DNA of 64,000 nucleotides from the NCBI GenBank assembly GCA_929200535.1, contig CAKMZV010000005.1, positions 12,442 to 76,441 of the forward strand. Reading direction: 5' to 3'. The notes under the pieces were generated by a model. That model worked only from the letters and a program-made list of their open reading frames with translations, was not told where the DNA came from and did no database searches. The translations under genes and the position numbers were made by a program. Positions 1 to 64,000 of the stretch are shown here, piece by piece. Origin of the DNA: an uncultured Gammaproteobacteria bacterium. GTDB taxonomy: Bacteria; Pseudomonadota; Gammaproteobacteria; CAKMZV01. Positions within the stretch are counted from its first letter, which is position 1. The number at the start of each line of letters is the position of its first letter.

Positions 1-387
<387 letters not shown>

Positions 388-396
388 GTTCTAATT

Positions 397-1173
397 ATGA
401 CCTCACTTTTTTCTGTTAAAGGAAAAAATGCGTTAATTACTGGTGCCAGCAGTGGCATTGGTGCAGAAATTGCATTGGCTCTTGCGAATGCAGGAGCCAA
501 TGTTTTGTTACTTGCTCGCCGAGAAGAGCTACTGCAAGAACAACAAAAACGCATTCAAACAGCTTGCCCACAAAGTAATGTCGCAATCCTAACCACCGAT
601 CTTACTCAATGTAAAAATGACAGTGATTGGCAAACAATTCACCAGCAATTTAGGGAAAAAATTGGTGAAATTGATATACTCTGTAATGTCGCTGGTATCA
701 ATCTTCGTCAACCTTGGGATGAAATCACTGCCGATACATGGCAACAAACCATCGATATAAATCTTAGCATCCCTTTTTTCCTCGCTCGTCAATTAGTACC
801 AAAGATGATTGATAATGGTTGGGGAAAAATCATCAATATAGCCTCATTGCAATCAATGCGAGCTTTCCCTAATAGTATGCCCTATGGAGCCTCAAAAGGA
901 GGCGTAATGCAACTCACCAGAGCGATGGCAGAAGCATGGTCAAGAAATGGTATTAGCGTCAATGCAATTGCTCCAGGATTCTTTCCCACCGAACTCACTG
1001 CTCCTGTTTTTAATGATACACAGCGTGCTCAAAAACTTGCCGAACAAACCAGTTGCAAACGCAATGGTGAACTGAAAGACCTACACGGAATAAGCGTTTT
1101 TCTCGCCTCTCCCGCCTCAGATTACATTACTGGGCAAACCCTATTTATAGATGGTGGATTTACTGCGAGTTGA
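397..1173 (+). CDS. short-chain dehydrogenase/reductase (SDR) family oxidoreductase
   Basis: N-terminal TGASSGIGAEIALALANAGANV Rossmann motif. Downstream Y/K region (MPYGASKGG) typical of classical SDRs. Confidence 0.8.
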   Translation: MTSLFSVKGKNALITGASSGIGAEIALALANAGANVLLLARREELLQEQQKRIQTACPQSNVAILTTDLTQCKNDSDWQTIHQQFREKIGEIDILCNVAGINLRQPWDEITADTWQQTIDINLSIPFFLARQLVPKMIDNGWGKIINIASLQSMRAFPNSMPYGASKGGVMQLTRAMAEAWSRNGISVNAIAPGFFPTELTAPVFNDTQRAQKLAEQTSCKRNGELKDLHGISVFLASPASDYITGQTLFIDGGFTAS

Positions 1174-1289
1174 TTATTGGTTTTTAAAAAATCCACAGAT
1201 TAACACAGAGAAAATAATTTGTGAATTCTTTGAATTCCCTATTTCCCACGCTCCTGCGTTGCTTTACGGGTGCTATATTTAATTTAGGT

Positions 1290-1310
1290 ACGTTTTTCCA
1301 AACGTTTTTT
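1290..1310 (+). terminator. candidate rho-independent terminator after the SDR gene (acgttt-ttcc-aaacgt stem-loop followed by T6)
   Basis: 6-bp inverted repeat with 4-nt loop followed by tttttt, between convergent genes. The stem is weak and AT-rich. Confidence 0.35.
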
Positions 1311-1370
1311 AATTGCTATACTTCGTTTGGGTTAGGGGATGAGGTGGTTTTTATAGTTCATAATTGCCTT

Positions 1371-3491
1371 TTAAAGTTCAGTCGGATCAAGGCGTAGCGA
1401 CCAGCGTAATAGTGAAGGGCGTTGCCATTGTTTGATGGTGTTAATGGTGGGTTTAAGGAGTTGATGCAAGGCTTTGCGGTGGGTACAATGAATGAGAAAT
1501 TGGAGGCGGTAATGAATGCCGATTTTTTCAATACTGGCAGGGACGACTGGGTAAATAATAAACTCCTCTTGGAGATTGTTTTGTGCCGTATAGTCAAGGA
1601 CTATTTTATGAGCTTTTTGAATAAAATCTGTGGCGTGTTGTTGATTTGGACATTCAACTCTTAGCAGGGCTTGGGGATAGTAAGGCGGTAATTTGCTACT
1701 TTGGCGTTGGTTGAGGAGTTTATTGGCAGAGTGAATGTAGCCGTATTGAAACAGGTTTTGCAGAGTAGGGTGAGTGGGATGGTGGGTTTGGATAAGCACT
1801 TGACCATTTTTTTCACCTCTGCCTGAACGCCCTGAAACTTGAGTAATTAACTGAATTAACTTCTCTTCAGTGCGATAATGTGGGCTGAGTAGTCCTTGAT
1901 CGGTATTGATGATTCCCACAAGCGTCACATTTGGAAGATCATGCCCTTTACTCACCATTTGAGTGCCTAATAGAATATCTATTTCATTATCGTGCATTTT
2001 TTTAAGGATGGCTTGCATACTCCCTTTGCGTTGGGTACTGTCACGGTCTAAGCGGGCAATGGTCGCTTGTGGAAACTGCTCTCTAAGTAGTTCCTCAATT
2101 TTTTCAGTGCCATCGCCAAGGGTACGTAAATCATTCGATTGGCAGGATGGGCAGTGTGATGGGCTACGTGCTTTCCAATCACATATATGGCAATGTAGGG
2201 CATCTTTTTTACGGTGAAAAGTAGGAGGTCTTTCACAGTGTATGCATTCGGGTATCCAACCACAAGAATGGCAAATAAGTACAGGAGAATAACCCCGACG
2301 ATTAAGGAATAGAATGCTCTGTTCTTTTTTGGTAATATTGGCTTTAATTTCCTTAATAAGAGGTTCGCTAAGCGAGCTATTTCTTTGACGCATATCGATA
2401 AAACGAGTTTTTGGGAAACTTCCCTCACCGGCACGTTGAGGTAATGAAAGAAGACGATAATGCTTATGATAGGTATTGTGCAAACTTTCAAAAGACGGCG
2501 TAGCTGAGCCGAGCACAATAGGAATATCTTCAAGTTTGGCACGCATTACCCCAACATCTCTGGCACAATAATGCACCCCATCGTGCTGGCGGTAAGAATC
2601 ATCGTGTTCCTCATCAATAATAATCATTCCAAGATTGGCAAGTGGGGTAAAAACGGCAGATCTTGTGCCGAGAATAATTTGTGCTGTGCCTTCTTTCGCA
2701 GCTTGCCAAGCAATTGCTCTTTTCTTTTCTGTGCGTTCAGAATGATAAACATACAGATTATCAAAGCATTGGCTAAAGCGATGAATATTTTGTTGGGTAA
2801 GAGCAATTTCAGGAACAAGAATAAGAATTTGTTTCCCCTGATTAAGGCAGGCTTGAGTGAGTTGCAAATAAACCTCAGTCTTGCCACTACCAGTGACACC
2901 GTGTAGCAACCAAGCAGTAAAACCTTGTGGTTCTTTTTGAATTGTTTGAATGGCTTTTTGTTGCTCCGCATTGAGTTCATCAAATGAGCGTAATGTATTT
3001 TTTTGTTTTTCAGATAACGAGCCTGCAATAATCTCCTTATCTGAGGGAGCAGGTTTATCTAACCAAAAACGCCGAGGTAATGCCGTTTGCCAAATAATCC
3101 CCTCCCAATGATAGTAATAAGTCGTCATCCATAGGATAAGGTCATTAAGTTTTGGCGGAAGAATAGGCTCCCTATCAATAATTTCCTCAATAGGTTTGAG
3201 CTGATACTTCTCTGGTAAGGAATCAGCCGTGATTTTTTGGCAACTATAAACAATACCAATTCGCTTTTTTTTGCCAAGCAAAACAGCCACCCGACAAAAT
3301 AAAGGAATAGCCTCAACAGAGCGATAACTCAATGCTTGAAGCGATAAAGGAAAAAGAACTTCAATGCGATGTCCGCCGTCCCTTTGTGAGGCACCTAAAG
3401 GGCAACTATTATTCCTCCCCTCCTTGGGGAAGGTACCCGAAGGGTCAGCATTCCCCTCCCTTGGAGGGGTGCCCGAAGGATTTGTCTTCAT
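1371..3491 (-). CDS. priA: primosomal protein N' (replication restart helicase PriA)
   Basis: Walker A LLHGVTGSGKTEVYL, DEEHD box, and the Cys-rich zinc region CHSCGWIPECIHCERP...CHIC...CPSC. N-terminal region aligns with E. coli PriA from about 'IEVLFPLSL' onward. The first ~35 codons of the ORF are the GC-rich tandem repeat, so the true start is uncertain. Confidence 0.9.
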   Translation of the reverse strand: MKTNPSGTPPREGNADPSGTFPKEGRNNSCPLGASQRDGGHRIEVLFPLSLQALSYRSVEAIPLFCRVAVLLGKKKRIGIVYSCQKITADSLPEKYQLKPIEEIIDREPILPPKLNDLILWMTTYYYHWEGIIWQTALPRRFWLDKPAPSDKEIIAGSLSEKQKNTLRSFDELNAEQQKAIQTIQKEPQGFTAWLLHGVTGSGKTEVYLQLTQACLNQGKQILILVPEIALTQQNIHRFSQCFDNLYVYHSERTEKKRAIAWQAAKEGTAQIILGTRSAVFTPLANLGMIIIDEEHDDSYRQHDGVHYCARDVGVMRAKLEDIPIVLGSATPSFESLHNTYHKHYRLLSLPQRAGEGSFPKTRFIDMRQRNSSLSEPLIKEIKANITKKEQSILFLNRRGYSPVLICHSCGWIPECIHCERPPTFHRKKDALHCHICDWKARSPSHCPSCQSNDLRTLGDGTEKIEELLREQFPQATIARLDRDSTQRKGSMQAILKKMHDNEIDILLGTQMVSKGHDLPNVTLVGIINTDQGLLSPHYRTEEKLIQLITQVSGRSGRGEKNGQVLIQTHHPTHPTLQNLFQYGYIHSANKLLNQRQSSKLPPYYPQALLRVECPNQQHATDFIQKAHKIVLDYTAQNNLQEEFIIYPVVPASIEKIGIHYRLQFLIHCTHRKALHQLLKPTINTIKQWQRPSLLRWSLRLDPTEL
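3417..3479. repeat. GC-rich 27-bp direct repeat x2 (36-bp period) at the 5' end of priA; hairpin-forming (CC-UUCG-GG and CCCCUCC/GGAGGGG stems on the priA-sense strand)
   Basis: cccctccttggggaaggtacccgaagg (3417-3443) and cccctcccttggaggggtgcccgaagg (3453-3479), sharply GC-rich in an AT-rich genome. In-frame they encode PSGTPPREG / PSGTFPKEG upstream of the conserved PriA N-terminus. Confidence 0.6.
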
Positions 3492-4645
3492 TTCAATTTT
3501 TTTATTGCCTGCTCAATATCGCCAGGTAGTTGTGCTTCATCTTTTAATCTGCTTTGATGAAATTTATCATATTTTTCTTGTGCCAGTTGATCGGCTATTT
3601 GTTTTGTTACGTTTCCTGCATTGGTTAAAACTTCTTGGTTATTAAGTTGTAGAAATGCATCTAATTTTTCACGCCAATCTTTCATAAACATTTGTTTGTG
3701 ATTTTTAGCTTGGAGCTCGGCATAGTCTAAATACATTGTTACAATTCTGTTGAGCGTGTCTAATTCCTCTTTATATAGGCTACCTCTATTAAATATGACC
3801 CGTGTAAAAAAGCGAAAAATTCTCCCCAATTTCGTTGAAAAAAGTGGCAATAGAATGGCTATTACTCACTTTTTCCGCCTCATTGGGAATAATTTTTCAT
3901 CTTTTTTCCATCGTCCCATATTTAATAGAGATAGCCGATAATTTTTAGAAATAGTAACATCTTGTTTTCTTACTTTGTTTCCTTGCCAAGTCGTAAGCCC
4001 CATATTATCTTGCTTGACATCACTACGTTCTGCAATTACCTCGGCGGCGGTATGACCAGTCGCTGCAAAAATAAGTTTGTTTTGCACCACTTTAAAAAAT
4101 TCTTGTGTTTCTTCTGCCTTGGGTTCATAGTCTATGGATAGGGCATAAATATCCGTAATTTTGCGGTAAAAACGTTTTTCACTGGAACGTATATCTCGTA
4201 TCTCTTCTAATAGGTCATCAAAATAATCTTTACCAAAAGGGTTATCAGGATTTTTGAGTTTTTTATTATCAAGAACAAAACCTTTAATAATCAGTTCTTT
4301 TAGTTGCCGTGTTGCCCAAATTCTAAAGTGTGTTCCACGAATGGAATTGACTCGATAGCCTACTGAAATAATCATATCCAAATTGAAGAAATCCATTTGG
4401 TATGTTTTACCGTCTGTGGCAGTTGTTGCAAATTTTGCAACAACTGAATCTTTCTCTAACTCTTTGGTTTTATAGATGTTTTTGATGTGGCGACTGATGC
4501 CACTCTTATCAATGCCAAAAAGTTCTGCCATTTGATTGATGGTAAGCCAAATGGTTTCATCTTTGAGTAATACATCTACCTTTACCTCACCGTCTGGATT
4601 TCGGTAGAGTAAAAAATTGTTATGCTTGTTTGTTGCTTTATTCAC
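3488..4645 (-). pseudogene. rhuM: rhuM-family virulence/Fic-associated protein gene, split by a MITE insertion
   Basis: ORF 3866..4645 (259 aa) matches the RhuM N-terminal and central regions (...WLTINQMAELFGIDKSGISRHIKNIY...NLDMIISVGYRVNSIRGTHFRIWATRQLKELIIKGF...). ORF 3488..3850 carries the RhuM C-terminus (...DYAELQAKNHKQMFMKDWREKLDAFLQLNNQEVLTNAGNVTKQIADQLAQEKYDKF...). The break coincides with the 159-bp TIR element at 3778-3936. Confidence 0.7.
3778..3936. mobile_element. MITE-like element, family B copy 1 (20-bp TIR ggctacctctattaaatatg / catatttaatagagatagcc), inserted in rhuM
   Basis: Near-perfect terminal inverted repeats. A second copy with the same termini and subterminal module (atatgacccgtgtaaaaaagcga) lies at ~41656-41827. 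No ORF of transposase size. Confidence 0.65.
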
Positions 4646-4802
4646 TATTGGGTGGAAATAGTTGTTGTAATAAGCCTTTTTTATGGGTTTGCAATTATAG
4701 CAATCATGCGGATGAAAACACCACGGGAGGGGAATAACTACTCCGTCACTTCGTGGTATTCCTCTATGGGGGGAATAATCGCTTATTTTCGTATAAGAGT
4801 CT

Positions 4803-6242
4803 TCAGAGTTTTTGCTTGAGGAATTTATTGACTTCGGCTGGGTTTGCTTTGCCTTGGCTGGCTTTCATAATTTGTCCGACAAAGTAGCCGAATAGTTTGT
4901 CTTTGCCATCACGGTAGGCAGCGACTTGGTCTGGGTTTTGGGCGATTACTTCATCGACCATTTTTTCAATGGCTCCACTGTCGGTGATTTGTCTAAGCCC
5001 TTTTTTGTCGATAATTTCATCAACTTGTCCGCCATTTTGCCATAGTTCTTCAAAGATTTCTTTGGCGATTTTTCCAGAGATGGTTTTATCTGTGATGCGT
5101 TTAATGATTGTGCCGAGTTGTTCGGCTGATACTGGGCTTTCTTGGATATAGAGGTTGTCTTGGTTGAGCAGACCGGAGAAGTCGCCCATTACCCAGTTGG
5201 CACAAATTTTGTATTCTGTGCCGACGGTGTCGCATACGTTTTCAAAAAAATCGGCAATTTCACGTGAGTTGGTGAGCACTTGGGCATCGTATTCAGTGAG
5301 TTGGTATTGGTTTTGAAAGCGTTCACGTCGTGCATCGGGGAGTTCAGGTAGGTCTTTGGCAGCTAGTTTTATATCTTCGTCACTAACAATGACAGGGAGT
5401 AAATCTGGGTCTGGGAAGTAGCGGTAGTCATTGGCTTCTTCTTTGGTACGCATTGAGCGCGTTTCGCTTTTTTCTGAGTCGAATAGGCGAGTTTCTTGTA
5501 TAACTTTTTCACCTTTATCGAGCAGGGTGCTTTGTCTTTGGATTTCGTATTCTAAGGCTTTTTCTAAGAATTTAAAGGAGTTGATGTTTTTGATTTCCGC
5601 TCGGGTGCCGAGGGGGTCGCCTTTTTTATGTAGGGAAATGTTGGCATCCATACGGAATGAGCCTTCTTGCATATTGCCATCACAGATGCGTAGGTATTGC
5701 ACAATGGAGTGCATTTTTTTGGCGTAGGCAATGGTTTCTTCAATGGAGAATAAATCGGGTTCTGAAACAATTTCCAATAAGGGAGTGCCGGCACGGTTAA
5801 GATCAACACCACTTTGGTTAATAAAGTTTTCGTGTAATGATTTTCCAGCATCTTCTTCAAGGTGTGCTCGAGTAATCCCAATAATTTTGGTGCTTTTATC
5901 GGCGAGGGTGATGGTTATTTTTCCTTGACCAACGATTGGGAGTTCGTATTGGCTAATTTGATATCCTTTGGGGAGGTCGGGGTAGAAGTAGTTTTTGCGT
6001 GCAAACACCGAGCGTTTGCCAATTTCGGCTTCAATAGCTATGCCAAATTGTATTGCCATTTTAAGGGCTTGTTGATTGAGTACGGGAAGTACGCCTGGTA
6101 ATCCTAAATCAATGCCACAGGCTTGAGTATTGGGGGGTGAGCCAAATTTGGTTGAGGCAGGGGAGAAAATTTTAGTTTTGGTCGCGAGTTGGGCGTGAAT
6201 TTCTAAGCCGATAACGGGTTGCCAAGCATTCGTTTTATTCAT
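4803..6242 (-). CDS. gatB: Asp-tRNA(Asn)/Glu-tRNA(Gln) amidotransferase subunit B
   Basis: Full-length GatB similarity ([19 protein letters not shown]..., GatB/YqeY C-terminal domain). Sits in a gatCAB operon. Confidence 0.95.
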
Positions 6243-6264
6243 TGTCTTTTAGTAGAAAAATCGA

Positions 6265-7740
6265 TTAGTCAAAATTCGGTGGTGTTTGCAGGTGCCAGTC
6301 TGTGTTTTTTTGGTATTGATGGGCAATGTTTAAGATGTTATGCTCTTGTTTGTAGTTGCCAATGAGTTGCATTCCAAGCGGCCGTTTTTTCTCATCAAAA
6401 CCAATCGGTAATGCCATTGCAGGTAAGCCTGCGAGATTTACTGGAATGGTGAATATATCTTCCATATACACATTAACTGGGTCTTGATTATGAGAGTTAA
6501 GATTAAAGGCTGAGCCGGGCTTGGCTGGGAGGAGAATAGCTTCTACTTGTGAGAATGTGTTTTGAAATTGATTGGTGATGATTTGTCTGACTTTTTGAGC
6601 TTGTAGGTAGTAAGCATCAAAATAGCCTGCAGAGAGGACGTAAGTGCCTATCATTAATCGTCTTTTAACTTCTTCTCCAAATCCCTCAGAGCGAGAGCGT
6701 TTGTAAAGGTCCATCAAATCAACAGGGTCTTGACAGCGATAGCCATAGCGAACACCATCATAGCGTGAGAGGTTTGAGGAGGCTTCGGCAGAGGCAATAA
6801 TGTAGTAGGCAGCAATGGCACTTTGTAGGTTGTCAATTTCAATATTGACAATTTCGCAGCCGAGTTTTTTATATTCTTCTATGGCTTCGGTTAAGTGTTC
6901 TAAATTTGCCTTTCCTAGAATTTTTTGATCTTGCTCAAATAGGTGGTAGGGAACGCCGATTTTTTTTCCGCTGATTGAATCTTCAAGGTGTTGGCTGGTA
7001 GTGGTCTCGGGTTGTTGAATTGAGGTTGAGTCTTTTTCATCAAAGCCACTAATCACATCGAGTAAAAAAGCACAATCAGCAGCACTTTTTGCCATCGGTC
7101 CACCTTGATCTAAACTTGAGGCAAAGGCAATTTGCCCCCAACGGGATACAACGCCATAGGTTGGTTTTAAGCCAGTAATTCCACAGCAGGCAGCTGGTTG
7201 GCGAATTGATCCTCCGGTATCGGTTCCTACGGATAGAGGAGTTAATCTTGCGGCAACGGCAGCGGCAGAGCCACCTGAGGAACCACCAGGAATTGCATTT
7301 AAATCCCAAGGGTTGTGAGTGCTTCCAAAATAGCTCGTTTCAGTGGTTGAGCCCATAGCAAATTCATCCATATTGAGTTTGCCAAGAAGGGGCATATTTT
7401 GGGCAAAAACTTTGGCAGTAACCGTGGCGTTATAAGGGGCAATAAAATTTTCCAACATTCGACTGGCACAGGTGGTTTTTCCTCCATCTACGCAATAAAT
7501 ATCTTTGAGGGCAATAGGAATGCCTGTTAGCGGTGTGCAGTTGTTTTTTGCTCGTGCGGCATCGGCTTGCTTAGCTTGCTCTAAGGCTTGTTCTTCATTA
7601 AGGCTGATATAGGCTTTGGTTTTTTCATCAAGGCTTTTGCTACGCTCTAAAAAGTGCGTGGTGAGTTCAACGCTGCTTATTTTTTGTTGCGATAGTTGTT
7701 GGGAAAGTTCTTGAACACTGAGGTGGTGTAATTTACTCAT
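6265..7740 (-). CDS. gatA: Glu-tRNA(Gln) amidotransferase subunit A (amidase signature family)
   Basis: Amidase signature GGSSGGSAAAVAA. Full-length GatA similarity, adjacent to gatB and gatC. Confidence 0.95.
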   Translation of the reverse strand: MSKLHHLSVQELSQQLSQQKISSVELTTHFLERSKSLDEKTKAYISLNEEQALEQAKQADAARAKNNCTPLTGIPIALKDIYCVDGGKTTCASRMLENFIAPYNATVTAKVFAQNMPLLGKLNMDEFAMGSTTETSYFGSTHNPWDLNAIPGGSSGGSAAAVAARLTPLSVGTDTGGSIRQPAACCGITGLKPTYGVVSRWGQIAFASSLDQGGPMAKSAADCAFLLDVISGFDEKDSTSIQQPETTTSQHLEDSISGKKIGVPYHLFEQDQKILGKANLEHLTEAIEEYKKLGCEIVNIEIDNLQSAIAAYYIIASAEASSNLSRYDGVRYGYRCQDPVDLMDLYKRSRSEGFGEEVKRRLMIGTYVLSAGYFDAYYLQAQKVRQIITNQFQNTFSQVEAILLPAKPGSAFNLNSHNQDPVNVYMEDIFTIPVNLAGLPAMALPIGFDEKKRPLGMQLIGNYKQEHNILNIAHQYQKNTDWHLQTPPNFD

Positions 7741-7765
7741 ACAAAAAGGTTTTGTTGGTTATTCT

Positions 7766-7805
7766 GAGACTTTTTCACTTGTCATATTTTTTGTGCAAAG
7801 GTCTC
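7766..7805. repeat. minimal family-A element or solo terminus (gagactttttcac...acttgtcatattttttgtgcaaaggtctc) between gatC and gatA
   Basis: Contains the 28-bp family-A terminus (reverse complement of gagacctttgcacaaaagatatgacaagt) paired with a short degenerate gagac half-site. Confidence 0.5.
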
Positions 7806-8091
7806 ACTCTATAATGGTGGGCACAAGATATAATCCAGCTTCTGTTTGTGGGGCATTTTGTTGCATTTTTTCTCGCTGGTCTTTTTCTGTAACTACATCT
7901 TCACGTAATCTTTGGGTGATGGCTAAGGGGCTGGACATTGGCTCTACCTTAGATGTATCCACCTGATTAATTTGATCAATCAAGCTGATAACTTGATTAA
8001 ACTGTTCGGTAAATTTTGGGAGCTCTTGATCATTAAAATGAAGGCGTGCAAGATGAGCAACTTGTTTGATATTTTCGCTTTTTATGGACAT
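7804..8091 (-). CDS. gatC: Asp-tRNA(Asn)/Glu-tRNA(Gln) amidotransferase subunit C
   Basis: 95-aa protein, MSIKSENIKQVAHLARL..., typical GatC size and position upstream of gatA. Confidence 0.85.
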   Translation of the reverse strand: MSIKSENIKQVAHLARLHFNDQELPKFTEQFNQVISLIDQINQVDTSKVEPMSSPLAITQRLREDVVTEKDQREKMQQNAPQTEAGLYLVPTIIE

Positions 8092-8242
8092 TTATTTGTT
8101 GGTTCTTAGTTGATAAGAGGAATGAGGATTGGATGGCTTTTTGAGTAAATAAAATAGCACTTTTTTATCCATTTTAAATTGCTTTTCGTTTTATCCAAAA
8201 TTCTCATATTATAATTGTACAACAGGGGTTATGTATTGGTAG

Positions 8243-9325
<1,083 letters not shown>

Positions 9326-9328
9326 TTT

Positions 9329-9625
9329 GAGACCTTTGTACAAAAGATATGACAAGTAAAAAAGTAAAAAATTGCCTTGATTTTTATTCGCAAGCGCTTC
9401 AAACGCTGTTACTCTATGGTTCGTAAACTCACCAAGAGTAAAAACGCTTTTTGTGTTGTGAAACTTGCGAAGACGGACGTATTAGCTTCATTTCACGCCT
9501 CAATCAGAATAATTTTTTATCTTTTTTCTTTTACCTGCAAGCAGTTCAAACACTGTTACTCTAAGGCTCGCAAGCTCGCCAAGAGTAAAAACGTTTTTTG
9601 TGCCATACTTTTATGTAAAGGTCTC
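9329..9625. mobile_element. MITE-like element, family A copy 1 (TIR gagacctttgtacaaaag...cttttatgtaaaggtctc), with an internal ~70-bp module duplicated
   Basis: Begins 4 bp after the mreB stop. ~95% identical over shared parts to the copy at 30036-30263. Internal module (caagcgNttcaaacRctgttactctaWggYtcgYaaRctcRccaagagtaaaaacgYtttttgtg) is present twice (9379-9450, 9536-9606). Confidence 0.7.
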
Positions 9626-9665
9626 AATTTGTTTCTTTGATGCAATTAGATATGAAGCCCATTAG

Positions 9666-10487
9666 ATGTTGAATTCAACTCTAATAAAAATAGCACGCAA
9701 GGATGATTTACTAAAATTTTTTATTTTTGTTTTCCTTTGTTTGACATTACTCATCGCTCAAAAAGAGTTTCGATATTCCTTTCCTTTGAAAAATTACCTT
9801 TATTTTTGGGTAGAGCCTATTCGTAGCATCCCAGATGTTACTTTTCGTTGGTATCAACAATTCAATAAGTTTTTTTCTGCACTTGAAGGTGATTTACAGA
9901 GCAGAGTAGATTACTTAGAAAAACAAAACACCATACTTTCTGCACAAGTACGTCAATTACCGATTATTAAGCAGCAAAATAAAGAGTTGTTTACATTACT
10001 GGGGGTAAAAGCGGCTGTCCCAAATTTTAATGTAAAATTGGCAGAAGTTAAATACGTCAATAATAATTCTGTTTTACGAGAAATTAGTATTAACCTTGGT
10101 GTGGATGATGGAATTGAGGTCGGGCAAGCGGTGATTGATGCAAAAGGGATTATAGGTCAGGTGAAGTATGTTGGACTGAGTAGTTCAAAAGTACTATTAC
10201 TAACGGCTCCTTCCGTATCTGTTTCTGTGTATAACAAGCGTAATGGCTTGCGTGCTATTACCAACGGCTCTTCAACTGGGTTACGCTTAGATGCACCAGA
10301 TACTGGATTGAATATTCTTGTAGGTGATGTATTTGTGGCAACAGGCTTAGGCAATGTTTTTCCTTCAGGTTATCCAGTGGGTAGGGTAACTAAAATTCAA
10401 TCAGATCGTTATGTGATTAGAACCCAAATGCAACCTGTTACTTCTTTGCAAGCGTTAAAGAAGGTGCTTGTCTTAAAGAAAAATTAA
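9666..10487 (+). CDS. mreC: rod shape-determining protein MreC
   Basis: Position after mreB, coiled-coil N-terminus and beta-rich C-terminus with MreC-like G-rich motifs (GLGNVFPSGYPVGRV). Confidence 0.85.
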   Translation: MLNSTLIKIARKDDLLKFFIFVFLCLTLLIAQKEFRYSFPLKNYLYFWVEPIRSIPDVTFRWYQQFNKFFSALEGDLQSRVDYLEKQNTILSAQVRQLPIIKQQNKELFTLLGVKAAVPNFNVKLAEVKYVNNNSVLREISINLGVDDGIEVGQAVIDAKGIIGQVKYVGLSSSKVLLLTAPSVSVSVYNKRNGLRAITNGSSTGLRLDAPDTGLNILVGDVFVATGLGNVFPSGYPVGRVTKIQSDRYVIRTQMQPVTSLQALKKVLVLKKN

Positions 10488-10497
10488 AGATTACAAT

Positions 10498-10965
10498 ATG
10501 CCTTTTATTAGTGCTATTTCCACTGTCATTTTGGCGATTTTTCTGAGTATTTTCCCATTCTCTCAATCTGTTATTGGCTATATGCCTCCTTGGATGTTAG
10601 TTTTGTGTTTGCTTTTTATGTATCGAAAACCATTGGTCTTTGGTATTGTATGGGCTTTTTTATGTGGTTTTTTAAGTGATTTGCTTGAACAGTCATATAT
10701 AGGTTTTAATGGATTGTTATTTATTATTACTGGTATATTATTTAGATTATTGTTAGGATACTTTATTTCATTGTCAGAACTGGGTAAAGTATTTTTAGCC
10801 TTGATGCTTATTTTGTTTTATCAAGTATTGAAAATTGTGTTATTATTTTGGTTACATGATTACACTATTTATGATATTCAATACACTGAAACTTTGATTT
10901 CTAGTGTTATAGGCGTTGTTCTTTTATCATTGTTACATAATTTTTATCCTAAAGATGAAGGTTAA
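10498..10965 (+). CDS. mreD: rod shape-determining protein MreD
   Basis: 155-aa polytopic membrane protein immediately after mreC, overlapping the mrdA start. Confidence 0.75.
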   Translation: MPFISAISTVILAIFLSIFPFSQSVIGYMPPWMLVLCLLFMYRKPLVFGIVWAFLCGFLSDLLEQSYIGFNGLLFIITGILFRLLLGYFISLSELGKVFLALMLILFYQVLKIVLLFWLHDYTIYDIQYTETLISSVIGVVLLSLLHNFYPKDEG

Positions 10966-12811
10966 AAAGCTTGCGTATAACAATAAACTCCGAAATTATC
11001 GAGAATTTAATTATCTTTATCGATCTCGTACTTTTCAGCTAATAATACTTTGCTTATTTATTGCATTTGTTTTGATGTATCGATTATATGATTTACAGGT
11101 GTTAAATCATACCAAATTAGAAATTCAGTCGGATAATAATCGCCTCTCTTTATTACCAATTTTTCCTTATCGAGGTCGTATATTTGATCGTAATGGACAA
11201 GTGTTAGCAGATAATAAAGCTCAGTATGAATTGCGCATTAACAATAAGTTGCCTCAAAAAGAAAAAAATAGAATTATTAAGGAAATATCTGGAAGATTGG
11301 GCTTTGATTTTCAAAACGCACTTAAACATTATCGTAAGTATAGGCGACTTTCTCGTAAGCAACAAACGACCCCATTTGTTACTTTAACTGATGTGCAAGC
11401 AGCGGAATTTTCTGGCATTAGTTTTTTATATGCTAATGTAAATTTAGATTATCGAATTGTGCGCACTTATCCATATAAGGAAGTAGCATCGCATCTTTTA
11501 GGGCATCTTGGTTTGGTGGATGCTTTTGATTTAAAGGATAGAAAGCTTTTTAGTCAAGATAGGACTAATGTGAATGCTCAAATAAAGTATGTGGGGAAAA
11601 AGGGAGTTGAACGCCATTATGATCGGTTATTAAGAGGAGAATTTGGGTATCAGATTATAGAAATTGATGCAGGTGGAAAAAAAGTTAAAGATATAGAGGT
11701 ATCTCAGGCGAACGATGGTGTTGATTTGCAACTGACTATAGATGTTAGATTACAAAATTATATCAACCAAAAAATACAAAATTTAAAAGCGAGTGTTGTC
11801 CTAATGGATGTCTCTAATGGTGAGATATTGGCAATGAGCAGCGGTCCCAGTTATGATAATAATGTTTGGTCTTCAAAAAAAGGGGTGAACAAGTTATACA
11901 ATGATAAAAGAAAACCACTTTTAAATCGCAGTACACACGGCTTATATCCACCAGCCTCAGTTATTAAACCGTTTATTGCGTTAGCTGGCTTACATAGCAA
12001 GGTTTTAAAAGCCGATGAGAAATATTTTGCAGGACCTTATTATACGCTTAAAAATGTTGAGAGACGTTTTCATGATTGGAAAAAGGAAGGGCATGGGTTG
12101 ATTGATATGAATCAAGCAATAGCCCAATCCTCAGACGTTTATTTTTATGATTTAGGATTTCGACTCGGTATTAATCGTATAGAGTCTTTTTTATCACAAT
12201 TTCCTTTTGGAAAAAAAACAGGTATTGATTTACCAGGGGAAGCAGTGGGTGTATTGCCCAGTCGTCAATGGAAGTATGCCAAGATAGGCAAACGATGGGT
12301 TGATGGTGAAACGCTAATCACTTCTATCGGTCAAGGTTTCTTTTTAGTGACGCCATTACAATTGGCAACAGCAATTTCGAGTTTGGCAAATCATGGAGAG
12401 ATTATTACTCCATCTTTGGTGCGTAATGATCAGCAGGTCAAACTTAGCCCTTCGCAAAGAGTAAAATGGTATGCCGAAAGCAATTGGAATAAAATCAAAG
12501 AAGCTATGCATAATGTTGTATCTAAACCTTATGGCACGGCTTATCAGACAATGAGCAAGGCACGATATAGCTTGGCTGGAAAAACAGGAACGGCTCAAGT
12601 CGTCAATCTTGTGCAATCTCCTGAAAAAAGACAAGAACAAAAGGAAAATTTGATAAAAAAATATCACGATCATTCTATTTTTGTTGCTTTTGCTCCATAC
12701 AATAAGCCTCAAGTTGCCATTGTGACTATTATTGAAAATGGTGGAAACGGTTCTGGTATAGCAACGACTTTATCTAAACAATTCTTGGATAAATACTTTC
12801 AATACTATTAA
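10955..12811 (+). CDS. mrdA: penicillin-binding protein 2 (peptidoglycan D,D-transpeptidase MrdA)
   Basis: N-terminus aligns with E. coli PBP2 (LYDLQVL..., RGRIFDRNGQVLADN). Transpeptidase motifs SVIKP (SxxK), SSD (SxN), KTGTAQ (KTG). Start chosen at the ATG at 10955, overlapping mreD by 11 bp. Confidence 0.9.
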   Translation: MKVKKLAYNNKLRNYREFNYLYRSRTFQLIILCLFIAFVLMYRLYDLQVLNHTKLEIQSDNNRLSLLPIFPYRGRIFDRNGQVLADNKAQYELRINNKLPQKEKNRIIKEISGRLGFDFQNALKHYRKYRRLSRKQQTTPFVTLTDVQAAEFSGISFLYANVNLDYRIVRTYPYKEVASHLLGHLGLVDAFDLKDRKLFSQDRTNVNAQIKYVGKKGVERHYDRLLRGEFGYQIIEIDAGGKKVKDIEVSQANDGVDLQLTIDVRLQNYINQKIQNLKASVVLMDVSNGEILAMSSGPSYDNNVWSSKKGVNKLYNDKRKPLLNRSTHGLYPPASVIKPFIALAGLHSKVLKADEKYFAGPYYTLKNVERRFHDWKKEGHGLIDMNQAIAQSSDVYFYDLGFRLGINRIESFLSQFPFGKKTGIDLPGEAVGVLPSRQWKYAKIGKRWVDGETLITSIGQGFFLVTPLQLATAISSLANHGEIITPSLVRNDQQVKLSPSQRVKWYAESNWNKIKEAMHNVVSKPYGTAYQTMSKARYSLAGKTGTAQVVNLVQSPEKRQEQKENLIKKYHDHSIFVAFAPYNKPQVAIVTIIENGGNGSGIATTLSKQFLDKYFQYY

Positions 12812-12871
12812 AAAAACAGCAAACTCACCACAAAATAATATTCGAATTTTAGATAGACGCTTTCAATTCTA

Positions 12872-14020
12872 ATGGGTATCAAAAACAATAACACAAAATC
12901 ATATGTGGCGCCGGAATTGGTCAGTAAGGGGAGGGTGTGGGGTTTTAGGATAGACCCTTATCTAACGTTATTTTTTTTCGTGTTTTTTATTATCTCAATA
13001 TTCTTGATTTATAATCCAAATTCTTCTTTAGAGTTATATAAAAGGCAAGCACTCAATTATGGCATTTCCTTGATTTTTTTTGTAATAATCAGTCAAATTC
13101 CCAGCAATTTTGTAAAATTATTAGCCCCATACTTATATTTATTAGGAATAATAATGCTTGTTATTGTGCTTCTTTTTGGAGTTGAGGGAAAGGGGGCTCA
13201 ACGTTGGATAGATTTTGGGATATTAAATATTCAACCTTCTGAGTTTTTTAAATTTTTATTGCCATTAATGTTGGCTTGGTGGTTTAATTTAGCGGATGAT
13301 AATGGTTTTAATAAATGGTTAAATTGGATAGTCGTTGCTATTTTTATTATTACAGCAGTTCTGATGATTGCCGTACAGCCTGATTTAGGCTCCGCTTTAA
13401 TGGTCTTAGTTTCAGGTCTTATTGTTATATTTCTTGTTGGCTTGCCGTGGAAAGTGATTATTATTTCGATGGCTTGTATGGCATTAAGCTTTCCTATTCT
13501 TTGGAGCAATATGTACAGCTATCAAAAACAACGTGTGCTCACTTTTCTTGACCCGTATAAGGACCCGCTTGGTTTTGGTTATCACGTGATACAATCAACA
13601 ATAGCCATTGGTTCTGGTGGCTTGTTTGGAAGAGGGTGGCTTCAAGGAAGTCAGTCGCGTTTAGATTTTGTACCAGAACAGCACACAGATTTTATTTTTT
13701 CCATCGTGGCTGAAGAATATGGTTTTATAGGAGGAACCGCTTTGATTTTATTGTATGTTGCTCTGATGTGGCGCGGTCTAATAATTTCGCTAAACTCTCA
13801 AACCCATTTTTTGCGAATTTTAGGTGTTGCTTTAAGCGTTGTGATATTTTTTTATGTTGGTGTTAATATCGCGATGGTTACAGGATTATTGCCAGTAGTT
13901 GGCTTGCCTTTACCGCTAATTAGCTATGGAGGAAGCTCATTAATTACTTATGCGATTATTTTAGGGATTTTGTCATCTATTAAGTGCCATTCGCCTGATA
14001 CGGCAAAGATAAAATATTAA
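12872..14020 (+). CDS. mrdB: SEDS-family peptidoglycan glycosyltransferase RodA
   Basis: 10-TM SEDS protein following mrdA. Conserved RodA/FtsW motifs (PDLGSALM, FIFSIVAEEYGFIGG). Confidence 0.9.
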   Translation: MGIKNNNTKSYVAPELVSKGRVWGFRIDPYLTLFFFVFFIISIFLIYNPNSSLELYKRQALNYGISLIFFVIISQIPSNFVKLLAPYLYLLGIIMLVIVLLFGVEGKGAQRWIDFGILNIQPSEFFKFLLPLMLAWWFNLADDNGFNKWLNWIVVAIFIITAVLMIAVQPDLGSALMVLVSGLIVIFLVGLPWKVIIISMACMALSFPILWSNMYSYQKQRVLTFLDPYKDPLGFGYHVIQSTIAIGSGGLFGRGWLQGSQSRLDFVPEQHTDFIFSIVAEEYGFIGGTALILLYVALMWRGLIISLNSQTHFLRILGVALSVVIFFYVGVNIAMVTGLLPVVGLPLPLISYGGSSLITYAIILGILSSIKCHSPDTAKIKY

Positions 14021-14048
14021 TTATGTACAAAAATAAAAATTTTAACGT

Positions 14049-15131
14049 ATGAAAAAGTTACCGCAGTTGAGTATATTTTTATTGCTATTTTTTAGTGTTT
14101 ATGGGTTGTCTGTTTCTTCTGCTTCAGCTAAAACTAAGTCGAGTAAGGTATTGGAAGTTTCCAAACATCATAAAAACCATGATATTAAAGCGATTGAAAA
14201 ATTTATTCAGAAAATGAGTAAACACATTCCAGAACAGGAGCTGCGGAATTATTTATATACTGAATATAGCTTCAATCCCATTGTTATGAAAAAATTAATA
14301 GCGGGAAAGAGAGAAAAGAAAAATGACAGCAAAAGCAAAAAAAAATCTAAACCGTTATTTCCCCAATACCCTTTGTATAGATGGCTAAAATATAATAAAA
14401 TATTTATTCAACCAGAACGAATTGAACTTGGTGTAAAACACTATTATGAACATAAACCAATATATGATAGTGTGAGCAAACAATATCGTATTGATCCGAT
14501 GATTCTTGCGTCGATACTTGGCGTAGAGACTAAATTTGGTAAGATTCAAGGTAAATACAATGCTCGCAATGCTTTGATTACTAATAGTTTTCATAAAAGT
14601 TCTCATCGTCAGCCTTTTTATCGTCGAGAGCTTGCTGCTTTTTTGCAATTATCGCAACAAAATCCATTTATGCATAATGCAAAAGGCTCTTACGCTGGTG
14701 CATTAGGAATGGCACAATTTATCCCAACCTCTTATCAATATTATGCAGTAGATCATAATAAAGATGGATTTGTTAATTTATTTAGCTCAAAAGAGGATGC
14801 TATTGCCAGTATTGCTAATTACTTTAAAGAACATAGATGGCGAGATGATGAACCTGCCGCTAAACTATTATATGAATTTACCCACCAGCAAATTAACTCA
14901 AAAAATAAATTAACAAAAATGAGGAAAAAGCTCGCTACGGTAGGTAACAAAGCGAGAAAGGAGCTTAAAGGATTAAAGAAAATTGTTATTTTCAAAGCAA
15001 AAAAGTATCAATTATGGGGGCTATATCATAACTTCAATGTGATTAAAAGATACAATTCCCTAAATAGTTATGCTATGGCAGTGCATCAACTGTCTACAGA
15101 AATTGGTAATAAACTATCAAAGGAAAATTAA
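14049..15131 (+). CDS. mltB: lytic murein transglycosylase B-like protein
   Basis: Signal peptide, then an MltB-family core (ILGVETKFG...NA..ALITNSF, GALGMAQFIPTSY, ...KDG..NLFSSKEDAIASIANYFKEH). Confidence 0.75.
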   Translation: MKKLPQLSIFLLLFFSVYGLSVSSASAKTKSSKVLEVSKHHKNHDIKAIEKFIQKMSKHIPEQELRNYLYTEYSFNPIVMKKLIAGKREKKNDSKSKKKSKPLFPQYPLYRWLKYNKIFIQPERIELGVKHYYEHKPIYDSVSKQYRIDPMILASILGVETKFGKIQGKYNARNALITNSFHKSSHRQPFYRRELAAFLQLSQQNPFMHNAKGSYAGALGMAQFIPTSYQYYAVDHNKDGFVNLFSSKEDAIASIANYFKEHRWRDDEPAAKLLYEFTHQQINSKNKLTKMRKKLATVGNKARKELKGLKKIVIFKAKKYQLWGLYHNFNVIKRYNSLNSYAMAVHQLSTEIGNKLSKEN

Positions 15132-15160
15132 ATGATTACAAAAATCTACAATTAAAAATT

Positions 15161-15850
15161 ATGGCGTTAGTATTTTTAGATCTTGATAATACTCTTATTA
15201 AAGGTGATAGTGATTACCTTTGGGGGGAATTTTTAGTCTCTCGAGGATTGGTTGACAGTGAAGAGTATCAAAAAACAAACCTTAAATTTTATGAAGATTA
15301 TAATCAAGGCGTATTGGATTATGATGAGTATTTAAAATTTGTTTTAGATCCATTATTAAAACATCAAACAGATGAACTATTGGCATTAAACCATGATTTT
15401 ATGGAAACAATTATACGTCCAATAGTATATAAATCAGCGTTGGAATTAATTGAGGATCATCAGAAAAATAAGGATCGTGTTGTTATTCATAGTTCAACTA
15501 ATTCTTTTATTGTTGCTCCAATTGCTCGTATGGTAGGTGTTCAAGAAATTATTAGTACTCAATTAGAATTTATTGGAGAGCAATATACGGGTAGATATAT
15601 AGGATTGCCTAATTATGGCGAGAATAAAGTGAAAAACATTTATCAATGGATGAAAAAAAATAAGCTCCCTAAAAGTGCTCTTAAAGGAAGCTATGCCTAT
15701 TCAGACTCTTTTAATGATTTGCCTTTACTATGTGAAGTAGAGATTCCTGTCGCTGTAAATGCGGATGAAAAATTAAGCAGCTATGCTCTCAATTGCGGAT
15801 GGCGTATTATTAACTTTGATAGTCGTGATGTACAAACACAAGGTGAATAA
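15161..15850 (+). CDS. HAD-superfamily hydrolase (subfamily IB-like)
   Basis: N-terminal motif I FLDLDNTLIKGDSD and downstream HAD motifs. Function not assignable. Confidence 0.7.
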   Translation: MALVFLDLDNTLIKGDSDYLWGEFLVSRGLVDSEEYQKTNLKFYEDYNQGVLDYDEYLKFVLDPLLKHQTDELLALNHDFMETIIRPIVYKSALELIEDHQKNKDRVVIHSSTNSFIVAPIARMVGVQEIISTQLEFIGEQYTGRYIGLPNYGENKVKNIYQWMKKNKLPKSALKGSYAYSDSFNDLPLLCEVEIPVAVNADEKLSSYALNCGWRIINFDSRDVQTQGE

Positions 15851-15851
15851 T

Positions 15852-16481
15852 ATGCCGGAAACTGGAAAATTTATTACTTTCGAGGGTATAGATGGCTCAG
15901 GTAAAAGCACGTTAATTACGGAAATTAAAGATTATCTTGAAAATCAAAAAATTAAGGTTTTTCAAAGTCGAGAGCCGGGTGGAGTGCCTATTGCGGAAGA
16001 AATTCGCAGTCTTTTATTAAGTGATGTGTTCATTGGTAGTGCAGGGGAAACGGAGGCATTGATGATGTTTGCTGCTCGCTTTGAGCATTTAAAAAATGCG
16101 ATTATTCCTGCTTTGGAAAAAGGGGAATGGGTATTATGCGATCGTTTTACAGACTCAACTTTTGCATATCAAGTGTTTGGGCGTGGGATAGATTTTTCTT
16201 GTGTAGAAAAATTATCCGATTTAGTGCATCCCAATCATCACCCTGATTTAACGATTTTGCTGGATCTCGATACCAACATTTCTTTAAAGAGAATAACACA
16301 AAAAGAAGAAAAGCTCAATCGTTTAGATGATAATACTGATTGCTTTCAGGATAGAGTGAAAGAGGGATATTTAAAGTTATCACAGAAATACCCAAAACGT
16401 ATCAAAGTAGTTGATGCAACTCAATCTTTTGATAATGTCTTGAAGCAAACTAAGGAATTATTAGATCCTTTACTGAGTTAA
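15852..16481 (+). CDS. tmk: thymidylate kinase
   Basis: ITFEGIDGSGKST P-loop, DRF motif (CDRFTDSTFAYQ). Start at the ATG at 15852, downstream of the longer tool ORF. Confidence 0.9.
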   Translation: MPETGKFITFEGIDGSGKSTLITEIKDYLENQKIKVFQSREPGGVPIAEEIRSLLLSDVFIGSAGETEALMMFAARFEHLKNAIIPALEKGEWVLCDRFTDSTFAYQVFGRGIDFSCVEKLSDLVHPNHHPDLTILLDLDTNISLKRITQKEEKLNRLDDNTDCFQDRVKEGYLKLSQKYPKRIKVVDATQSFDNVLKQTKELLDPLLS

Positions 16482-17470
16482 TGAACACCGAAAAAAATAA
16501 AAAAATTGTAGAATATCCTTGGCTATTCCCAACGTGGGATAAGCTGATGAGTATGCTTTCTAATGGGTTGCCTCATTCCATTCTGTTAAATGCACCTAAT
16601 GGGTTTGGCAAACATATTGTTGCTAATGAACTGGCAAAATTATTACTATGTCAAGGTGAGAAGCCTAACAATATTCCTTGTGGGCACTGTTCTTCATGTG
16701 GTTGGTTTGAGCGTCAAGAGGAAGTTACTCAGCAGTGCCACCCTGATTGCTATCCAGTTAGTAGTGACTCAGATAGTGGTATTATTAAAATTGATGCGGT
16801 ACGAGACTTAATCTCTAATCTTAGTCAAACTGCAAATCAATCCGGTTGGAAAATATGCTTGATTTTCAAGGCTCATTTTTTAAATATACAGGCGTTTAAC
16901 GCCCTATTAAAAACATTAGAAGAGCCAACTTCCAATACCCTTTTTATATTATTAGTTGATAATATTCGTGTAGTACCAATGACTATACTTAGCCGTACAC
17001 AAAATTTACAATTATCACTTAATGATGCGAATAGTCGTGAATGTGCTATTACTTGGTTGTGTGAGAATGGCAAATATAACGAAGAGCAAGTTGCTCAGGC
17101 TTTGCAGTTATCAGCTGATGCTCCTTTATTAGCAAGAGAATTTTTACATTCCAATAAAATAACACAATATCAACAATGGTTACAAGATTTAACGAAATTG
17201 CAAAATCAAACTCTCGGTATTGTGGATATGGCAAATAATTGGAAGGAACTAAAGCAAGAAAATATTATTTGGTTGTGTCAGCTTATTCGTGACAAAATGA
17301 CTCAAAAATCAACCACTCAAACTGTGATGAATTATAGAGAATGGTTAAACTATGAGCAAATTCTCAGAGGGTATGAAAAAAGTTGGCTACAAAATCTTAA
17401 TGAGAATTTAGTATTGCAAAATGTTTATGCCCAGTGGCAAGAGTATCACAACAAGCAACCTTTAGATTAA
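16481..17470 (+). CDS. holB: DNA polymerase III delta' subunit
   Basis: Clamp-loader AAA+ fold (LLNAPNGFGKHIVANELAKLLLCQ), zinc module CGHCSSCGWFE. Canonical tmk-holB arrangement. Confidence 0.85.
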   Translation: MNTEKNKKIVEYPWLFPTWDKLMSMLSNGLPHSILLNAPNGFGKHIVANELAKLLLCQGEKPNNIPCGHCSSCGWFERQEEVTQQCHPDCYPVSSDSDSGIIKIDAVRDLISNLSQTANQSGWKICLIFKAHFLNIQAFNALLKTLEEPTSNTLFILLVDNIRVVPMTILSRTQNLQLSLNDANSRECAITWLCENGKYNEEQVAQALQLSADAPLLAREFLHSNKITQYQQWLQDLTKLQNQTLGIVDMANNWKELKQENIIWLCQLIRDKMTQKSTTQTVMNYREWLNYEQILRGYEKSWLQNLNENLVLQNVYAQWQEYHNKQPLD

Positions 17471-17504
17471 TCAAGAGTTAAAATTATATAATGAGGAGGG
17501 CAAT

Positions 17505-17876
17505 ATGGTTGTTAAAAATATTTTAGCTGGAATTAGCAATGCTCAGCAACTTCTGTTAAGCCCGGAAAGGCTTCGAAATATATTTAAAGATATTGGCTTG
17601 AAGACTTGGGGTGAAATAAAAGAAACAGGTGATATGTTAGAAATTTTATGGAAACTTTCTCTTAATATGGATGTGAGTCAAGAGGAAAAAGAGAGAGCGT
17701 ATGAACAAGCTAAAGATTTAGCAAAAACCATACCTGCTTTTGGAATTTTTTTGCTCCCCGGCGGAATGGTGTTATTGCCATTGCTTGCGAAAATTGTTCC
17801 TTGGGAGATATTACCTTCGCAATTTGCACAAGGTAAGAAAGATAAGGAAAAATCAGATAAAACAGAAGAATCATAA
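17505..17876 (+). CDS. hypothetical small protein with LETM1-like hydrophobic motif
   Basis: 123 aa. [32 protein letters not shown] resembles the LETM1-domain consensus (IPF..F.I.PF.E.LLP...K.FP..LPS.F). No other recognisable domain. Confidence 0.4.
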
Positions 17877-17893
17877 ATAATAAAAAACTAAAG

Positions 17894-19315
17894 ATGAGTA
17901 AAAAGACGTTATATAAAAAACTTTTTGATGAGCACGTGGTTTGTAGTCAAGAAGATGGCACCTCTCTGTTGTATATAGACCGCCATATTATCCATGAAGT
18001 TACCTCACCACAGGCATTTGAGGGCTTACGCTTAAATAATCGAGAGCTTTGGAGAAAATCATCCGTTGTTGCTGTGCCAGATCATAACATTCCTACAGAT
18101 GTTGATGCGCGCAATCAAGGGATTGCTGGAATTGGCGATCAAGTTTCTCGTCAGCAAGTGCAAGCGTTGGAAGACAACACCAAACATTTTGATTTATTTC
18201 AAATTCCGTTGCAAGATGTGCGTCAGGGTATTGTGCATGTTATTGGACCAGAACAAGGTGCAGTTTTACCAGGTATGACTGTGGTTTGTGGTGATTCGCA
18301 CACGGCGACTAATGGGGCATTAGGTTGCCTTGCAAGAGGAATTGGTACCTCCGAAGTTGAGCATGTTATGGCGACTCAATGCTTACTACAAAAAGAAGCC
18401 AAGAGTATGCTTATCAATGTGTCTGGTGAGTTGCAGAAAGGGGTTACTGCTAAAGATGTGATTTTATATATTATTGGGGTTATTGGTACAGCAGGTGGTA
18501 CGGGATACGCCATTGAATACGCTGGAAAAGTGATTGAAAATATGAGCGTAGAAGGGCGTATGACAATTTGCAATATGTCTATCGAGGCAGGAGCACCTTG
18601 TGGTATGGTTGCTGTTGATGAGACAACGATTGAATACATCAAAAATCGTCCTATGGCACCGCAAGGCGAGAATTGGGATAAAGCCGTTAGCTACTGGAAA
18701 ACTTTGCACTCAGATGAAGGAGCAGACTTTGATAGAGTTGTTGAAATTGATGGTTCGCAAATTGAACCTCAAGTGACTTGGGGAACTTCACCAGAAATGG
18801 TGATAAGTATTAATGAAAACCTTCCTTCTTTACAAAATGTTGATGATGAGAATAAACGTCAAGGCTACCAAAATGCCTTTGAATATATGGATTTAGAGGA
18901 AAAAATGGCACTTGAAAATATTCCAATTGATTATGTTTTTATTGGTTCTTGTACCAACTCAAGAATTGAGGACTTACGTGAAGCAGCAAGCATACTACAA
19001 GATAAAAAAATTGCTTCAACTATAGAACGAGCTATGGTCGTTCCAGGTTCTGGCTTAGTACGCCAAGAAGCTGAAAAAGAAGGTTTGGATAAAATTTTTA
19101 CGGCAGCTGGGTTTGAATGGCGTGAAGCAGGTTGCTCAATGTGTTTGGGAATGAACGAAGATCAGTTACCTGCAGGTAAACACTGTGCTTCAACTTCAAA
19201 TCGTAATTTTGAAGGCAGGCAAGGTAAAGGCGGAAGAACGCATCTTGTTAGCCCACTGATGGCAGCGGCAGCAGCAGTAGAGGGTAAATTTACTGATGTA
19301 AGAAAATTGCTCTAA
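17894..19315 (+). CDS. leuC: 3-isopropylmalate dehydratase large subunit
   Basis: Near-colinear with E. coli LeuC ([13 protein letters not shown]..., [44 protein letters not shown]). No leuD follows. Confidence 0.9.
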
Positions 19316-19328
19316 GAAGGCAATTAGT

Positions 19329-21542
19329 ATGAGCGAAAAAACAAAAAAGCTCTCTGGAGCAGAGGTTAGCGCCTCTCCAGAAAAGATAAAAAATAGCCTA
19401 TTAGAGCCTATTCAGTGCCTCTTATTTGAGAATCAGTATCCTGTTTCAGTACAAGAAATTTACCAACTGGCAGAAAAATCCAGTGATGGCGAAGAGATTT
19501 TACGTAACGATGTGGAGCCGATATTTGGTCAGCTAAAATTACAACCTGAATGGCAAAAAATCTCTTGGAATAAACTTGCATCTGCTGAGTTACCAGCGAT
19601 GTTGATGTTAAAAAATCATCAAGCCGTTACACTTATTTCTATGCACAAGACCCATGCTTTAGTCAGTGTGGTCAAGAATGGTAAAGTAGAGCAAACAAAA
19701 ATTCAATTAGCTTCTTTAAAAAGTGCCTATACTGGAGAAGTATTAACAATTAGTGCAGGTCAAGTTGCCACCCTTTCTAACCGTATTCGTATTTCCGAAT
19801 GGATTAGCAAAAAAGCCCTTACTTTTTCCGTGATTGAGGTGTTAGTTGCCTCATTGATGATTAATCTATTTCAAATCGCACTTCCTTTATATACGATGAA
19901 TGTCTATGACAAGGTGCTCCCCAATCAAGCAGAAGAAACGCTTTGGGTGCTTTTTAGTGGTATTCTCATTATTTTAATTTTGGATTATATTTTCCGCCTA
20001 ATGCGTAGTGTCGTATTAGAAAATATGTCTGAGCGAGTAGGTGAGGCATTGATGATGCGTCTTCTAAGAAAAACAGCCACAATGAATTCCAAAGATAAAG
20101 AAGATATTGGTGCACTTTCAGATACTTTTCATGAAATGAACAACTATCGCATAGGATTTTTTGGAAGAACATTTGTTGAAATTATTGAACTACCATTTTT
20201 CTTTTTATTTTTTGCTGTCATATATGGCATTTCTCCTGAAGTGGCAATGATTCCGCTATACGCAGCTATATTTATTACAATTGTTAATCTATTGCACCAT
20301 TTCCCAATTAAGAGCTTAAGTAAAGATTTATACCCTCTTAACAAGCAAAAAGAAAGCTTCTTAGTGCAAGTATTAGGGGGTAGGGAAACGTTAAGACTAA
20401 GCAATGGATTTTCACGTTATATAAACCAGTGGCAAGCTAAAATTCGTCAAACTTTAGATCTTTCTCGCGCCTCTCAGCTTTGGAATAATAGTATGGCAAC
20501 CACTTTGCCTATTATTGTTCAATTAATCAGTGCGGTTGTTATTTTTGTAGGTTCATATCAAATTTTTGCGGGCAAGCTCACAGTCGGTGGGCTTATCGCC
20601 TTAACATTACTTTCAGCGAGGGCAATCCTTCCTGTATTAAATTTTTCTTCGGCACTGACTCGTTTATTTTCTTCACGCCATATGATTAAGGCGTGGCGAG
20701 TGATTCTTTCTCGTGAAACCGATTATGATTTGAGTGAAAATATTGTCAATAAAACGCAATTTAAAGGTAACCTAATCGTTAAAGATATTAACTTTAAATA
20801 TCCCAATAGTGAAAATTACACCCTACACAATCTCAATATGCAAATTCATTCTGGAGAAAAAGTCGGTATTGTTGGACCAAGTGGTGCAGGAAAAAGTACC
20901 TTACTAAGAGTAATTAGTAATTTGGAAAAATCAGAGCAAGGGGAGGTGCAACTTGATGGTTTTAATGTGAAAGACATTCATCCTTTTGAATTTCATCGTA
21001 ACGTTTCTTATATGCCACAAGACCCAGCATTTTTCTCAGGAAGTGTTTATGATAATATTCGTATGAGTAGCCAAGTTTATAATCAGCAAAAAATTGAGAA
21101 AATGGTAGAAGTTTTTGGATTGAACAATCTAACCATGCAAAAAGCTCTTGGGGGTGGCTTATCTTTTCAAGTGGGAGAAGGTGGTAGTAATCTATCTGGA
21201 GGTCAGCGCCAATTGGTGGCACTAATGCGTAGTATGTGCAATGATTCTGTTGTTTATATGTTAGATGAACCAACTTCAGGTATGGATGGGCAATTAGAAG
21301 GTCAAGTTATCAATTACCTACATAAAAATTTACCTGATAAAACTCTAATTATCGTTTCCCATCGACCGAGTTTATTAAGTTTAGTTGATAGTCTTATTGT
21401 CGTCAATGAAGGGAAAATTTTAGAAAAAGGAAGCAAAGAGAAAATGATTAAAAAATACTTTTCAGGTTCCTCCTCGATGCAAAATAACTACGTCCCTCTA
21501 AAACAAACCTCAGTCTTTACGAACCCAATTAAACCAGAATAA
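19329..21542 (+). CDS. type I secretion system ABC transporter (HlyB-like: N-terminal C39-like domain without catalytic Cys, TMD, NBD)
   Basis: Walker A GPSGAGKSTL, ABC signature LSGGQRQ, Walker B YMLDEPTS. 6-TM exporter domain. ~150-aa N-terminal C39-like domain lacking the QxxxxDCG catalytic motif. Followed by hlyD. Confidence 0.85.
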   Translation: MSEKTKKLSGAEVSASPEKIKNSLLEPIQCLLFENQYPVSVQEIYQLAEKSSDGEEILRNDVEPIFGQLKLQPEWQKISWNKLASAELPAMLMLKNHQAVTLISMHKTHALVSVVKNGKVEQTKIQLASLKSAYTGEVLTISAGQVATLSNRIRISEWISKKALTFSVIEVLVASLMINLFQIALPLYTMNVYDKVLPNQAEETLWVLFSGILIILILDYIFRLMRSVVLENMSERVGEALMMRLLRKTATMNSKDKEDIGALSDTFHEMNNYRIGFFGRTFVEIIELPFFFLFFAVIYGISPEVAMIPLYAAIFITIVNLLHHFPIKSLSKDLYPLNKQKESFLVQVLGGRETLRLSNGFSRYINQWQAKIRQTLDLSRASQLWNNSMATTLPIIVQLISAVVIFVGSYQIFAGKLTVGGLIALTLLSARAILPVLNFSSALTRLFSSRHMIKAWRVILSRETDYDLSENIVNKTQFKGNLIVKDINFKYPNSENYTLHNLNMQIHSGEKVGIVGPSGAGKSTLLRVISNLEKSEQGEVQLDGFNVKDIHPFEFHRNVSYMPQDPAFFSGSVYDNIRMSSQVYNQQKIEKMVEVFGLNNLTMQKALGGGLSFQVGEGGSNLSGGQRQLVALMRSMCNDSVVYMLDEPTSGMDGQLEGQVINYLHKNLPDKTLIIVSHRPSLLSLVDSLIVVNEGKILEKGSKEKMIKKYFSGSSSMQNNYVPLKQTSVFTNPIKPE

Positions 21543-21549
21543 AATCTCT

Positions 21550-22815
21550 ATGTGGTATAGAAATAATCGTCGTCCTCGTATTTTTTTATGGACTCTTGCC
21601 TTATCAGTAATACTTCTTATTGTATGGTCTTATTTGGTTGAAATAGAACAGGTTGTAAGAGCACAAGGCAAGGTTGTCCCCACAGGTAATAACAAACTTG
21701 TGCAACATTTAGAAGGAGGCATTATTGCAGAAATTTTAGTACAAGAAGGTGATATTGTAGAAGAAGGACAACCATTATTTAGAATTAAAAATGAATTTAA
21801 TAAAGCTGAACTTACTTCCTTAGAAATTGAAAGGATATCTTTGCTGATTAAACTATACCGTATTCGCTCTCAACTTGAAGACAAACAAAACATTGTTGTG
21901 CCTGAGGAATTAGAAAATCGAGCTCCTAAAGTTGTTGCAAGTGAGAGAGTTTTACTCAAAGATATTTATCTAAATTATGTTAAAAGACAACAAGTTTTAA
22001 GCTCAGTATGGAAACGCAAACAACATCGTATCAAAGAGTTAACAACCCAAAGAAAAAATCTTGAAAAAGAGCTTGAATTAGCAAAACAAGAATGGAAGCT
22101 TAGTGAAAAATTGCTCTCCAAAGGGGCTGCCTCCGAGCGTGAAGTGCTGGACTCTCAAAAACGCTATCAAACAATCAAAACATCTTATGACCGCATTTAT
22201 TTTAGTATCCCCACTGCTCGTGCTGAATCAAAAGAAGCCCTCGGTCGTTATGAACAAATAAAAACAGATTACAAGTTAAAACTTCAAGAAGAGCTAATTA
22301 AAGTTCAATCTAATATCGCCAAAATAGAAACCAAACAAAAAGCTTTTAGAGATCGCCAGTTACGCTCAGAAATTGTTTCTTCGGTAAAGGGAATTATTAA
22401 CAAATTAATGGTTAATACCATTGGCGGTATTATTCGCCCAGGAGATGCTTTAGCCAGTCTCACCCCATTAGATACTTCACTAATTATTGAAGCGAAAGTA
22501 CGTGAAGCAGATAGGGCAGAAATTTGGTTAGGTCAACCCGTGAAAGTTAAGCTACGTGCCTATGATCATACAACTCACGGCAGTCTTGATGGAGAAATTG
22601 TTCTCATAAGTGCTGATAGCTTCTCAGACAACCGACAAATTGATCAATATCACTACCAAGTGCAAATTAAAGTGCAACAACAAATCAATAGTGATAAGCC
22701 CATACTACCTGGTATGTTAAGTGACGTTGATATGCTGACAGGGAAAAAACGTGTCTTAACGTACCTAACAGGACCTATTCTGCGTGCTTGGAGTCGAGCC
22801 CTACAAGAGCAGTAA
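21550..22815 (+). CDS. HlyD-family type I secretion periplasmic adaptor (membrane fusion protein)
   Basis: Single N-terminal TM, long coiled-coil, C-terminal beta-barrel/lipoyl domains. Gene immediately after the T1SS ABC protein. Confidence 0.85.
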   Translation: MWYRNNRRPRIFLWTLALSVILLIVWSYLVEIEQVVRAQGKVVPTGNNKLVQHLEGGIIAEILVQEGDIVEEGQPLFRIKNEFNKAELTSLEIERISLLIKLYRIRSQLEDKQNIVVPEELENRAPKVVASERVLLKDIYLNYVKRQQVLSSVWKRKQHRIKELTTQRKNLEKELELAKQEWKLSEKLLSKGAASEREVLDSQKRYQTIKTSYDRIYFSIPTARAESKEALGRYEQIKTDYKLKLQEELIKVQSNIAKIETKQKAFRDRQLRSEIVSSVKGIINKLMVNTIGGIIRPGDALASLTPLDTSLIIEAKVREADRAEIWLGQPVKVKLRAYDHTTHGSLDGEIVLISADSFSDNRQIDQYHYQVQIKVQQQINSDKPILPGMLSDVDMLTGKKRVLTYLTGPILRAWSRALQEQ

Positions 22816-22825
22816 TTCTAATCTG

Positions 22826-22857
22826 CGACCTTTGCATCTCTTTTATGCAAAGGTCTC
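22826..22857. terminator. perfect palindromic hairpin (gacctttgcat-ctctttt-atgcaaaggtc) = minimal family-A element; likely bidirectional terminator between convergent genes
   Basis: 11-bp perfect stem with 7-nt loop, 11 nt after the hlyD stop. Sequence equals fused family-A termini. Confidence 0.5.
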
Positions 22858-23248
22858 AATCTATAACAATTTCCTCTTTATTAAACTTTTTCCTAACAAA
22901 GTTAAGGGCAGGGAGGAGATTGAATTTTTGAATAAAATATCTCTCAAACTTTTGCTTTTTAGGAAAATCTAACAGAATAATACCGATAAGAATGGTGAGG
23001 ATGCCTTGACCAGGGGTGAATAGAAAAACAATCCCAATCAATAAAAAGAACACCCCAAAAAAATTAGAAACAAAAAATAAAATGGGGTTTTTTCGCCTCT
23101 TTTCTTTGATGAAATAATCATACGGGATTTTGCAAATTAAAAACGGAGTAATCAACAGAGAAACCACAAATAGCGTGGCACTAATTATCGAAATATAGAG
23201 CAAAATAGTAGTGTAATCAAGACTTGAGATAAATTCTATAATATTCAT
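22856..23248 (-). CDS. small inner-membrane protein (PGPGW-like)
   Basis: 130 aa, 3-4 predicted TM helices, TPGQGILTILIGIILLDFP motif. No confident family. Confidence 0.45.
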   Translation of the reverse strand: MNIIEFISSLDYTTILLYISIISATLFVVSLLITPFLICKIPYDYFIKEKRRKNPILFFVSNFFGVFFLLIGIVFLFTPGQGILTILIGIILLDFPKKQKFERYFIQKFNLLPALNFVRKKFNKEEIVID

Positions 23249-23299
23249 TTTTTATGGGTTATTTGTTTATATTTGATATTTAATAGAAAAGTATAGTAC

Positions 23300-24835
23300 C
23301 TAATTTATCGATAGGGTCGAGAGATTGAGGAAATTGCCATCGGTGGAGAGTTGGTAATTTTTGGCTCGAGAGCTAAGGACGACGAATTGGTTTTCGTACC
23401 ATAGTGAAACGTAGGGGAGGTCTTTTTGTAATTGATGTTGCAGTTGAAAGTAATATTTTTTCTTTTCGTCGATGCTTTGGGCTTGGTCACCTTTTTCAAT
23501 AAGTTTATCAGCTATTGGATTAATGTATTTTCCGCGGTTTGCTCCCTTAGGGGGAATCATCGAACTGTGGAACACATAACGATAAATATCAGGTTGTTTA
23601 ATACCAACCCATGAAAGTGAATAGAGTTGAAAACTGCCTTTTTTAATATCACCATAAAAAGTACCCCAATCATAACTTTGAATAGTAATATTGATATTGA
23701 TTTTTTTGAGTTGATGTTGGATAAGGGTAGCAACGCGCAAACGAAAGGCGGATTTTGACGTTTTATAAGAAAGCTCTAAAGGGTTGTTTTTATCATAGCC
23801 AAGCGTTTTAAGAAGTGCAATCGCTTGTTCAGGTTGGTAGGGGATATCGTTAAGGGTATCATCGGATGACCAATGTTCCCTTGGTAGCAAAGTTTGAGCA
23901 AGGCGGGCACGCTGGTTAAAAAGATATTGAATAATTTCTTGGCGGTTAATGCCGAGTGAAATGGCACGCCTAATTGTGCTGTTAGAGAGGATAGCATCTT
24001 GCAGGTTCATCCCGAGATAGGTGTAGCTACTTCCGAGTTTTTCCTTAACAATTAACTCCTTTTGTTGCGAGAGATATTTAATCAACTCTTGCGATAAGCC
24101 ATTTTGAATAATATCAATTTCTCCCTTAAGGATTTGCAGGGTTTTAACGGTATCGTCCCTACTTACAAGAAACTGAAAAATTTTATTATCCTTTTTTCGC
24201 TTGAGGTAAACATCGCCCTCGCCATCCCAATGGGCAAGTTGAAAACTACCACTGCCATTATGTTTTTTAATATTTTTGCCAGCGAGTTGAGTGCGTGGAA
24301 TAATACCAATCACCAGATTAGCAGGAAATAGAATATCCGGTTTTTTCAGGATAAAATCCACCGTTGTGGTATTGATTTTGACAATCTCCTTGATATTGAG
24401 CAGACTTCCGCGATGTGGCGAGCCCGTATTTTTATCCAACACCGATTGATAAGTGGCAATAAAATCCTCAATCTGCAAAGGTGTACCATCAGTAAAAGTA
24501 GGGCTACCTATCAGTCTAAAACGGTAATGAGAGTTACTAAGTTGTTGCCAATCGCTAAGCCACGCAATGGGATTACCCTCGCTATCAAACTTAACAGGAG
24601 CCTTATAAAGCAACTGAGCAATGCGAAAAGAAACCGCATCAGTCGCAAAACGAGGATCCAAAGTGCGCGGTGCGGATTTAATGGCAAACACAATATCGCT
24701 CTGTTTGGGTAAAGCAGTATCGGCAGTATTTGTGCCCTCAATAGAAGAGGAATTTGAGCAAGCGGTGAGGAATAATCCTGTTAGATATACAAGAAAGTTT
24801 TTTTTAAAGATTTCGCATTTAATAGAGGTAGCCAT
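23300..24835 (-). CDS. ABC-transporter substrate-binding lipoprotein, family 5 (OppA/DppA/NikA-like), orphan
   Basis: Lipobox LTACS, SBP_bac_5 architecture over the full length. No permease or ATPase genes adjacent. Confidence 0.8.
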   Translation of the reverse strand: MATSIKCEIFKKNFLVYLTGLFLTACSNSSSIEGTNTADTALPKQSDIVFAIKSAPRTLDPRFATDAVSFRIAQLLYKAPVKFDSEGNPIAWLSDWQQLSNSHYRFRLIGSPTFTDGTPLQIEDFIATYQSVLDKNTGSPHRGSLLNIKEIVKINTTTVDFILKKPDILFPANLVIGIIPRTQLAGKNIKKHNGSGSFQLAHWDGEGDVYLKRKKDNKIFQFLVSRDDTVKTLQILKGEIDIIQNGLSQELIKYLSQQKELIVKEKLGSSYTYLGMNLQDAILSNSTIRRAISLGINRQEIIQYLFNQRARLAQTLLPREHWSSDDTLNDIPYQPEQAIALLKTLGYDKNNPLELSYKTSKSAFRLRVATLIQHQLKKININITIQSYDWGTFYGDIKKGSFQLYSLSWVGIKQPDIYRYVFHSSMIPPKGANRGKYINPIADKLIEKGDQAQSIDEKKKYYFQLQHQLQKDLPYVSLWYENQFVVLSSRAKNYQLSTDGNFLNLSTLSIN

Positions 24836-24846
24836 AAGTAAGCTAA

Positions 24847-26280
24847 CTATGAGGGTAAATCTCCGGGGGTGATTTCACCGATGATAAATTTAAAATTAAG
24901 GTAGTTTATCCAGTGTTGATGGATGGTTTGGGCGAGGGAGATTTGAGCTTTTTGATATTGACTTTGGGCGTTGAGAACATCGGGGAGATTTTGGGTGCCG
25001 AGTTGGTAGCCTTGGAGGAGGGCATCGTAGGCAATTTTTGAGGCTTCAACTTGTTGTTGTAGGGCTGGGATGCGTTGTTCATTGGCTTGTAAGAGTGCCC
25101 AAGTATTATCAAGATTGGCTTTCTCATTGAGGAGGGATTCTTTAAGGCGGGCTTTTTGTTGGTTGAGCTTAGCGTATGCTGTGTCAATATCAGCTGTGGT
25201 GCGAAAGCCACTAAAGAGTTCCCACTCAAAATTTAGGGTGGCAAGTATGGGATCGTTGACTTCATTTTGACTGCCTATTTCGGTAAATTCTGTATGGTTA
25301 TAGGCAAGTCGTAATGATACCTTGGGATAGAGCCTGCCACGCACGGCATTGACTTCGAGAACGGCAGTATCGAGGGCTTTGAGTTGTTGCTGAAGAGTGG
25401 TGTTATTTCTTATTTTTGAGGCGTAGGGGCGTAGGGTAGCAAGTTGGATATTGGGTTTTTTCCATTCAGGAACGGTGTTAATTTTTATGCCGGTTAAGTT
25501 TTGTAAGTTTTGCAGGGCAACGGTGTAATTGCTTTTTCTTTGTATTTGATCGGCAATTGCTAAGGTGTGGGCGGCTTTGGCTTGGGCAACATCTAATTTT
25601 TTTCCTAAGCCGAGTGCGAGCGATTGCTTGACTTTATCGAGGAGTTTTTTTGAGGATTTGATTTCAATCTCTGAGAGGCGTTGATTTTCAATGGCGAGTA
25701 TGAGGTTGCTCCAACGTTGGGCGGTGTTGAAAATAAGCCTTTGACGAGCAAGACGCAGGGCTATTTTACCGCTATCAACTTGGTTGTCTATTTGTTCTGC
25801 TTTAGCAAAACTTTCTGCGTTGTAAAGATATTGCAGGAGGGAGAGTGACAAAATATTTTGATTGTAGTTTGGGACTGTTTTATCTTCAGAGCGAGTGAGG
25901 GCGTACCCAGCGGAGATAGTGGGATAGAATACGGAATTAGCGGTGAGTTGTGAGGCGTAAGCAATATCTAAGGCGGCTTGGTTACTTTTGAAAGATGGGG
26001 AGTAGTTGAGGGCAATAAAGTAGAGATCGCGTACGCTGATGTATTCTTTTGTATTGGTGCGTTCAGAGAGTGAGTTATCCCAGTTTGTTTGGATTTCTTC
26101 TCGTAGAGAGTCTTCTGGATTACTCCAAAATGAATTAAATGTTTTGTTTATTTTGGTGCTAAGCGGTTTATTGGGATGCTCTTCTGCATGTATTGGAAGA
26201 AGAGTGACTGTAAAAATAAAGGCAAATAGGTGGAGGAGTATTTTGCTTGTATTTTTGGTATATAGGAATAATATAATCAT
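24847..26280 (-). CDS. tolC: TolC-family outer membrane efflux/secretion channel
   Basis: Signal peptide (MIILFLYTKNTSKILLHLFAFIFTVTLLPIHA), two tandem OEP repeats with long coiled-coil segments. Start set at the ATG at 26280 to avoid overlap with the upstream CYTH gene. Confidence 0.8.
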   Translation of the reverse strand: MIILFLYTKNTSKILLHLFAFIFTVTLLPIHAEEHPNKPLSTKINKTFNSFWSNPEDSLREEIQTNWDNSLSERTNTKEYISVRDLYFIALNYSPSFKSNQAALDIAYASQLTANSVFYPTISAGYALTRSEDKTVPNYNQNILSLSLLQYLYNAESFAKAEQIDNQVDSGKIALRLARQRLIFNTAQRWSNLILAIENQRLSEIEIKSSKKLLDKVKQSLALGLGKKLDVAQAKAAHTLAIADQIQRKSNYTVALQNLQNLTGIKINTVPEWKKPNIQLATLRPYASKIRNNTTLQQQLKALDTAVLEVNAVRGRLYPKVSLRLAYNHTEFTEIGSQNEVNDPILATLNFEWELFSGFRTTADIDTAYAKLNQQKARLKESLLNEKANLDNTWALLQANEQRIPALQQQVEASKIAYDALLQGYQLGTQNLPDVLNAQSQYQKAQISLAQTIHQHWINYLNFKFIIGEITPGDLPS

Positions 26281-26285
26281 TACTT

Positions 26286-26756
26286 TTATTGTTTTTTTGA
26301 TAATTCTGTATTGTGATATTTTATACAATTTGTGACTTCTTTGCCAGCCCACTGAGGTATTTTGATATTTTCTTGTTCTGATTGTAGTTCAATTTCGGCA
26401 ATAAGTAGTGGGTGATGTTTGCCCATAAATTCATCAACAGTCCATTGTTTGTTGTTATAAGGTATATGGTGACGCTTTTTTTCAATAATAGAGGATATGC
26501 ACAAATTTTTAAGCATATGGCGAGCCTCTTCAATGGGGATAGGGTATTCAAATTCATCACGAGAAATTCCAAGTTCTAAACTTTTTATGGTGATATAGGC
26601 GTTGTTATCGGTAATGCGAATACGCACGGAAGATTTTATTGTTTGTTCAGTATCGGGTAGGACAAGGTAGCCTTGTGCGATTTGTTGGGTAGAGTCAATG
26701 TGTGGACGCCAAGAATTATCCTTAATTAGAAATTTACGCTCAATCTCTCTTGGCAT
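26286..26756 (-). CDS. CYTH-domain protein (triphosphate tunnel metalloenzyme, CyaB/YgiF-like)
   Basis: N-terminal EIERKFLI signature and acidic/basic tunnel residues typical of CYTH. Confidence 0.75.
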   Translation of the reverse strand: MPREIERKFLIKDNSWRPHIDSTQQIAQGYLVLPDTEQTIKSSVRIRITDNNAYITIKSLELGISRDEFEYPIPIEEARHMLKNLCISSIIEKKRHHIPYNNKQWTVDEFMGKHHPLLIAEIELQSEQENIKIPQWAGKEVTNCIKYHNTELSKKQ

Positions 26757-26765
26757 AAAGATAGC

Positions 26766-28550
26766 CTATGTATTAAGCATAATTTTAAATGCTTCTTGCG
26801 GGAGCTCTACTTTGCCGATTGCCTTCATTCGTTTTTTGCCTTTTTTCTGTTTTTCTAAGAGTTTTTTCTTGCGGCTAATATCGCCTCCGTAGCATTTGGC
26901 AGTCACATTTTTGCGTAGTGCTTTGACGTTTGTTCTTGCAATAATTTTTCCCCCAATAGCTGCTTGTAGTGCCACTTCAAACATCTGGCGATCAATAAAT
27001 TCTTTGAGTTTGTCAATCATTACTCTACCACGTGCAGTGGCAAATGAGCGGTGCATTAGGGTGGCAAGTGCATCAACTTTTTCACTGTTAATAAGAACAT
27101 CAACTTTTACCAGGTCAGAAGCTTCATAGTCGGAAAGTTCATAGTCCATTGAGGCGTATCCTCGGCTGATGGATTTTAGACGTTCAAAAAAATCAATCAC
27201 AACTTCGGCGAGTGGAATGCGATAGCTAAGTTGTACTTGGGAACCGAGGTATTGAATGTTGCGTTGTTGCCCACGTTTTTCCATACAGAGAGTGATAATT
27301 GAGCCAATGTATTCTTGTGGGGCATAAATTTCCGCATTAACCATAGGCTCTAAAATTTGTTCGATAACGGTTGTATCGGGGAGTGCCGAGGGACTTTCAA
27401 TAAGTTGGGTTTCTTGGTTTTTTAATTTCACTTGATAGACAACTGTTGGGGTTGTTGAGATAAGCTCAAGTTGATATTCTCTTTCTAAACGTTCTTGGAT
27501 AATTTCCATATGGAGTAAGCCAAGAAAACCACAACGAAAGCCAAATCCAAGTGCATCAGAGGTTTCAGGTTCGTATTGTAGAGCAGCGTCGTTGAGCTGC
27601 AATTTGCCAAGAGCTTCGCGTAAATCCTCGTAATTTTCAGCCGATATGGGATATAGACCGGCAAAGACTCGAGGCTGTATTGCTTGAAAGCCAGCGAGGG
27701 GTTTTTCTGCTGGTTTGGAGGGTGAAGTAAGTGTGTCTCCGACAGGCACTCCATAAATATCTTTTACGCCAGCAACAACATAGCCAACGGAACCGTTGGT
27801 AAGGGTTTTTTGTGGCGTGCGACGTGGAGAAAAAATTCCAACATCGGTAATAAGATGCTTTTCTTGAGATGACATTACTAACATTTCACTACGGGCGTGC
27901 ATTTCTCCAGCAACTATTTTGACTAAAGAGACAACGCCAAGGTAACTATCAAACCAAGAGTCAATAATTAGGGCTTGTAATGGTTCTTCGCTTCTGTCTT
28001 CAGGGGCAGGAATATTCTTAACGACTGCTTGTAATAGTTCATCAATACCGATGCCACTTTTGGCACTGACGCAAACCGCATTTTCTGCTGATATACCAAT
28101 AATCTCTTCAATTTCTTTTTTGGTTTTTTCGATATCAGCTGCAGGTAAATCGATTTTATTGATAATGGGTATGATTTCTAAACCAAGTTCAATGGCTGTG
28201 TAGCAGTTGGCTACGGTTTGTGCTTCAACCCCCTGTGAGGCATCGACTACTAATAATGCCCCATCACAAGCGGCAAGTGAGCGTGATACTTCATAGGAAA
28301 AATCGACGTGTCCTGGAGTGTCAATAAAATTTAGACTATAGGTTTTTTTATCTTCAGGGGAAGTATATTGTAAAGAAACGCTTTGAGCTTTGATAGTAAT
28401 GCCACGCTCTTTTTCTATTTCCATTGAATCCAAAACTTGTTGGGTCATTTCACGTGCTGAAAGCCCTCCACAATGTTCAATTAGGCGATCAGAAATAGTT
28501 GATTTCCCATGATCAATATGGGCAATAATAGAGAAATTCCTGATGTTCAT
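26766..28550 (-). CDS. lepA: elongation factor 4 (translational GTPase LepA)
   Basis: [15 protein letters not shown]1 motif, DTPGHVDF, LepA-specific C-terminal domain. Confidence 0.95.
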
Positions 28551-28571
28551 TAAATTGAGGTTTTGGTACTC

Positions 28572-29993
28572 TTAAGGTAGAAATAGAGTTGTAAATAGTG
28601 TGCGTTGATTACGATATATGAGTACACGAAAACGAGTTCTTTTAGGGGCACTTTCAACAATTTTACGAAATTGGCTGACGGATTCTATTTCGTGATTTTG
28701 TAGAGTGAGAATAACATCATTTTTTTCTATTCCTGCACGGTTTGCTGGTCCATCCGTAAATACATCTTTTACCAGAATACCTTGTTGTAGTTCATTCAAC
28801 ATTTCATCACTTAAATTAATTACTTTGATGCCAACACGAGTGATGCTATATCCAATGTTGTTTCTTTTTTTTCTTTTTTTTCTATTTCGAGGCTCAAGTT
28901 CATCTACGGCAATATTCAGTGTTTTGGGTTTGCCATTACGAATAATTTTTACAGGTACTTTTTTGCCGATAGGAGTAATACCGACAATGGGTGGAAGGTT
29001 GTATGAGCGATTGATTTTTGTGCCATTAAAATTCACAATGACATCGCCTACTTCAATCCCACCTTTTTGTGCAGGGGTATCATCAATAACTGCTGAAACT
29101 AAGGCTCCATGGGGTGCTGACATATGAAACGTTTCTGATAGCTCAGAGGTAATTTCTTGAATTTGTACCCCAAGATAGCCACGACTAACACTACCTTTTT
29201 CTTTAAGCTCTTTAACAATGTATTTTACAAGGTTAGAGGGTATAGCAAAGGAAACGCCCATAAAGCCACCACTACGACTATAGATTTGAGAATTTACTCC
29301 AACAACATTTCCATTCAAATCAAATAATGGTCCTCCTGAATTGCCAGGATTAATAGCAACATCTGTTTGAATAAAAGAAACATAAGCATCGGCAGGTAGG
29401 CTACGCTCTTTAGCACTGACAATTCCAGCAGTAACTGAGTAATCAAAACCAAAAGGGGAGCCTATGGCAATGACCCATGCACCCACTTTTAATTTGGCTG
29501 AATTACCAAATGTGATAATGGGGAGATTATTTCTTTTAACTTTTAGCAGGGCAATATCTGTGCGCGGATCGCTCCCCATTACTTGAGCCTTTTTGACTTT
29601 TAAATCATTAAAGCGTACAAAGATTTCGTCGGCACCATCAATAACGTGGTGATTGGTGACAATATAGCCATCTTCACTGACAATAAAACCAGAACCCAGT
29701 GAGTGGTGCTGTGGTGCACCTCCATTAGGTTCGTCTCGAGGGTTTGAAGGGTCAGGTTGATTGAAAAAATATTTTAGCCATTCATCAGGTAAACCTCTAA
29801 ACTGAGGCGGAATTTCTTGCGAATTTGCAGGTTGATACTTTTTTGTGCTAATGTTCACTACGGCTTGACTTTGTTTTTTAGCAAGTTTGGTAAAGTCAGG
29901 CAGTGAGTTGGCGTGTAAATTCCCTGTTGATAGCAATAAGAGAGCAGAAAATAAAAAGGTGGTTAGCTGGCACCTGTTTGGTAAAATAGTCAT
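28572..29993 (-). CDS. degQ: periplasmic serine endoprotease DegP/DegQ (HtrA family, two PDZ domains)
   Basis: Signal peptide, catalytic triad context (TNHHV, D, GNSGGPL), two PDZ domains. Start set at the ATG at 29993. The longer tool ORF runs into the MITE. Confidence 0.9.
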   Translation of the reverse strand: MTILPNRCQLTTFLFSALLLLSTGNLHANSLPDFTKLAKKQSQAVVNISTKKYQPANSQEIPPQFRGLPDEWLKYFFNQPDPSNPRDEPNGGAPQHHSLGSGFIVSEDGYIVTNHHVIDGADEIFVRFNDLKVKKAQVMGSDPRTDIALLKVKRNNLPIITFGNSAKLKVGAWVIAIGSPFGFDYSVTAGIVSAKERSLPADAYVSFIQTDVAINPGNSGGPLFDLNGNVVGVNSQIYSRSGGFMGVSFAIPSNLVKYIVKELKEKGSVSRGYLGVQIQEITSELSETFHMSAPHGALVSAVIDDTPAQKGGIEVGDVIVNFNGTKINRSYNLPPIVGITPIGKKVPVKIIRNGKPKTLNIAVDELEPRNRKKRKKRNNIGYSITRVGIKVINLSDEMLNELQQGILVKDVFTDGPANRAGIEKNDVILTLQNHEIESVSQFRKIVESAPKRTRFRVLIYRNQRTLFTTLFLP

Positions 29994-30035
29994 ATTGGTT
30001 AAGGTTAATTTAGAAAATGAAAATTTATAAAAGTT

Positions 30036-30263
30036 GAGACCTTTGCACAAAAGATATGACAAGTAAAAAAGTAAAAAGTTGCCCTGATTTTTATCCGCAA
30101 GCGGTTCAAACGCTGTTACTCTATGGTTCGTAAACTCACCAAGAGTAAAAACGCTTTTTGTGTTGTGAAACTTGCAAAGACGGACGTATTAGCTTCATTT
30201 CACGCCTCAATCAGAACAATTTTTTATCTTTTTTCTTTTGCCATACTTTTATGCAAAGGTCTC
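30036..30263. mobile_element. MITE-like element, family A copy 2 (228 bp; TIR gagacctttgcacaaaag...cttttatgcaaaggtctc)
   Basis: Near-identical to 9329-9625 but with a single internal module. 18-bp perfect TIRs. No coding capacity beyond a ~25-codon ORF. Confidence 0.7.
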
Positions 30264-30372
30264 AAGTTATTTAATTAATTATACTTGCCCACGTAAGTAT
30301 TAGAGGTAGCTTTGTTTAAGAGAAGATTAATGCTTAATACACTACTATGCATAATATTTTCATCTCTTTAAT

Positions 30373-30837
30373 TTAAAGTTTCTGTTTTATTTGTAAGCCA
30401 AATGTCTTTTTTTTTGTAAAATGGTTTGCTGTTAGCCAAATAAGTGTGGTGCTTGCGAAGGCAATACACAGACTCCCCCATTGAGAGGGGAGAAGATAGA
30501 GGAGTAGCAGTAAAACTAGTGTTGGGAGAAGCCATAAAAAAAGCTGAATTTTTAGTATGTTGGTTTGTGAGAGTGATAGAGAGAGCGTGCTGCCAATGGG
30601 GAAGTGTTTTTTAGAGTAAATAATGACTTGTTGTTGATTTTTGTCAGTGGATGTTTTGGGCTTTAGTAACAGTTTTTTCCACAGCATAGAACCACAGTAT
30701 CCACCGCAACATTGTGTATTATCTGCTTGACAATCCATAGGTTGTAGGTTGAGCGTATGTTTGTTCTTGTGTTGTTCACTCACTTGTGCATTAATTTGAA
30801 TGTGTGAAGTAGTTGAGGGTATAGATGATGTAGGCAT
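30373..30837 (-). CDS. RseC/MucC-family membrane protein (SoxR-reducing-system-like), translationally coupled to rpoH
   Basis: N-terminal Cys cluster (DCQADNTQCCGGYCGS), a beta-like segment (PIGSTLSLSLSQTNILK), then two TM helices (LLLLYLLPS...). Colinear with E. coli RseC. Start ATG overlaps the rpoH stop (TAATG). Confidence 0.5.
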   Translation of the reverse strand: MPTSSIPSTTSHIQINAQVSEQHKNKHTLNLQPMDCQADNTQCCGGYCGSMLWKKLLLKPKTSTDKNQQQVIIYSKKHFPIGSTLSLSLSQTNILKIQLFLWLLPTLVLLLLLYLLPSQWGSLCIAFASTTLIWLTANHFTKKKTFGLQIKQKL

Positions 30838-31955
30838 TATCTTGTCTCCATACTATTTTTAATTTTCTTTAAGGCAACCGCCTCAATTTGCCTGACTCTT
30901 TCTAAGGAAACATTATGTTTTTCTGATAGATCTTTTAGGGTAATTTTATTACCAGAGAGCCATCTTTCTTGAATAATTTCTTTGCTCCGCTCATCTAATT
31001 GCCCAATGGCTTTAATCATTCGTTGTTTTTGAAATTCAAAATTATCAGAATCAACAAGGATTTTTTCAGGTGAGTAGCGTGTATCAGAGAGGTATTGGGC
31101 TGGTACTAAGGTATTCTCATCATCATTTTCACCGAGATCAAAAGTGGCGTCGGATTGAGTCATCCTGCCTTCCATTTGATAGACTTCTGAAACTTTGACA
31201 TCTAATTTTTTAGCGATACGTTGTGCTTCATCACCATCAACCCAATCTAAATTTTTCTTTGAACTTCGGAGTTTGAAAAATAGTTTGCGTTGTGCTTTGG
31301 TGGTTGCCATTTTAATAATACGCCAATTTTTAATAATAAATTCGTGTATTTCTGCACGTACCCAGTGCGAGGCAAAGGACATTAATTTAACTTTTTTTTC
31401 AGGTTGAAATTTTTTAATGGCACGCATTAGCCCAACATTACCCTCTTGTACTAAGTCGGGTAAGGGTAAGCCATATCCAGAGTATTTTTGTGCGATGGCG
31501 ATAACATAGCGTAAATTGCTAAAAACTAATTTTTGGGCAGCTTCAAGATCGTTATATTTATGGATTCTATTGGCTAATTCCCATTCTTCTTCACTACTTA
31601 ATTTTGGTGCGGAGTTAGCACTCTGTACATATTTTTCAAAGCTTCCAGTATCTTGAAATGGGACTAAGGCTTGAGTTTCGGTTTCATCGTTTTTTTTCAG
31701 GGTTAGTGTTTGAGCACCCTCGATTTTAGGTTGTGAATTCCCTTCAACAAACTGCTTTTCATTTTTTTTATTATGTGTGGGAGGAGTAGCTTCCTCTTCA
31801 TCTTCAATAGTTTCTAACTCTTCTATATTGATAAAATCATCAGCATTGTCAAAAAACTCAGGAGTTTCTTCAGGCGAATTTTTTTCAACGGAATTGAGGA
31901 TTAAATCACCGTTTTTTTTAGCTTTATCTTTGTTAGTCTGATTTTTTTTAATCAT
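30837..31955 (-). CDS. rpoH: RNA polymerase sigma-32 (heat-shock sigma factor RpoH) with ~90-aa acidic N-terminal extension
   Basis: RpoH box QRKLFFKLR, region 2 (LVQEGNVGLMRAIKKF...SFASHWVRAEIHEF), region 4 HTH. Conserved RpoH N-terminus begins ~aa 95. The only in-frame ATG, GTG or TTG upstream of it is the ORF's first codon. Confidence 0.85.
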   Translation of the reverse strand: MIKKNQTNKDKAKKNGDLILNSVEKNSPEETPEFFDNADDFINIEELETIEDEEEATPPTHNKKNEKQFVEGNSQPKIEGAQTLTLKKNDETETQALVPFQDTGSFEKYVQSANSAPKLSSEEEWELANRIHKYNDLEAAQKLVFSNLRYVIAIAQKYSGYGLPLPDLVQEGNVGLMRAIKKFQPEKKVKLMSFASHWVRAEIHEFIIKNWRIIKMATTKAQRKLFFKLRSSKKNLDWVDGDEAQRIAKKLDVKVSEVYQMEGRMTQSDATFDLGENDDENTLVPAQYLSDTRYSPEKILVDSDNFEFQKQRMIKAIGQLDERSKEIIQERWLSGNKITLKDLSEKHNVSLERVRQIEAVALKKIKNSMETR

Positions 31956-31963
31956 TAGTTATT

Positions 31964-32428
31964 TTAAGAAGAGAATGATTGAGCTAATTGTTTGTCAATA
32001 GCTTGTTGCTCTACCCATCGATGAGTTCCGTCTTGATAGGTTTCTTTTTTCCAAAAGGGGGCAGCAACTTTGAGCGAATGAATGATAAATTCACAAGCTT
32101 GTAGAGCATTGATACGTTTGGGAGCACAGCAAATAACCAGTACAATGTTTTCCGCAGGTTTGAGTTCGCCAATGCGGTGAATGATTGAATAGGCACTGAG
32201 TTGCCATTTTTCACAGGCTTGATTGGCGATTTTTTGGAGCATTTTTTGGGTCATTGCGGGGTAGTGCTCTAAATATAGAGAGGAGATTTTGGATTGTTTT
32301 TTATCATCCCCATTGAAGTCACGAACTAAGCCGATAAATGAAGCAATTGCTCCTATATCAGTACGTTTTTGGGTGAGTTTGTGAATTTCCTCTTGAAGGT
32401 CAAAGTCAGAGTGTTGGACTTGAATCAT
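31964..32428 (-). CDS. moaE: molybdopterin synthase catalytic subunit
   Basis: Colinear with E. coli MoaE (...LEHYPAMT...IHRIGEL...APFWKKE...RWVE). Start at internal ATG (MIQVQHSDF). Confidence 0.8.
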   Translation of the reverse strand: MIQVQHSDFDLQEEIHKLTQKRTDIGAIASFIGLVRDFNGDDKKQSKISSLYLEHYPAMTQKMLQKIANQACEKWQLSAYSIIHRIGELKPAENIVLVICCAPKRINALQACEFIIHSLKVAAPFWKKETYQDGTHRWVEQQAIDKQLAQSFSS

Positions 32429-32436
32429 TGGTTGCT

Positions 32437-32682
32437 TTATCCTCCGGTGATTGGGGGAAAAAGGGCAATTTCGGCATTCTCTGGGATAGGGGATTCCCAA
32501 GTACTTAAATTCTGGTTAATTGCAATTTGTGTTTCTGGATTATTTAGTGCTTGTTGCCATTTTTCACCACGCTGGCAGAGGTGGGCTTTTAATTCATTTG
32601 CAGTGGCAAAAGATTGCTCAATTGGCTCTTCAGCAATGCCAAGTTGTTCTTTCAGTTTGGCAAAGTATAGAATGTTAATCAT
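32437..32682 (-). CDS. moaD: molybdopterin synthase sulfur-carrier subunit
   Basis: 81 aa ending in GG. MINILYFAKLKEQLG N-terminus typical of MoaD/ThiS fold. Sits between moaA and moaE. Confidence 0.7.
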   Translation of the reverse strand: MINILYFAKLKEQLGIAEEPIEQSFATANELKAHLCQRGEKWQQALNNPETQIAINQNLSTWESPIPENAEIALFPPITGG

Positions 32683-32710
32683 AATTTGGCAGAGATAGGC
32701 ACTATTATCG

Positions 32711-33709
32711 TTATCCGCCGAGTGATACCATTTGACGAAATTCAATATTTTTTCGATTTTCATTGAAAAAATGACGCTCTGGTTTTAGTTCCATCGATTT
32801 GACAATCATAGCCTCAAGTTCATTATCGCTGATGCCATCACGTATTGGTTGGCGTAAATCAATGGAATGTTCTTGCCCCAGACATAAGGCAAGCGTGCCT
32901 CTTGAGGTGAGACGTACGCGGTTGCAGGTGGCACAAAAATGTTGTGATACAGCGGAAATAACGCCGATACCGAGGTGTTTTTTTTCAGTACGGTAGTATT
33001 TTGCCGGTCCACCACCTTGGCGGCTAATGCTCGGAATTAGTTTTTCACCAAGGTGTTTTTCAACCCGCTCAAGCATTTCTTGCATTGGGATGTGTTTGTT
33101 CATTGAGTCAATCCCAGATTTTCCAATCGGCATTATTTCAATAAAGCGTAATTCAAGCCCGTATTTTGCGCTCCAATCAATGAGGTTTTCCATTTGGTCG
33201 TCATTAACTCCTCTCATCATTACGGTATTGATTTTGATTGGATCAAAGCCAATTTTTTTGGCTTGATAAATGCCTGTGAGAACTTTATTAAGGTTTCCAC
33301 CTCGGGTGATGCGATTAAATTCATCTGCGTTGAGCGTATCTAATGAAATATTCAGACGCCTAATGCCTGCTTGATAAAGGGGTTTTGCATAGCGTTCTAA
33401 GCGAGTGGCGTTAGTGGATAATGAGAGATCTAAATTGTCATTATCTTGGTTTATCATTGATACTATTTCGGTTAGATCTTTGCGTAAAAGAGGTTCGCCT
33501 CCAGTAAAGCGAATTCGCTTTACTCCAAGACGCACAAAAGCGGAGCAAATGCGAGAAATTTCTTCGGCAGTTAAATATTCAGTGTATTTGCCATTGGGGT
33601 GAACTCCTTTTGCTGGTGAGCAATAATCACAACGCAAATCACATTTATCCGTTACAGAAACGCGGATATAAGTAATTTCACGACCAAATGAATCAATTAG
33701 ACTTGTCAT
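32711..33709 (-). CDS. moaA: GTP 3',8-cyclase (radical SAM, molybdenum cofactor biosynthesis)
   Basis: CDLRCDYC radical-SAM cluster motif, C-terminal second cluster (CATCNRVRLTSRG), full-length MoaA similarity. Start codon lies inside a solo family-A repeat terminus. Confidence 0.9.
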   Translation of the reverse strand: MTSLIDSFGREITYIRVSVTDKCDLRCDYCSPAKGVHPNGKYTEYLTAEEISRICSAFVRLGVKRIRFTGGEPLLRKDLTEIVSMINQDNDNLDLSLSTNATRLERYAKPLYQAGIRRLNISLDTLNADEFNRITRGGNLNKVLTGIYQAKKIGFDPIKINTVMMRGVNDDQMENLIDWSAKYGLELRFIEIMPIGKSGIDSMNKHIPMQEMLERVEKHLGEKLIPSISRQGGGPAKYYRTEKKHLGIGVISAVSQHFCATCNRVRLTSRGTLALCLGQEHSIDLRQPIRDGISDNELEAMIVKSMELKPERHFFNENRKNIEFRQMVSLGG

Positions 33710-33730
33710 ATCTTTTGTGCAAAAGTCTCA
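33701..33730. repeat. solo family-A repeat terminus (acttgtcatatcttttgtgcaaaagtctca) overlapping the moaA start codon
   Basis: 28/30 match to the family-A terminus. The ATG ACA AGT of moaA is the atgacaagt of the repeat. Confidence 0.5.
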
Positions 33731-33889
33731 TTCTTTAATTTTATCGCTATGATTTAATTTATCAGCGTCTTTTTGACATTCTGTTAAATCAGCTTGGTAA
33801 GCATTCATATCAACTCCATCGGTATGAATAAAAGGAAGGGGGGCGATTACTACAGGCGGATAATACAAAAAGCAATAGAGTTATTATTT

Positions 33890-34252
33890 TTAATTTAATA
33901 CTTTATAGCCTCGGTTTTTTAAACATTTTTTAACAATACTGCTTTCTTCTTCATCATTCTTTAAGGCTCCTAAAGCTGTTCCTTCAGTAGCTCCGATGGC
34001 AGCGTGTGTGCCGACATTTTCTGGGTCAATTAAGGCACCAAGAGTACCTCGAAGTAATGCCCCAAAACCCGCACTTTTGGCAATGTTCTTACCGCTTTCT
34101 AACTGCTCTGCGACTTGTTCGCATTCAGCAAGATCAGTTTTATAAGCATCTATATCGATACCTTTAGTGTCGATAACTGGGCGACTGGCACAGGATGAAA
34201 GCAGTAGTGTTGACAGGGCAATTATCCAAAAAATGAAATTTTCTTTAACCAT
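33890..34252 (-). CDS. lipoprotein with glycine-zipper motif
   Basis: Lipobox LLSSC, then GFGALLRGTLGALIDP...GTHAAIGATEGTALGAL glycine-zipper-like segment. Overlaps the dsbA stop. Confidence 0.5.
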   Translation of the reverse strand: MVKENFIFWIIALSTLLLSSCASRPVIDTKGIDIDAYKTDLAECEQVAEQLESGKNIAKSAGFGALLRGTLGALIDPENVGTHAAIGATEGTALGALKNDEEESSIVKKCLKNRGYKVLN

Positions 34253-34871
34253 TTTTTAGTAAATAATTAATTATTTTGAAGATCTCATCTTTTCCCCCGG
34301 CGGTTTTTTCAGAAACACGATACTTCCCTTTAACAATAAAAGAGGGAACGCCTTCAATTTCAGATTTTTCAGTTAATTTTTTAGCTTGGGTCATTAAATT
34401 TTTAACCGCAAAACTATTGTAGGTTTTAGTAACGGTTTCTTTGTCAACTCCAACGCTTTTGAAAATATCGAAAATATCTTCTTGCGAGCGTAGTTGACCA
34501 GAGGAATAACGCTTAAAAATCTCCCCTTGAAGCTCATTGTGTTTTTTCAGTACGAATGCGACGTAGTAAAGTTGGACTGACCATTTGACACGTGGGGAGT
34601 AAAAAGCAGGTTGGTAGTGAAAATTAACTGTAGATTGTTTTGTTTTTAACCACTTTTCAACATATGGGTGAATATTTTTACAATGAGGACAACCATAGTA
34701 AAAAAACTCCACAACCTCAGGTTGCTTAGTCAGCGTGAACTCATTCTTCGGAGGGATTTTAAGATAATGTTTCCCTTCAATATACTTTTCTGCATTGCCT
34801 GACAAAGCAAGCAAAGAGAGAGTAGTTAACAAGAATGCTTTTGATAAAAGTGAAAGTGTTTTTGTTTTCAT
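34245..34871 (-). CDS. dsbA: thiol:disulfide interchange protein DsbA (copy 1)
   Basis: Signal peptide, CPHC active site (FFYYGCPHCKN), DsbA fold length (208 aa). Confidence 0.85.
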   Translation of the reverse strand: MKTKTLSLLSKAFLLTTLSLLALSGNAEKYIEGKHYLKIPPKNEFTLTKQPEVVEFFYYGCPHCKNIHPYVEKWLKTKQSTVNFHYQPAFYSPRVKWSVQLYYVAFVLKKHNELQGEIFKRYSSGQLRSQEDIFDIFKSVGVDKETVTKTYNSFAVKNLMTQAKKLTEKSEIEGVPSFIVKGKYRVSEKTAGGKDEIFKIINYLLKNG

Positions 34872-35027
34872 AATATTATTCTATAAGGTTGTTTTGAAAA
34901 AATTAAATAAAAGTGTAGCCTACAGTTCTCCATTATATCGATACCTTTGGTGTCGATAACTGGGCGACTGGCACAGGATGAAAGCAGTAGTGTTGACAGG
35001 GCAATTATCCAAAAAATGAAATTTTCT

Positions 35028-35654
35028 TTAACCATTTTTTAGTAAATAATTAATTATTTTGAAGATCTCATCTTTTCCCCCGGCGGTTTTTTCAGAAACA
35101 CGATACTTCCCTTTAACAATAAAAGAGGGAACGCCTTCAATTTCAGATTTTTCAGTTAATTTTTTAGCTTGGGTCATTAAATTTTTAACCGCAAAACTAT
35201 TGTAGGTTTTAGTAACGGTTTCTTTGTCAACTCCAACGCTTTTGAAAATATCGAAAATATCTTCTTGCGAGCGTAGTTGACCAGAGGAATAACGCTTAAA
35301 AATCTCCCCTTGAAGCTCATTGTGTTTTTTCAGTACGAATGCGACGTAGTAAAGTTGGACTGACCATTTGACACGTGGGGAGTAAAAAGCAGGTTGGTAG
35401 TGAAAATTAACTGTAGATTGTTTTGTTTTTAACCACTTTTCAACATATGGGTGAATATTTTTACAATGAGGACAACCATAGTAAAAAAACTCCACAACCT
35501 CAGGTTGCTTAGTCAGCGTGAACTCATTCTTCGGAGGGATTTTAAGATAATGTTTCCCTTCAATATACTTTTCTGCATTGCCTGACAAAGCAAGCAAAGA
35601 GAGAGTAGTTAACAAGAATGCTTTTGATAAAAGTGAAAGTGTTTTTGTTTTCAT
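35028..35654 (-). CDS. dsbA: thiol:disulfide interchange protein DsbA (copy 2, identical)
   Basis: 100% identical protein to copy 1, within the second 783-bp repeat unit. Confidence 0.85.
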   Translation of the reverse strand: MKTKTLSLLSKAFLLTTLSLLALSGNAEKYIEGKHYLKIPPKNEFTLTKQPEVVEFFYYGCPHCKNIHPYVEKWLKTKQSTVNFHYQPAFYSPRVKWSVQLYYVAFVLKKHNELQGEIFKRYSSGQLRSQEDIFDIFKSVGVDKETVTKTYNSFAVKNLMTQAKKLTEKSEIEGVPSFIVKGKYRVSEKTAGGKDEIFKIINYLLKNG

Positions 35655-35702
35655 AATATTATTCTATAAGGTTGTTTTGAAAAAATTAAATAAAAGTGTA
35701 GC

Positions 35703-36920
35703 CTACAGTTCTCCATAGGAATGAAGCCCAGATAAAAACATATTGACGCCAAGAAAGGCAAAGAGAGTAACGAATAGCCCAATAATAGCCCACCACGCCA
35801 TTAAGGTGCCTCGCCATCCTTTTGATATTCTTAGATGTAACCAAGCCGCATAGTTTAGCCACACAATCAATGCCCAAGTTTCTTTCGGATCCCAAGACCA
35901 ATACCCGCCCCAAGCCTCAGCCGCCCATAAGGCTCCGAGAATAGTGGCAATGGTAAAGGCAATAAAACCTAATGAAATTGCACGATAGGTTACCTCATCG
36001 ATAACCACTGTGGTGGGCATACGTTGTAACCAAAAAGATGGTTTTTCTTTTTGTTGGAAGTGATTGACGATTAACCATGCAATGGAGGTCATTGCGGCTA
36101 ATGCAAAAGCACCATAGCCGATAAAATTTGCTGGCACGTGAATTTTCATCCAATAGGAATTAAGGGCTGGAACTAAAGGCTGTATGTGGTGTGCGTTTCT
36201 TTCAAAGGCATACCACAGCAGGAAAGCAACCGCAAGCGAAACAATCAAGAGAGCAAAAAAGCCTAATTTGTAGTTTTGTAAGCGACGTTCTACTTGTAGA
36301 TAGATTAGCGTGGTAATCAAACAAAATAGAATAAAAACTTCATATAAATTACTGATTGGAATATGTCCGATTTGAGGGTCAATCAGGTAAGATTCGTGCC
36401 AACGAACTAATAATCCAGCAAAACCCATTACAACCCCTATCCATGCTAACTTACTGGATAATGCACCAATAAATTTATTGGTTGATAGAGTATGTGTTAA
36501 ATAGCCGATAGTTGAAAACACTAATAAAGCACTCATCCACATGACAGCAGATTGACTGGCAAAGAGATATTTAAGCCAAAAATTACTTTGTGCTAAATCA
36601 AGATTGTTTTGATATTGCCAAAGTGCAAAGAGGCTAATTACTCCAATAGCGATAAGGGCATATCTAAAAGCACGCCAATAAAAGCTGATGGAAAGCATCG
36701 TAATGACAGTAAAAATATAAATAACAACCTCAAAAACATCCATTGCTTGGCTATAGCGATAGCTAGCAAATAGAAAGAGAGTAGCCACCATCCATATTGA
36801 TGGAGAAAACAACGCTTCCCTAAGAAGGCGTTGGTCTATGGGTTCATTTATAGTTTGGTTTGCAGTAGTCACTTTATTATCATTAAAATAAGACGGCACA
36901 TTCATATTATAAGACGGCAC
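35703..36920 (-). CDS. ccsA: cytochrome c-type biogenesis protein CcsA/ResC (System II heme-handling protein)
   Basis: WWD/tryptophan-rich motif WAAEAWGGYWSWDPKETWALIVW, multiple TM helices. N-terminal ~100 aa poorly conserved, so the start is uncertain. Confidence 0.75.
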   Translation of the reverse strand: MPSYNMNVPSYFNDNKVTTANQTINEPIDQRLLREALFSPSIWMVATLFLFASYRYSQAMDVFEVVIYIFTVITMLSISFYWRAFRYALIAIGVISLFALWQYQNNLDLAQSNFWLKYLFASQSAVMWMSALLVFSTIGYLTHTLSTNKFIGALSSKLAWIGVVMGFAGLLVRWHESYLIDPQIGHIPISNLYEVFILFCLITTLIYLQVERRLQNYKLGFFALLIVSLAVAFLLWYAFERNAHHIQPLVPALNSYWMKIHVPANFIGYGAFALAAMTSIAWLIVNHFQQKEKPSFWLQRMPTTVVIDEVTYRAISLGFIAFTIATILGALWAAEAWGGYWSWDPKETWALIVWLNYAAWLHLRISKGWRGTLMAWWAIIGLFVTLFAFLGVNMFLSGLHSYGEL

Positions 36921-37031
36921 ATTAATATTAAATTATAAACTTTTAATGAATTGTCGTTGTAAAATTGTTTTTATTAGTTCAAATCATCTTTGGTATCGCC
37001 TATATTTTATTGCAAATCAAATTAAACAATT

Positions 37032-37514
37032 ATGAAAAAGTATTTTTTAATCGGTGTTCTTGCTGTTTTATTCTTGGTTGTATGGATAAATAAGGAATCC
37101 TTTTCTCTTGAAGTGAAAAATATGACTTTGGTTGATGTTTTTCAGAAAGAACACCAATTGCTCAACGCTTCTCCAGTATTGGTGAATATGTGGGCAACCG
37201 ATTGTGTTGCTTGTATTAAAGAGATGCCTAAACTCAAAGCGTTGCACAAAAAATACTCTGATAAAGGGTTCCGTGTAGTGGCAATTGCATTAGCTTATGA
37301 TAAATTAGAAGCAATTAAAATTTATGCAAAACAGAATTCTCTTAATTTTCCTGTTATTTATGATGAGGGAGAAAAAATTGCTCCTCTTTTTGGGAAAATT
37401 AGGGTAACGCCAACGAGTTTTTTATTAGACTCTAAAGGGAAGGTGGTAAGAAAAGCGATTGGTGAACCTGAATGGGATGATTGGGAGCAACAGATTAGGC
37501 AATTACTCTCTTAA
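37032..37514 (+). CDS. thioredoxin-fold thiol-disulfide oxidoreductase (TlpA/ResA/DsbE-like)
   Basis: Signal/anchor N-terminus, WATDCVAC CxxC motif, TlpA-like spacing. Divergently adjacent to ccsA. Confidence 0.75.
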   Translation: MKKYFLIGVLAVLFLVVWINKESFSLEVKNMTLVDVFQKEHQLLNASPVLVNMWATDCVACIKEMPKLKALHKKYSDKGFRVVAIALAYDKLEAIKIYAKQNSLNFPVIYDEGEKIAPLFGKIRVTPTSFLLDSKGKVVRKAIGEPEWDDWEQQIRQLLS

Positions 37515-37526
37515 TTTTTTGCTCTT

Positions 37527-38411
37527 GTGTCTCTCCCTTGTGTTTTGAGTATAGGAGGTAATGACCCCACAGGTGCAGCTGGTTTGGCAATGGATGTGCG
37601 AGTTGGGCAGCGTTTGAATGTTCGAGTATTACCGATATTAAGTTGTTTTACAGTGCAGGATGGTAATACGGTTAGTCGAGTAGACTGGCTTTCTAAAGAA
37701 CAGTTTGAAGCCCAACTTGCGTCTCTTTTAAATAGTGGTAGGGAGTTGCCTCGAGTGATTAAAATTGGCTTGTTGTTAAGCCCTGATTTAATCGATAGTG
37801 TGGTTGATTTTTATCATACTATGACTCAAAAAAGTAAGGGTGAAATTTTTGTTATTTTTGATCCTATCTTAACCAATGGACAAGGAAGTCCCTTTTTTTC
37901 GAGTGAGGAAAATTTAACTGCGATTATAAATAAAATTAGGCATCGACTTTTGCCTATTTGTTCAGTCCTTGCACCAAATGAACAAGAATTTAAGCTTTTA
38001 ATAAAAGAAGATAATACCACCATGGAAAATTTGAACGACCAGGTTTCTGATTTAGTTCAAATAATGGCAACGTACCAAAATTTTATACCAATGTTAATTC
38101 TTAGTGGAGGGCATAGCGTAGATGAGGATTGTTATATAGTCAATCGGCTATTTTATCGAGAAGACAATCAGATACAACAACAAAAAATTAAACAAACCCG
38201 CTATCCAGGGGGATATCGTGGTACTGGTTGTGCTTTAAGCACTGCCACAGCTTGCGTTATGGCGAAACACCTGAATAATAATTCAAATACCCTTGAGTCA
38301 ACGACACAAAAAAAAATTATTCAAGAGGGCTTTGCTTTTGTTCACCATGCCGTGGAACAGACCCATAAAAAAACAAAATCGACTGATGAAAATCAGTTTT
38401 TAAATTTTTAA
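37527..38411 (+). CDS. thiD: hydroxymethylpyrimidine/phosphomethylpyrimidine kinase (ThiD/PdxK ribokinase-like)
   Basis: VLSIGGNDPTGAAGLAMDV N-terminal motif and C-terminal GTGCALSTA anion-hole motif. Confidence 0.75.
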   Translation: MSLPCVLSIGGNDPTGAAGLAMDVRVGQRLNVRVLPILSCFTVQDGNTVSRVDWLSKEQFEAQLASLLNSGRELPRVIKIGLLLSPDLIDSVVDFYHTMTQKSKGEIFVIFDPILTNGQGSPFFSSEENLTAIINKIRHRLLPICSVLAPNEQEFKLLIKEDNTTMENLNDQVSDLVQIMATYQNFIPMLILSGGHSVDEDCYIVNRLFYREDNQIQQQKIKQTRYPGGYRGTGCALSTATACVMAKHLNNNSNTLESTTQKKIIQEGFAFVHHAVEQTHKKTKSTDENQFLNF

Positions 38412-38414
38412 AGA

Positions 38415-40235
38415 GTGAAAAATCTATTTATGATAAATAATCGACTGCGAAATAAGCTGTCTTATCTCAAGTGTACTATTCTTTCAATAATGAAAAGTCC
38501 GCTTCAGACGCTGGTATTTCTTAAAAATATCAGGGGTGAGTCAGTATATGAAAATAAAAAACATATTGAATTGGCCACAGATTGGTTACTAAAGGCTCAA
38601 CAAGTCGGAGATGATCAAGGGTATTCAAGAGGGTTTTATTTGTACAAAGGTGGATGGGATAAAAGTTATATTGAAACAACTGGGTATATTATTCCAACGC
38701 TATTGAAGGTGAGCCGTACTTACAATAATAAAAAATATTATGACTCAGCTTTAAATGCTGGTCAGTGGTTGCTTTCTAAGCAAACTAAACAAGGTGGTTT
38801 TTGTGGTATTGATGCTTCGGATGAATTAGTCTTTGATACAGGGCAGGTGCTTTACGGGTTAGTTGCACTGTATGAGTTAGAAGAGAGTAGTCAAGATTTC
38901 AAATTGCAATATGAAACGGCGATAGAGAAGGCGGCAAGTTGGTTATGTGACGTTCAGGATGATGATGGTAGTTGGACTAAATATGGTTATGAGGGTATTG
39001 CTCACAGCTATTATTCCCGAGTTTCTTCGATTTTGTATCGTGTTGGAGAATTGATGAACAATCAAAATTATAAAGATTGTGCAGAAAAACATATTAATTG
39101 GGTCATTAGCCAGCAAAATGAGGTGGGTTTTTTTCAAAAATTACAATTTACTGCACAAGAAAAAAATAGTGTTTTACATTCGATTATTTATGTTTTAGAA
39201 GGATTATACGATTACTATTTAATGACAAAAAATGAGGTTGTTTTGCAATCAATGTTAAAGAATGCAGAGCAACTTAAACGCATTAACTTGGAAAGAGATT
39301 TATTGCTTGGTTCTCAATATGATGATAACTTCAATTGTGTCAATTCGGAAAGATGTATGACAGGATTAGCTCAATGGGCTGGATTAGCATTTAAGCTGCA
39401 TCAATTGACTAAAGATGAGGGCTATCTGCATTGTGCACGCAAAACAATATTTTATTTGAAGTCCAAACAATTTACAGAAGGGAAAGTGCGTGGAAGTTTA
39501 GCAGGATCAGTGCCTTTTTGGGGATTTTATGCTAAATTTCGGGCAATTAATTGGGGTGTTAAATTTTTTATAGATGCTCTTTTAGAGCATCAGAAAATGC
39601 CACTTTCATTAATTGAAGAAAGTGGTTTATGGATAGGAGAGTGTTTTAAGTTTAGCAATATGGTTGATGACAGATTAACAAGTACCTCGTATGAATATAT
39701 TAGTATTCTACAAAGCTATGTCGCTAATTCAGCAAATGTTTTAGATCTTGGATGCGGTCAAGGCAGGCATTTAGATTACTTTAGGGAGCAATTTCAAGAG
39801 AAAAACATTTTGGGGGTAGATCCTTACTATTATGATGGAAAAAAGGTGTTAGAAGGTGATGCGTATTGTATTAAAACAGATATAAAATTCGACTTAATTT
39901 ATACCATTGAAGCATTACAACATGTAAAATATCTTGATGTTGCCTTGGCTGAGATTCATAAAAAATTAGATGATAAAGGATACTTTATTATTTGTGATCG
40001 AAACCCTAATAGTTTGCTTGGCTACTTGAAGCCTATCCAAGAATGGCGTGGCAAATGGATGTACCCATTTGATAGCCCATTTCGGGAAAAATGGTACGGT
40101 ATTAAAAAATGGAAAAAAATTCTAAATGATAATGGTTTCTTAGTAGAAGATATAAAGACTTTTACAGGAAAAAATGGTCGTTTTGGTTGGTTCAGCAGAT
40201 ATAGTGTTATTGTCGCAAGAAAAAATAATGGTTAA
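38415..40235 (+). CDS. two-domain protein: N-terminal (alpha/alpha)-toroid-like repeat domain + C-terminal class I SAM-dependent methyltransferase
   Basis: N-terminal ~400 aa show recurring A..WL...Q..DG.W / GGW / GGF elements as in terpenoid cyclase, prenyltransferase or C5-epimerase toroids. C-terminal VLDLGCGQGRHLDYF motif I and downstream motif II of class I methyltransferases. Confidence 0.6.
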   Translation: MKNLFMINNRLRNKLSYLKCTILSIMKSPLQTLVFLKNIRGESVYENKKHIELATDWLLKAQQVGDDQGYSRGFYLYKGGWDKSYIETTGYIIPTLLKVSRTYNNKKYYDSALNAGQWLLSKQTKQGGFCGIDASDELVFDTGQVLYGLVALYELEESSQDFKLQYETAIEKAASWLCDVQDDDGSWTKYGYEGIAHSYYSRVSSILYRVGELMNNQNYKDCAEKHINWVISQQNEVGFFQKLQFTAQEKNSVLHSIIYVLEGLYDYYLMTKNEVVLQSMLKNAEQLKRINLERDLLLGSQYDDNFNCVNSERCMTGLAQWAGLAFKLHQLTKDEGYLHCARKTIFYLKSKQFTEGKVRGSLAGSVPFWGFYAKFRAINWGVKFFIDALLEHQKMPLSLIEESGLWIGECFKFSNMVDDRLTSTSYEYISILQSYVANSANVLDLGCGQGRHLDYFREQFQEKNILGVDPYYYDGKKVLEGDAYCIKTDIKFDLIYTIEALQHVKYLDVALAEIHKKLDDKGYFIICDRNPNSLLGYLKPIQEWRGKWMYPFDSPFREKWYGIKKWKKILNDNGFLVEDIKTFTGKNGRFGWFSRYSVIVARKNNG

Positions 40236-40730
40236 AATGGTTAAGCGTGAATTTAGGTTACGATGTTCTAAACCATACTAATATACATTTATGGAATAAT
40301 CAACACACTTTTTTATAATCTGGCTTTAAATATATTTGCTTGATAAGTACTTTAAATGCTAATTTCTTCATCTTCTAACTCTCTTTTTTTTCAATACATT
40401 CATTCAAGAATCTAAAGTTGGATTTGTTTTTCTTTTCTGTGACGATGAACGATAAGAAAGACCGCATCTGACCTTAATTTGCTTTTGCTAACTTTCTGTT
40501 TTCTCATAAGCCACTGATTTTATTTAAACTCCAATCGGATTGTTCTGAGGTTTTTAAGATTTTACTAACTAATTAAATTGAGTGTAGGTTAGAATGGATA
40601 TAGAAATTGAGGGTTATCGAGTATGTGGTTAACAATCTTAAGAAGTTATAAAAATTTACAGTAAATTTGCGAAATATACTTCAAAAATAGACTTGAGATT
40701 AAAATTATCTGCCAAATTCGCCATTAAATT

Positions 40731-41512
40731 TTGAATTTATTCTTTGCTATACAAAGTACAACTATATATATGAAAAAAATAACACAAATATATGCAAATA
40801 TCTCGAGACAAATATTATATTTTTCATCTAAATATTTTGGATATTATTTATATAGATGTATTAAAAAAATCATTCTGCCAATGTGGAAGGGAGATGCACA
40901 TCTTAGTTATGTCATCCATTATCCTCTTTTTATACAAGGGAATACAATTAACCAAATTGAACATTTTAATTTTTATGAAGGATTGTTTGAGAGTCGTTCA
41001 GTTACATCTTTAGATAAGTTTTTTAATTGTTTTCCAGTATTTAACAAAGCTGTTTTTATAGGTGTTAATATATGGAACATATTGTCGATTTTTTCAAGAT
41101 AGGTTTTTATCAGCAGATTTATACGAACCTCATCCTAAAACATACAATGATTTATTAGAGAATATAGTTTTAAATGGGGCTGAAAAAAACAGGCGATACA
41201 AATATCTGCTCACCCTGAAAAAGCAATCCTTTATGAGGTACCAAATTCATTTGGCTCTAATTCATTAATTTCAGGATATCCTAAGTCAAACAGTTCAATT
41301 ACAGTAGATACCATACCAATTACCCATATTGATAATAATGCTAATTTGTATTTTATTGATGCAGAAGGATTAGATGTTAAGATAGTTGAGCAGTTGATTC
41401 CACATACATCCAAAGAAACTATTTTTATTTTTGAAGTAGATACACATGATAACTTTCTTGAATTTGATTCTCTTATCAAAAAATATCAAAATCAAGATTG
41501 GTTTTATTTATA
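40731..41512 (+). pseudogene. decayed FkbM-family methyltransferase gene (frameshifted fragments)
   Basis: Three frames carry FkbM-like pieces, including the C-terminal FIDAEGLDVKIVEQLIPHTSKETIFIFEVDTH (compare LKIDIEGAE..VL.G). No intact ORF over 123 aa. Confidence 0.45.
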
Positions 41513-41655
41513 GGATAATGGAGAAAAGAAATATTTTTATGAATAATAAAAATCTAAATTAAATAATGCAACGAAAGTTCCAATCTCAAAATAAAGATAG
41601 ACAAAATCTGTTGAAAGTGCGATAAGGATTGTAAAAAAAAGCTTTACAATCTGAA

Positions 41656-41827
41656 GAGACCATCTCTATTAAATATGACCCGTGTAAAAAAGCGAGAAAT
41701 TCTTCCTAATTTTATCAGCAAGCTATTTAAACAATCATAAATTTGCCAAGAATAAAAACACTTTTTGTTGTCTCACTGGAGGGATTTTTTAATTTTTTTC
41801 TATTATCTCATATTTAATAGAGGTAGC
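41656..41827. mobile_element. MITE-like element, family B copy 2
   Basis: Same termini (ctctattaaatatg...catatttaatagaggtagc) and subterminal module as 3778-3936. Left end begins gagacc as in family A. Internal segment ccaagaataaaaacactttttgttgt resembles the family-A internal module. Confidence 0.6.
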
Positions 41828-41967
41828 TTATAATATCTTAGAAGGCTACGAAGATTACTTATAAAGTACGACATTTAAAAATTGACAAATACACCCTTAC
41901 CCTCAAAACCTCCAAGAAAGAAATTTCATCACAAAATGGTTCATGATTTGAGCTATAAAGTATCGCT

Positions 41968-43470
41968 ATGAATAAATGTTTAGATGCTGTTATTTTAGCG
42001 GCGGGATTTGGTTCAAGGTTACGACCGATGACACTTGAAAAACCAAAAACTTTAATTGAGGTTGGTGGTATTCCTATGCTGGAGTATATCTTAAATTCCT
42101 TAGCTAAAAATGGTGTTCAAAATGTCTTTATTGTTGTTGGCTATCAAAAAGATAAAATTATTCAGTTTTGTAAGGATAATTTTTCAAATCTACATTTTAG
42201 ATTTATTGAAAATCCCATTTATTTTGAAACTAATAATATGTATAGTCTGTATCTCGCTAAGGACTATTTAATTAACGATTTCTATTTGATGAATGCGGAT
42301 TTAGTTTTCGATAATGAAGTTATTACTCGGCTTTCAAAAACAGATAAAACTAGCATTGCTGTTAAAAAAGATGTTTATCTTGAGGAGTCAATGAAAGTAA
42401 AAGTTAATGAGGGGAAAATAGCCAACATATCTAAATCAATCAGCTCGAAGGAAGCGTATGGTGTAAGTATTGATGTTTATAAAATTATTAAAAAAGATAT
42501 TCCTATTATCAAATCAGAATTAGATGAAATCATTGATGTTGATAAAAATTTACACCAATGGACAGAAGTAATGTTGGATAATTTATTTACAAAGAGAGCG
42601 ATTGATGCAATCCCCTGTGATGTTTCTTATTTAAAATGGTTTGAGATTGATAGTTACGAAGACCTATTAAATGCAGAAACTTTATTTAATGAAAACTTAT
42701 GTTTGCTCAAAAGAAAAAAAATATTTTTTGTTGATGGAGATGGCACTTTAATCCTTGGAGATAAGATTATTAATGGAGCTAATGATTTTTTAAATGTACT
42801 GAAACAAAAAAACAAACTTACATTTTTATGTACTAATAACTCTTCAAAAACAAAACATTCTCATTTGAAAAAATTCAATTCTTTAAATCTAAATATAGAC
42901 AATGTTTTAGATTCTTTAGATTGTTCGTTGGATTATTTAAAATCAAAAAAAATAATGAATGTTGGGCTTTTATCAACAAAAGAGGTAAAAGAATATGTTT
43001 TGGAAAGAGGTTTTAAAGTTGATTTGAAAAATCCCCAAGTTGCATTATTGACTTATGATAATTCCTTAACTTATAAGAAATTAATCTCGTTTATAAATTT
43101 GGTAAGAAAAGGTATTCCTTATTATGCGACTCATGCTGATATTTTATGTCCAACTCAAAATGGTCAAATTCCAGATATAGGTTGCTTTATTGATATGATT
43201 AAAAGTTCTACTGGAATTTATCCAGAAAAAGTTTTTGGAAAACCATCAATAGATTTGATAAAATCAACTTTAGATAAGTTGTCGTTAAAGGAATCCGATG
43301 CTGTTGTTATTGGTGATAGACTTTACACAGATATTGCAATGTGTAAGGATAATCAACTAACGTCAGTTTTAGTTTTAAGCGGGGAAACGAATAGAAGTAT
43401 GTATGAAGGGTCAAACATAAAAGCAGATATTATTCTTGATTCTGTAAAGGATTTAATTAAGTATTTCTGA
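41968..43470 (+). CDS. bifunctional LicC-like CTP:phospho-alcohol cytidylyltransferase / HAD-IIA-family hydrolase
   Basis: N-terminus AVILAAGFGSRLRPMT...ETNNMYSLYL strongly resembles LicC-type nucleotidyltransferases. C-terminal ~250 aa has HAD motif I FVDGDGTL plus motifs II-IV (GKP, GDRLYTDI) of subfamily IIA. Confidence 0.75.
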   Translation: MNKCLDAVILAAGFGSRLRPMTLEKPKTLIEVGGIPMLEYILNSLAKNGVQNVFIVVGYQKDKIIQFCKDNFSNLHFRFIENPIYFETNNMYSLYLAKDYLINDFYLMNADLVFDNEVITRLSKTDKTSIAVKKDVYLEESMKVKVNEGKIANISKSISSKEAYGVSIDVYKIIKKDIPIIKSELDEIIDVDKNLHQWTEVMLDNLFTKRAIDAIPCDVSYLKWFEIDSYEDLLNAETLFNENLCLLKRKKIFFVDGDGTLILGDKIINGANDFLNVLKQKNKLTFLCTNNSSKTKHSHLKKFNSLNLNIDNVLDSLDCSLDYLKSKKIMNVGLLSTKEVKEYVLERGFKVDLKNPQVALLTYDNSLTYKKLISFINLVRKGIPYYATHADILCPTQNGQIPDIGCFIDMIKSSTGIYPEKVFGKPSIDLIKSTLDKLSLKESDAVVIGDRLYTDIAMCKDNQLTSVLVLSGETNRSMYEGSNIKADIILDSVKDLIKYF

Positions 43471-43684
43471 ACGTTTTTGGATTGCCAGAGGGGGGAACAA
43501 GTGGGTTTTGTTTACTTATTAAGTGAAACGATTATGCAACTTTTCTGTAGGATTCATTTTCGGTATCGCAAAGTATAAGAGCTTTACGTTTTTGACACAA
43601 AATAATTTAAGTTATAATGTATAGGTACGCTAAAACAATGTTAGCTATATTACATATTATTAGCTATATCATATATTTCAAAAA

Positions 43685-44422
43685 TTGAATACCCCTCTCC
43701 CAAAACCTCAAAGAAGGAAATTTCGTCAAGAAACAGTTATTCACAGCTATATTGTTCGCCCCTTGGCACAAGAGTTAGTTTTGTGGATTTGGAATACTAA
43801 CATTACCCCAAATCAATTAACATTTAGTCGCTTAATTCTTGGTATTATCTATCTCTACTTATTTACGCTTGGTACTGCAAGTGGTTTTATTATAGGCATT
43901 GTTCTTTTTCAAGTGGCTGAAATTATTGACCATGCTGACGGTATGTTGGCTCGCCTCAAAAATCAAACAAGTAAGTTGGGTCAGTGCTACGAATACATCA
44001 TTGATGAATTGTTTGCAATAGAAAGTGGACTTTTAGGTTTAGCAATAGCTTATGGAGCTTATCAATATGGAGCAAATATACTATTTATTTATCTTGCCGT
44101 TGCCGTTCTCTATGTTCATTATTTTCACTGGTATATTAAGTTGAAAATTAATCTCACTGAGAAAGATACTAATAACAAAATGTCTATGGATCACGATGGA
44201 GAGACATTATTACGGATAATTGGTGTGCCGTTTAAACAATCTTTGTTTAACGCTTTAAGAACGATAAATTGTTGGCGAAATCAGTTGTATTTTGTCGGCA
44301 TTATTGGTTTGCTTTGTGGGGCAGAGTTAACACTAATAGCGACTTTTATAGTGTTCCTTTTGCTTAATTTGCTCCGTACAGCTATACAATTAAAAGAAGG
44401 CTATACAAGGCATAAGGAATAG
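43685..44422 (+). CDS. CDP-alcohol phosphatidyltransferase family protein
   Basis: DHADGMLARL...G...YIIDE matches D-x2-DG-x2-AR...G-x3-D-x3-D. 5-6 TM helices. Confidence 0.75.
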   Translation: MNTPLPKPQRRKFRQETVIHSYIVRPLAQELVLWIWNTNITPNQLTFSRLILGIIYLYLFTLGTASGFIIGIVLFQVAEIIDHADGMLARLKNQTSKLGQCYEYIIDELFAIESGLLGLAIAYGAYQYGANILFIYLAVAVLYVHYFHWYIKLKINLTEKDTNNKMSMDHDGETLLRIIGVPFKQSLFNALRTINCWRNQLYFVGIIGLLCGAELTLIATFIVFLLLNLLRTAIQLKEGYTRHKE

Positions 44423-44704
44423 AAGAGTCTGTAATTATGTGTGGTTGGTTATCGCTATTCACTGTGAGCCGTGAAAGAAGGCGAAAATCTATCCCCAATT
44501 TTATTAATAAGCATTTCAAACGCTGTTACTTTAAAAATCGAAAAAAATTAGGCTGCCCTAAAGCAATTTCTTATTATATTCGTACAAATAAAAGTTTACG
44601 TAATTTAGTTATCAGGTTGGTGAAAAATCATAACAAGAATTTTAGGAGTATTGAACGCGTTCTATTAGACTTGTTTTTTAAAGAACAACACTCAGGAGAA
44701 AAAT

Positions 44705-45463
44705 TTGAATTCTAAGTTGATTGATGCTCTTTTTAAAGAAAGAGTTTATTATAGTGTGCGTGATAAGGTTTATAACAAAGAGGGTAGTTACCTAAAAGAT
44801 TTTGTTTTAGATACTGAAATTATGCAGGATATAGGTATTCCACCTAAAATAATTGATGTTCCAGTTGCTCTTAGAGAGCTTACGGTTATTAAAAAAACGT
44901 TTGAAGAATTTCATCTTCCTATTTTTTTTATGTTTGGTACTTGCTTAGGGGCCATAAGAGAAAAGGGATTTATCAAACATGATAAAGATATTGATATTGG
45001 CACTTATGGGGAAAATATAGATAAGATTATTTTAGCGATTCTAAAGCTCAGAGATGAGTGTCAATTTAAGGTTACTAAATTAGCCGTAGATGATACAGTA
45101 ATTAGTCTTTTAAAAGATGCTGTAGTTATTGATATTCATCTTTTTCATAATTGTTCTTCTTATTGGAGTAGTTGTAATAATTTTTTCCAAATACCCTATC
45201 ATCATTTATCTGAGCTAACCGAAATTGATTTTTTGGGAATTAAAATGAATGTGCCTAATTACGTTGAGGATTATTTAGAATATCAATATGGTAGTAACTG
45301 GCAGATACCAGTAGAAGGTTTTTATTCCTACCCTAATAGAGCTAAGCGTATATCTAATAAAATCTTTGCTCCTATTCTGGGAAGTAAAGTAGCGGGTTTT
45401 ATTTCTAACATAGTTTCGTGGTTTGTCAAAAAATTACAAAATTTTCGTCGAAAGTTTCGTTAA
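44705..45463 (+). CDS. licD: LicD-family phosphotransferase (phosphocholine/phospho-alcohol transferase family)
   Basis: LicD/FKTN nucleotidyltransferase-fold motifs (FGTCLGAIRE, KHDKDIDIG). Confidence 0.75.
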   Translation: MNSKLIDALFKERVYYSVRDKVYNKEGSYLKDFVLDTEIMQDIGIPPKIIDVPVALRELTVIKKTFEEFHLPIFFMFGTCLGAIREKGFIKHDKDIDIGTYGENIDKIILAILKLRDECQFKVTKLAVDDTVISLLKDAVVIDIHLFHNCSSYWSSCNNFFQIPYHHLSELTEIDFLGIKMNVPNYVEDYLEYQYGSNWQIPVEGFYSYPNRAKRISNKIFAPILGSKVAGFISNIVSWFVKKLQNFRRKFR

Positions 45464-45535
45464 ATGAGAGGTGTTTGGTATAGTAGCCATTAACCTATTT
45501 CGCTATGGCTAATACTTGATATTTAAATAATCTTT

Positions 45536-46813
45536 ATGTTGGGATATTCCGTCATACTCAATTCATCAGTCACTTTTGTTGTCTTATGTTTAAATTTTGG
45601 GCTCAAAATTTATTTAGCTCAAGAGTTTTCACCAGAAAATCTGATTATTTACTACACCATACTGGATATTTTTTCAATAATCACTCGTTTCTTTGATGGC
45701 TATAAGGATGCCATTATTACAACTTATAGCAAAACAAAACATAAGCTTAAAATGCTCAAAACCTGTTGGGTATTTTTTATGTGGATGGTTTTAATTATTT
45801 CGTTTATAGTCATTCCATTAGTGTTAAATTTTTACTTAGTGCAAAAAGTGGAGAATTTAGATATTAAATGGTGGTCCCTTTCTTTGTTGTTTATGTTGAT
45901 GAGTTTTGTGGCTTATTATTTACGTATGTTATTATTGCATAGAGATTATAAAATGATCTCGGTTATTGATGCCTTAAAAGTGGTTCTGTTTATTTTAAGT
46001 GTTGTTATCTTATATCATTTTTTAAAACAAGAAGCAACTTACAAGACGCTAATTTGGGCGAGTATTTACGCAAATATATTGGCATTACTCTATCTTATTT
46101 ATTATCATAATCGAGTTTTTTCTCGTTATCAAATTGTCCAAAATATTAGCTTGTGTTTTGCTAAATTTCAAGATGATAGTAACCGAGCTTTTATTCAAAA
46201 AACTATTTTAGCGAGTGCAAATTCTTTTACTTATGGGTTATTGCTGTTTGCCCCAGTTTTTGTGATGTTAAATGCAAATGATATTGAGCAGTTATCGAAT
46301 TTTCAAGTGGTTGCAAGAGCGATTTTTTTTGCACTTATTGCTGTTTTTTCATTTCCGCTTGGGCGTTTTATGTTTCCTGAATTTGCTTCAAAATTAGAAA
46401 AAAAAGAATATGCTTCTTTGCTAAATATACGTAAAAAATTTATTAAGCTACTGATGCTTTTTGGTTTTTTTGCAATTGCATTGTGTTGGCTTTTTTCTAA
46501 ACAGTTTGTGCTTTTGCTTTTCCCTATGGAATATGGAAATAGCTATATAATGCTTAATATTTTAATCGTTTCCTTACCTTTCATACTGTACCAAAACTTT
46601 TCTGAGTCAATTATTAAATCTCAAGGTTTATATACAAGGAGCCTACTGATTAAAGGATTTGGAGTAATGAGTTTTATAGGTAGTTACTTAGTGTTAACTC
46701 ACTTGGCTATTGAGCTGGCTTCAATCTACGCTTTGATGATGGGTTTTTTCGGCGTTTTTGTGTCTTCGTTAGGTTTTGAGAGATTAGAAATAAGAAGGTG
46801 GGGAACGATATGA
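45536..46813 (+). CDS. polysaccharide flippase (Wzx-like, MOP superfamily)
   Basis: 425 aa, ~12 TM helices, typical hydrophobic architecture. Sits in a glycan gene context. Confidence 0.65.
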   Translation: MLGYSVILNSSVTFVVLCLNFGLKIYLAQEFSPENLIIYYTILDIFSIITRFFDGYKDAIITTYSKTKHKLKMLKTCWVFFMWMVLIISFIVIPLVLNFYLVQKVENLDIKWWSLSLLFMLMSFVAYYLRMLLLHRDYKMISVIDALKVVLFILSVVILYHFLKQEATYKTLIWASIYANILALLYLIYYHNRVFSRYQIVQNISLCFAKFQDDSNRAFIQKTILASANSFTYGLLLFAPVFVMLNANDIEQLSNFQVVARAIFFALIAVFSFPLGRFMFPEFASKLEKKEYASLLNIRKKFIKLLMLFGFFAIALCWLFSKQFVLLLFPMEYGNSYIMLNILIVSLPFILYQNFSESIIKSQGLYTRSLLIKGFGVMSFIGSYLVLTHLAIELASIYALMMGFFGVFVSSLGFERLEIRRWGTI

Positions 46814-47967
46814 TGATATGGTTTTTAACGCGTTCTTTAAGCCCCTATCAATCCACTGGAGGTGGGCAAATTAGGCTTGCACAAGCCAATCATTTAGAGA
46901 AATTAGGTTGGGAGGTGAAAATAATTATGCCTAATTATCAAGATGAAAAAATCAATATTATAGGCAATGTTACTCAAATTCCGCACACGAAAAATTATCA
47001 CTTATCTAAAGCGTTTCAACATCTTGGAATCTATGAGGATTATTTGGACGTTTGGGTTAAGAAAAGTTTTTTGTATCTAAAAGATAAAATTAAAAAGCAA
47101 GATATTGTATTTGCAACCAGTGGTGGTGAATTGGCAATGGTTAAACTTGGGTATTTGCTTAAACAAGAAGTAGGTTGTAAGTTGGTAATTAATTTTCATG
47201 ATCCTATTAGTTATGGGGATATGAATGGTTTAAGAATAAATAATAAGTTTCATTTTAGTAGAGAGAGGGTGCAGCAAAAGTATGTTAAAGAGGCTGACTT
47301 TATAATTACTTCATCGCAATATTATGCCGAATTCTTAAAACAAAAGTTCCCGATATTGGTTAATCAAATTGAAAACAATTACTTTGGTTACATTAAGAAA
47401 TTTCCCCTTCCAAAAAAATTAGCAGGGCAGTCTAAAAAATTACGGATTGCTTATGCGGGTTTAATGAGTAAAGCCCAAGCACCAGAATTACTTTATCAGG
47501 CTTGGCAAACATTAAGAGATTTTGATATAGAAATTTATTTTATTGGGGATTCGCAAAATTATAAACCACTAAACCATATTTCAAAGACAAAAGGCTGTCA
47601 TTTGGTACCTTTAATGCCTTATGAGCAATTTTTAAGCTTTATGGTGAAAAATATTGATGTCGGATTTGTTAGTCTATCCAATGACTATTATGGGGCTTGT
47701 GTGCCTTCTAAAATTTATGAATATATTAATTTAGGACTCCCTATGTTAGCTGCTTTACCTGCTGGGGATGGTATGGATATTATTAATGAAAATAATTATG
47801 GTGTCGCTTGTGATTACAAAAATACGGCAGCCTTAAAAACAAGTCTGCAAAAATTTAAAGATCAGAGGTTTTTGAATAGTATTCAACAGTCTGTATTACA
47901 AGATAGAGAAATATGGGCAATGGACTCTCGAATTTTACAGTTAGATAAGGTGCTTAAAAAGTTATAA
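46798..47967 (+). CDS. glycosyltransferase, GT-B fold (group 1 / GT4-like)
   Basis: Two Rossmann-like halves, C-terminal E-x7-E-like region. Overlaps the flippase stop. Confidence 0.65.
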   Translation: MGNDMMIWFLTRSLSPYQSTGGGQIRLAQANHLEKLGWEVKIIMPNYQDEKINIIGNVTQIPHTKNYHLSKAFQHLGIYEDYLDVWVKKSFLYLKDKIKKQDIVFATSGGELAMVKLGYLLKQEVGCKLVINFHDPISYGDMNGLRINNKFHFSRERVQQKYVKEADFIITSSQYYAEFLKQKFPILVNQIENNYFGYIKKFPLPKKLAGQSKKLRIAYAGLMSKAQAPELLYQAWQTLRDFDIEIYFIGDSQNYKPLNHISKTKGCHLVPLMPYEQFLSFMVKNIDVGFVSLSNDYYGACVPSKIYEYINLGLPMLAALPAGDGMDIINENNYGVACDYKNTAALKTSLQKFKDQRFLNSIQQSVLQDREIWAMDSRILQLDKVLKKL

Positions 47968-48002
47968 AAAAACGATCGTATTAAATTTTCAATTTAGTTA
48001 TT

Positions 48003-48629
48003 ATGCTGCTTACAAGTATGAAGTATCGTTCTTTGTACCTTATTTATAATGTTGAAGAGAATAATTTTCAGATTGACTGGCAGGTTTTTCTTCGAGTTTT
48101 GAAGCGTGGGGTTTATTGTGTGCAGTATCGCTCTAAAGGGAGTTCTTTTGAGTTTGATTATCGTTATGCGAGAAAGGTGCAGAAGATTTGTTGCCGTTCA
48201 CGTACACCTTTCGTGATTAATGATAGTCTTAAATTAGCTCGTCGAGTGCGTGCAGATGGCATACATATTGGTCAAGAAGATGGGAAATTATCTTTTATTA
48301 AAAAGCAATTAAATTGGCGGGCAAGAGGGTTTAAGGGTCGTTTACCGATAGTGGGTGTAAGTTGTTATAATCACCTTGCTCTTGCTATCAAAGGAAAAAA
48401 GGAGGGGGCAGATTATCTTGCTTTTGGTGCATTATTCCCCTCCCCAACGAAGCCTGATAAGGAAACGGTGTCTTTTCAAGTAGTGAAAAAAGCAAACAAG
48501 CTTGGTCTTCCTACGGTGGTTATTGGAGGTATTAACTCATTGAATCTTCGTTATGCAAAGAAAACTCATGCAAATGCTTATGCAATGATTAGCGGTATTA
48601 ATGGGATAGATGATAAAATTAATTTTTGA
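48003..48629 (+). CDS. thiE: thiamine-phosphate synthase
   Basis: Colinear with E. coli ThiE (..RSK....INDSL.LA....ADGIHIGQED..., GVSCYN, ADYLAFGALFPSPTKP, PTVVIGGIN). Confidence 0.8.
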   Translation: MLLTSMKYRSLYLIYNVEENNFQIDWQVFLRVLKRGVYCVQYRSKGSSFEFDYRYARKVQKICCRSRTPFVINDSLKLARRVRADGIHIGQEDGKLSFIKKQLNWRARGFKGRLPIVGVSCYNHLALAIKGKKEGADYLAFGALFPSPTKPDKETVSFQVVKKANKLGLPTVVIGGINSLNLRYAKKTHANAYAMISGINGIDDKINF

Positions 48630-48665
48630 TTTTGTAATTTTTTAATGGATAGAGGATAGCTGTTT

Positions 48666-49322
48666 ATGAAACTGATATTATTAGGGCCTCCAGGGGCAGG
48701 CAAGGGCACACAAGCTCAGAGTATGACGCATTTTTTTCAAATCCCTCAGGTTTCTACAGGGGATATTTTACGTTCTGAAGTGAGTCGCAATACCAAGCTG
48801 GGAAAGGAGGCGAAAGCCTATATGGATGCAGGCGAGTTAGTGCCAGATAATTTGATTATTGCGATGGTGGAGAAACGCATTGCACAAGAGGATTGTCAAA
48901 AAGGTTTTTTATTGGATGGGTTCCCACGCACTTCAAATCAAGCTGAGGCAATTACGGCACAAAATATTGATATTGATGCGGTTATCGAGTTAAAGGTGCC
49001 GGATAAAGATATTGTTCAGCGACTTGGAGGTAGAAGGGTGCATCCTGCTTCAGGAAGAAGTTATCATATTATTTATAATCCTCCGCAAGAAGAGGGTAAG
49101 GACGATGTGACTGGTGAGGAGTTGGTGCACCGAGTAGATGATCAGGAAGAGACCATTCTCTTGAGGTTACAAGTTTATGCAGAAATGACAAGCCCCCTTA
49201 TTGCTTATTACAAAGAAATGCAGAAGCAAGATAAAACGCATTATTTTGAAATAGATGGCACCCAAGCAATTGATGATATTGGTCAGCAGATTGTGGATTG
49301 CTTACATTCACTCCCTCGATGA
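48666..49322 (+). CDS. adk: adenylate kinase
   Basis: GPPGAGKGTQA P-loop, LID and NMP-binding motifs. Confidence 0.95.
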   Translation: MKLILLGPPGAGKGTQAQSMTHFFQIPQVSTGDILRSEVSRNTKLGKEAKAYMDAGELVPDNLIIAMVEKRIAQEDCQKGFLLDGFPRTSNQAEAITAQNIDIDAVIELKVPDKDIVQRLGGRRVHPASGRSYHIIYNPPQEEGKDDVTGEELVHRVDDQEETILLRLQVYAEMTSPLIAYYKEMQKQDKTHYFEIDGTQAIDDIGQQIVDCLHSLPR

Positions 49323-50662
49323 AAAAAAAAATACTGCTTGTTGGCGGAGGAGGACGCGAACATTCTTTTGCCCAAAAGCTTGTTGAGGATGCAGATGCCA
49401 CTATCTATGCTATTATGGGGCATGCTAACCCTGGTATTATAGATTGTGTTACCGCCTCACAAGGGGTTTATATTATCGATGATGCCAATCAGCCAGATAG
49501 GGTATTGTCATTTGCTAAGCAACAACAGGTAGATTATGTATTTGTTAGTGCGGATACACCTTTGGCAAACGGTGTGGTTGATGTACTTCTATCAAATAAC
49601 ATTAAAGCAATTGGGGGTAATCAAGCGGCTACTCGCATAGAGTGGGATAAAATCTATTCCATTGAAATGATGCAAAAAGTTTGTCCCGAATATACGCCTT
49701 TTTATCGAGTGGTTGCTGATGAAAAGACCTTAGCTCAAGCGATTGATGAATTTAAGCAAAAGCAAATGCAAATTGTGGTTAAGCCTCAAGGTTTAACAGG
49801 AGGAAAGGGGGTTAAGGTAATGCCAGAACATCTAAGTGATTATCAACACGCCAGCAATTATGCCCTTGAATTACTTAGCCAAAAAAACGATGAAAAAGTG
49901 CTTCTTGTGGAAAAATTAGAAGGCTTGGAATTTACCATTATGGGTTTAACCGATGGGAAAAACTTAGTGATGTGCCCAGCAAGTTACGATTATCCTTTTC
50001 GCTTACAAAATGATTATGGGGCAGGCACGGGAGGAATGGGTTGTTTTACCAACACCGAGCATAAACTCCCTTTTATGAGGGAGCAAGATTGGAATGATTG
50101 CCAAACCATTATGCAACGTATTATTGATCAAATGCGTAAAGAAGGTTTGCTTTTTAATGGGGTGTTGAATGGTGGTTTTTTCCTTACCCCCAAAGGCATT
50201 CGCTTTATGGAGTTTAACGGACGCTTTGGCGACCCCGAAGCCCTAAATATTTTAAGCGTATTAAAAAGTTCATTTTTAAAACTGATTGAAGATTTATGGC
50301 ATCAACGTCTATCAACTAAGAGCGTGGAATTTCTTGATAAGGCTAGTGTTGTTAAATACTTAGTCGCAAAAGAATATCCCCAATCCAGCCCAGAGGCATT
50401 AGATTTTAGTATCGATAAAGCGTTGTTAGAAAAAGAAAATATTCGCCTTTTCTACTCATCCTGCATTCGCAAGGGAGAAGATTATCAAACTCTAAAAAGC
50501 TCTCGAGTCATCGCCTTAGGCGCAATTTCTGACTCCATAAGCGAAGCCTCAGAACGAATTAACAAGGCAATCTCACAAGCCATCAAAGGAAACCTTGATT
50601 ATCGTCAAGATATAGCTTCCAAAGAAAATTTAAAGAAACTTCAAAATTTTAACGTTAATTAG
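49319..50662 (+). CDS. purD: phosphoribosylamine--glycine ligase (ATP-grasp)
   Basis: N-terminal GGGGREH motif, ATP-grasp central domain (VVKPQGLTGGKGV), EFNGRFGDPE. ATGA start overlapping the adk stop. Confidence 0.8.
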   Translation: MKKKILLVGGGGREHSFAQKLVEDADATIYAIMGHANPGIIDCVTASQGVYIIDDANQPDRVLSFAKQQQVDYVFVSADTPLANGVVDVLLSNNIKAIGGNQAATRIEWDKIYSIEMMQKVCPEYTPFYRVVADEKTLAQAIDEFKQKQMQIVVKPQGLTGGKGVKVMPEHLSDYQHASNYALELLSQKNDEKVLLVEKLEGLEFTIMGLTDGKNLVMCPASYDYPFRLQNDYGAGTGGMGCFTNTEHKLPFMREQDWNDCQTIMQRIIDQMRKEGLLFNGVLNGGFFLTPKGIRFMEFNGRFGDPEALNILSVLKSSFLKLIEDLWHQRLSTKSVEFLDKASVVKYLVAKEYPQSSPEALDFSIDKALLEKENIRLFYSSCIRKGEDYQTLKSSRVIALGAISDSISEASERINKAISQAIKGNLDYRQDIASKENLKKLQNFNVN

Positions 50663-50723
50663 AAAAAGAGGATTCTTGAGTTAAATTAAAATAGTGTCAT
50701 AGGAAAAGTCAGCGATTTAATAT

Positions 50724-52313
50724 ATGAAAAGAACGGACGATTATAGTAAATATGATATTAGTCACTGTTGGTTCAGCGGTATTAAAAAAAATAAAAAGTT
50801 TTTTTTAGCTGATTCAACCGGGGTCAAAATTGAGGCAAGGAAGATTTTAGTTGGGGTACTCCTTATGCAAGATTTTTTAAAAGCTAAAATGTCTTATGAA
50901 GAAAAAAATATAGCAATGATTATGCCAGCATCAGTCGCTGGTAGCCTTGCCAATATAGCACTCTTAAATTTGGGGAAAACTATTTGTCATTTGAATTATA
51001 CGAGTGATGCGAAATCCCTTAATAACTCTATTGAAATTTCCAATGTTAATACGTTGCTAACGTCAAAAAAATTTATCAACAAATTAAAAGACAAGGGGTT
51101 TGATATATCCTCTTCAATCGGCAAGCTCAATATTATTTATTTGGAGGATTTGAAAAGCTATGCTACTGCAGTTAAAAAAATAAAGTATTACCTATTAACA
51201 TTTTTGCAATCGTCAATTCTCAGATGGTTATTTGCTCAGAAAAATCAACCAGATAAAACAGCATTCGTGCTATTTAGTAGTGGTAGTGAGAGTATGCCAA
51301 AAGGAATACGGCTTAGTCATAGAAATATTGTCGGTAATGTTATGCAATCGAATGATCGTTTGAATGCTAAGGAGGATGATGTGTTAATTGGGATTTTGCC
51401 AATTTTCCATTCTTTTGGGCTAACCGTTTGTACTATATTGCCACAATTAATCGGCTTGAGTGCTGTTTATCATCCAGATCCAACGGATGGTATCACTATA
51501 GCAGAATTAACGAGTAATTATAGGGGAACAATTTTATTTGCAACTCCAACTTTTCTTAGGTTATATACAACAAATAAAAAAATTCATTCACATTCTTTTC
51601 AAACATTAAATAAAGTGATTGCTGGTGCAGAGAAATTACCAGAAAATATAAGAGCCGAATTTCAAAAGAAATTTGGTCTGGAGGTGTATGAGGGTTATGG
51701 AGCAACTGAAACTTCTCCAGTCATTAGTTGTAATGCACCAAATGATAAGCAACAAAATAAAATTGGCACTGTAGGCAAACCTCTTATTGGGACTCAAGTA
51801 CTTATTGTTGATCCCGAAACATATAACAAACTTGATGTAAATGAGGAGGGGTTAATTATGGTCGCCGGCGTTCAGGTTATGCAGGGATACTTGGGGGATA
51901 AAGAGAGTGCTTTTAAGGTAATCGAGGGTACTAAATTTTATAGTACAGGAGATAGAGGGAAAATAGATCAAGATGGGTATATTACTATTATAGATAGATA
52001 TTCCCGCTTTGCTAAGATTGCTGGAGAAATGATTAGCTTATCCAAATTAGAGTCGGAAATTTATAAACACATTGGGGAAAGTATAGAAATATGTGCTACC
52101 TATTTGGAAGATAATAAAAAAGGAGAGCAGCTTGTTGTGTTGCATACAGAGGAAATCGATATTGACGGGTTAAAGCATAAACTTATTAATGATATAAACC
52201 CGCTTTTTATTCCTAAAAAATTTCTTCAAGTTGATCAAATTCCTAAATTGGGCTCTGGTAAGGTAGGTTTTTCTGAAGTTAGAGAGATAGCCAAATTGCG
52301 ATTGTCAATATAG
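50724..52313 (+). CDS. AMP-dependent synthetase/ligase, Aas-type acyl-ACP synthetase-like
   Basis: AMP-binding motif LFSSGSESMPKGIRLSHRN (compare E. coli Aas YTSGSEGTPKGVVLSHRN). Later GYGATETS and DRGKID motifs. Confidence 0.7.
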   Translation: MKRTDDYSKYDISHCWFSGIKKNKKFFLADSTGVKIEARKILVGVLLMQDFLKAKMSYEEKNIAMIMPASVAGSLANIALLNLGKTICHLNYTSDAKSLNNSIEISNVNTLLTSKKFINKLKDKGFDISSSIGKLNIIYLEDLKSYATAVKKIKYYLLTFLQSSILRWLFAQKNQPDKTAFVLFSSGSESMPKGIRLSHRNIVGNVMQSNDRLNAKEDDVLIGILPIFHSFGLTVCTILPQLIGLSAVYHPDPTDGITIAELTSNYRGTILFATPTFLRLYTTNKKIHSHSFQTLNKVIAGAEKLPENIRAEFQKKFGLEVYEGYGATETSPVISCNAPNDKQQNKIGTVGKPLIGTQVLIVDPETYNKLDVNEEGLIMVAGVQVMQGYLGDKESAFKVIEGTKFYSTGDRGKIDQDGYITIIDRYSRFAKIAGEMISLSKLESEIYKHIGESIEICATYLEDNKKGEQLVVLHTEEIDIDGLKHKLINDINPLFIPKKFLQVDQIPKLGSGKVGFSEVREIAKLRLSI

Positions 52314-52366
52314 GGGTAGCCTAACCTAAATTTTTATTGAAACCGTTTTTAAAGTTTTTTAATTAT

Positions 52367-54862
52367 ATGAATGATTTTCCTTCAAAAGCACACACCGTTG
52401 TTATTGGTGGCGGTGTAGCTGGCTGTAGTGTGGCGTATCATCTTTGTAAGCAGGGCATAAAAGATGTTGTTTTACTTGAACGTAAGCGAATTGGGAGTGG
52501 TACGAGCTATCATGCGGCTGGTATGATAAGGAATTTATTGGGGAGTGATAGTAATACGTGGTTATCCTCTTATACGAATAAGTTGCTTGCTAATTTAACT
52601 GAAGAGACTGGAGTTGATATTCATTATCGTAAGGTGGGCTCATTGTTTGTGACCAATTTTGCGGATCGAATGGATGAGTTTCGTAGCACTTATACCTTGG
52701 CAAATTCGTTTGATTTAGAAGCTCATTTATTATCTGCTGCTGAAATGGGTAAGCATTGGGGTTTATTGAATACCGATGATCTTCTCGGTGGGATATATAT
52801 GCCGGATGATGCGTTGGTTAACCCTTATCAGGTTGCTTTGGCTTTTGCTGAGGGGGCGAGAAAGCAGGGTGCAATGGTTTTAGAAAATACCAAAGCCGAG
52901 CAATTGCTTGTTGAAAAAGGGCGTGTGGTTGCGGTAAAAACCGAGCAGGGCGTTATTCATTGTGACAACGTAGTGATTTGTGGGGGTGCGTGGTCTCGTG
53001 ATTTTATGAAAACTATTGATGTGAATGTGCCGCTCCATGGTTGTGAACATTATTATGTGCTTACCGAAGATATTAAAGGGGTTCATTTGGATTTACCAGC
53101 ATTGCGAGATTTTGATGCTCGTTGTTATCTTCGCCCAGTAGCAGGTACTTACTGGAATGATGGTGGGCAACAAATAATGTGTGGTTTCTTTGAAGAAACT
53201 TCAAAACCATGGGGGCATAATGGTATTGATGAGGATTTTGAGTTTGGACGTTTGGACGAGGATTGGGAGCATTTGAATGATGTGATTGACAATGTTAAGC
53301 ATCGTATCCCAGCATTACGTGATGTGAAGATGGAGATGCTATTTAATGGTCCTGAGAGTTTTACTTATGACAATAATTACTTTGTTGGTCAGGCACCCAA
53401 TATCGATAATGTGTATGTTGGTACAGGGCTTTGTTCACGAGGTATTCAGGCTTCAGGTGGGGTAGGCTATGTTTTATCGGATCTTATCAAAAATGGTCGC
53501 TCTACCAGACGTATTGATTTTAATGATGTCGAGCTAAGCAGGGCAGCACCTTATACGGGCAATAAAAAATTCTTGTATGATCGAGCGGGGGAGGCGTTGG
53601 GATTATTATTTGGTATGCATTATCCGTATTTACAAATGGAATCCGCACGTCCAATAAAAACCTCTGCCTTGCATCATAGGCTTAAGGAGCAGGGGGCTTG
53701 TTTTGGTGAAGCGGCTGGTTGGGAAAGACCTAATTTTTATACCATTGGAGGAGAAAAACCAGAATATAAGTATTCCTATGGCAAGCAAAATTGGCATAAG
53801 AATATGATTGCTGAGCATCAAGCAGTTAGAAATAATGTTGCTTTATTTGATCAAAGTTCTTTGGTGAAGTTTTTTGTTCAAGGGGCTGATGCGGTTGTCT
53901 TTCTTAATCAAATATGTGGGGCGAATATTGATGTTGCAGTGGGGCGTATGATTTATACTCAAGCTCTTACCTCGCAAGGAGGTATTGCGGCTGATTGGAC
54001 AATTACACGAATGGCAAAAGACCAATTTATGGTAGTCACCGGAGTTGCTTGCCAAAATAGAGATTTTTATTTTTTGAAGAACAATATTCCAGAGGGTCGG
54101 AATGTTGTAGTTACTGATGTTACTTCAAGCTATGCAGTGATTGGCTTAATGGGACCGCAATCTCGTGCCTTATTAAGTGCATTCTCTCCAGATGATTTTT
54201 CTAATGAAGCGTTTCCATTTTTCACTTCGAAAATAATTGATTTTGGTTATGCCAGAGTGCGGGCAAATCGTTTATCCTATGTTGGGGAGTTGGGATGGGA
54301 GATTTATATCCCTACTGAATTTGCCTTGAGTTGTTACGATCAATTGGTGCAAGTAGGGGCAAAATTTGATCTTGGTTATGCCGGTTTTTATGTGATGAAT
54401 GCTTTGCGTTTGGAAAAAGGCTACTTGCATTGGGGGCATGATATGTGCATTGAAGAGACACCATTGGAGGCAGGCTTAGACTTTGCTGTGAAATTCAATA
54501 AACAAGATTTTAACGGCAAAGAAATTTTATTGGCACAAAAAGAAAAAGGCGTTGAGAAACGGCTCGTGAGCTTCAAGATTTTGGATAATGAGCCTTTGCT
54601 TTATCACTATGAGCCTATTTATTATCAAGGTAAACGTATTGGAAGAATTACCTCTGGAATGTTTTCGCCGTTATTAGATTGCTCCATTGGTTTGGGCTAC
54701 ATCAATGCTGAAAATGGTGCAACAAGTAAAACAGACGAAATGCTACAGGATGATTTTATCAATAATGCCGATTATGAAATTGAAATTTTAAGCAAGCGTT
54801 ACGCTACCAAGGCATCAACAAAAGCATTTTATGATCCTGAGAATCAAAAAATGCGTGCTTAG
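52367..54862 (+). CDS. FAD-dependent oxidoreductase fused to GcvT-like aminomethyltransferase domain (dimethylglycine/sarcosine dehydrogenase family)
   Basis: N-terminal DAO dinucleotide-binding fold (VVIGGGVAGCSVAYHL), C-terminal ~400 aa GcvT/folate-binding domain. Start at the ATG at 52367. Confidence 0.8.
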   Translation: MNDFPSKAHTVVIGGGVAGCSVAYHLCKQGIKDVVLLERKRIGSGTSYHAAGMIRNLLGSDSNTWLSSYTNKLLANLTEETGVDIHYRKVGSLFVTNFADRMDEFRSTYTLANSFDLEAHLLSAAEMGKHWGLLNTDDLLGGIYMPDDALVNPYQVALAFAEGARKQGAMVLENTKAEQLLVEKGRVVAVKTEQGVIHCDNVVICGGAWSRDFMKTIDVNVPLHGCEHYYVLTEDIKGVHLDLPALRDFDARCYLRPVAGTYWNDGGQQIMCGFFEETSKPWGHNGIDEDFEFGRLDEDWEHLNDVIDNVKHRIPALRDVKMEMLFNGPESFTYDNNYFVGQAPNIDNVYVGTGLCSRGIQASGGVGYVLSDLIKNGRSTRRIDFNDVELSRAAPYTGNKKFLYDRAGEALGLLFGMHYPYLQMESARPIKTSALHHRLKEQGACFGEAAGWERPNFYTIGGEKPEYKYSYGKQNWHKNMIAEHQAVRNNVALFDQSSLVKFFVQGADAVVFLNQICGANIDVAVGRMIYTQALTSQGGIAADWTITRMAKDQFMVVTGVACQNRDFYFLKNNIPEGRNVVVTDVTSSYAVIGLMGPQSRALLSAFSPDDFSNEAFPFFTSKIIDFGYARVRANRLSYVGELGWEIYIPTEFALSCYDQLVQVGAKFDLGYAGFYVMNALRLEKGYLHWGHDMCIEETPLEAGLDFAVKFNKQDFNGKEILLAQKEKGVEKRLVSFKILDNEPLLYHYEPIYYQGKRIGRITSGMFSPLLDCSIGLGYINAENGATSKTDEMLQDDFINNADYEIEILSKRYATKASTKAFYDPENQKMRA

Positions 54863-55079
54863 ATTTTGAGCTATTTTTCTCAAAAAAGTAGCTGTGCTGA
54901 TGAGAATAAGTACGAGGTTTCTTTCTATGGTATAATTAACCCTTTTGGGACAAAGCATTGTGCTTTTTATTTATTAACAAACTAATCCCCTTGTTCTATC
55001 AGTTTCACATACTTTTTTGTATTAGAACTGAGGTTAAAAAGAAATGGGGTGATGGTTATTTCAAATTTTATACCTATCA

Positions 55080-56753
55080 ATGTCAGACAAATTCGCTGAA
55101 CTTTTTGAAGCTTCATATAATCCAACTTTATACACCGCTGGTGAAATCATACCTGCTACAGTAATATACATCGAAAAAGATTATATCTATCTTGATGCTG
55201 GAACAAAGTCTGAGGCCTATGTTCCTATTGAACAATTTAAAGATGAAAATAATGAACTCACGGTAAAAATCGGTGATATTGTCGATATGTATTTAGATAT
55301 GCCTGTTGATGGTTTGGGTGAAACTCGCTTAGATCGTGATAAAGCAGAGCGTATAGAGGCATTAAGAGAATTGCAAATTTGTGTTGATAATGAAACTCCA
55401 GTTAAAGGAGTTGTTACTCACGCTGTAAGAGCAGGGTTAAGTTTGAAAGTTGGTAAGATAAAAGCGTTTTTACCTGGGTCATTAATTGATACACGTGGGG
55501 TTGAAAGTTTGGAAGATTTTGTCAATCAAACTTTAGAGGTTCGAGTTCTGAAAATTGATTCAGATAAGGGCAATATGATTGTCTCTCGTCGAGCATTATT
55601 GGATGAGGTGACGCAGGCTGAAAAAGAAGAAAAATTCGCTAAGATTGAAATAGGAGATATTGTTGAGGGAACGGTTAAAAACCTTACAGACTACGGTGCT
55701 TTTATTGATATAGGTGGCATTGATGGGTTGTTGCATATTACAGATATGGCTTGGAAACGAGTAAATCATCCATCAGAAATTACTAAGATGGGAGAAACAA
55801 TTCAACTTAAAGTAATGAAGTTGGATAAAGATAAATGCCGTCTTTCTTTAGGGTTAAAACAAATGCAAAAAGATCCTTGGGAGGATATTGAAGAGCGTTT
55901 TCCTATCGGTACAGTTATTGAAAATACAACAGTTTCAAACATTACAGATTATGGTGCTTTTGTAGCGGTTGATGCATCGATTGATGGTTTGGTCCATACC
56001 TCAGAGTTGGATTGGAAAAACCGCAATATTCATCCTTCTAAAGTACTTTCCATTGGTGAGCAGGTAAGTGTGAAAATTATTTCTTTAGATAGAGATAAAA
56101 GACGTTTCTCTTTATCAATCAAGCGTTGCAAACCAAATCCTTGGGAAGAATTTTCTAACAACTATAAGCGAGGTGATAAAATTTCTGGTGTTATTCGCTC
56201 GAAAACAGACTTCGGTTTGTTTGTTGGTTTAGATGGTGGCATTGATGGCTTAATTCATGCAACTGATCTTTGCTGGGGTAATATGAACAAAGAAGATGAG
56301 TTGGCAAAATACCACAAAGATACTCCCATAGAAGCAATTGTACTCAGTATGGATGTGGAAAGAGAAAGAGTTTCTCTTGGTATTAAACAGCTTACTAAGG
56401 ATGAATTTAATGAATTTATCATTAGTAACAATAAAGGCAGTATTGTTTCTGGAAAAGTTATTAGCTCCGATAGCAAAGGGGCAGAAGTTGAGTTGGCTGA
56501 CAAAGTTATAGGCTATCTTCGTAAATCAGAAATGTTAGAGGATGTGCAGGTTGATAATGAGATTGAAGCTGTTATTTCTAATATTGATAAGAAGAACCGA
56601 AAAATTAGTCTTTCAGTAAAATCAAAAGAAGAAGCCGAAGAGAAATCAGCATTGCGCGAATATAAAAAATCGACTCAAGAAGAACAACGAAACACTATTG
56701 GTGACCTACTTGGAGAGCAATTGACTGATTCTACTGGAGGCTCTAAAGAGTAA
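55080..56753 (+). CDS. rpsA: 30S ribosomal protein S1
   Basis: Six S1 repeats, conserved N-terminus (FAELFEAS). Followed by ihfB as in many gammaproteobacteria. Confidence 0.95.
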   Translation: MSDKFAELFEASYNPTLYTAGEIIPATVIYIEKDYIYLDAGTKSEAYVPIEQFKDENNELTVKIGDIVDMYLDMPVDGLGETRLDRDKAERIEALRELQICVDNETPVKGVVTHAVRAGLSLKVGKIKAFLPGSLIDTRGVESLEDFVNQTLEVRVLKIDSDKGNMIVSRRALLDEVTQAEKEEKFAKIEIGDIVEGTVKNLTDYGAFIDIGGIDGLLHITDMAWKRVNHPSEITKMGETIQLKVMKLDKDKCRLSLGLKQMQKDPWEDIEERFPIGTVIENTTVSNITDYGAFVAVDASIDGLVHTSELDWKNRNIHPSKVLSIGEQVSVKIISLDRDKRRFSLSIKRCKPNPWEEFSNNYKRGDKISGVIRSKTDFGLFVGLDGGIDGLIHATDLCWGNMNKEDELAKYHKDTPIEAIVLSMDVERERVSLGIKQLTKDEFNEFIISNNKGSIVSGKVISSDSKGAEVELADKVIGYLRKSEMLEDVQVDNEIEAVISNIDKKNRKISLSVKSKEEAEEKSALREYKKSTQEEQRNTIGDLLGEQLTDSTGGSKE

Positions 56754-56807
56754 GGTTATCTTTTTAAGGATAGGTAGTATTTTTTCTAATTTTTATAAGT
56801 AAAGCGT

Positions 56808-57095
56808 ATGGTAAAGCAAGAATTGATAAGAAAAATGACTGAGCAATCTAAAGTTTTTTATGAAAAGGATGTAGAACGGTCAGTACGAACAATTATCAAT
56901 GCCTTATCAGACGCTTTGTCTAAAGGTGAGCGAATTGAAATTCGTGGCTTTGGGTCTTTCTATATTAAAAAATATGGTCAAAGAGAAGCTATGAATCCGC
57001 AAACTGGTGAAAAAGTTAAACTCAATAACCGTCGAATTCCGCACTTTAGAATCAGTAAAGTTTTACATGAAAGGCTTAATATAGATAAAGCATAG
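56808..57095 (+). CDS. ihfB: integration host factor subunit beta
   Basis: 95 aa, IEIRGFGSF arm motif of HU/IHF family. Position after rpsA. Confidence 0.9.
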   Translation: MVKQELIRKMTEQSKVFYEKDVERSVRTIINALSDALSKGERIEIRGFGSFYIKKYGQREAMNPQTGEKVKLNNRRIPHFRISKVLHERLNIDKA

Positions 57096-57176
57096 TTCCT
57101 TTTATCTGTTAAAATTAAGTGAATTTTCGCATACTATTTTTCTTTTTTTAGCCCATTTCCAATTAGAGACTACGTT

Positions 57177-58604
57177 ATGAATAAGTACTTTTTAAAAGCA
57201 GCCATTTTCTTTTTTCTTTCAATACTTTCCTTTTCAACGTATGCTGCCTCAATTGGAGGAGAAACCTTAGATCTTACCAATCATCTCGTTGGTTATGTAA
57301 GTATTTTAGTTTTCATCATCGCTTATTCTTTAGTGATGAGTGAAGAGGTAATTCACTTGAAAAAATCAAAACCCGTATTAGTTTCTGCTGGTTTAATTTG
57401 GTTCGGCATTGCTTGGGTTTATAGCTCAAATAATTTGCCTCATGCTGCCGAGGTGGCAGTTAGGCACAATATTTTAGAGTTTGCTGAGTTAATGCTTTTT
57501 CTTTTAGTAGCAATGACTTATGTGAATGCTCTATTAGAGCGTCATGTCTTTGAAGCCCTAAGAAGCTACTTAGTTTCCAAGAATTATAGTTTTAGAAAAC
57601 TTTTTTGGATTACTGGGATTATTGCTTTTTTCCTCTCTCCTATTGCGGATAATTTAACCACGGCATTGGTAATGTGTGCTGTTATTCTTGCCGTTGGGGG
57701 AGATAACAGAAAATTTATTTTAATTGGGTGTATCAATATTGTCGTCGCAGCGAATGCCGGCGGTGCTTTTAGCCCTTTTGGAGATATTACTACCTTGATG
57801 GTATGGCAAAAAGGAATAGTCACTTTTAGTGAATTTTTTGCGTTAGTGCTTCCTTCTGTGGTTAATTATCTTGTGCCTGCGGTTATTATGCAGTTTGCGG
57901 TTTCAAAAGGAGTCCCTGAAGCGATTGAGGAAAAAGTAGAAATTTTACCTGGCGGTATTGTCATAATCTTTTTATTCTTGGCAACAATCGTAACAGCAGT
58001 ATCGGCTCATAATTTTTTCCATTTGCCTCCTGCATTAGGTATGATGTTAGGCTTAGGATACTTGATGTTTTATAGCTACTATTTAACCTTTAGACATAAA
58101 GGCACAGAAACAGATGATAGTTATGGAGAGATTAATATTGGAGGCATTGGCTTCCAACAAAAACACAAAACCTTTGACCCTTTCCACCGTATTGCTGGTG
58201 CTGAGTGGGACACCTTACTATTCTTCTTTGGGGTTATTTTAAGTGTTGGTGGTTTAGGATTTATCGGTTACTTATCATTAGTCTCAGAAACAATGTATAT
58301 TGGTTGGGGACCAACTTGGGCAAATATTATGGTGGGTGTGCTTTCGGCAATTGTCGATAATATTCCGGTGATGTTTGCAGTCCTAACAATGAACCCAGAT
58401 ATGTCTCTAAATCAATGGCTATTAGTCACATTAACAGCTGGAGTAGGTGGTAGTATGCTTTCGGTTGGTTCGGCTGCTGGCGTGGCTCTAATGGGGCAAT
58501 CTAAAGGAATTTATACCTTTTTGGGGCACCTAAAATGGACGCCTGTCATTGCCTTAGGATATGTTGCTAGTATCATAACCCATATTCTCATTAACGGTCT
58601 GTAA
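57177..58604 (+). CDS. ArsB/NhaD-superfamily permease (putative Na+/H+ antiporter NhaD-like)
   Basis: 475 aa, ~12 TM helices, internal two-fold repeat architecture typical of the ArsB/NhaD family. Confidence 0.5.
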   Translation: MNKYFLKAAIFFFLSILSFSTYAASIGGETLDLTNHLVGYVSILVFIIAYSLVMSEEVIHLKKSKPVLVSAGLIWFGIAWVYSSNNLPHAAEVAVRHNILEFAELMLFLLVAMTYVNALLERHVFEALRSYLVSKNYSFRKLFWITGIIAFFLSPIADNLTTALVMCAVILAVGGDNRKFILIGCINIVVAANAGGAFSPFGDITTLMVWQKGIVTFSEFFALVLPSVVNYLVPAVIMQFAVSKGVPEAIEEKVEILPGGIVIIFLFLATIVTAVSAHNFFHLPPALGMMLGLGYLMFYSYYLTFRHKGTETDDSYGEINIGGIGFQQKHKTFDPFHRIAGAEWDTLLFFFGVILSVGGLGFIGYLSLVSETMYIGWGPTWANIMVGVLSAIVDNIPVMFAVLTMNPDMSLNQWLLVTLTAGVGGSMLSVGSAAGVALMGQSKGIYTFLGHLKWTPVIALGYVASIITHILINGL

Positions 58605-58627
58605 AGCCTCATTTTTTAGCTGATAAA

Positions 58628-59164
58628 ATGTTAATCAGCGAAGTACAATGCAAAGAATTGGCACAAGAAATTGCTAACTTGCTTCTACAACAAAATATAC
58701 TTTTAGCAACGGCAGAATCCTGTACAGGAGGTTGGCTTGCTAAATGCTGTACGGATTGTGTCGGTAGTTCACAATGGTTTGATTGCTCTGTTGTTTCTTA
58801 TAGCTACTCCTCAAAAAATCAAATTCTCAATATTGATAACGACTTGCTCGAAAAGCATGGTGCAGTTGATCCTATTATTGTTGCAGAGATGGCAAAAAAT
58901 TTATTGCTTATATCAAAAGCCACAGTCAGTATTGCCATTAGTGGCATAGCTGGTCCAAGAGAAGAAACTAACGATAATCAAAAGCCAGTAGGTATGGTGT
59001 GTTTTGCTTGGGCAAAAAAAGAAGGTTTTTGTAAAACAGAGACGATGTATTTCAAAGGCACAAGAGAAGAAGTTAGACTACAAAGTGTATATCATGCCTT
59101 ATTAGGAATAAAATATCTCATATCGTCTCCTTCGACTTCACTCAGGAATCAGATGGATACGTAG
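58628..59164 (+). CDS. pncC: CinA C-terminal domain protein (nicotinamide-nucleotide amidohydrolase PncC-like)
   Basis: LATAESCTGGWLAK motif and overall CinA_C similarity. Confidence 0.85.
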   Translation: MLISEVQCKELAQEIANLLLQQNILLATAESCTGGWLAKCCTDCVGSSQWFDCSVVSYSYSSKNQILNIDNDLLEKHGAVDPIIVAEMAKNLLLISKATVSIAISGIAGPREETNDNQKPVGMVCFAWAKKEGFCKTETMYFKGTREEVRLQSVYHALLGIKYLISSPSTSLRNQMDT

Positions 59165-59217
59165 TGCAACTCAGCTCATTTTCAAAATAAAAAAATCGTA
59201 ATGTTGATAGAGGTAAG

Positions 59218-60255
59218 ATGATTGATTTAGAAATAGGTATTGATAGCTTTGCCAGTGCCACCTCTCTTGGGGAAAACCAGCAAAAATTAGACCACTCCAC
59301 ATTAATTCGGCAATTGGTAGAAAGAATTCGCCTTGCCGATCAGGTTGGGCTTGATGTGTTTGGTATCGGTGAACATCATCGTAAAGAATTTTTAGATTCA
59401 GCTCCCACAAATATTCTTTCAGCGGCAGCCTTGATTACCAAAAATATTCGCTTGGTGACGGCAGTAAGTGTGCTAAGTGCGGCTGATCCTGTACGTGTTT
59501 TTCAAAATCACACAACCTTAGATTTATTATCTAATGGGCGAGCAGAAATAGTGGTAGGGCGGGGCTCTTTTACCGACGCCTTTCCATTATTTGGTTTTGA
59601 TTTACAGGATTATGATGCGTTATTTCGTGAGAAGTTAGAACTGCTGTTAGCAATACAAAAAAATACAGTCGTAAATTGGCAAGGAACCTTTAGACCACCA
59701 TTAAAAAATCAAGAAGTTTATCCTCGACCCCACCAAGAATTTTTGCCTATTTGGTTAGGTGTAGGAGGGACTCCTCAATCATTTATAAGAGCAGGTGAAT
59801 TGGGCTTACCTTTAATGGTTGCCGTTATTGGTGGAGAAACTCACCGTTTTCGTCCCTTAATAGATCTTTACCGCAAGACTGGCATTGAGGCTGGGCATTC
59901 ACCAGAAAAGTTAAAAGTCGGATTACACTCTTTAGGTTATGTTGCTGATACCTATGAGCAAGCAGAAGAAGATTATTTCCCAGGCTATGCCAAATCTTTT
60001 ACTCAAATTGGTAAAGAGCGTGGTTGGAGGGCAGTTGATAGAAAGCATTTTCAAAAACAAACAACTCCAAAAGGGGCTATTGTTTTAGGAACTCCAGAAC
60101 AAGTTGCTCAAAAAATTCTACAACACAGTGACGCTTTGGGGGGAATTTCTCGCTTTACCTTTCAGATGGACATTGCCGACTTGCCACATAGTAAACTATC
60201 AAACGCAATAGAGCTTATTGGCAAAAAAGTAATTCCTTTGCTTCGCAATAAGTGA
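59218..60255 (+). CDS. LLM-class flavin-dependent oxidoreductase (luciferase-like)
   Basis: TIM-barrel luciferase-like family similarity across the full length (IGIDSFA..., DVFGIGEHH). Confidence 0.7.
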   Translation: MIDLEIGIDSFASATSLGENQQKLDHSTLIRQLVERIRLADQVGLDVFGIGEHHRKEFLDSAPTNILSAAALITKNIRLVTAVSVLSAADPVRVFQNHTTLDLLSNGRAEIVVGRGSFTDAFPLFGFDLQDYDALFREKLELLLAIQKNTVVNWQGTFRPPLKNQEVYPRPHQEFLPIWLGVGGTPQSFIRAGELGLPLMVAVIGGETHRFRPLIDLYRKTGIEAGHSPEKLKVGLHSLGYVADTYEQAEEDYFPGYAKSFTQIGKERGWRAVDRKHFQKQTTPKGAIVLGTPEQVAQKILQHSDALGGISRFTFQMDIADLPHSKLSNAIELIGKKVIPLLRNK

Positions 60256-60266
60256 TTTTTTAGCCG

Positions 60267-61538
60267 TTAGTTAATATATTCCAAATGGATAGTGTTTTCC
60301 GGGGCAATGTTTTCTGAAGGAGTGGGGTTTGATACTATATTTTCTGTCGGGGATGATGAGACTTCTGCGAGTACTTTTTCTGTGTAGGTGGTGGTGGATG
60401 GGCTTTCTATTATCTCTTCTGCGAAGATGAGCGGTTTTACGACTTGTTTACGGTATAGCTCTTCAAAATAATCTTCGCCAGGACCAGTGAGCAAGATTTC
60501 TATGTGTATTTCGTCGGTGTGGTAGTTAATTGATTTTATGTTTATGTTTTTAACCCATCGTGAGTCTTGAAGGGTTTTAACTGCTTTTTTATAATTTCTA
60601 AAATTTTTAATTTTGTGTATAAAAAGGTCATATTTTTTACTGCCACTATTTATTTTTTTTTCATAAGAGGCGATTATACTTATGGCATTATCCAAAGCCT
60701 CTATGGTTGCTTTTTTTAAATCAAGATATTTTTTACCCTCCTCTTTCTCGCTTATGGCTTGCTTAAAGTTATAAACTTCACTTTCAATTCTCCACTCATT
60801 TGATGTAGAATTTCGTGAAAATTCCGTAGTATTTTCAGGATTTGATAGATTTTCATCAACATCTGTAAATAGTTCTGAATTAATGGTTTTTTCTGTAGCG
60901 GTTGATTTATAAGGAGACTTATGTGTTGTTAGGGAAAGGTAGTACTCTGCATTATATCGATTTAAAAATATTTTTTGCTCTGTTTGTTGATCTAATATCT
61001 GCATAGATAAAAGCTCTGTTTTACTACCTGTAATAAATTTAAATTTGATACCTCTTGTTTGGCTCACATGGGTAGCAGCTTCTTGGATTTCTGTTGGAAG
61101 TTTGTTTTTAGGGATGATAATCAAATCACTTTCATCTCCAGCATTTTTATCTTTTGGTTTTTCTTGAACGATAATGACTACAGAAGGTCTGTGCTTATTC
61201 CATATAGAGAAATTATGTTTTTTTAGAATGGCATTAACTTTATTTGGAGAAAAGCTAATTGCCCAATAGTGATTATTTGGTGAAATTTCTTGATAACTTT
61301 TTGAAATAACGTAAGAAGTTATTTTTTTAGTTTTGATAGTTTGAGTATATTTGCTTTGTTTGAGTTTTTTATTTCCAGAAACCTTCACCAAAGTTTGTAT
61401 AAAGGCTTGACGAATGTTGCTATCAGATAAATCATTTTTTTCAGAAGCTATATACGCAGTATACAAATCATTTGCATAGCTTGGCTGCAAGAAAAAACAA
61501 AGCAAGAAGGTAAAAATGAGTAATTTAGTAAAACTCAT
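60267..61538 (-). CDS. hypothetical secreted protein
   Basis: Signal peptide MSFTKLLIFTFLLCFFLQPSYA. No recognisable catalytic motif. Confidence 0.4.
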   Translation of the reverse strand: MSFTKLLIFTFLLCFFLQPSYANDLYTAYIASEKNDLSDSNIRQAFIQTLVKVSGNKKLKQSKYTQTIKTKKITSYVISKSYQEISPNNHYWAISFSPNKVNAILKKHNFSIWNKHRPSVVIIVQEKPKDKNAGDESDLIIIPKNKLPTEIQEAATHVSQTRGIKFKFITGSKTELLSMQILDQQTEQKIFLNRYNAEYYLSLTTHKSPYKSTATEKTINSELFTDVDENLSNPENTTEFSRNSTSNEWRIESEVYNFKQAISEKEEGKKYLDLKKATIEALDNAISIIASYEKKINSGSKKYDLFIHKIKNFRNYKKAVKTLQDSRWVKNINIKSINYHTDEIHIEILLTGPGEDYFEELYRKQVVKPLIFAEEIIESPSTTTYTEKVLAEVSSSPTENIVSNPTPSENIAPENTIHLEYIN

Positions 61539-61541
61539 AAT

Positions 61542-62612
61542 TTAAGCTAAATCGTAATTTTGAGCACGATTTCTAAGAGCATGATCCATAAGCGTTAGGG
61601 CAAGCATTGCCTCAGCGATTGGAGTAGCTCTTATGCCTACGCATGGGTCGTGTCTTCCTTTGACTTTAATTGTAGTCTTTTCTCTTTTTTTGTTAATTGT
61701 CTCGACTTCTTGGGAAATGCTGGAGGTTGGCTTTAAGGCAATATGTACGATGATATCTTGTCCATTGGAAATTCCTCCGAGGATACCGCCTGCATTATTG
61801 CTTAAAAAGCCGTCTGGAGTCATAATATCTCGATGCTGACTGCCTAAATCTTCGGATGATGCCATTCCTTTTCCTATCTCGACACCTTTAACGGCATTAA
61901 TACTCATCATCGCTTTAGCAATATCCGCATCTAAACGATCAAAAACAGGCTCTCCAAGACCACAGGGCATATTCTCGGCTACGATAGTCAGTGTTGCCCC
62001 GATAGAATCCCCATCTTTTTTTAGTTGATTAATTTTTTGTTCAAATGTAGGAATAATTGAACTATCAGGTGAGAAAAATGGATTATTATTAACTTCTTCC
62101 CAATCAAACTGTTTACCTATAGATATATCTCCGAGCTTGGACAGGTATCCCCTTACTTGGGTTTTATAGCGTTCATATAACCATTTTTTAGCAATAGCAC
62201 CAGCAGCTACGCGAATGGCTGTTTCTCGAGCGGAAGCTCTTCCTCCACCGCGATAGTCTCTAAAGCCATATTTTTTATCGTAAACAAAATCCGCATGTGA
62301 AGGACGATAATTATCTTTGATGTCGGAGTAATCTTGAGAGCGGGCATCTGTATTGTGTATGAGTAGGGCAATGGGAGTTCCAGTTGTTCGCCCTTCAAAC
62401 ACTCCTGAAAGAATTTCTACTTTATCGTCTTCACGTCTTGCGGTGGTATAACGGGATGATCCGGGACGCCTACGATCTAAATCTTTTTGTAAGTCTTCAG
62501 CACTAATTTTTAAATTAGGAGGGCAACCATCAACAATACCACCTATGGCAACGCCATGGCTCTCGCCAAAAGAAGTTAGGGTAAAATTCTTACCGATTGT
62601 ATTTCCAGCCAT
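61542..62612 (-). CDS. aroC: chorismate synthase
   Basis: N-terminal GESHG motif, conserved AroC signature regions ([20 protein letters not shown]). Confidence 0.95.
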
Positions 62613-62624
62613 TACTTTAAATAA

Positions 62625-63686
62625 CTACTTTGTATCCGTTTCATTATCAGCACTCTTTTTGTCTGACGTTATTTTGGATTTGGCATTTTTCTTAGGCAGT
62701 AGAGCCTCTCTAACACGTTGTTCGATCTCTTGAGCTATCTCAGGATTATCTCGTAAATACTGTTTTGTATTTTCTTTTCCTTGTCCAATACGAGTTCCTT
62801 TATAGCTATACCAAGCACCTGATTTTTCAATAATATCCTCTCCTACGGCAAGGGAAATAATTTCACTTTCTCGTGATATACCTTCACCATACATAATCTC
62901 AAATTCCACTTGTTTAAAAGGTGGAGCCACTTTATTTTTGACAACTTTAACTCGAGTATCATTTCCAATAATATTATCGCCTTTTTTGATAGCTCCGATA
63001 CGGCGAATATCTAAACGTATAGACGCGTAGAATTTTAAAGCATTTCCTCCAGTTGTAGTTTCTGGATTGCCGAACATAACGCCAATTTTCATACGAATTT
63101 GATTGATGAAAATAACGATTGTGTTAGAGCGTTTAATATTTGATGTTAATTTTCTCAAGGCCTGAGACATTAAGCGTGCTTGTAAACCCATATGTGAATC
63201 ACCCATATCGCCTTCAATTTCAGCTTTAGGGGTAAGGGCAGCGACGGAATCAATAACTAAAATATCCACGCTACCAGAGCGAACTAAAGTATCGGTGATT
63301 TCTAAAGCCTGCTCACCAGTATCTGGTTGTGAGACTAATAACTCATCAAGATTAACGCCCAGATTTTTGGCATAATTTATATCTAAAGCATGTTCAGCAT
63401 CAACAAAAGCAGCCACTCCACCACTTTTTTGAACTTCGGCAATAGTGTGTAAGGCTAAAGTGGTTTTACCTGAAGATTCTGGACCATAAATTTCAATAAT
63501 TCTACCTCTCGGTACGCCGCCTACACCGAGTGCAACGTCAAGAGAGAGCGAGCCACTGGAGACGACTTTTAAATTCTCATCTTGCACATCATCATTCATT
63601 AGTTGAATAGCTCCCTGTCCAAATTGTTTTTGAATTTGAGAAAGGGCTGCATTTAGTGCAGTTTTTTTATCGTTTTCTGTTGGCAT
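62625..63686 (-). CDS. recA: recombinase RecA
   Basis: Walker [14 protein letters not shown]1/L2 loop regions, full-length RecA colinearity. Confidence 0.95.
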
Positions 63687-63749
63687 ATTCTTGAGTTTAA
63701 TTGTTTAAAAGTTGATCAATAATATAATTTTAAGCGTAATAGATGAATT

Positions 63750-64000
63750 TTACACAGAGGTACGTTGTGAAAGAGCATGATTTAGAGTTAGATTATCCAT
63801 TCCAGCAATATCGCTACCTGCAGGCATTCCTTGAGACAGACGTGTAATCGGAACCTCAAAAGGTTCAATTGTGCTAATAATTAATGAGGCTGTAATTTCA
63901 CCCTCAACAGTGTAAGGTAATGCAAGAATAACCTCAGAAATCTCATTAGATTGAGAAAAGAGTGATTTTAATTGATTGATACCAAGATCACTAATGCCTA
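63750..64000 (-). CDS. recR: recombination protein RecR, C-terminal (Toprim) fragment; 5' end outside window
   Basis: Minus-strand translation ...EVILALPYTVEGEITASLI...ITRLSQGMPAGSDIAGMDNLTLNHALSQRTSV* matches the RecR Toprim/C-terminal consensus (EVILATNPTVEGEATA...RIAHGVPVGGELE..D..TL...L.GR). Confidence 0.7.
   Translation of the reverse strand, partial: GISDLGINQLKSLFSQSNEISEVILALPYTVEGEITASLIISTIEPFEVPITRLSQGMPAGSDIAGMDNLTLNHALSQRTSV

What the first reader, a model, noticed from the sequence alone, without database searches (positions are those of the whole stretch)
3778..3936. Family-B MITE inserted into and inactivating rhuM; modular relationship between families A and B
A 159-bp element with 20-bp TIRs splits rhuM into two ORFs. 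Its subterminal module (atatgacccgtgtaaaaaagcga) parallels the family-A subterminus (atatgacaagtaaaaaagtaaaaa). Copy 2 (41656-41827) begins with gagacc and contains a family-A-like internal segment. The two families therefore look like modular derivatives of one parent element, and at least one insertion was mutagenic.
Basis: seen in the sequence. Interest (0 to 1): 0.55.

Follow-up and report, generated by a model that had tools for sequence, protein, structure and literature searches.

The report
Hairpin mobile repeat splitting rhuM gene
A 159-bp hairpin-forming mobile repeat sits cleanly inside a candidate phage-defence gene (rhuM) of an uncultured gammaproteobacterium; it is an ordinary kind of element, but it left no target-site duplication and the gene halves still look constrained.

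Summary
Positions 3778-3936 are a 159-bp element with 19/20 terminal inverted repeats. Deleting exactly these 159 bp restores a 333-aa RhuM that aligns without a gap to 53 intact homologues.

The A/B relationship also holds and can be stated more precisely. From ATATGAC inward, B is homologous to family A. Only the outer 15-18 nt of the termini differ. B1 carries a core also found in A-type elements of Thiotrichaceae MAGs, whereas B2 carries the window's A-type core.

Family A is a true MITE. Nine of 13 copies have perfect 5-bp (one 6-bp) target duplications, and one nested insertion has a visible empty site.

Three caveats apply:
- B1 has no target duplication; at most 1 bp is ambiguous at the junction.
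- No transposase and no B copy were found outside this lineage.
- "Inactivating" is inferred only. All three rhuM haplotypes carry an identical B1, yet rhuM differs among them by 6 synonymous and 5 conservative changes plus one in-frame deletion.

The whole element, not only its ends, is kept as a hairpin: 22 of 58 pairs show compensatory change, and G:U pairs fall on one strand. It is a new member of a known kind, of modest interest.

The parts
3778..3936 (+). B1: a 159-bp family-B palindromic element inserted in rhuM. Its forward orientation (GGCTACC...ATATGAC) is on the + strand.
   Evidence: It is 100% identical in five other assemblies.
3778..3797 (+). Left terminal inverted repeat, GGCTACCTCTATTAAATATG.
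3917..3936 (+). Right terminal inverted repeat, CATATTTAATAGAGATAGCC (19/20 complementary to the left one).
3846..3865 (+). Hairpin tip and core module, GGCAATAGAATGGCTATTAC. It is homologous to the core of A-type elements in Thiotrichaceae MAGs.
3866..3868 (-). The only in-frame stop (TGA) that the element introduces in the rhuM reading frame.
   Evidence: TGA ends 7 of 39 long ORFs in the window.
3937..4645 (-). rhuM 5' part (residues 1-236 plus the first base of codon 237).
3488..3777 (-). rhuM 3' part (the rest of codon 237 to the stop).
41656..41827 (+). B2: a second family-B copy in an intergenic region. Its left end is GAGACCATCTCTATT. Its core is of the window's family-A type. Only its termini pair.
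24798..24835 (-). Truncated B end. ATG plus GCTACCTCTATTAAAT now forms the start codon and n-region of the lipoprotein signal peptide of an SBP_bac_5 gene.
44446..44544 (+). Degenerate B-like left end (75% identity) followed by an A-type core segment.
9329..9625 (+). A1: a family-A element with an internal 147-bp tandem duplication, between mreB and mreC. Flanks are AGTTT/AATTT.
30036..30263 (+). A2: a family-A element with a perfect 5-bp duplication, AAGTT/AAGTT.
7766..7805 (-). 40-bp family-A mini element between gatC and gatA. The gatC stop codon TGA spans its end.
22825..22857 (-). 33-bp family-A mini element made of the two termini only. Its duplication is AGATT/AGATT. It supplies the TGA stop of the 130-aa gene.
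33699..33729 (-). Family-A terminus remnant whose internal ATG is the moaA start codon.

Best explanation
B1 is a non-autonomous, hairpin-forming mobile repeat that behaves like a MITE. It belongs to a roughly 160-nt palindromic repeat superfamily.

The other branch of that superfamily, family A, is shared with Thiotrichaceae MAGs. Family A transposes with 5-bp target duplications.

B keeps the family interior but has its own 15-18-nt outer termini. It is therefore probably moved in trans by its own, related or different, enzyme encoded elsewhere in the genome.

One copy landed between the first and second base of codon 237 of rhuM. This gene was horizontally acquired and matches the candidate phage-defence family PDC-S05. 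The insertion splits the PF13310 domain and brings a TGA 23 codons downstream, so full-length RhuM can no longer be translated from this allele.

Shown: the insertion, its exact limits, the family relationships, and the conserved hairpin.

Inferred: trans-mobilisation, the type of enzyme, and loss of RhuM function.
For: The insertion:
- Deleting exactly 159 bp restores a 333-aa RhuM, 82% identical over its full length to intact proteins and gapless against 53 homologues.
- Pfam gives one continuous PF13310 match of 369.8 bits for the reconstruction, against two partial matches for the fragments.

Repetition:
- There is a second full copy and two partial B copies within 83 kb.
- Assemblies of other samples break at A1, at A2 and at the truncated B end.

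Relationship to family A:
- B1's interior is homologous to A-type copies (E 3e-6) and to a Thiotrichaceae element (E 4.5e-5).
- Family A has perfect flank duplications in 9 of 13 copies (eight of 5 bp, one of 6 bp) and 4 of 5 matches in the other four. The chance rate for a perfect 5-bp match is 0.002. One nested insertion has an empty site visible in sister copies (with boundary corrections read from the same output).

Not an artefact or known RNA:
- The insertion is present and 100% identical in assemblies from four samples.
- There is no Rfam family in the window.
Against: - B1 has no target-site duplication. Flanks match 1 of 5, and only a single G is ambiguous at the junction. B2 has none either.
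- No transposase lies in the window (Pfam lists). No longer element with these termini is in any held sequence.
- No B terminus occurs in GTDB species genomes or the metagenome collection beyond scattered single chance hits.
- No empty-site allele exists in the same species. All three haplotypes carry B1.
- rhuM shows a constrained-looking substitution pattern among haplotypes that all carry the insertion.
Confidence: 0.62

Rival explanations
1. B elements are moved by a mechanism that leaves no duplication and acts on a single-stranded hairpin of one particular strand. Candidates are REPIN/RAYT-like or IS200/IS605-like HUH enzymes, or another hairpin-recognising enzyme. Under this view a staggered-cut DDE transposase is not involved.
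For: - B1 is inserted cleanly end to end with no duplication.
- The whole element is a hairpin: DNA -41.7 kcal/mol, z -10.5, on the minus strand, versus -33.4 on the plus strand.
- Pairing is kept by compensatory change. Twenty-two of 58 pairs changed on both sides, versus 9.3 +/- 2.2 in shuffles and 3-11 in slid controls.
- G:U (G:T) pairs fall on one strand of the element, 53 versus 10, in members from two genera.
- GTAG/CTAC lies in the outer termini.
Against: - Sister family A shares the interior and the same strand asymmetry, yet clearly makes 5-bp duplications.
- B has true terminal inverted repeats, rather than a separate hairpin at each end.
- Only one intact B copy could be examined for duplications.
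- No HUH or RAYT gene was seen.
Confidence: 0.2
2. The element is a tolerated or removable intervening sequence, so rhuM remains functional. Possible routes are precise DNA excision in part of the population, removal or ribosomal bypass at the RNA level, or function as two polypeptides.
For: - Its length is 159 = 3 x 53, with only one stop in the rhuM frame.
- The insertion is exact and scarless.
- The more stable hairpin strand is the rhuM sense strand: RNA -76.1 versus -54.0 kcal/mol.
- CTA codons lie in frame 156 nt apart at the two junctions.
- Three haplotypes with an identical B1 differ in rhuM by 6 synonymous and 5 conservative changes, with codon positions 4/0/7, plus an in-frame 9-bp deletion. 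The neighbouring genes priA and gatB show 31/15 and 14/7 synonymous/non-synonymous changes.
Against: - TGA is an ordinary stop codon here.
- No bypass or splicing of a 159-nt insert is known in bacteria.
- There is no Shine-Dalgarno sequence before the TTG restart.
- The substitution signal rests on 11 changes (p about 0.03). Recombination that spread a young insertion could also explain it.
- No intact allele exists among 5.8 billion proteins.
Confidence: 0.1
3. The feature is an assembly artefact or a chance inverted repeat and is not an insertion.
For: None beyond the fact that the source is a metagenome assembly.
Against: - The identical 159 bp lies at the same site in contigs from four samples and three haplotypes.
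- The repeat statistics are far above chance.
- The RhuM reconstruction is exact.
Confidence: 0.02

Closest known systems
Coxiella burnetii QMITE2 and QMITE1 (Wachter et al. 2018, PMC5896051; read)
   Same: - Gammaproteobacterial elements of 150-400 bp with terminal inverted repeats that fold into very stable stem-loops.
- Full-size and truncated REP-like mini versions exist.
- Copies overlap the ends of annotated genes and lie in 3' regions.
- No parent insertion sequence is known.
   Different: - No sequence similarity was claimed or tested beyond the motifs.
- QMITE2 has 7-11-nt direct repeats and QMITE1 has 2-4. Here family A has 5 and B1 has none.
- The host lineage differs.
MITEs of Candidatus Thiomargarita nelsonii (Flood et al. 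2016, PMC4853749)
   Same: - Thiotrichales-type hosts rich in palindromic MITEs.
- One of their MITEs interrupts a metabolic gene (hupL).
- No parent insertion sequence was identified.
   Different: - The hupL MITE has a 10-bp direct repeat and a 19-bp inverted repeat. The dsrA-intron MITE ends in TATAG repeats.
- None of my terminal or core motifs occur in their supplementary sequences.
Rickettsia palindromic elements (RPE; Ogata et al. 2000, from my own knowledge)
   Same: - Palindromic repeats of about 100-150 bp found inside protein-coding genes.
- Lengths that keep the reading frame.
- No clear target duplication.
- Mobilising enzyme unknown.
   Different: - RPEs are translated as part of the host protein without a stop. 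B1 carries a TGA and splits the ORF.
- The host group is unrelated and there is no sequence relationship.
REPINs mobilised by RAYT transposases (Bertels and Rainey 2011, from my own knowledge)
   Same: - The hairpin runs the whole length and is kept by compensatory change.
- No target duplication (as for B1).
- A GTAG-type motif lies near the ends.
   Different: - REPINs are pairs of short GC-rich REP palindromes.
- The sister family A here makes 5-bp duplications.
- No RAYT gene was seen.
Neisseria Correia elements (from my own knowledge)
   Same: - Size of about 100-155 bp with terminal inverted repeats.
- They insert in or near genes and are co-transcribed as hairpins.
   Different: - Correia elements duplicate TA and have a 26-bp inverted repeat of unrelated sequence. 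Neither feature is present here.

Membership tests
Bacterial MITE (non-autonomous transposon with terminal inverted repeats) | Small size and no coding capacity of its own | tested here: met
   The element is 159 bp. Its only fully open frame has no relative among 5.8 billion proteins.
Bacterial MITE (non-autonomous transposon with terminal inverted repeats) | Terminal inverted repeats | tested here: met
   The repeats match at 19 of 20 positions. The core 14-mer lies at both ends of both full copies.
Bacterial MITE (non-autonomous transposon with terminal inverted repeats) | Target-site duplication flanking the element | tested here: not met
   B1 flanks are ATATA/GATAA (1 of 5). The net insertion is exactly 159 bp against 53 homologues, with only 1 bp ambiguous. 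B2 flanks match 2 of 5. Sister family A does meet this feature: 9 of 13 copies are perfect.
Bacterial MITE (non-autonomous transposon with terminal inverted repeats) | Several dispersed copies in one genome | tested here: inconclusive
   There are two full and two partial B copies in 83 kb of one contig. The rest of the genome could not be reached.
Bacterial MITE (non-autonomous transposon with terminal inverted repeats) | Filled site versus empty site | tested here: inconclusive
   The empty site is seen only in homologues from other phyla. All three haplotypes of this species are filled.
Bacterial MITE (non-autonomous transposon with terminal inverted repeats) | A cognate autonomous element or transposase with the same termini | tested here: inconclusive
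   None lies in the window or in held loci. There is no match in plasmids. The whole genome was not available.
Rickettsia palindromic element-like in-frame insert | The insert is read through as part of the host protein | tested here: not met
   The length is a multiple of 3, but a TGA at 3866-3868 ends the ORF.
REPIN / REP-RAYT system | Two inverted short REP palindromes and a RAYT gene flanked by REPs | not testable with these tools
   The hairpin and the lack of duplication fit. The termini are not palindromic in themselves, and no RAYT gene lies in the sequence held.
IS200/IS605-derived palindrome-associated element | No terminal inverted repeats; a separate subterminal hairpin at each end; a fixed target tetranucleotide on the left | tested here: not met
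   B has clear inverted repeats. The left flanks of the copies share no fixed motif.
RhuM family (Pfam PF13310; PADLOC PDC-S05), for the interrupted gene | A full-length match to the family profile | tested here: met
   The reconstruction matches PF13310 positions 1-249 of 252 at E 7.9e-111. It matches PDC-S05 positions 1-333 of 342 at E 1.3e-138.

The most novel reading that the evidence does not exclude
The roughly 160-nt hairpin repeats are selected as single-stranded hairpins of one specific strand. B1 is a scarless, removable intervening element rather than a dead-end mutation. It would enter and leave rhuM precisely, or be skipped at the RNA level. The candidate defence gene would then stay under selection and might be switched on and off.
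Probability: 0.08. Interest if true: 0.75.

Novelty: new member of a known kind. Interest (0 to 1): 0.36.

Why it matters
As it stands, this documents an undescribed family of palindromic mobile repeats in an uncultured, low-GC gammaproteobacterium. One branch is shared with Thiotrichaceae MAGs, with 25-nt termini conserved exactly across genera.

It also shows such a repeat hitting a horizontally acquired candidate phage-defence gene.

Mobile-DNA specialists may be interested in three further points:
- Two termini types are combined with two core types.
- Compensatory change and a one-strand G:U bias maintain a hairpin along the whole length.
- The sister family makes 5-bp duplications, whereas the one intact B insertion is scarless.

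If the scarless insertion and the constrained rhuM halves hold up in more data, the mobilisation mechanism would be worth studying. So would a possible on/off role for the element.

Tried and rejected
- B termini in GTDB species genomes. I ran three patterns: a 21-mer, a gapped repeat pair and a 19-mer. The first two gave nothing and the third gave only 18 scattered single hits.
- B 19-mer in the metagenome collection. It gave 17 single hits, all in coding sequence and none with a partner repeat.
- Protein search with the element's open frame, to find other copies inside called ORFs. No candidate was found.
- Rfam on the whole window. No family matched.
- blastn of B1 and A2 against plasmids. 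Only short chance hits appeared.
- Presence/absence polymorphism among samples. All loci are collinear at 99.3-99.9% identity and every element is present in every sample.
- Long elements with A or B termini in held loci. None were found.
- Synteny of priA or rhuM next to gatB in 80 relatives. None showed it.
- Motifs in the Thiomargarita MITE supplements. None matched.
- Sample or accession numbers in the literature. Nothing was found.
- Promoter and terminator scan around B1. Nothing rose above background.
- A 4-bp repeat (ATAG) at offset 156, considered as a possible duplication. I rejected it because it would require an extra arginine (KNYRLYK) that none of the 53 homologues has.
- My codon-position count used the wrong frame for the rhuM 3' part. 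It was redone.
- Three element coordinates (A3, the L144 copy and L122a) were off by 1-3 nt. The flanks were re-read from the printed sequence.

Full report
**Source.**
- The window is part of an 83.7-kb metagenome scaffold: ENA ERZ23492265, sample SAMEA3913368.
- GC content is 36.6%.
- The closest GatB in GTDB species genomes is only 68% identical. The host is therefore an uncultured gammaproteobacterium with no close reference genome.
- The same locus occurs in three further samples and in NCBI MAG GCA_929200605.1.

**The observation.**
- Positions 3778-3936 are 159 bp bounded by GGCTACCTCTATTAAATATG and CATATTTAATAGAGATAGCC, which match at 19 of 20 positions.
- The 14-nt core of the repeat occurs exactly four times in 64 kb, at the two ends of this element and of a second copy at 41656-41827.
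- A 32-nt terminal string is shared exactly by both copies, against 0 expected.
- On the minus strand the element separates ORF 3866..4645 (259 aa) from ORF 3488..3850 (120 aa).
- These ORFs match Pfam PF13310 (RhuM) profile positions 1-171 and 170-249.

**It is an insertion with exact limits.**
- Deleting 3778-3936 gives a 333-aa protein. It is 82% identical over its full length to intact RhuM proteins, mostly from Flavobacteriia.
- The join KNY|LYKEELD aligns without a gap to 12 homologues. Forty more all read (S/A)KNYLxxxE.
- Pfam then gives a single match covering positions 1-249 at 369.8 bits.
- The reconstruction also matches the PADLOC candidate defence family PDC-S05 end to end, at E 1.3e-138.
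- The net insertion is exactly 159 bp, and only one base (G at 3778 and 3937) is shared by the two junctions. The inserted DNA therefore runs exactly from one terminal repeat to the other, and there is no target-site duplication.
- An ATAG repeat at offset 156 would imply an extra arginine that no homologue has, so I rejected it.

**Copies and distribution.**
- Within the 83 kb available there are two full B copies (B1, B2).
- There is one truncated end at 24798-24835, which now supplies the ATG and the first residues (MATSIKCEIFKK) of a lipoprotein signal peptide.
- There is also one degenerate copy at 44446-44544.
- Assemblies of other samples break at A1, at A2 and at the truncated B end, as expected of repeats.
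- No B terminus was found in GTDB species genomes or the metagenome collection beyond single chance hits in coding sequence.
- B1 is 100% identical in all five other assemblies of the locus. No sample lacks any of the elements.

**Relationship to family A.**
- An alignment and nhmmer show that B is homologous to A from ATATGAC inward, on both arms.
- B1 positions 17-135 match an A-type copy just outside the window at E 3e-6. B2's interior matches A1 and A2 at E 3e-7.
- Only the outer 15-18 nt differ: GGCTACCTCTATTAA in B against GAGACCTTTGCACAAAAG in A.
- B2's left end carries the A-type hexamer GAGACC.
- A scan with the A terminus found the family in two Thiotrichaceae MAGs, with the first 25 nt conserved exactly.
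- B1's core (GGCAATAGAATGGCTATTAC) is the core of those elements (E 4.5e-5). B2 carries the different core of the window's A copies.

**Family A is a true MITE.**
- Taking the ends as GAGACC...GGTCTC, 9 of 13 copies have perfect flank duplications. Eight are 5 bp and one is 6 bp. The other four copies match at 4 of 5 positions. The chance rate for 5 of 5 is 0.002 (with three boundaries corrected by eye from the same output).
- One Thiotrichaceae copy is nested inside another. Its target TATTC is duplicated there and is single in two sister copies.
- Mini versions of 33-40 bp keep both ends.
- Two of the minis supply the TGA stop of gatC and of a 130-aa gene. A remnant supplies the moaA start codon.

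**The hairpin.**
- B1 is self-complementary along its whole length (75%).
- As DNA it folds at -33.4 kcal/mol (z -8.2) on the plus strand and -41.7 (z -10.5) on the minus strand.
- As RNA it folds at -54.0 and -76.1 kcal/mol on those strands.
- The same asymmetry holds for A2, A3 and four of the five Thiotrichaceae elements tested (the fifth, L120, is tied 2:2). G:U pairs total 53 on one strand of the element and 10 on the other.
- I aligned B1, A3 and two Thiotrichaceae copies, each about 160 nt. In that alignment 90.9% of cells pair.
- Twenty-two of 58 pairs changed on both sides. Shuffles give 9.3 +/- 2.2 (0 of 500 reach the observed value) and slid controls give 3-11.
- So the whole hairpin is maintained, not just the ends. 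A transposase that acts on double-stranded ends would not obviously require this.
- The orientation of copies relative to neighbouring genes is mixed. The bias therefore looks intrinsic to the element. I could not tell whether the cause is an RNA, a single-stranded DNA intermediate, or concerted evolution of the two arms.

**Is rhuM inactivated?**
- In the rhuM frame the element has one stop, TGA at 3866-3868, 23 codons in.
- TGA ends 7 of 39 long ORFs here, so it is an ordinary stop.
- No Shine-Dalgarno sequence precedes the TTG of the downstream ORF, and no promoter-like site stands out. Loss of full-length RhuM is therefore the simplest reading.
- Against this, three haplotypes all carry an identical B1. 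Among them rhuM differs at 11 sites: 6 synonymous and 5 conservative (D>N, E>K, Q>K, V>I, K>N).
- The codon positions of these changes are 4/0/7. There is also one in-frame 9-bp deletion.
- The neighbouring genes priA and gatB show 31/15 and 14/7 synonymous/non-synonymous changes.
- With a neutral expectation of about one quarter synonymous, p is about 0.03.
- Either the insertion is young and spread by recombination, or the split gene is still constrained. The data cannot separate these two possibilities.

**Mechanism.**
- My best reading (0.62) is a MITE-like element moved in trans, which has interrupted rhuM.
- The main rival (0.2) is mobilisation through a single-stranded hairpin without duplication. 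The scarless junction and the strand-biased hairpin suggest this. The 5-bp duplications of the sister family argue against it.
- A tolerated or removable insert is possible but weakly supported (0.1).
- An artefact is excluded by independent assemblies.

**Comparison with known elements.**
- The closest described elements are the Coxiella QMITEs: similar size, stem-loops, REP-like minis and overlap with gene ends, but direct repeats of 2-4 or 7-11 nt.
- The MITEs of Candidatus Thiomargarita nelsonii are also close. None of my motifs occur in their supplementary sequences.
- RPEs, REPINs and Correia elements each share some features and fail others (see the membership table).
- The family itself appears undescribed: there is no Rfam hit and no match in the literature I searched.
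- The kind of element is well known.

Noticed in passing
B1 3778-3936; A2 30036-30263; L089 2964-3123; L122, L123, L124, L125 elements: G:U pairs fall almost only on one strand of these elements (53 versus 10), across two genera. The full-length hairpin is kept by compensatory change: 22 of 58 pairs, with 0 of 500 shuffles reaching that number.
   Followed up: partly
L119-L120 and L122-L125 (Thiotrichaceae MAGs JALWMR01, JALXAX01): Family-A termini (25 nt) are conserved exactly in another genus. These copies have 5-bp target duplications, and L119 holds a nested insertion (992-1150 inside 871-1257).
   Followed up: yes
window 7766-7805, 22825-22857, 33699-33729, 24798-24835: Mini or truncated elements supply gene punctuation. 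The TGA stops of gatC and of a 130-aa gene, the ATG of moaA, and the ATG plus signal-peptide n-region of an SBP_bac_5 lipoprotein all come from them.
   Followed up: partly
window 3410-3428 and 3450-3464 versus 4721-4737 and 4766-4779: rhuM is bracketed by two plus two GC-rich motifs in inverted orientation (ATTCCCCTCCCTTGG / CCACGGGAGGGGAAT, 93%). With its 82% identity to Flavobacteriia proteins, rhuM may itself sit on a small imported cassette.
   Followed up: partly
window 3363-3491: The priA ORF has about 43 extra N-terminal codons made of the GC-rich repeats. The PriA 3'BD domain starts at residue 47, so the true start is probably downstream, and the overlap with the rhuM stop is probably not real.
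   Followed up: partly
window 34151-35233: A 783-bp perfect tandem duplication (the two 300-nt repeat copies are 100% identical), giving two dsbA genes, is present only in this scaffold. All other samples have one copy. It is either an assembly artefact or a sample-specific duplication.
   Followed up: partly
L144 8143-11156 (replaces window 1237-1290): The third haplotype has 3.0 kb extra between priA and the SDR gene. The segment holds an HTHP heme protein gene, a further A-type element with duplication AAAGT/AAAGT, and a 568-aa ORF with no Pfam or PADLOC match.
   Followed up: partly
window 9382-9602: A1 contains an internal tandem duplication of a 147-bp unit, which makes it 297 bp compared with 228 bp for A2.
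   Followed up: no
B termini versus flanks of the A minis (for example 7806-7815, 22858-22867): Sites hit by A elements resemble TTATAGAGT. Read outward, the B terminus (TAATAGAGGTAGCC) resembles such a site followed by the A end GAGACC. I cannot tell whether this reflects a target preference or the origin of the B termini.
   Followed up: no
L086 4383-5433 and L089 4308-5358 (beyond the window's right end): argC is called as two ORFs in two samples and as one 345-aa ORF in two others. The loci are collinear, so the cause is a small indel or a consensus error, not a repeat insertion.
   Followed up: partly

Follow-up and report, generated by a model that had tools for sequence, protein, structure and literature searches.

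MITEs such as Correia/NEMIS, RUP, Nezha and Chunjie are small and intergenic, form long hairpins and occur within operons, and they sometimes donate stop codons, start codons or promoters. Their ends, target duplications and partner transposases are other than those of the element described below; Correia, for one, duplicates TA. A terminus that this element carries has been published, over 12–15 nt, for the BrickBuilt MITE of Porphyromonas gingivalis and for ISNme1, an IS5-family element from which the type II MITE ATR of Neisseria has been proposed to derive (PMC4596501). ISAba23, a 1249-bp member of the IS5 family, has 16-bp inverted repeats and generates a 5-bp target duplication (PMC4110982).

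The element occupies positions 9329-9625 of the window (the whole 64-kb stretch of DNA analysed), between the stop codon of mreB (TAG, 9323-9325) and the start of mreC (9666). An earlier note on this DNA had described a non-coding element of 297 nt at this place, and the sequence bears this out. We consider it, with a probability of about 0.88, to be a non-autonomous type II MITE with ISAba23-like IS5-family terminal inverted repeats.

Anatomy of the element and its copies in the window

Three bases, TTT (9326-9328), separate the mreB stop codon from the element, which thus begins at the fourth base past the stop; the earlier distance of 4 bp is right as to adjacency and one base too long. The following features can be distinguished.

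9324..9328, no strand: left target-site duplication AGTTT, overlapping the last two bases of the mreB TAG and matching the right duplication AATTT at four of five positions
9329..9346, + strand: left terminal inverted repeat GAGACCTTTGTACAAAAG, an IS5-family, ISAba23-like terminus one base off the left end of a metagenome IS (L064, see below)
9347..9381, + strand: left inner arm (ATATGACAAGTAAAAAAGTAAAAAATTGCCTTGAT...), homologous to the left arm of elements in other MAGs and of family B (see below) and pairing with the right arm, as judged from alignment and folds
9382..9455, + strand: internal module 1, 74 nt, whose small stem-loop (TTACTCT...AGAGTAA) caps the hairpin formed by the element
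9456..9528, + strand: central segment with the right inner arm (...CACGCCTCAATCAGAATAATTTTTTATCTTTTTTC); assigned to repeat family D6 and 76-78% identical to family B
9529..9602, + strand: internal module 2, not in copy 2 (alignment gap 9536-9604), 84% identical to module 1
9608..9625, - strand: right terminal inverted repeat, reverse complement GAGACCTTTACATAAAAG
9626..9630, no strand: right target-site duplication AATTT

The two ends form 15 Watson–Crick pairs out of 18; on the + strand, G-U accounts for two of the three mismatches. The terminal inverted repeats reported earlier are therefore present but not perfect, and the 18-bp sequence then quoted is the left end of a second copy (GAGACCTTTGCACAAAAG), whose own ends pair at 17 of 18 positions. 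This second copy (copy 2), said to be about 95% identical and one module shorter, does have these properties: it matches the element at 9329-9625 with 96% identity over 209 nt and lacks a stretch of 69 nt (9536-9604 in the alignment). A recent duplication of the internal module, also proposed earlier, does not agree with the divergence observed. Module 1 is about 96% identical between both elements, while modules 1 and 2 of the longer one share 84% identity, so that module 2 is not a recent in-place duplication. The two modules differ by a compensatory stem change (GGT..ACC to GGC..GCC). It may instead have been acquired by recombination or template switching with a diverged relative. A direct repeat around module 2, as could be expected if the module itself were mobile, amounts to just an ambiguous ACC/GCC.

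The 18-nt end, with up to three mismatches allowed, occurs seven times in the window versus 0.1 expected by chance. Besides the element at 9329-9625, one more full copy and three shortened ones were found, so that the window holds two full and three shortened copies in total.

30031..30268, + strand: copy 2, 228 nt (30036-30263), with its duplications, the perfect 5-bp flanks AAGTT/AAGTT; between rseC/mucC-like and degP-like genes, both on the - strand
7762-7805, - strand: truncated copy of 44 nt, left end plus left arm, ending in ...AAAAGTCTC; located between gatC and gatA
22825-22857, no strand: mini-form of 33 nt, reduced to its two ends (GCGACCTTTGCAT-CTC-TTTTATGCAAAGGTCTC); in the space that separates a pair of convergent genes
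33701-33729, - strand: left-end remnant of 29 nt, matching the element left end at 29 of 30 positions; at the start of a moaA-like ORF (32711-33709, - strand)

Several of the shortened copies touch the ends of genes. The spacer between gatC and the next gene, assumed to be gatA, is 63 nt long here versus 14-30 nt in relatives. The gatC stop codon TGA (7804-7806) is composed of a T and the GA of the element end (TGAGACC), and the stop TGA (22856-22858) of a 130-aa ORF (22856-23248, - strand) is formed in the same way by the mini-form. Apparently, insertions set the ends of both of these genes. The remnant at 33701-33729 covers the 20-nt leader of the moaA-like gene, its ATG and the next two codons; the N-terminus of this ORF is, by comparison with E. 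coli MoaA, of the usual length, and the truncated element appears to supply the start of the gene. A separate feature of this part of the window is a DsbA-like gene of 208 aa present twice in tandem (34245-34871 and 35028-35654) with a period of 783 bp. The two proteins are identical and 300 nt of DNA are 100% identical, which leaves very recent duplication or an artefact of assembly as explanations of the tandem.

Distribution of the family and its IS5-type termini

A scan for GAGACCTTTGYAYAAAAG, using one genome per species, returned at least 58 loci; by estimate, several tens of chance matches are to be expected in a collection of this kind. Two Thiotrichaceae MAGs are rich in such loci (M17 bin 180, at least 14; T2 bin 050, at least 6), and copies were also present in Cocleimonas, Thiomicrorhabdus and Piscirickettsiaceae MAGs among the matches listed. 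Paired ends in other genomes delimit elements of 76, 139, 159, 211, 222 and 288 nt. Alignment revealed that the elements from MAGs share about 50 nt at each end with those of the window and differ in the middle: forms of 76–77 nt consist of the two arms alone, and the longer ones hold different stem-loop inserts. More than 20 elements of other genomes have kept the 18-nt ends, and all 20 family members whose position was examined are intergenic. Further searches for copies, made in metagenomes with the window-specific left end, in viral contigs, and in a protein collection with the longest spurious ORF of the element, yielded three chance matches, none of them with a GAGACC terminus, no matches and no candidate, respectively. 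Matches to the 18-mer in Thermophagus and in a Bacteroidia MAG were rejected as coincidence, being located inside a carboxyltransferase gene where they code for SETFAQKIC.

The family bears clear traces of transposition. Flush perfect 5-bp direct repeats flank 13 of 25 elements, and three more elements have such repeats with one mismatch; no element has flush repeats of 4 or 6 bp, and when left and right flanks were paired at random, perfect 5-bp repeats numbered 0.5 on average and never more than 4. At one locus (L019), a 159-nt copy is nested in a 223-nt copy, and removal of the nested copy together with one TATTC restores an element that is 97% identical to an independent copy. The earlier view that the element belongs to a mobile family, as opposed to being present in only two copies without target-site signatures, is thus upheld by the duplications and by the occurrence of the family in several genomes.

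A few members deviate from the common pattern. One 159-nt element (L062, 982-1140) is flanked by a 9-bp direct repeat (TTAGTAATT) rather than the usual 5 bp. A 288-nt member (L029, 4390-4677) carries a GC-rich insert of about 130 nt in an otherwise AT-rich element, and this insert may be another nested element. A different family was encountered in a Desulfobacterales MAG (OY759308.1; L007, L023 and L047), from an unrelated phylum: its elements measure 195-303 nt, share the 14-nt ends GAGACCTTTGCACA and have 6-bp duplications.

The family terminus GAGACCTTTGCAC(A/G)AAA is the terminus of IS5-family elements. In one match to it (L050), the terminus is followed by the N-terminal part of a DUF772 transposase, and a relative of this transposase gene was found in a complete metagenome IS of 1214 bp (L064, 2916-4129). 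The left end of the L064 IS, GAGACCTTTGCACAAAAG, is identical to the left end of copy 2 (18 of 18 positions) and matches 9329-9346 at 17 of 18; the right end of this IS reads GAGACCTTTGCAAAACC when reverse-complemented. After repair of a frameshift, the L064 transposase scored 254 bits against the NCBIfam model NF033581 (IS5 family; cut-off 140), and it is 50% identical to that of ISAba23. The right end of ISAba23 in plasmid pIP1858, GAGACCTTTGCACGAAACAG, agrees with the left end of copy 2 at 16 of 17 positions and with a variant from MAGs at 17 of 17, and shares its first 13 nt with 9329-9346. The interior of the element is unrelated to the IS, only the ends of about 18 nt being common to both, which defines it as a type II MITE.

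The 5-bp duplications of the MITE family are of the same length as those of ISAba23, while the L064 IS is flanked by a 7-bp repeat (GTAAAAT). This single case (n=1) suggests that the L064 IS is probably not the actual mobiliser, and, taken together with the 6-bp duplications of the Desulfobacterales family, it points to an ISAba23-like enzyme, yet to be found, as the mobiliser of the 5-bp family. The L064 transposase gene is split by the frameshift near GAAAATAGC into ORFs of 81 and 241 aa, with the same split in all three contigs retrieved, and could be a pseudogene or be subject to programmed frameshifting. An end search and tblastn with an IS5 transposase detected no transposase or full-length IS with these ends in the 64-kb window, and no mobiliser gene of the 5-bp family was identified in the window or the fetched loci. 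The longest ORFs of the element itself (87 and 98 aa) had only Pfam matches with E of 0.026 or more, below the cut-off.

Hairpin structure and the mreBCD operon

Both full copies in the window are predicted to fold end to end into a long hairpin, with energies of -73.9 kcal/mol (z = -3.4) for the element at 9329-9625 and -72.8 kcal/mol (z = -7.4) for copy 2. The earlier note had called for folding of the internal module; in the predicted structure, module 1 forms the stem-loop at the hairpin apex, whereas module 2 branches off to the side, after the right arm and before the right end, and leaves the main stem unbroken. Covariation was analysed for ten elements of the 159-nt class, representing about four independent lineages, over 53 predicted pairs. 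In this set 93% of cells were paired and 18 of the 53 pairs had changed on both sides; none of 500 shuffles reached these values, and slid controls were 38-51% paired. The complementarity of the two halves of the element is maintained, and the data fit selection on RNA, selection on DNA and conversion between the arms, without saying which. The asymmetry of G-U over A-C pairs, counted for the strand folding as RNA (22 to 8), is dominated by one inherited column and is therefore uninformative on the strand.

Exact matches to the MreB of the window were found only in the metagenome assemblies ENA COST21-1 and JGI 3300034379. At mreB, two strain contigs contain the whole element, and in three others the assembly stops after 77 or 104 nt of it; breaks inside the element in three of five assemblies are as expected for a repeat. 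Both window insertions, mreB-mreC and rseC-degP, were present in every strain contig retrieved, and the recent mobility that had been supposed for these loci is thus not supported. The nearest MreB proteins, 74–81% identical, point to the Thiotrichales; their genes are followed by mreB-mreC spacers of 55–82 nt that do not carry the element and that, at this distance, are not alignable with the spacer of the window. A 470-aa "MreB" relative (P0008) was set aside: it is an internally duplicated MreB, probably an assembly chimera rather than a case of in-frame insertion.

Recruitment of the element as a functional RNA or DNA structure, that is, a terminator, an attenuator or an mRNA-stabilising hairpin setting the mreB:mreCD ratio, would add to a MITE origin and not replace it. 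Such a role might be proposed since the long stable hairpin occurs in both window copies, is kept by compensatory changes across the diverged lineages of the 159-nt class and accommodates extra modules where the main stem stays intact; moreover, copies or remnants are located inside three operons (mreB-mreC, rseC-degP and gatC-gatA). However, a terminator scan of 8100-9900 on both strands detected no intrinsic-terminator-like site within 9329-9625, the T run of the modules beginning about 7 nt past the stem. No match to Rfam 15 was found in the window at gathering thresholds, the element itself giving only sub-threshold noise at E <= 1, and family members in co-directional gene pairs displayed no orientation bias (5 sense versus 4 antisense). 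The terminator or attenuator idea of the earlier note is thus unsupported by these three results. Relatives manage with the shorter spacer, only about four independent lineages contribute to the covariation, and palindromic structure is usual in MITEs, so that a hairpin alone is no proof of function. A regulatory role in mreBCD seems rather unlikely, and the results go no further than to indicate that an essential operon tolerates a predicted, very stable intercistronic hairpin.

A second group of elements in the window, family B, shares the inner arms of the family described above (family A) and has a degenerate module in one copy.

3779-3935: family B element
41659-41827: family B element
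24798-24832: partial family B element
44446-44544: partial family B element

The inverted repeat of family B is GCTACCTCTATTAAATATG and its ends begin with GCTACCTCTATTAAAT, unlike those of family A (GAGACC...). No recognisable target duplication was detected for family B, and no copies of it were found outside the window. As the arms are common to both families, one interior carries two sets of ends. The arms also take up stem-loop modules at places where the main stem is spared, and compensatory changes preserve the hairpin over its whole length across genera. One could hypothesise that the conserved unit is the hairpin as a "chassis" and not the ends, the structure being under selection, spread by several transposases and put to use by the host time and again. 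We regard this as improbable; if true, the chassis might serve to process or stabilise RNA between cistrons, and the positions in mreBCD, rseC-degP and gatCA, as well as the moaA leader and start codon, would be possible recruitments.

Origin of the element and comparison with known systems

The preferred explanation, a non-autonomous type II MITE, supposes that the GAGACCTTTGCAC(A/G)AAA termini are recognised by a DDE transposase whose gene lies elsewhere and which excises or copies the element; insertion would then take place at AT-rich intergenic sites through a cut staggered by 5 bp. The copy at 9329-9625 would have landed exactly on the mreB stop codon, which accounts for the AG of TAG being contained in the left duplication AGTTT, and the distance between mreB and mreC would thereby have grown from about 38 nt to 340 nt. 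Its interior, which is not IS-derived, consists of two complementary arms conserved family-wide and of variable stem-loop modules. For mreBCD, the consequence would probably be a hairpin in the RNA between the cistrons, stable at about -74 kcal/mol and tolerated by the operon. The terminal inverted repeats, 5-bp duplications, lack of coding capacity, several copies and IS5-family ends all sustain the designation as a MITE given in the earlier note. The additional label "REP-like" is not appropriate, since features of REP/RAYT systems are missing and the element has target duplications that REPs do not.

Three other origins were considered. A palindrome of the REP or BIME type, moved by a RAYT (IS200/IS605-like Y1) transposase, would likewise be intergenic, palindromic and present in many copies, and the 33-nt form made of ends only resembles it. 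However, the 5-bp duplications and the nested insertion with its duplication point to cut-and-paste transposition by a DDE enzyme, the inverted repeats of the IS5 family have identical ends, the elements of 76-297 nt are far above REP palindromes of 20-40 nt, and none of the copies showed short palindromes paired in the manner of REPINs, making this origin very improbable. Ends of the Tn3 family are roughly 38-bp GGGG-type repeats. The 5-bp target-site duplication is also made by Tn3-derived miniature elements (TIMEs), but the ends of about 18 nt starting with GAGACC are not of the Tn3 type and match IS5-family elements, of which ISAba23 itself makes 5-bp duplications; derivation from Tn3 is therefore highly doubtful.

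Segmental duplication of a non-mobile intergenic sequence could be suggested by the presence of only two full copies in the window, both fixed in all strains seen. This explanation has next to no probability, because the similarity ends exactly at the inverted ends with unrelated flanks beyond, each copy has its own 5-bp duplication, truncated copies lie elsewhere in the window, and homologous elements occur in other genera. The target duplications, the IS5-type ends, the unrelated flanks and the multi-genome family thus led us to reject the REP, segmental-duplication and Tn3-derived readings.

For annotation, the MITE explains the 340-nt gap in the essential mreBCD operon, the repeated contig breaks in several metagenome assemblies, and odd gene ends such as the element-formed stop codons and the remnant-supplied moaA start. 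The compensatory maintenance of the hairpin and the single interior with two sets of ends are modestly interesting for MITE evolution. Current understanding is unchallenged by the element: the family is apparently new for uncultured, sulfur-oxidiser-like Gammaproteobacteria (Thiotrichales), while the kind of element is well known. A full-text literature search found the terminus reported only in elements of Porphyromonas and Neisseria.

Among known systems, ISAba23 of Acinetobacter shares with the MITE its terminal sequence, which reads GAGACCTTTGCACGAAA at the right end of ISAba23, and the 5-bp duplication. Both ISAba23 and the L064 IS are autonomous, 1.2 kb long and encode a DDE transposase, whereas the MITE has 297 nt and encodes nothing. 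ATR of Neisseria meningitidis is, like the MITE, of type II with IS5-family ends GAGACCTTTGCAAAA (PMC4596501, Table 2). Both are AT-rich and intergenic, and ATR is present in tens of copies; it has another host and presumably another interior. BrickBuilt and MITEPgRS of Porphyromonas gingivalis have the same 12-nt termini, GAGACCTTTGCA / TGCAAAGGTCTC, which match IS5-family ISPg elements, and their composite interior, in BrickBuilt with a minisatellite as an internal tandem array, resembles the composite interior of the MITE (PMC4596501). Duplications of BrickBuilt are variable or absent, whereas the MITE described here combines a consistent 5-bp duplication with a long hairpin bearing stem-loop modules.

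Follow-up and report, generated by a model that had tools for sequence, protein, structure and literature searches.

A heat-shock sigma factor gene, rpoH, whose product begins with a long, acidic and predicted disordered N-terminal tail lies directly upstream of an rseC-like gene, degP and lepA in a 64,000-nucleotide stretch of DNA (the window) from a sulfur-oxidiser-like uncultured gammaproteobacterium. We think it probable that rpoH was relocated beside the remnant of an rpoE operon, that the resulting linkage amounts to co-expression, and that the most plausible role of the acidic tail is to tune sigma-32. The locus represents an uncommon variant built from familiar components rather than a new type of system. 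Searches of the literature returned no published description of an rpoH-rseC linkage or of an extended RpoH. Sigma-32 is the textbook group-3 sigma factor, defined in part by having nothing ahead of region 1.2, and its control by an mRNA thermosensor, DnaK/J, SRP and FtsH is a paradigm.

RpoH and its N-terminal tail

We assign the sigma gene product to the true RpoH (sigma-32) orthologues, as the preliminary description of this DNA had done, because it scores above the cutoff of the NCBIfam equivalog TIGR02392 rpoH_proteo (345.6 bits against 323.1, over residues 104-370), aligns over its full core with E. coli RpoH (residues 5-283 of PDB 8hkc_E against residues 92-370 of the query, E = 4e-83) and carries an RpoH box. 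PRK06596 matches the protein at 359.3 bits (cutoff 241), Pfam finds Sigma70_r2 and Sigma70_r4, and the core, from about residue 90 to 372, is canonical. The RpoH box is located between regions 2.4 and 3.1; its Q-R-K-L-F-F-x-L-R columns vary little or not at all in an alignment of 52 RpoH sequences, and the canonical QRKLFFNLR has become QRKLFFKLR through a single N-to-K change common to the whole clade to which this RpoH belongs. Regions 2 and 4, the box and an end-to-end core alignment from about residue 90 are thus shared with E. coli sigma-32, which differs in the sequence of its box, in having no such tail, and in its setting: E. coli rpoH follows ftsYEX, whereas here it stands between moaADE and rseC. 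An identity as the anti-phage sigma factor MzaA was also considered and rejected (131.9 bits against a cutoff of 800). No heat-shock genes were found within the window.

At 372 amino acids, the protein departs from the group-3 layout of about 280-300 amino acids with nothing N-terminal of region 1.2; among the best 150 representatives, most RpoHs are 260-310 amino acids long. The acidic extension of about 90 amino acids reported at the outset proved to comprise 88-89 residues preceding the position equivalent to E. coli RpoH residue 1, with a net charge of -7 and a pI of 4.7. Its first ~16 residues are basic (MIKKNQTNKDKAKKNGD) and are followed by acidic and hydrophobic sequence (EFFDNADDFINIEELETIEDEEE), the strongly acidic part spanning residues 24-60; residues 1-96 together contain 23 D/E and 13 K/R. 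AlphaFold2 assigns residues 1-93 a pLDDT below 50 and places one short helix of 9 residues there, at 44-52. The tail is accordingly modelled as intrinsically disordered, and its calculated charge is net acidic.

Group-3 sigma factors are stated to lack region 1.1 (PMC10216364). Like region 1.1 of sigma-70, the tail is an acidic N-terminal appendage ahead of region 1.2; unlike region 1.1, it is predicted to be disordered rather than to form a helical domain, and neither its length nor its sequence is conserved. Pfam Sigma70_r1_1 (PF03979) gave no match to RpoH at E <= 0.1. This want of detectable similarity, together with the predicted unfolded state, speaks against the account we prefer, in which the tail is a possible functional analogue of region 1.1.

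When RpoH relatives were aligned, the extension recurred in the closest of them at variable length. Tails in the clade range from 9 to 89 amino acids and are acidic, with sequences that are not conserved and can be aligned only among the closest relatives. Net charge runs from -6 to -20 across all eight long tails (the 9-residue tail of P0009 has -1), and every tail retains an acidic-hydrophobic segment, for example FINIEELETIED. The window RpoH and P0004-P0010 have the derived motifs LM(S/T)FA, FFKLRS and VS(L/I)ER in common. Taxon labels of the clade RpoHs are those of Thiomicrospira and Thiotrichales MAGs, and the best LepA matches of the window come from Sulfurivirga and Hydrogenovibrio. 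A variable acidic tail is a feature of a small uncultured gammaproteobacterial clade related to Thiotrichales/Thiomicrospira. Besides the window's organism, whose locus is present in three independent assemblies, only two SRA-derived samples are known to contain the clade; metagenomes scanned with the RseC clade motif and with the RpoH clade alignment yielded no relatives nearer than 52%. N-terminally extended RpoHs also occur in other lineages (P0250, P0378, P0323 and P0259), with tails of 29-106 amino acids, most of them acidic (net charge -21 in the 395-residue P0250, -11 in P0378 and -8 in P0323). These proteins likewise carry a tail ahead of a canonical RpoH core, but the lineages are unrelated and the tails are not homologous.

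Such a tail might be functionally neutral, a biased low-complexity growth that a disordered terminus accommodates in an AT-rich genome, perhaps under relaxed selection. Its predicted disorder would allow this, the N-terminus of E. coli sigma-32 is itself flexible and absent from the structural model (PMC10216364), and the tail of one unrelated RpoH (P0382) is an N/I/E repeat of the sort expected from AT-rich drift. The poor alignability of the clade tails and their spread of lengths also fit neutral growth, and in this respect count against our preferred account. We nevertheless consider neutrality unlikely: negative net charge is kept in 8/8 long clade tails, the acidic-hydrophobic segment is kept in each tail, and the independent acidic tails of P0250, P0378 and P0323 suggest selection on composition.

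In the reading we prefer, the tail most plausibly acts on sigma-32 itself and tunes it. It could mask DNA- or core-binding surfaces or fill the DNA channel of RNA polymerase, like region 1.1 of sigma-70; alternatively, it could act as a flexible terminus that alters FtsH/DnaK-dependent turnover.

The RseC-like protein and gene order at the locus

The minus strand reads moaA-moaD-moaE, rpoH, rseC, degP, lepA (Table 1). Pfam and NCBIfam confirm all three moa genes, in keeping with the earlier placement of rpoH directly downstream of moaADE.

Table 1. Features of the rpoH locus, in window coordinates
Feature	Position	Strand	Details and basis
moaA	32711-33709	minus	Radical_SAM and Mob_synth_C in L082 and L219
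moaD	32437-32763 (ORF)	minus	Pfam, NCBIfam
moaE	31964-32500 (ORF)	minus	Pfam, NCBIfam; stop 8 nt before rpoH ATG
moaE-rpoH spacer	31956-31963	minus	8 nt (AATAACTA); no Shine-Dalgarno, too short for a promoter
rpoH CDS	30837-31955	minus	372 aa; ATG 31955-31953, stop 30837-30839 within CDS; ORF list
Tail coding region	31689-31955	minus	89 residues; start-codon, stop-count, AlphaFold2 and charge analyses
RpoH box QRKLFFKLR	31266-31292	minus	Residues 222-230, read from translation
Shine-Dalgarno of rseC, GGAGA	30845-30849	minus	7 nt upstream of rseC ATG, inside rpoH 3' end
TAATG overlap	30835-30839	minus	rpoH TAA (30839-30837) and rseC ATG (30837-30835), one shared base; sequence
Predicted RseC/MucC-family inner-membrane protein	30373-30837	minus	154 aa; Pfam, HMM, hhalign
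Cysteine cluster C36-x6-C43-C44-x3-C48	30694-30732	minus	RseC alignments
Two predicted transmembrane helices	30418-30567	minus	~Residues 91-115 and 120-140; AlphaFold2 and hydrophobic stretches in translation
MITE-like element	30025-30274	none	~250 bp, 53-nt imperfect inverted-repeat ends; in rseC-degP spacer
degP/mucD-type HtrA serine protease	28572-29993	minus	473 aa from ATG 29993 (start taken from L219 gene call); TIGR02037 degP_htrA_DO 488.6 bits
lepA	26766-28550	minus	594 aa, conserved-synteny anchor; ORF list, LepA comparison

The 154-residue product of the gene after rpoH had been likened to RseC, and profile comparisons identify it as a divergent RseC-family membrane protein. Pfam RseC_MucC (PF04246) matches residues 43-145 at 28.2 bits against a gathering score of 24.4 (E = 1.9e-6). 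A non-circular, independent HMM built from 36 RseCs only (35 lepA-linked proteins and E. coli RseC) scores 24.2 bits, and its E value of 2e-5 supplies the HMM similarity on which the proposal had been made to depend. Aligning the clade with canonical RseCs by hhalign gave a probability of 89% and E = 2.4e-6. Identity to canonical RseCs is 16-20% in one alignment and 18-27% in another; a single-sequence homology search with the 154-residue protein returned only itself, and a profile search with the RseC-like clade returned canonical RseCs and no further clade members.

In size (154 versus 159 amino acids), in a cytoplasmic N-domain with clustered cysteines, in a (V/I)G..V.L.L motif, in two transmembrane helices and in its location upstream of degP-lepA, the protein resembles the RseC/MucC/RnfF family ('SoxR reducing system RseC'). 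The low-confidence AlphaFold2 model (overall pLDDT 58.6) places beta strands at 12-30 and 84-90 and helices at 91-115 and 122-153 (pLDDT 75-86), consistent with the two transmembrane helices that follow the N-domain in RseC (PMC11729352). Canonical RseC has the motif CX2CX5C, which is able to hold an Fe-S cluster (PMC11729352); the motif here is instead C-x6-CC-x3-C, with a CCGGYCGS core invariant in 3/3 clade members. In the alignment, E. coli C29 and C35 have C43 and C48 as their counterparts, and E. coli C26 stands opposite a non-cysteine, with C44 and C36 nearby. The protein further differs from its family in being linked to rpoH, not to rpoE or rnf/rsx.

That linkage is as unusual as had been claimed. 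An RseC homologue was found near none of 133 other rpoH loci (0/80 and 0/53), and among 63 lepA loci whose upstream sequence extends for 5 kb or more, rpoE lay upstream in 46, rseC in 29 and rpoH in none. Queries with E. coli RpoE, RseA and RseB (phmmer) returned nothing in the window between 20 and 40 kb, and rpoE, rseA, rseB and rnf are all absent from the part of the window examined. Distant clade members have rpoH in its usual contexts, ftsYEX-rpoH (P0007) and lolCD-rpoH (P0005 and P0008). The order rpoH-rseC(-degP-lepA) is kept in three diverged genomes, namely the window, L082/L083 and L084, with moaE upstream of rpoH in the window and L082 and a methyltransferase and an endonuclease there in L084. 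The rpoH-rseC junction has been kept across ~20-30% divergence in RpoH and ~55% in RseC; this could reflect selection for the linkage itself, an observation that sits less easily with the account we prefer.

In gammaproteobacteria, the rpoE-rseABC / algU-mucABCD-lepA locus ends in a conserved 3' block, rseC-degP-lepA. The linkage is therefore most simply explained by relocation of rpoH beside a remnant, and we consider it best read as inherited gene order. LepA, the anchor of this comparison, is 57-69% identical to its counterparts in 80 genomes, and the L219 LepA carries Pfam GTP_EFTU and LepA_C. Like rpoE-rseABC of E. coli and algU-mucABCD of Pseudomonas, the locus has a sigma gene, rseC/mucC, degP/mucD and lepA on one strand, with rseC tightly coupled to the preceding gene. 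Unlike them, it has a group-3 RpoH in place of an ECF sigma factor, neither an RseA/MucA anti-sigma factor nor RseB/MucB, and no lepB after lepA; it thus does not contain the pairing of an ECF sigma factor with an adjacent membrane anti-sigma factor that marks a sigma-E module. In the history we propose, rpoH would have moved to the 5' side of rseC-degP-lepA, with no rpoE, rseA or rseB left between. The linkage would then mean that the heat-shock sigma factor is co-expressed with a membrane protein of the Fe-S type and with a quality-control protease of the periplasm, and not that an anti-sigma-type circuit exists.

The preliminary description had gone further and taken rpoH and rseC for a non-standard regulatory module, a suggestion that we do not uphold. 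In a true module, a cysteine-cluster RseC would sense redox or envelope state and tether, release or stabilise sigma-32, replacing the lost RseA and RseB. The adjacency is indeed retained in three diverged genomes although the upstream neighbours differ, the unusually divergent RseC with its remodelled cysteine motif would fit a new function, and E. coli sigma-32 is known to undergo regulation at the inner membrane (PMC3866087). The reported overlap of rpoH and rseC also exists in the window as a TAATG, but it is not strictly conserved: the genes abut in L084 (0 nt), giving overlap or abutment in 2/3 genomes, and gene calling leaves 90 nt between them in L082. Moreover, rseB and rseC overlap by 4 nt at the E. 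coli locus (rpoE-rseABC-lepA), so that coupling belongs to rseC rather than to rpoH. What is documented for E. coli RseC is membership of the SoxR-reducing/Rsx system, not binding to a sigma factor (PMC11729352), and the synteny of rseC-degP-lepA fully accounts for the adjacency. We regard a dedicated module as quite unlikely on this evidence.

Quite improbable, in our estimate, is a more sweeping scheme in which the sigma-E/RseA/RseB circuit was lost and sigma-32 wired in. An rpoH-rseC-degP operon would then join the cytoplasmic and envelope quality responses, the tail would serve as a region 1.1-like autoinhibitor or as a membrane or protease handle, and RseC would couple sigma-32 to membrane or redox state. 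Very unlikely is the proposal that the gene is an RpoH-derived paralogue which, at the rpoE locus, now performs the envelope-stress function of RpoE, with a canonical rpoH located elsewhere in the genome. The gene does occupy the position of rpoE, rseA and rseB, degP is its neighbour, and its equivalog score exceeds the cutoff only modestly; however, the protein retains an intact RpoH box and intact regions 2 and 4, the derived residues are common to relatives whose RpoH stands in the canonical ftsYEX context, and the 64 kb hold no second rpoH copy.

Expression signals and the start of rpoH

Under relocation beside the remnant, rpoH would be transcribed with moaADE, from promoters within moaADE, or both. 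The scans assigned no promoter, which counts against this account: sigma-70-like matches did not exceed those in shuffled sequence (14 versus 17.2), and the regions preceding rpoH, moaA and degP in the window, L082 and L084 contain no sigma-32 consensus when up to 3 mismatches are allowed. The sole sigma-E-like match, with 2 mismatches and 92 nt before degP, falls at the inner edge of the MITE-like element and largely within its inverted-repeat arm, and we do not rely on it. An Rfam scan of the whole window at gathering thresholds returned nothing. As regards an RNA thermosensor, a 360-nt stretch made up of the final 60 nt of moaE and the opening 300 nt of rpoH folded no more stably than shuffled sequence (z = -0.57). 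This single fold showed no significantly stable 5' mRNA structure, a further difference from E. coli rpoH, but its scope does not extend to a local element such as one within the start region. The rpoH starts of relatives likewise have no clear Shine-Dalgarno sequence. We suggest that rpoH is translated without one from an A-rich, unstructured start, and that translation of rseC would be coupled to it through the TAATG and the GGAGA inside rpoH. Since the rseC-degP spacer is 78 nt in L084, degP was probably once part of the rpoH-rseC unit; in the window the spacer is 379 nt, and insertion of the MITE-like element may have widened it later. A second copy of that element, >90% identical, lies between mreB and mreC (~9318-9636).

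Codons 2-140 of rpoH contain no ATG, GTG or TTG, which bears out the claim of a single in-frame start, and the earliest alternative starts would remove region 1.2/2.1. No stop interrupts the tail frame, whereas the two remaining sense frames contain 6 and 18; over the window and its relatives together, the tail frames have 0 stops and the other frames 2-18. Such an open frame would arise by chance with P = 0.0006 in the window and ~1e-11 jointly over six relatives. Given the lack of canonical starts in these codons and a frame that is open where the others are not, the tail must, as judged from sequence, be translated; it is conceivable that translation begins at a rare non-canonical codon or that the tail is processed. 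An internal start is plausible among relatives only in L084 (ATG at codon 65, without a Shine-Dalgarno sequence). That the true start lies downstream and the tail is an untranslated leader open by chance, as an ATG without a Shine-Dalgarno sequence only 8 nt after moaE might hint, is extremely unlikely in view of these counts and of L082 and L081, which likewise have no usable internal start.

Implications

For annotation, the locus is a caution that an rseC adjoining a sigma factor gene is here not indicative of sigma-E. The order rpoH-rseC-degP-lepA illustrates the rebuilding of a stress-sigma locus, and suggests that heat-shock and envelope-stress control may have been merged in a small-genome uncultured gammaproteobacterium. 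Acidic disordered tails of 30-90 residues on a sigma-32 clade, which recur independently in other RpoH lineages, amount to a natural experiment. They pose the question of whether alternative sigma factors can gain region 1.1-like autoinhibition or altered proteolytic handling.

Identity and translation of the tailed RpoH

By sequence, the 372-aa protein is an RpoH, as the preliminary description had it: it matches TIGR02392 at 345.6 bits over residues 104-370 (curated equivalog cutoff, 323.1), matches both Pfam regions 2 and 4, carries the RpoH box QRKLFFKLR, and over its residues 92-370 aligns to E. coli sigma-32 residues 5-283 (PDB 8HKC; E = 4e-83). Because this alignment begins only at residue 92, the first 88-89 residues are extra. 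An identical protein and locus came out of three independent assemblies.

No ATG, GTG or TTG was found between rpoH codons 2 and 140; this interval offers only rare start codons (ATT, ATC, ATA, CTG), none with a Shine-Dalgarno sequence, and any alternative start would cost the protein conserved region 1.2/2.1. The 89-codon tail stretch contains 0 stops in the tail frame versus 2-18 in the other five frames; given the local base composition, such a frame would be open by chance with probability 0.0006 in the window, and the joint chance that all extensions are open across six relatives is ~1e-11. A usable internal start was not found in P0002 (348 aa, from relative L082) or P0005 (345 aa, from L081), and P0003 (from relative L084) has a possible internal ATG at codon 65, the sole case among the closest relatives checked. 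Short of proteomics, we take these sequence data to establish that the tail is translated, and the earlier claim of a ~90-aa extension lacking an alternative start is upheld.

Features of the rpoH-rseC locus and repeats in the window
Feature	Coordinates	Strand	Remarks
Tandem duplication	34151-34933 and 34934-35716		near-perfect; period 783 nt
dsbA copies	34245-34871, 35028-35654		within the tandem duplication
moaA	32711-33709	-	Pfam and NCBIfam
moaD		-	between moaA and moaE; Pfam and NCBIfam
moaE	stop at 31964-31966	-	Pfam and NCBIfam
moaE-rpoH spacer		-	8 nt, AATAACTA
rpoH	31955-30837	-	372-codon ORF
rseC-like gene	30837-30373	-	154-codon ORF; ATG overlaps preceding TAA (TAATG)
rseC-degP spacer		-	379 nt
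MITE-like element	30025-30274		~250 bp; in rseC-degP spacer; 53-nt imperfect inverted-repeat ends, core TTGAGACCTTTGCA
degP/htrA	29993-28572	-	Pfam and NCBIfam
lepA	28550-26766	-	Pfam and NCBIfam
Other sites of the MITE-like/REP-like intergenic repeat family	~9318-9636, 22823-22859, 7794-7807, 33718-33731

Composition, distribution and possible roles of the tail

AlphaFold2, with an input alignment of 52 sequences, gives pLDDT >90 for most of the RpoH core and <50 for residues 1-93, the sole short helix in the tail being residues 44-52 (IEELETIED). The 89-residue tail contains 20 D/E versus 13 K/R (pI 4.7), arranged with a basic cap (MIKKNQTNKDKAKKNGD) ahead of an acidic-hydrophobic stretch, and Pfam region 1.1 had no match in it. 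The tail is predicted to be disordered and acidic, and this composition bears out the acidic character first ascribed to it.

Within the clade of the window RpoH, the tail measures 89 aa in the window, 65 aa in P0002 and P0003, 59 aa in P0005, 54 aa in P0008, 52 aa in P0004, 51 aa in P0007, 37 aa in P0010, 31 aa in P0006, and 9 aa in P0009 (also L229). We favor the view that the tail modulates sigma-32 itself, as its composition and position suggest. In analogy to region 1.1, which group-3 sigmas lack (PMC10216364), it could mask DNA-binding surfaces electrostatically or occupy the RNAP channel; or it might present FtsH and chaperones with an altered substrate terminus. Neutral growth of low-complexity sequence competes seriously with this view, though we consider it unlikely. 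The tails of this clade are not conserved in sequence, but every long one has a negative net charge (-6 to -20).

We extended the survey with an exhaustive HMMER search covering 1.84 billion representative proteins. The best 150 RpoH-like proteins were mostly 260-310 aa, and a handful of unrelated ones bear N-terminal tails, mostly acidic: P0250, P0378 and P0323 carry net charges of -21, -11 and -8, with an S/A/T-rich tail in P0259 and an N/I/E repeat tail in P0382. Since most of these few unrelated tails are again acidic, acidic N-terminal tails on sigma-32 are rare but recurrent; we found no description of them in the literature. Separately, 17 of the 150 are 480-900 aa, their C-terminal half holding the RpoH-like part (P0256, P0263, P0269, P0271, P0274-P0277, P0279 and P0343 are named examples). 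This fits MzaA-type sigma factors of the MZA anti-phage system; the window RpoH also gave a weak match to NCBIfam NF041931. Another homologue, P0013 (392 aa), contains an internal direct duplication of ~90 residues that repeats the part between region 2.4 and the RpoH box; it is probably an artefact of assembly, and the protein was left out of alignments.

A divergent RseC and its gene neighbourhood

Pfam RseC_MucC matches the 154-aa protein at 28.2 bits (gathering score, 24.4). An independent HMM of 36 RseC genes only (E. coli RseC and 35 that precede lepA in other genomes) scores it at 24.2 bits (E = 2e-5) and the L082 protein at 26.7 bits; compared by hhalign with 43 canonical RseCs, the clade alignment reaches 89% probability (E = 2.4e-6). 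Its divergence is such that a word-seeded search recovered nothing but the protein itself; it shows 45% and 44% identity to its positional counterparts in L082 (161 aa) and L084 (153 aa), with which it shares CCGGYCGS(L/M)LW, FP(I/L)G...LSLS and LWL(L/F)PTL. The CX2CX5C motif departs from the canonical form: C43 and C48 fall in the alignment columns of E. coli RseC C29 and C35, and E. coli C26 is lost, with window C44 and C36 close by. A low-confidence AlphaFold2 model (overall pLDDT 58.6) has N-terminal strands and two helices, both long and hydrophobic, at residues 91-115 and 122-153, a predicted topology that agrees with the one determined experimentally for E. coli RseC (PMC11729352). The protein is a divergent RseC, and on the Pfam, HMM and hhalign evidence its proposed family membership stands.

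The E. coli order is rpoE-rseA-rseB-rseC-lepA-lepB. At 80 fetched lepA loci, with neighbours typed by phmmer and HMMs, the prevailing patterns were rpoE-rseA-rseB-(rseC)-(degP)-lepA-lepB. At the 63 loci whose upstream sequence extended to 5 kb or more, rpoE lay upstream of lepA in 46, rseC in 29, rseC without rpoE in 2, and rpoH in 0. The two exceptions, L111 (a Hydrogenovibrio MAG; rnr-rlmB-rseC-degP-lepA, 3392-7485) and L153 (nadB divergent, facing rseC-degP-lepA, 4802-8779), have no rpoE-rseAB upstream of this block and thus indicate that RseC is kept independently of sigma-E in some lineages. Conversely, within fetched flanks of 6-8 kb, no RseC homologue was found near rpoH at 80 genome loci or at 53 further loci (50 metagenomic and three of relatives P0007 and P0008). 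Only the window, L082, L083 and L084 carry rpoH-rseC-degP-lepA. L084 differs upstream of rpoH: methyltransferase and endonuclease genes, then a gap of 500 nt. In the clade's more distant long-tailed members, rpoH follows ftsY-ftsE-ftsX (P0007) or lolC-lolD (P0005, P0008). The simplest history is that rseC-degP-lepA is an inherited remnant of the rpoE locus, to whose 5' edge rpoH relocated in this sub-clade.

Past lepA, lepB follows in 76 of the 80 comparison loci and the window differs, with genes for a CYTH-domain protein and a TolC-like outer-membrane protein in its place (26286-26756). The longest degP ORF (28572-30062) would start at a TTG at 30062 within the MITE-like repeat; we favor the ATG at 29993 (473 aa), in line with how a different assembly calls the gene and with where the signal peptide lies. 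The repeat core TTGAGACCTTTGCA has 8 matches versus 0.77 expected; a copy between mreB and mreC (~9318-9636) is >90% identical with ~70 nt extra, and other sites are short palindromic or solo copies. The tandem duplication (longest mismatch-free run, 767 nt; 300 nt 100% identical per the repeat finder) covers dsbA and the 5' end of a 120-aa lipoprotein gene; because dsbA is single in L220 and L221 (other assemblies of the same organism) and in L082, the duplication is strain-specific or an assembly artefact.

Expression of the locus and its meaning

The rpoH start region is A-rich and without a Shine-Dalgarno sequence, the one 360-nt stretch folded across it (60 nt of moaE and 300 nt of rpoH) gave no significantly stable structure (z = -0.57), and translation would probably be inefficient. 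After moaE there would be no room for an rpoH promoter, and transcription would probably come from within or upstream of moaADE. The one-base overlap of rpoH and rseC and a good Shine-Dalgarno sequence (GGAGA, 7-nt spacing) imply the translational coupling proposed earlier, by which rseC would be co-translated. However, the junction varies, rpoH and rseC abutting in L084 and being called 90 nt apart in L082, and E. coli rseC likewise overlaps its upstream gene. We suggest that degP once shared a unit with rpoH-rseC, now interrupted by the 250-bp element. The preliminary description had suggested that the linkage reflects a non-standard regulatory module for RpoH; we read it instead as rpoH brought next to the rpoE-locus remnant, and regulation of RpoH by direct interaction with RseC, though possible, is unsupported and seems to us quite improbable.

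The window (36.6% G+C) belongs to an undersampled lineage: no species representative exceeds 69% identity to its LepA (best matches, Sulfurivirga and Hydrogenovibrio), no genome representative exceeds 52% identity to its RpoH, and the long-tailed relatives come from MAGs labelled Thiomicrospira or Thiotrichales. The gene order, tailed RpoH and RseC-like neighbour originally reported are all present; of the interpretation, the tailed RpoH and divergent RseC are supported and direct RseC-RpoH regulation is not. The locus is a new combination of known components, a sigma-32 with an acidic disordered tail in the rpoE/rseAB slot with a divergent rseC adjoining. It would matter far more should the genome lack sigma-E, or should sigma-32 be controlled by its tail or by RseC.

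Follow-up and report, generated by a model that had tools for sequence, protein, structure and literature searches.

The start codon of moaA in the genome of an uncultured gammaproteobacterium lies within the end of a dispersed repeat, which raises the question of whether a mobile element supplied the translation start of a molybdenum cofactor gene and, if so, how much of the gene was changed by it. The locus was analyzed in a DNA stretch of 64,000 nt (hereafter the window), and coordinates refer to the window unless another contig is named.

The moaA start codon and the repeat remnant

The open reading frame at 32711..33709 on the minus strand encodes a protein of 332 amino acids and opens at the ATG 33709-33707. 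It was identified as an intact moaA, the gene for GTP 3',8-cyclase, through a full-length match to the NCBIfam equivalog TIGR02666 (374.4 bits against a cutoff of 284 bits; aligned residues 4-332) and through the radical-SAM CxxxCxxC motif (CDLRCDYC) and the C-terminal Cys cluster (CATCNRVRLT), both of which are present. The alignment with the solved structure of Staphylococcus aureus MoaA (PDB 1TV7; E = 3.5e-61) likewise starts from residue 4. The closest named homologues belong to Thiomicrorhabdus and Hydrogenovibrio (55-58% identity), and the protein is alone in its 90%-identity cluster. The same genome encodes a molybdopterin oxidoreductase at another place, so that the molybdenum cofactor pathway is in use.

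On the minus strand, the 5' end of the gene reads TGAGACTTTTGCACAAAAGAT ATG ACA AGT, followed by CTA ATT GAT TCA. An in-frame TGA (33728..33730, minus strand), which is the tip of the repeat, begins 21 nt 5' of the moaA ATG, leaves 18 nt between the two, and terminates an upstream pseudo-ORF (translation ...DKIKE*DFCTKDMTS). No start codon occurs between this TGA and the ATG, and no in-frame ATG, GTG, or TTG follows the ATG up to the conserved LIDxFxR and CxxxCxxC region. The ATG at 33709-33707 (minus strand) is therefore predicted to be the sole usable start of moaA, and the starts of its relatives align with it.

The 30-mer ACTTGTCATATCTTTTGTGCAAAAGTCTCA, which the first-pass annotation had described as the terminus of a repeat family (family A), is located exactly at 33701-33730. 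Allowing up to three mismatches, the window contains copies at 7777-7806, 9328-9357, 30035-30064, and 33701-33730, with 0-2 mismatches each, as against no copy in 100 dinucleotide-preserving shuffles, and the copy at the moaA start matches the other three at 28-29 of 30 positions. It represents element positions 1-30 of the family-A left end on the minus strand and holds the tip TGAGAC, a 21-nt leader, and ATG ACA AGT. The annotated identity of this last motif with codons 1-3 of moaA was confirmed by the minus-strand reading and the 332-residue frame. The homology with family A breaks off exactly after position 30 (AGT), where the other copies go on with AAAAAAG, and the intact left tip adjoins ...AAA ATT AAA GAA. 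Neither a right tip nor a target duplication was found at this copy (flanks GAA vs CTA), which is a decayed one-ended remnant of family A and not an intact member.

Six independent metagenome assemblies of this species, produced by two pipelines and 99.6-100% identical to the window, agree in every base over 261 nt around the moaA start, indicating that the upstream region is no assembly artefact. Among these conspecific samples, all six are alike, with neither an empty site nor a full element at moaA.

Family A, a putative MITE, and its copies at other gene boundaries

The basic unit of family A is 161 bp long, ends in TG...CA (TGAGACCTTTGCA ... TGCAAAGGTCTCA, with tips conserved in every two-ended copy), and is flanked by a 3-bp target duplication. 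Over 14 two-ended copies, 33 of 42 duplication positions match (P = 4e-12), 12 of these copies matching at two or three of the three positions. The inverted repeats are imperfect and extend over about 50 nt (arms of 53 nt, 74% complementary). The copies, 161-299 bp in length, carry no transposase, and their sole ORF has about 46 codons. A census by tip search, run on the window plus about 100 kb from other contigs of the same genome (about 164 kb in total), recovered 10 two-ended elements, four mini or hairpin forms of 23-42 bp, and about five one-ended remnants, giving approximately 19 copies and remnants, or about one per 9 kb. Among 13 left ends, fusion to a gene occurs only once. With terminal inverted repeats, target duplications, small size, and dispersed copies as in miniature inverted-repeat transposable elements (MITEs), family A is classified on its sequence features as a putative MITE-type non-autonomous transposable repeat. 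A 5-bp duplication (ANNNT) outside GAGAC...GTCTC fitted the copies equally well and was dropped in favor of the simpler TG...CA ends with 3 bp.

The searches for a parent element returned little. A Pfam scan of ten window ORFs near repeat copies revealed no transposase, and no autonomous parent insertion sequence with matching inverted repeats and a DDE transposase was present in the window or the roughly 100 kb of extra contigs. The 47-residue read-through ORF, used as a query for a parent transposase, matched only ten other repeat copies, annotated as hypothetical proteins. Insertion sequences of the IS3 family have TG...CA termini, 3-bp (3-4-bp) duplications, and a reading frame soon after the left inverted repeat; family A resembles them in the termini, the 3-bp duplication, and the position of the frame, and its ORF matched nothing beyond the repeat itself. 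Strict and relaxed terminus patterns gave no or only chance-level matches in the species-representative genome collection, and family A had no match in Rfam or in the plasmid collection. A terminus scan of metagenomes yielded two matches, one of them by chance and the other of 29 nt. The latter lies on an unrelated metagenome contig (L091, 1480-1508), matches the family-A left end at 28 of 29 positions across the stop codon of a protein gene, and may reflect either distant relationship to the repeat or chance.

An ATG-initiated ORF reads through the 161-bp unit (MTSKKAKNR...FMQRS), and both long elements of the window carry MTSKKVKN/S... ORFs from the same ATG, as first annotated. Among six copies, 17 of the 20 variable sites are first or second codon positions, and codon differences comprise 18 synonymous versus 109 non-synonymous changes. 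The idea that this ORF is a real gene with a proven start was rejected because its variation lies mostly at codon positions 1-2; lacking coding constraint, the ORF appears incidental and gives no evidence for a working start site.

The two long elements are a two-ended copy of 299 bp between mreB and mreC (9328..9626, plus strand) and a two-ended copy of 230 bp (30035..30264, plus strand) with the duplication AGT/AGT. Copies of 230-299 bp consist of the 161-bp unit and one or two nested modules of about 70 bp, the 299-bp copy containing two and the 230-bp copy one. The module (TTTTATYCGCAAGCGSTTCAAACGCTGTTACTCT...AGAGTAAAAACG) was observed at 9382-9455, 9529-9602, 30089-30162, and 44499-44544. 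It is nested at two different positions in family-A copies, occurs in a second family as well, has no match in Rfam, and looks like a separate small insertion unit. This second MITE family (B), with the ends GGCTACCTCTATTAAATATGA, is represented at 3774-3942, 41657-41834, 44446-44544, and 24798-24833; its internal layout follows that of family A (ATATGAC..GT.AAAAAAG...), the nested module is common to both, and one copy adjoins RhuM-family genes. A further family-A form is a 35-bp hairpin running from tip to tip at 22824..22858 (no strand assigned), 3' of an HlyD-family gene, with the duplication ATC/ATC and a predicted fold of -17.1 kcal/mol (z = -7.5). Outside the window, remnants of the right-end type were seen at L101 7464-~7510, L103 653-665, L106 2914-2926, and L109 999-1011; one-ended remnants at other loci show that terminal decay is common in family A.

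Copies of family A also sit at the boundaries of other genes. Between gatC and gatA, the first-pass annotation had placed the same terminus at 7766-7805 as a solo end. The terminus is present there; the element, on the minus strand, spans 7765..7806 and is not solo, being a two-ended mini element of 42 bp with the right tip GTCTCA and the duplication GAG/GAA, and over its left 38 nt it shows 95% identity with the full element. The gatC frame now terminates at the TGA of the element tip (7804-7806), with GAA TAA, the native ending, retained directly behind the element. In a relative (L095), the corresponding site reads GAG TAA followed by 13 nt, without an element. In the lptE-position gene (149 codons) on contig L106, the tip TGA (16234-16236) is again the stop codon, in the context ...ATA GAA TGA GAC...GTCTCA GAA TAA, so that a mini element of 40-42 bp follows the last sense codon in both genes. 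The repeat family found at moaA has thus taken over the stop codons of two further conserved genes. On contig L111 (9980-9995), a family-A copy with the mutated tip TGATAC is entered by an IclR-type gene, which stops five codons further on and so has a repeat-derived C-terminus. The copies at gene boundaries fit tolerated insertion. Of the five short family-A copies, three have GAA or GAG next to the tip (33731, 7807, and L106 16237), the duplications of full-length copies being varied; this pattern could reflect chance, a preference for GAA-TAA gene ends, or survival.

Probable replacement of the moaA initiation region

The two nearest MoaA relatives, found in Logan assemblies (L081 and L082), are 71% and 73% identical to the protein. 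They share with the window the gene order ccsA, dsbA, lipoprotein gene, moaA, moaD, and moaE, and their moaA loci contain no family-A sequence, their upstream DNA being unrelated to the repeat. The gap between the single lipoprotein gene and moaA is 7 and 39 nt in these relatives, as against 180 nt in the window. Their moaA genes begin with ATG CCT AAA TTA ATT GAT and ATG ACC AAA CTG ATT GAC, respectively, so that MPK-LID and MTK-LID in the relatives correspond to MTS-LID here and the start position is conserved. More widely, LID is preceded by M and one to three further residues in the closest homologues, and a lead of two to four residues is the commonest pattern among the 120 homologues listed. 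A repeat-free homologue of 55% identity (P0083) even has a native MTSLID, encoded by ATG ACT AGC CTA ATC GAC, and its start sits behind an ordinary AGGAAGG site.

These comparisons divide the earlier proposal that element insertion or decay reshaped the 5' end and the initiation region of moaA. As to the initiation region, the remnant contains the start codon together with the preceding 21 nt and the relatives' upstream DNA is wholly different, which suggests that this region was replaced through insertion and decay of an element. As to the 5' end of the coding sequence, the relatives start at the same position, homology runs from residue 4, and a change reaches residue 3 at most, which suggests that the leader was replaced by the repeat while the start stayed in place. 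On the alignments, the repeat appears to have replaced the leader and at most residue 3 (K to S), possibly no residue at all, and the protein appears to keep its ancestral length. The annotation had also allowed that the likeness would be coincidental if repeat-free relatives shared the first codons and the upstream sequence, and had suggested aligning N-termini in search of relatives without the repeat-derived MTS. Relatives without the repeat were found, and because their upstream DNA is unrelated, the condition for coincidence does not hold; their start position is the same and the MTS of P0083 is native.

The DNA directly upstream differs as well. Immediately 5' of the repeat tip lies a decayed paralogue of a lipoprotein gene (33731..33889, minus strand; 159 nt), which is 41% identical to the intact lipoprotein, keeps the lipobox LLFVLSAC, and carries a frameshift in a C-run. 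It aligns to approximately the first 65 of 126 alignment columns and is cut mid-length exactly at the repeat tip, its 3' half missing; the paralogue is absent from L081 and L082. Behind it lies an intact gene for a glycine-zipper-type lipoprotein (33890..34252, minus strand), which is 66-71% identical to its L081 and L082 counterparts, has the same place in the gene order, and is the orthologue of the gene directly 5' of moaA in those relatives. Farther upstream, dsbA and the 5' part of the lipoprotein gene are included in a perfect 783-bp tandem duplication (34151-34933 and 34934-35716). It is found in the window's own sample only and is single-copy in five other samples of the same species, and the duplication is therefore very recent and polymorphic. 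On the other side of moaA, one sample (L086, about 6947-7765, corresponding to moaD-moaE at about 31964-32763 of the window) has about 19 extra bases relative to the window, and its gene call is a single moaD-moaE ORF of 272 amino acids, which may be a strain-level fusion or a frameshift.

The repeat-derived leader, UGAGACUUUUGCACAAAAGAU-AUG, is A-rich. Its fold is no better than that of shuffled sequences (z = -0.3 to -0.4), so that no RNA structure or terminator was detected at the leader, and its duplex with the anti-Shine-Dalgarno sequence is weak (-2.7 kcal/mol). A weak duplex is the rule here: with a canonical 16S 3' end assumed, pairing with CACCUCCUUA is weaker than -4 kcal/mol upstream of 30 of the 36 genes of the window. 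The GC content of the genome is 36.6%. Such a near-absence of Shine-Dalgarno sites is unusual for a gammaproteobacterium. The moaA genes of L081 and L082 both lack a Shine-Dalgarno site too. Since most of the genome does without such sites, an unstructured A-rich leader derived from a repeat should suffice, and initiation presumably relies on an open A/U-rich leader. No promoter or terminator signal above chance was detected in the 180-nt gap, which makes co-transcription of moaA with the upstream genes likely.

Taken together, the sequence at 33701-33730 is quite probably the decayed left end of a MITE, and insertion followed by deletion would have put the moaA start inside the repeat. A family-A copy, either full or in a 40-bp mini form, may have inserted at a codon GAA of the decaying lipoprotein paralogue. 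A later deletion would then have taken out what remained of the element along with the DNA as far as moaA and up to nine 5' bases of that gene, joining element position 30 in frame to moaA codon 4. The joint was probably guided by the likeness of the element's ATGACAAGT to the ATGACnA(A/G)n of moaA, with 6-9 bases in common, and slipped or illegitimate recombination in register is plausible. Against a joint guided in this way, there would be no microhomology at the exact junction if the native codon 3 was AAA, as it is in the two nearest relatives. Selection on moaA function would have kept only in-frame products of the right length, the change as such presumably being neutral or tolerated.

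Two starting points may be considered. Mini forms sit likewise at gatC/gatA and at lptE/holA, so a mini form at a GAA/TAA gene end may have been the substrate, in which case a deletion of only about 35-65 nt between short direct repeats would be needed. With a full element inside the paralogue, a single deletion of at least about 400 nt would explain both the missing half of the paralogue and the fusion. The joint could be placed either behind AGT or within the bases common to element and gene; had the deletion passed through the common ATGACnA, the ATG could be the element's or the gene's own. Under either course, moaA would be translated from an ATG embedded in the repeat at the ancestral position, behind a repeat-derived leader of 21 nt. 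The sites at moaA and gatC/gatA are filled in all six conspecific samples, the relatives without an element at gatC/gatA (L095) and at moaA (L081 and L082) have only 64-73% protein identity, and with 73% in the closest relative for comparison with the pre-insertion state, the deletion is a reconstruction rather than an observation.

The gene-boundary copies invite readings in which the repeat does more than lie where it landed. It is possible, though unlikely, that family-A ends are self-punctuating: with a preference for AT-rich targets that often include stop codons, the element could settle at the boundaries of tight operons without Shine-Dalgarno sites and take over the stop of the upstream gene and now and then the start of the downstream one, and the moaA start would be a functionally maintained takeover instead of tolerated debris. 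That the ends are selected as portable punctuation, with the tip TGA as a stop and an A-rich leader with an ATG 21 nt inside, and have been co-opted to stop upstream genes and to start moaA, for example by termination-reinitiation coupling, is quite improbable. Both gatC and the lptE-position gene use the tip TGA as their working stop, each with its native GAA TAA left behind, the IclR-type gene ends inside another copy, and in several operons copies lie 0-8 nt from upstream stop codons. At moaA itself the tip TGA precedes the ATG by 18 nt in the same frame, in a genome poor in Shine-Dalgarno sites. However, intergenic gaps of 7-40 nt and AT-rich targets would make insertions next to stop codons expected anyway, and selection for such a role agrees poorly with the single gene-fused left end among 13, with an element ORF free of coding constraint, and with relatives that manage without the element.

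It is very unlikely that the moaA copy is a complete mini-hairpin of 34 bp (TGAGACTTTTGCACAAAAGATATGACAAGTCTAA) with a degenerate right tip, which would make Leu4 element-derived too. The junction sequence AAGTCTAA does resemble the right tip of the gatC mini element, AAGTCTCA, at 7 of 8 positions, family A does include mini forms of 23-42 bp, and a T variant at position 7 would give a perfect 6-bp stem (AGACTT/AAGTCT). However, the fold of the 34-bp sequence is no better than shuffled, and the flanks show no target duplication (GAA vs TTG), whereas 12 of the 14 two-ended copies do at two or three positions. The codon CTA encodes the invariant Leu of the LID motif, present in every homologue listed, which makes a native origin of Leu4 simpler. 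Plain insertion would also leave the loss of the native first codons unexplained, and a native ...CTAATTGAT contiguous with the native start codon would be incompatible with such a hairpin. Scarcely credible is a chance likeness of the native 5' region of moaA to the repeat, or an assembler join through it, for although MTS-LID is native in P0083 and ATGAC is common to moaA and its nearest relative, the 30-nt match has no counterpart in the shuffles, the 21 nt 5' of the ATG match the repeat only, six assemblies from two pipelines agree, and a repeat of 30 nt does not reach the length of the k-mers usual in assembly.

Comparison with known repeat-gene fusions

Fusion of MITEs to neighboring genes has been reported in bacteria for the pneumococcal BOX, RUP, and SPRITE elements, the Bordetella BRE, and MITEs of enterobacteria and Anabaena (Delihas, 2011; PMC3184786). 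The MITEs described in that review and family A are alike in being small, non-autonomous repeats with terminal inverted repeats and target duplications that are abundant, intergenic, and able to alter the ends of ORFs (PMC3184786). In contrast to the fusions described there, the insertion-and-deletion history favored here left the moaA remnant on the ancestral start, with the protein length unchanged and without extension of the ORF. Repeat-gene fusion is thus already documented, and the moaA case is a further example, of the MITE kind, with no new mechanism.

A closer parallel in outcome may be the Neisseria REP2 and Borrelia repeats, which, like the moaA remnant, provide a chromosomal gene with both its 5' leader and its ATG (PMC3184786). 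As described in the review, REP2 lacks terminal inverted repeats, is equipped with a promoter and a ribosome-binding site, and lies upstream of many co-regulated genes (PMC3184786). Family A, in contrast, has terminal inverted repeats, no Shine-Dalgarno site, and no promoter above chance, and with only one of 13 left ends fused to a gene it is not REP2-like. Mycobacterial MIRUs are tandem arrays of variable copy number, whereas the family-A copies are single dispersed insertions with 3-bp duplications. According to the review, MIRUs, like family A, are sited between operon genes, with ends that overlap the adjacent genes (PMC3184786); the counterpart in family A is the tip TGA used as a stop by gatC and the lptE-position gene. 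The Rickettsia palindromic elements are likewise mobile palindromic repeats tolerated in or at protein genes, to which they add codons (Ogata et al., 2000, cited in PMC3184786); as reviewed, however, their in-frame insertions lie within genes and lengthen the protein by tens of residues, as against one residue at most here.

The locus resolves to single bases how the debris of a mobile repeat can replace the whole initiation region of a housekeeping gene while leaving the protein unaltered. Where a genome has few Shine-Dalgarno sites, nearly any A-rich sequence ending in an ATG may serve as a leader; such takeovers would then be cheap, which may help explain why the repeat, at about one copy per 9 kb, is tolerated inside operons. 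For annotation, the starts and stops called in repeat-rich, symbiont-like genomes can be repeat-derived, and the short ORFs of the repeat itself end up called hypothetical proteins.

Follow-up and report, generated by a model that had tools for sequence, protein, structure and literature searches.

The window, by which we mean the whole stretch of 64,000 nucleotides that was analyzed, contains two abutting head-to-tail units of a 783-bp segment that carries a complete dsbA gene, and this arrangement is probably the product of a real, recent tandem duplication that occurred in vivo in the symbiont population of one octocoral colony. The copies may number two or more, the assembly fixing neither their number nor their frequency. 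When the window is compared with itself at a period of 783 nt, 782 of the 783 bases match, and the register is broken at both 34150 and 34934, so that the run of identity is exactly 783 nt. The units have the same orientation, are separated by no spacer, and meet at one novel junction, as in a tandem duplication. A 783-nt repeat with 99.87% identity cannot be a chance occurrence; the window contains no other long repeat and no N. The sole difference between the units is A34166 in unit 1 versus G34949 in unit 2, a synonymous change (Thr29, ACT versus ACC) in the N-terminal part of the lipoprotein; the mismatch is 16 nt from the junction. The coordinates of the units and the associated features are listed in Table 1.

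The duplicated segment takes in the last 14 nt of ccsA, all of dsbA, and the lipoprotein gene as far as codon 34. A preliminary description of this DNA had reported a near-perfect 783-bp tandem duplication with one base different, and the periodic comparison bears this out exactly. It was also right that each unit contains a complete dsbA with a CPHC motif (the two 208-residue open reading frames are identical) and the 5′ part of the lipoprotein gene (the first 102 nt, or 34 codons). The 20 bp of ccsA that it assigned to each unit should be corrected to 14 nt, comprising 11 coding nt and the TAG stop codon.

Table 1. Positions of the repeat units, genes, and junction-associated features in the window
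Feature	Position	Strand	Remarks
Lipoprotein gene, intact	33890–34252	-	120 aa, glycine-zipper-like; 8-nt overlap with the end of dsbA copy 1
Repeat unit 1	34151–34933		783 bp; adjoins the full-length lipoprotein gene; allele A at 34166
Quasi-palindromic hairpin, ancestral form	34153–34175		Starts 2 nt inside the left breakpoint; 9-bp stem, 5-nt loop, -5.2 kcal/mol
dsbA copy 1	34245–34871	-	208 aa, CPHC, cis-Pro GVP; its start (ATG) and the chimeric-ORF stop (TGA) overlap as ATGA
Chimeric ORF	34868–35035	-	55 aa, made by the junction; its stop and the start of the next dsbA overlap
Orphan ccsA 3′ end, 14 nt (copy of 35703–35716)	34920–34933	-	GGAGAACTGTAG context; end of unit 1
Novel junction (34933/34934)	34927–34940		...tctccat/tatatcg...; blunt, zero in-register microhomology, no N
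Repeat unit 2	34934–35716		783 bp; adjoins ccsA; allele G at 34949, found nowhere else
Hairpin, junction-side copy	34936–34958		G closes the loop: 10-bp stem, 3-nt loop, -6.3 kcal/mol
dsbA copy 2	35028–35654	-	Protein identical to copy 1; separated by 48 nt from the upstream ccsA stop codon
ccsA/ccsB-type system II cytochrome c biogenesis gene, intact	35703–36920	-	PF01578; last 14 nt inside unit 2

Genes in and around the repeat

The dsbA product belongs to the DsbA family, with a score of 55.4 bits for PF01323 as compared with the Pfam cut-off of 25.6, and its best solved relative is a DsbA chain (4zl7/3h93, E = 3e-30). The active site, C61-P-H-C64, is present, and the cis-Pro loop, G174-V-P176, is invariant in the alignment. 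The scores for the NCBIfam DsbA equivalogs fall below their cut-offs (86.7 bits versus 290 for NF047695 and 78.5 versus 279 for NF008198), and the protein is therefore a divergent member of the family that corresponds to no named equivalog. The assignment of ccsA is based on TIGR03144 (253.5 bits versus a cut-off of 187.6), and the family matches of the glycine-zipper-like lipoprotein are weak, lying under the curated cut-offs. Both ccsA and the lipoprotein gene are intact despite the duplication. Together with a divergent ResA/TlpA-like thioredoxin, ccsA and dsbA give the locus a redox theme.

The junction creates a short chimeric reading frame between the two dsbA copies. It comprises 34 residues from the lipoprotein (the signal peptide, the LSSC lipobox, and 13 further residues) followed by 21 out-of-frame residues obtained by reading through the ccsA tail copy and the intergenic sequence. 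The 55-residue product is present in no queried record, but this absence carries no weight, since the gene caller skipped the reading frame also on the scaffold in which it lies.

The 62 nt upstream of each dsbA copy are identical. Because the 48-nt gap between ccsA and dsbA has no convincing promoter or terminator, both dsbA copies are probably co-transcribed with ccsA. Within the unit, matches to promoter and terminator consensus sequences are no more frequent than in shuffled controls, and the single promoter-like site on the minus strand coincides in part with the start codon of dsbA. No Rfam match was found anywhere in the whole window.

Natural sets of DsbA paralogues include DsbA1-3 of Neisseria, DsbA, DsbL, and SrgA of Salmonella, and DsbA1 and DsbA2 of Pseudomonas, which are old and diverged and have distinct substrates or anchoring. 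The present genome resembles these in having more than one DsbA-family oxidase but differs from them in that the two proteins are identical and the duplication is restricted to one sample.

The junction and the adjacent hairpin

The sequence diagnostic of the junction is CTCCATTATATCGATACCTTTGGTGTCG, also given as CCTACAGTTCTCCATTATATCGATACCTTTGGTGTCG, and the normal boundaries are GATCAGTTTTATAAGCATCTATATCGATACCTTTAGTGTCG on the left and GCCTACAGTTCTCCATAGGAATGAAGCCC on the right. The 3-bp microhomology (cat) that was previously assigned to the junction is one base out of register, because the CAT at 34147–34149 is followed by C34150 before the unit begins; a join primed by CAT would additionally require a 1-nt deletion of C34150. 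The junction consequently lacks the in-register identity of at least 2–3 bp that characterizes microhomology-mediated duplications of the slippage or MMBIR type. Homologous recombination between flanking repeats such as IS, REP, or rrn sequences does not describe it either, since the two boundaries of the unit (L/X and X/R) are dissimilar, and a repeat search of the window found no other repeat near them. A mobile element was considered and rejected, as inverted repeats and a transposase are absent and the boundaries of the unit lie inside genes.

The left breakpoint is close to a quasi-palindromic hairpin, and the single mismatch between the units is at its loop-closing base. In the junction-side copy, the change from A to G closes the C12-G16 pair and thereby raises the complementarity of the inverted repeat. 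Only 0.55% of the 27-mers in the window fold as well as the breakpoint hairpin, and the probability of such a hairpin at the breakpoint is about 0.02, although the statistics for hairpin and mismatch are post hoc. The location of the mismatch at this base, with the more perfect hairpin on the side of the junction, fits polymerase template switching, and changes that perfect a palindrome are characteristic of quasipalindrome template-switch mutation (PMC7202029). As in the mutations explained by the Ripley model and studied by the Lovett laboratory with thyA and lacZ reporters (PMC7202029), one base change perfects an imperfect inverted repeat and is located where copying of its own other arm by the nascent strand predicts. 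The present case differs from these in that a duplication junction accompanies the change at a distance of 16 nt and in that the change is inferred from one sequence.

Occurrence in related strains and the assembly evidence

The window is identical to scaffold_5 of ENA ERZ23492265 over the 20.9 kb compared, and this scaffold carries the duplication. It derives from a re-assembly of an octocoral metagenome (sample SAMEA3913368), and the strain is Candidatus Microaerophilica antagonistica. The colony is most likely Leptogorgia sarmentosa LS06, and the reads are probably those of ERR1341881. The corresponding MAG, LS06H_Bin4 (GCA_929200535, CAKMZV01), which includes an 85,694-bp contig of this strain, has a coverage of 22x and a CheckM strain heterogeneity of 0. 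The comparison set comprised strains of the same species from three other colonies, each assembled twice (L002 = L005, L003 = L006, and L004 = L007), which differ from the window by 23–30 SNPs per 12.6 kb and are 99.7–99.8% identical to it. All six of their contigs are single-copy, are contiguous across both boundaries, and have allele A. Two distant relatives (L097 and L098), with DsbA identities of 62–69%, also have a single ccsA-dsbA-lipoprotein arrangement. The single-copy state is thus ancestral in the close relatives, and the duplication is specific to one sample. A scan of GTDB genomes with CcsA identified no close relative, the best matches being those of Thiothrix and Methylophaga at 60–62% identity, and thus places the organism only broadly. 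The one record with the 46-mer that spans the junction is L001, the ENA scaffold to which the window corresponds, and among the records queried the junction and the chimeric reading frame are confined to that scaffold. Searches of JGI metagenome contigs, a collection that does not include these samples, gave 0 matches for the junction and also 0 for a control sequence spanning the left boundary in its normal form, so that the negative result carries no weight.

The original authors' assemblies were produced with metaSPAdes 3.13 from Nextera 2 x 101-bp reads, with no whole-genome amplification, and the scaffold naming and N10 gaps of the ENA re-assembly suggest that an assembler of the SPAdes type was used for it also. 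A de Bruijn assembler emits a repeat edge twice, and the near-identity of the copies is therefore partly made by the assembler; the differences that can survive in its output are those no farther than about one k-mer from the junction or the unique flanks. For this reason, the near-identity of the units, from which a very recent amplification had been deduced, is unusable for dating. The recency itself is upheld by the single-copy state of the other strains and relatives.

It is conceivable, although we consider it doubtful, that the genome is single-copy and that one or very few chimeric library molecules supplied the junction k-mers; metaSPAdes would then have walked the loop once and output the 767-nt shared edge twice, with the G at +16 an error on the chimeric molecule(s). 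Such an origin would agree with the presence of the junction on one scaffold only, with its absence and that of the chimeric reading frame from every other record that could be queried, and with the six single-copy contigs. It would also agree with a blunt join without in-register microhomology, as in a random join, with a single mismatch that lies 16 nt from the junction and is in no other sample, and with the modest coverage. In addition, the same pipeline can be shown to create small false duplications where scaffolds are joined: in L003, an unmerged overlap is marked by N10 flanked by duplicated GGATAGGGG, a false duplication of 9 bp. However, neither an N run nor a gap marker is present at the join in the window, multiple-displacement amplification was not part of the procedure, and it is a priori improbable that a random chimera would link points separated by just 783 bp in direct orientation. 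Traversal of the loop would require that junction k-mers be present in the reads, and at k = 55 the roughly 70 k-mers specific for the junction or the G would span 124 nt, more than one 101-nt read, so that at least two different reads should be needed. From the design of the assembler, a 1x edge beside edges of 22–44x would normally be removed by graph cleaning, and a random error would not be expected to fall on precisely the loop-closing position at which a change perfects the neighboring hairpin. The assembly artefact considered in the preliminary description thus retains some probability but less than was implied there, given a join without N and a type of assembly that needs junction k-mers in the reads.

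Assembly false duplications in general, which arise from unmerged overlaps or from haplotype or strain variants placed in tandem, resemble the present structure in having adjacent near-identical copies in a short-read assembly and a mismatch near the join, but here an N run is absent from the join and the unit greatly exceeds k in length. A false duplication from a strain or haplotype bubble was rejected because its unit would be about k to 2k nt rather than 783; the SNP offset of 16, which fits no usual k, and the strain heterogeneity of 0 also argue against it.

Probable course of the duplication and its meaning

A duplication in vivo could have proceeded as follows. The ancestral order of the minus-strand operon is ccsA, dsbA, lipoprotein gene, and moaA, and the 783-bp segment would have been copied head to tail. 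A nascent plus-strand 3′ end may have left the template at ...CTCCAT, in the last ccsA codons, and synthesis may have resumed 783 nt behind, at T34151, without usable homology. After 15 nt, brief copying of its own hairpin arm would have introduced G for A at the loop-closing position before the strand returned to the normal template, giving a total of two successive template switches in one error-prone tract.

Point changes adjacent to amplification junctions are documented in Escherichia coli (PMC1428787). The RecA-independent non-homologous duplications of E. coli and Salmonella, as exemplified by the lac amplification junctions (Slack et al. 2006, PMC1428787), are similar to the present one in having direct repeats, one novel junction, no long flanking repeats, and occasional small changes at or near the junction, and template switching is proposed for both. 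Their junctions have 4–15 bp of G-rich microhomology, their units are 7–32 kb, and they were recovered under selection, in contrast to the 0 bp of in-register homology, the 0.78-kb unit, and no known selection here. The zero microhomology weighs against an origin in vivo, as it is atypical of characterized bacterial duplication junctions, in which 4–15 bp are found (PMC1428787), and would be expected of a random join made in vitro. Graph cleaning might also have spared a junction edge with few supporting reads at a coverage of 22x.

The variant is most likely neutral or transient rather than adaptive. Because the genome encodes RecA, loss of a 783-bp direct repeat by recombination is to be expected over time. 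We regard as improbable a more elaborate form of the in vivo explanation, in which a real junction is combined with a colony-specific increase in dsbA dosage, possibly of more than two copies reported as two, that is maintained against RecA-mediated loss, with the hairpin-associated double template switch as a snapshot of its formation. There is very little likelihood that this is an adaptive, selectively maintained amplification of dsbA dosage, again possibly exceeding two copies, for periplasmic oxidative folding in the symbiont of this colony. Both dsbA reading frames are intact with identical upstream sequences in a redox-themed locus, the assembler would presumably output two copies whatever the true number, and persistence at an appreciable frequency in the presence of recA could suggest selection. 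Drift in a population restricted to its host accounts for persistence just as well, however, and the boundaries cut two neighboring genes and make a junk lipoprotein-leader reading frame, as an unselected random event would. None of the other three colonies and neither of the two relatives shows a parallel event, and nothing was found to support the gene-dosage adaptation that had been suggested earlier. Scarcely credible is a species-wide or old duplication that other short-read assemblies collapsed to one copy: a 783-bp repeat exceeds the 2 x 101-bp reads and probably the inserts, and short-read assemblers often collapse repeats, but a junction at full depth would form a branching loop that breaks contigs at the unit boundaries or is traversed as here, whereas the six contigs, which come from three samples and two assembly efforts, cross both boundaries uninterrupted, and relatives with 62–69% DsbA identity are single-copy.

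The two dsbA genes reported in the MAG and the scaffold would inflate gene counts, which calls for caution in annotation. If the recent tandem duplication is real, it would be one more of the frequent, short-lived tandem duplications of bacteria, with little reach beyond this genome. It would be of modest interest in two respects: the quasi-palindrome at its breakpoint, together with the palindrome-perfecting change that matches it, and the fact that the duplication sets apart the symbiont population of one coral colony.

Organization of the duplicated segment

The window contains two abutting 783-bp units (34151–34933 and 34934–35716) that match each other at 782 of the 783 positions. A repeat search, a period-783 comparison and self-BLAST agree on this near-perfect head-to-tail duplication with one differing base, as given in the preliminary description. 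Register is lost at 34150 and 34934, so the run of identity is exactly one unit. The pair is the sole long repeat of the window found by self-BLAST, and the window contains no N; Tandem Repeats Finder misses the pair only because its maximum period is 500. Each unit includes a complete dsbA and the 5' part of the lipoprotein gene (its first 34 codons), as first described, but the ccsA tail comprises the last 14 nt rather than 20 bp. The sole mismatch, A34166 versus G34949, is synonymous (Thr29, ACT/ACC) and lies in the leader region of the lipoprotein gene. The 3-bp microhomology (CAT) originally assigned to the junction is out of register, because CAT occupies 34147–34149 and C34150 separates it from the unit; this leaves either a blunt junction or one primed by CAT with deletion of 1 nt.

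All genes of the locus, from ccsA to the rpoH-like gene, are on the minus strand. The two DsbA copies are identical proteins of 208 residues with a CPHC motif and a GVP cis-Pro loop; they match Pfam PF01323 above the cut-off, and their best solved relatives are DsbA structures (E = 3e-30). Both ccsA and the lipoprotein gene remain intact despite the duplication. The junction creates a chimeric ORF that comprises the lipoprotein signal peptide, the lipobox and 13 further residues, followed by 21 out-of-frame residues, and the stop codon of this ORF (TGA) overlaps the start codon (ATG) of the dsbA that follows.

Coordinates of genes at and around the duplicated segment
Feature	Coordinates	Strand
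601-aa protein	38430–40235	plus
ResA/TlpA-like thioredoxin gene	37032–37514	plus
ccsA/ccsB-type cytochrome c biogenesis gene	36920–35703	minus
dsbA copy 2	35654–35028	minus
Chimeric ORF, 55 aa	35035–34868	minus
dsbA copy 1	34871–34245	minus
Lipoprotein gene, intact, 120 aa	34252–33890	minus
moaA, moaD, moaE, rpoH-like sigma factor gene	after the lipoprotein gene, in that order (rpoH-like, 30837–31955)	minus
recA	62625–63686	

The ResA/TlpA-like gene is divergent from ccsA, and with ccsA and dsbA it makes up a compact locus of periplasmic thiol-redox genes, conserved in L097, a more distant relative; no resB/ccsB-type partner gene adjoins the ResA/TlpA-like gene and ccsA. The 5' end of ccsA (36888–36930) carries two copies of a 21-bp tandem repeat (95% identical) that yield the N terminus MPSYNMN/VPSYFND and are invariant among four strains; gene callers differ on the start (405 versus 400 aa). 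The RpoH-like sigma factor (372 aa; 348 aa in L097) is extended at its N terminus by an acidic, low-complexity stretch of ~110–140 residues, and its Pfam region 2 match begins only at residue 146. Elsewhere, a 209-bp intergenic dispersed repeat (9327–9535 and 30034–30242, 96% identical) looks like a MITE (small non-autonomous transposon): its 30-kb copy is edged by ~20-nt inverted repeats (TTGAGACCTTTGCACAAAAG ... CTTTTATGCAAAGGTCTCAA), and a 38-nt terminal fragment lies inverted at 7769–7806. It has no Rfam match. A 49-bp direct repeat (3784–3832 and 41664–41712, 94% identical) has 38 kb between its copies.

Distribution among strains and relatives

Seven public contigs encode exactly this DsbA protein. 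One, the ENA scaffold ERZ23492265 COST21-1_SAMEA3913368_METAG-scaffold_5 (83,659 bp), is identical to the window across the 20.9 kb compared and is the only one of the seven to carry dsbA twice and to contain the junction 46-mer. Proteins specific to the window strain are also encoded by an 85,694-bp contig in NCBI and JGI records. The other six, 99.6–99.9% identical to the window in BLAST segments, belong to three haplotypes with two assemblies apiece (L002=L005, L003=L006, L004=L007) and differ from the window by 23–30 SNPs per 12.6 kb (99.76–99.82% identity). All six have a single dsbA and allele A, and none is interrupted at either unit boundary; allele G is present in none of the compared contigs outside the window scaffold. 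L097 (DsbA 69% identical) and L098, a second distant relative, also have one dsbA, in the order ccsA-dsbA-(lipoprotein)-moaA. By these comparisons of three strains and two relatives, a single copy is ancestral and the duplication is restricted to the assembly from one colony. That it is species-wide and was collapsed in the other assemblies is extremely improbable.

Among the six single-copy records is GCA_929200605 (CAKMZZ01), listed as MAG LS07H_Bin3 of a Ca. Thioglobaceae species (Keller-Costa et al. 2022, Table S1, PMC9502895). The species, named Candidatus Microaerophilica antagonistica, is represented by four MAGs, recovered from Leptogorgia sarmentosa (colonies LS06-08) and Eunicella gazella (colony EG16) (PMC9502895).

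Two stretches of about 2 kb each (29817–31841 and 33005–35757) are SNP-free among the four strains, and the second includes the entire duplicated unit. The surrounding region averages ~4 variable sites per kb, and if SNPs were placed uniformly, a largest gap of this length would have p ~0.006. Possible causes are recombination, a sweep or strong constraint. The 601-aa protein, with a faint squalene-hopene-cyclase-C-like region and a SAM methyltransferase domain, has a different sequence in each coral colony's strain, and it and the adjoining ThiD-like kinase vary most between strains among the proteins of this part of the window.

The breakpoint hairpin and a proposed origin of the junction

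A quasi-palindrome, TATCGATACC-TTT-A/GGTGTCGATA (34153–34175), begins 2 nt inside the left breakpoint. In the ancestral form, 9 bp of stem enclose a 5-nt loop (−5.2 kcal/mol; z = −4.1 for the 27-mer); on the junction side the G pairs with C12, which lengthens the stem to 10 bp and shortens the loop to 3 nt (−6.3 kcal/mol; z = −5.5). Of the 27-mers in the window, only 0.55% match the ancestral form in folding, at 58 loci in 63 kb. Such a hairpin is flush with either of the two breakpoints with p ~0.02, and only ~4 of the substitutions possible in the unit improve the hairpin, both figures being post hoc. The signature that defines template-switch mutagenesis is a change towards a more perfect quasi-palindrome (PMC7202029), and the G allele likewise perfects its quasi-palindrome. 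Since the G also lies at the expected fold-back point, 16 nt downstream of the junction on the plus strand, we propose one error-prone synthesis tract with two switches. In the first, the nascent plus strand would jump 783 nt backwards and restart at 34151; with the first arm and loop made, it would fold back where the G lies, and the second switch would be a brief intramolecular copying of the hairpin arm.

The hairpin-perfecting change argues against random sequencing error, and could conceivably have come from a polymerase-mediated event in vitro. A library or assembly artefact is less likely than a real molecule. The junction occurs in one record only, coverage of LS06H_Bin4 (GCA_929200535) is a modest 22x (CheckM strain heterogeneity 0, longest contig 119,502 bp; PMC9502895), the sole mismatch adjoins the join, and the junction is blunt, whereas characterized E. 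coli amplification junctions carry 4–15 bp of microhomology (PMC1428787). Against this, the join contains no N, whereas the same re-assembly pipeline flags an unmerged 9-bp overlap by N10 in L003. The libraries (Nextera, HiSeq 2500, 2x101 bp) were made without whole-genome amplification and assembled by the authors with metaSPAdes 3.13 (PMC9502895). A de Bruijn assembler would need junction k-mers in the reads to traverse the loop, and the breakpoints share no 20-mer, so that no k of the usual series should yield a spurious join. For k=55, the k-mers specific to the junction or the G would together span ~124 nt, more than one 101-nt read covers, and a random ligation chimera would a priori be unlikely to join, in direct orientation, two points separated by 783 bp.

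The N10 join in L003 (ERZ23492170 scaffold_2), at the equivalent of window 32484–32492, reads GGATAGGGG-N10-GGATAGGGG; this unmerged contig overlap is a false micro-duplication that fuses moaD and moaE in a spurious 272-aa gene call.

On balance we favor a real, recent, colony-specific tandem duplication, in two or more copies and probably neutral. An assembler reports a simple loop as two copies irrespective of the true number, prints the 767-nt shared edge twice and pops internal differences as bubbles, so the near-identity of the units is partly by construction and the step from identity to recency is weak. The preliminary description's recent event is retained, its recency resting on the single-copy strains and relatives and not on the identity of the units.

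Selection, stability and gene dosage

Adaptive amplification of dsbA for dosage, as suggested initially, is very unlikely: the unit boundaries cut two neighboring genes at arbitrary points, and no parallel event is found in other colonies or relatives, leaving no sign of selection. Tandem duplications are recombinationally unstable where recA is present, and because recA lies within the window, the 783-bp direct repeat should be unstable. The 62 nt upstream of both dsbA copies are identical. The 48-nt ccsA-dsbA spacer contains no convincing promoter or terminator, consensus matches being not above shuffled controls; co-transcription of both dsbA copies with ccsA is therefore probable and would double the dose. 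The duplication is ordinary in kind, a new instance of non-homologous tandem duplication, and its one feature of specialist interest is the hairpin-associated, palindrome-perfecting change by the junction.
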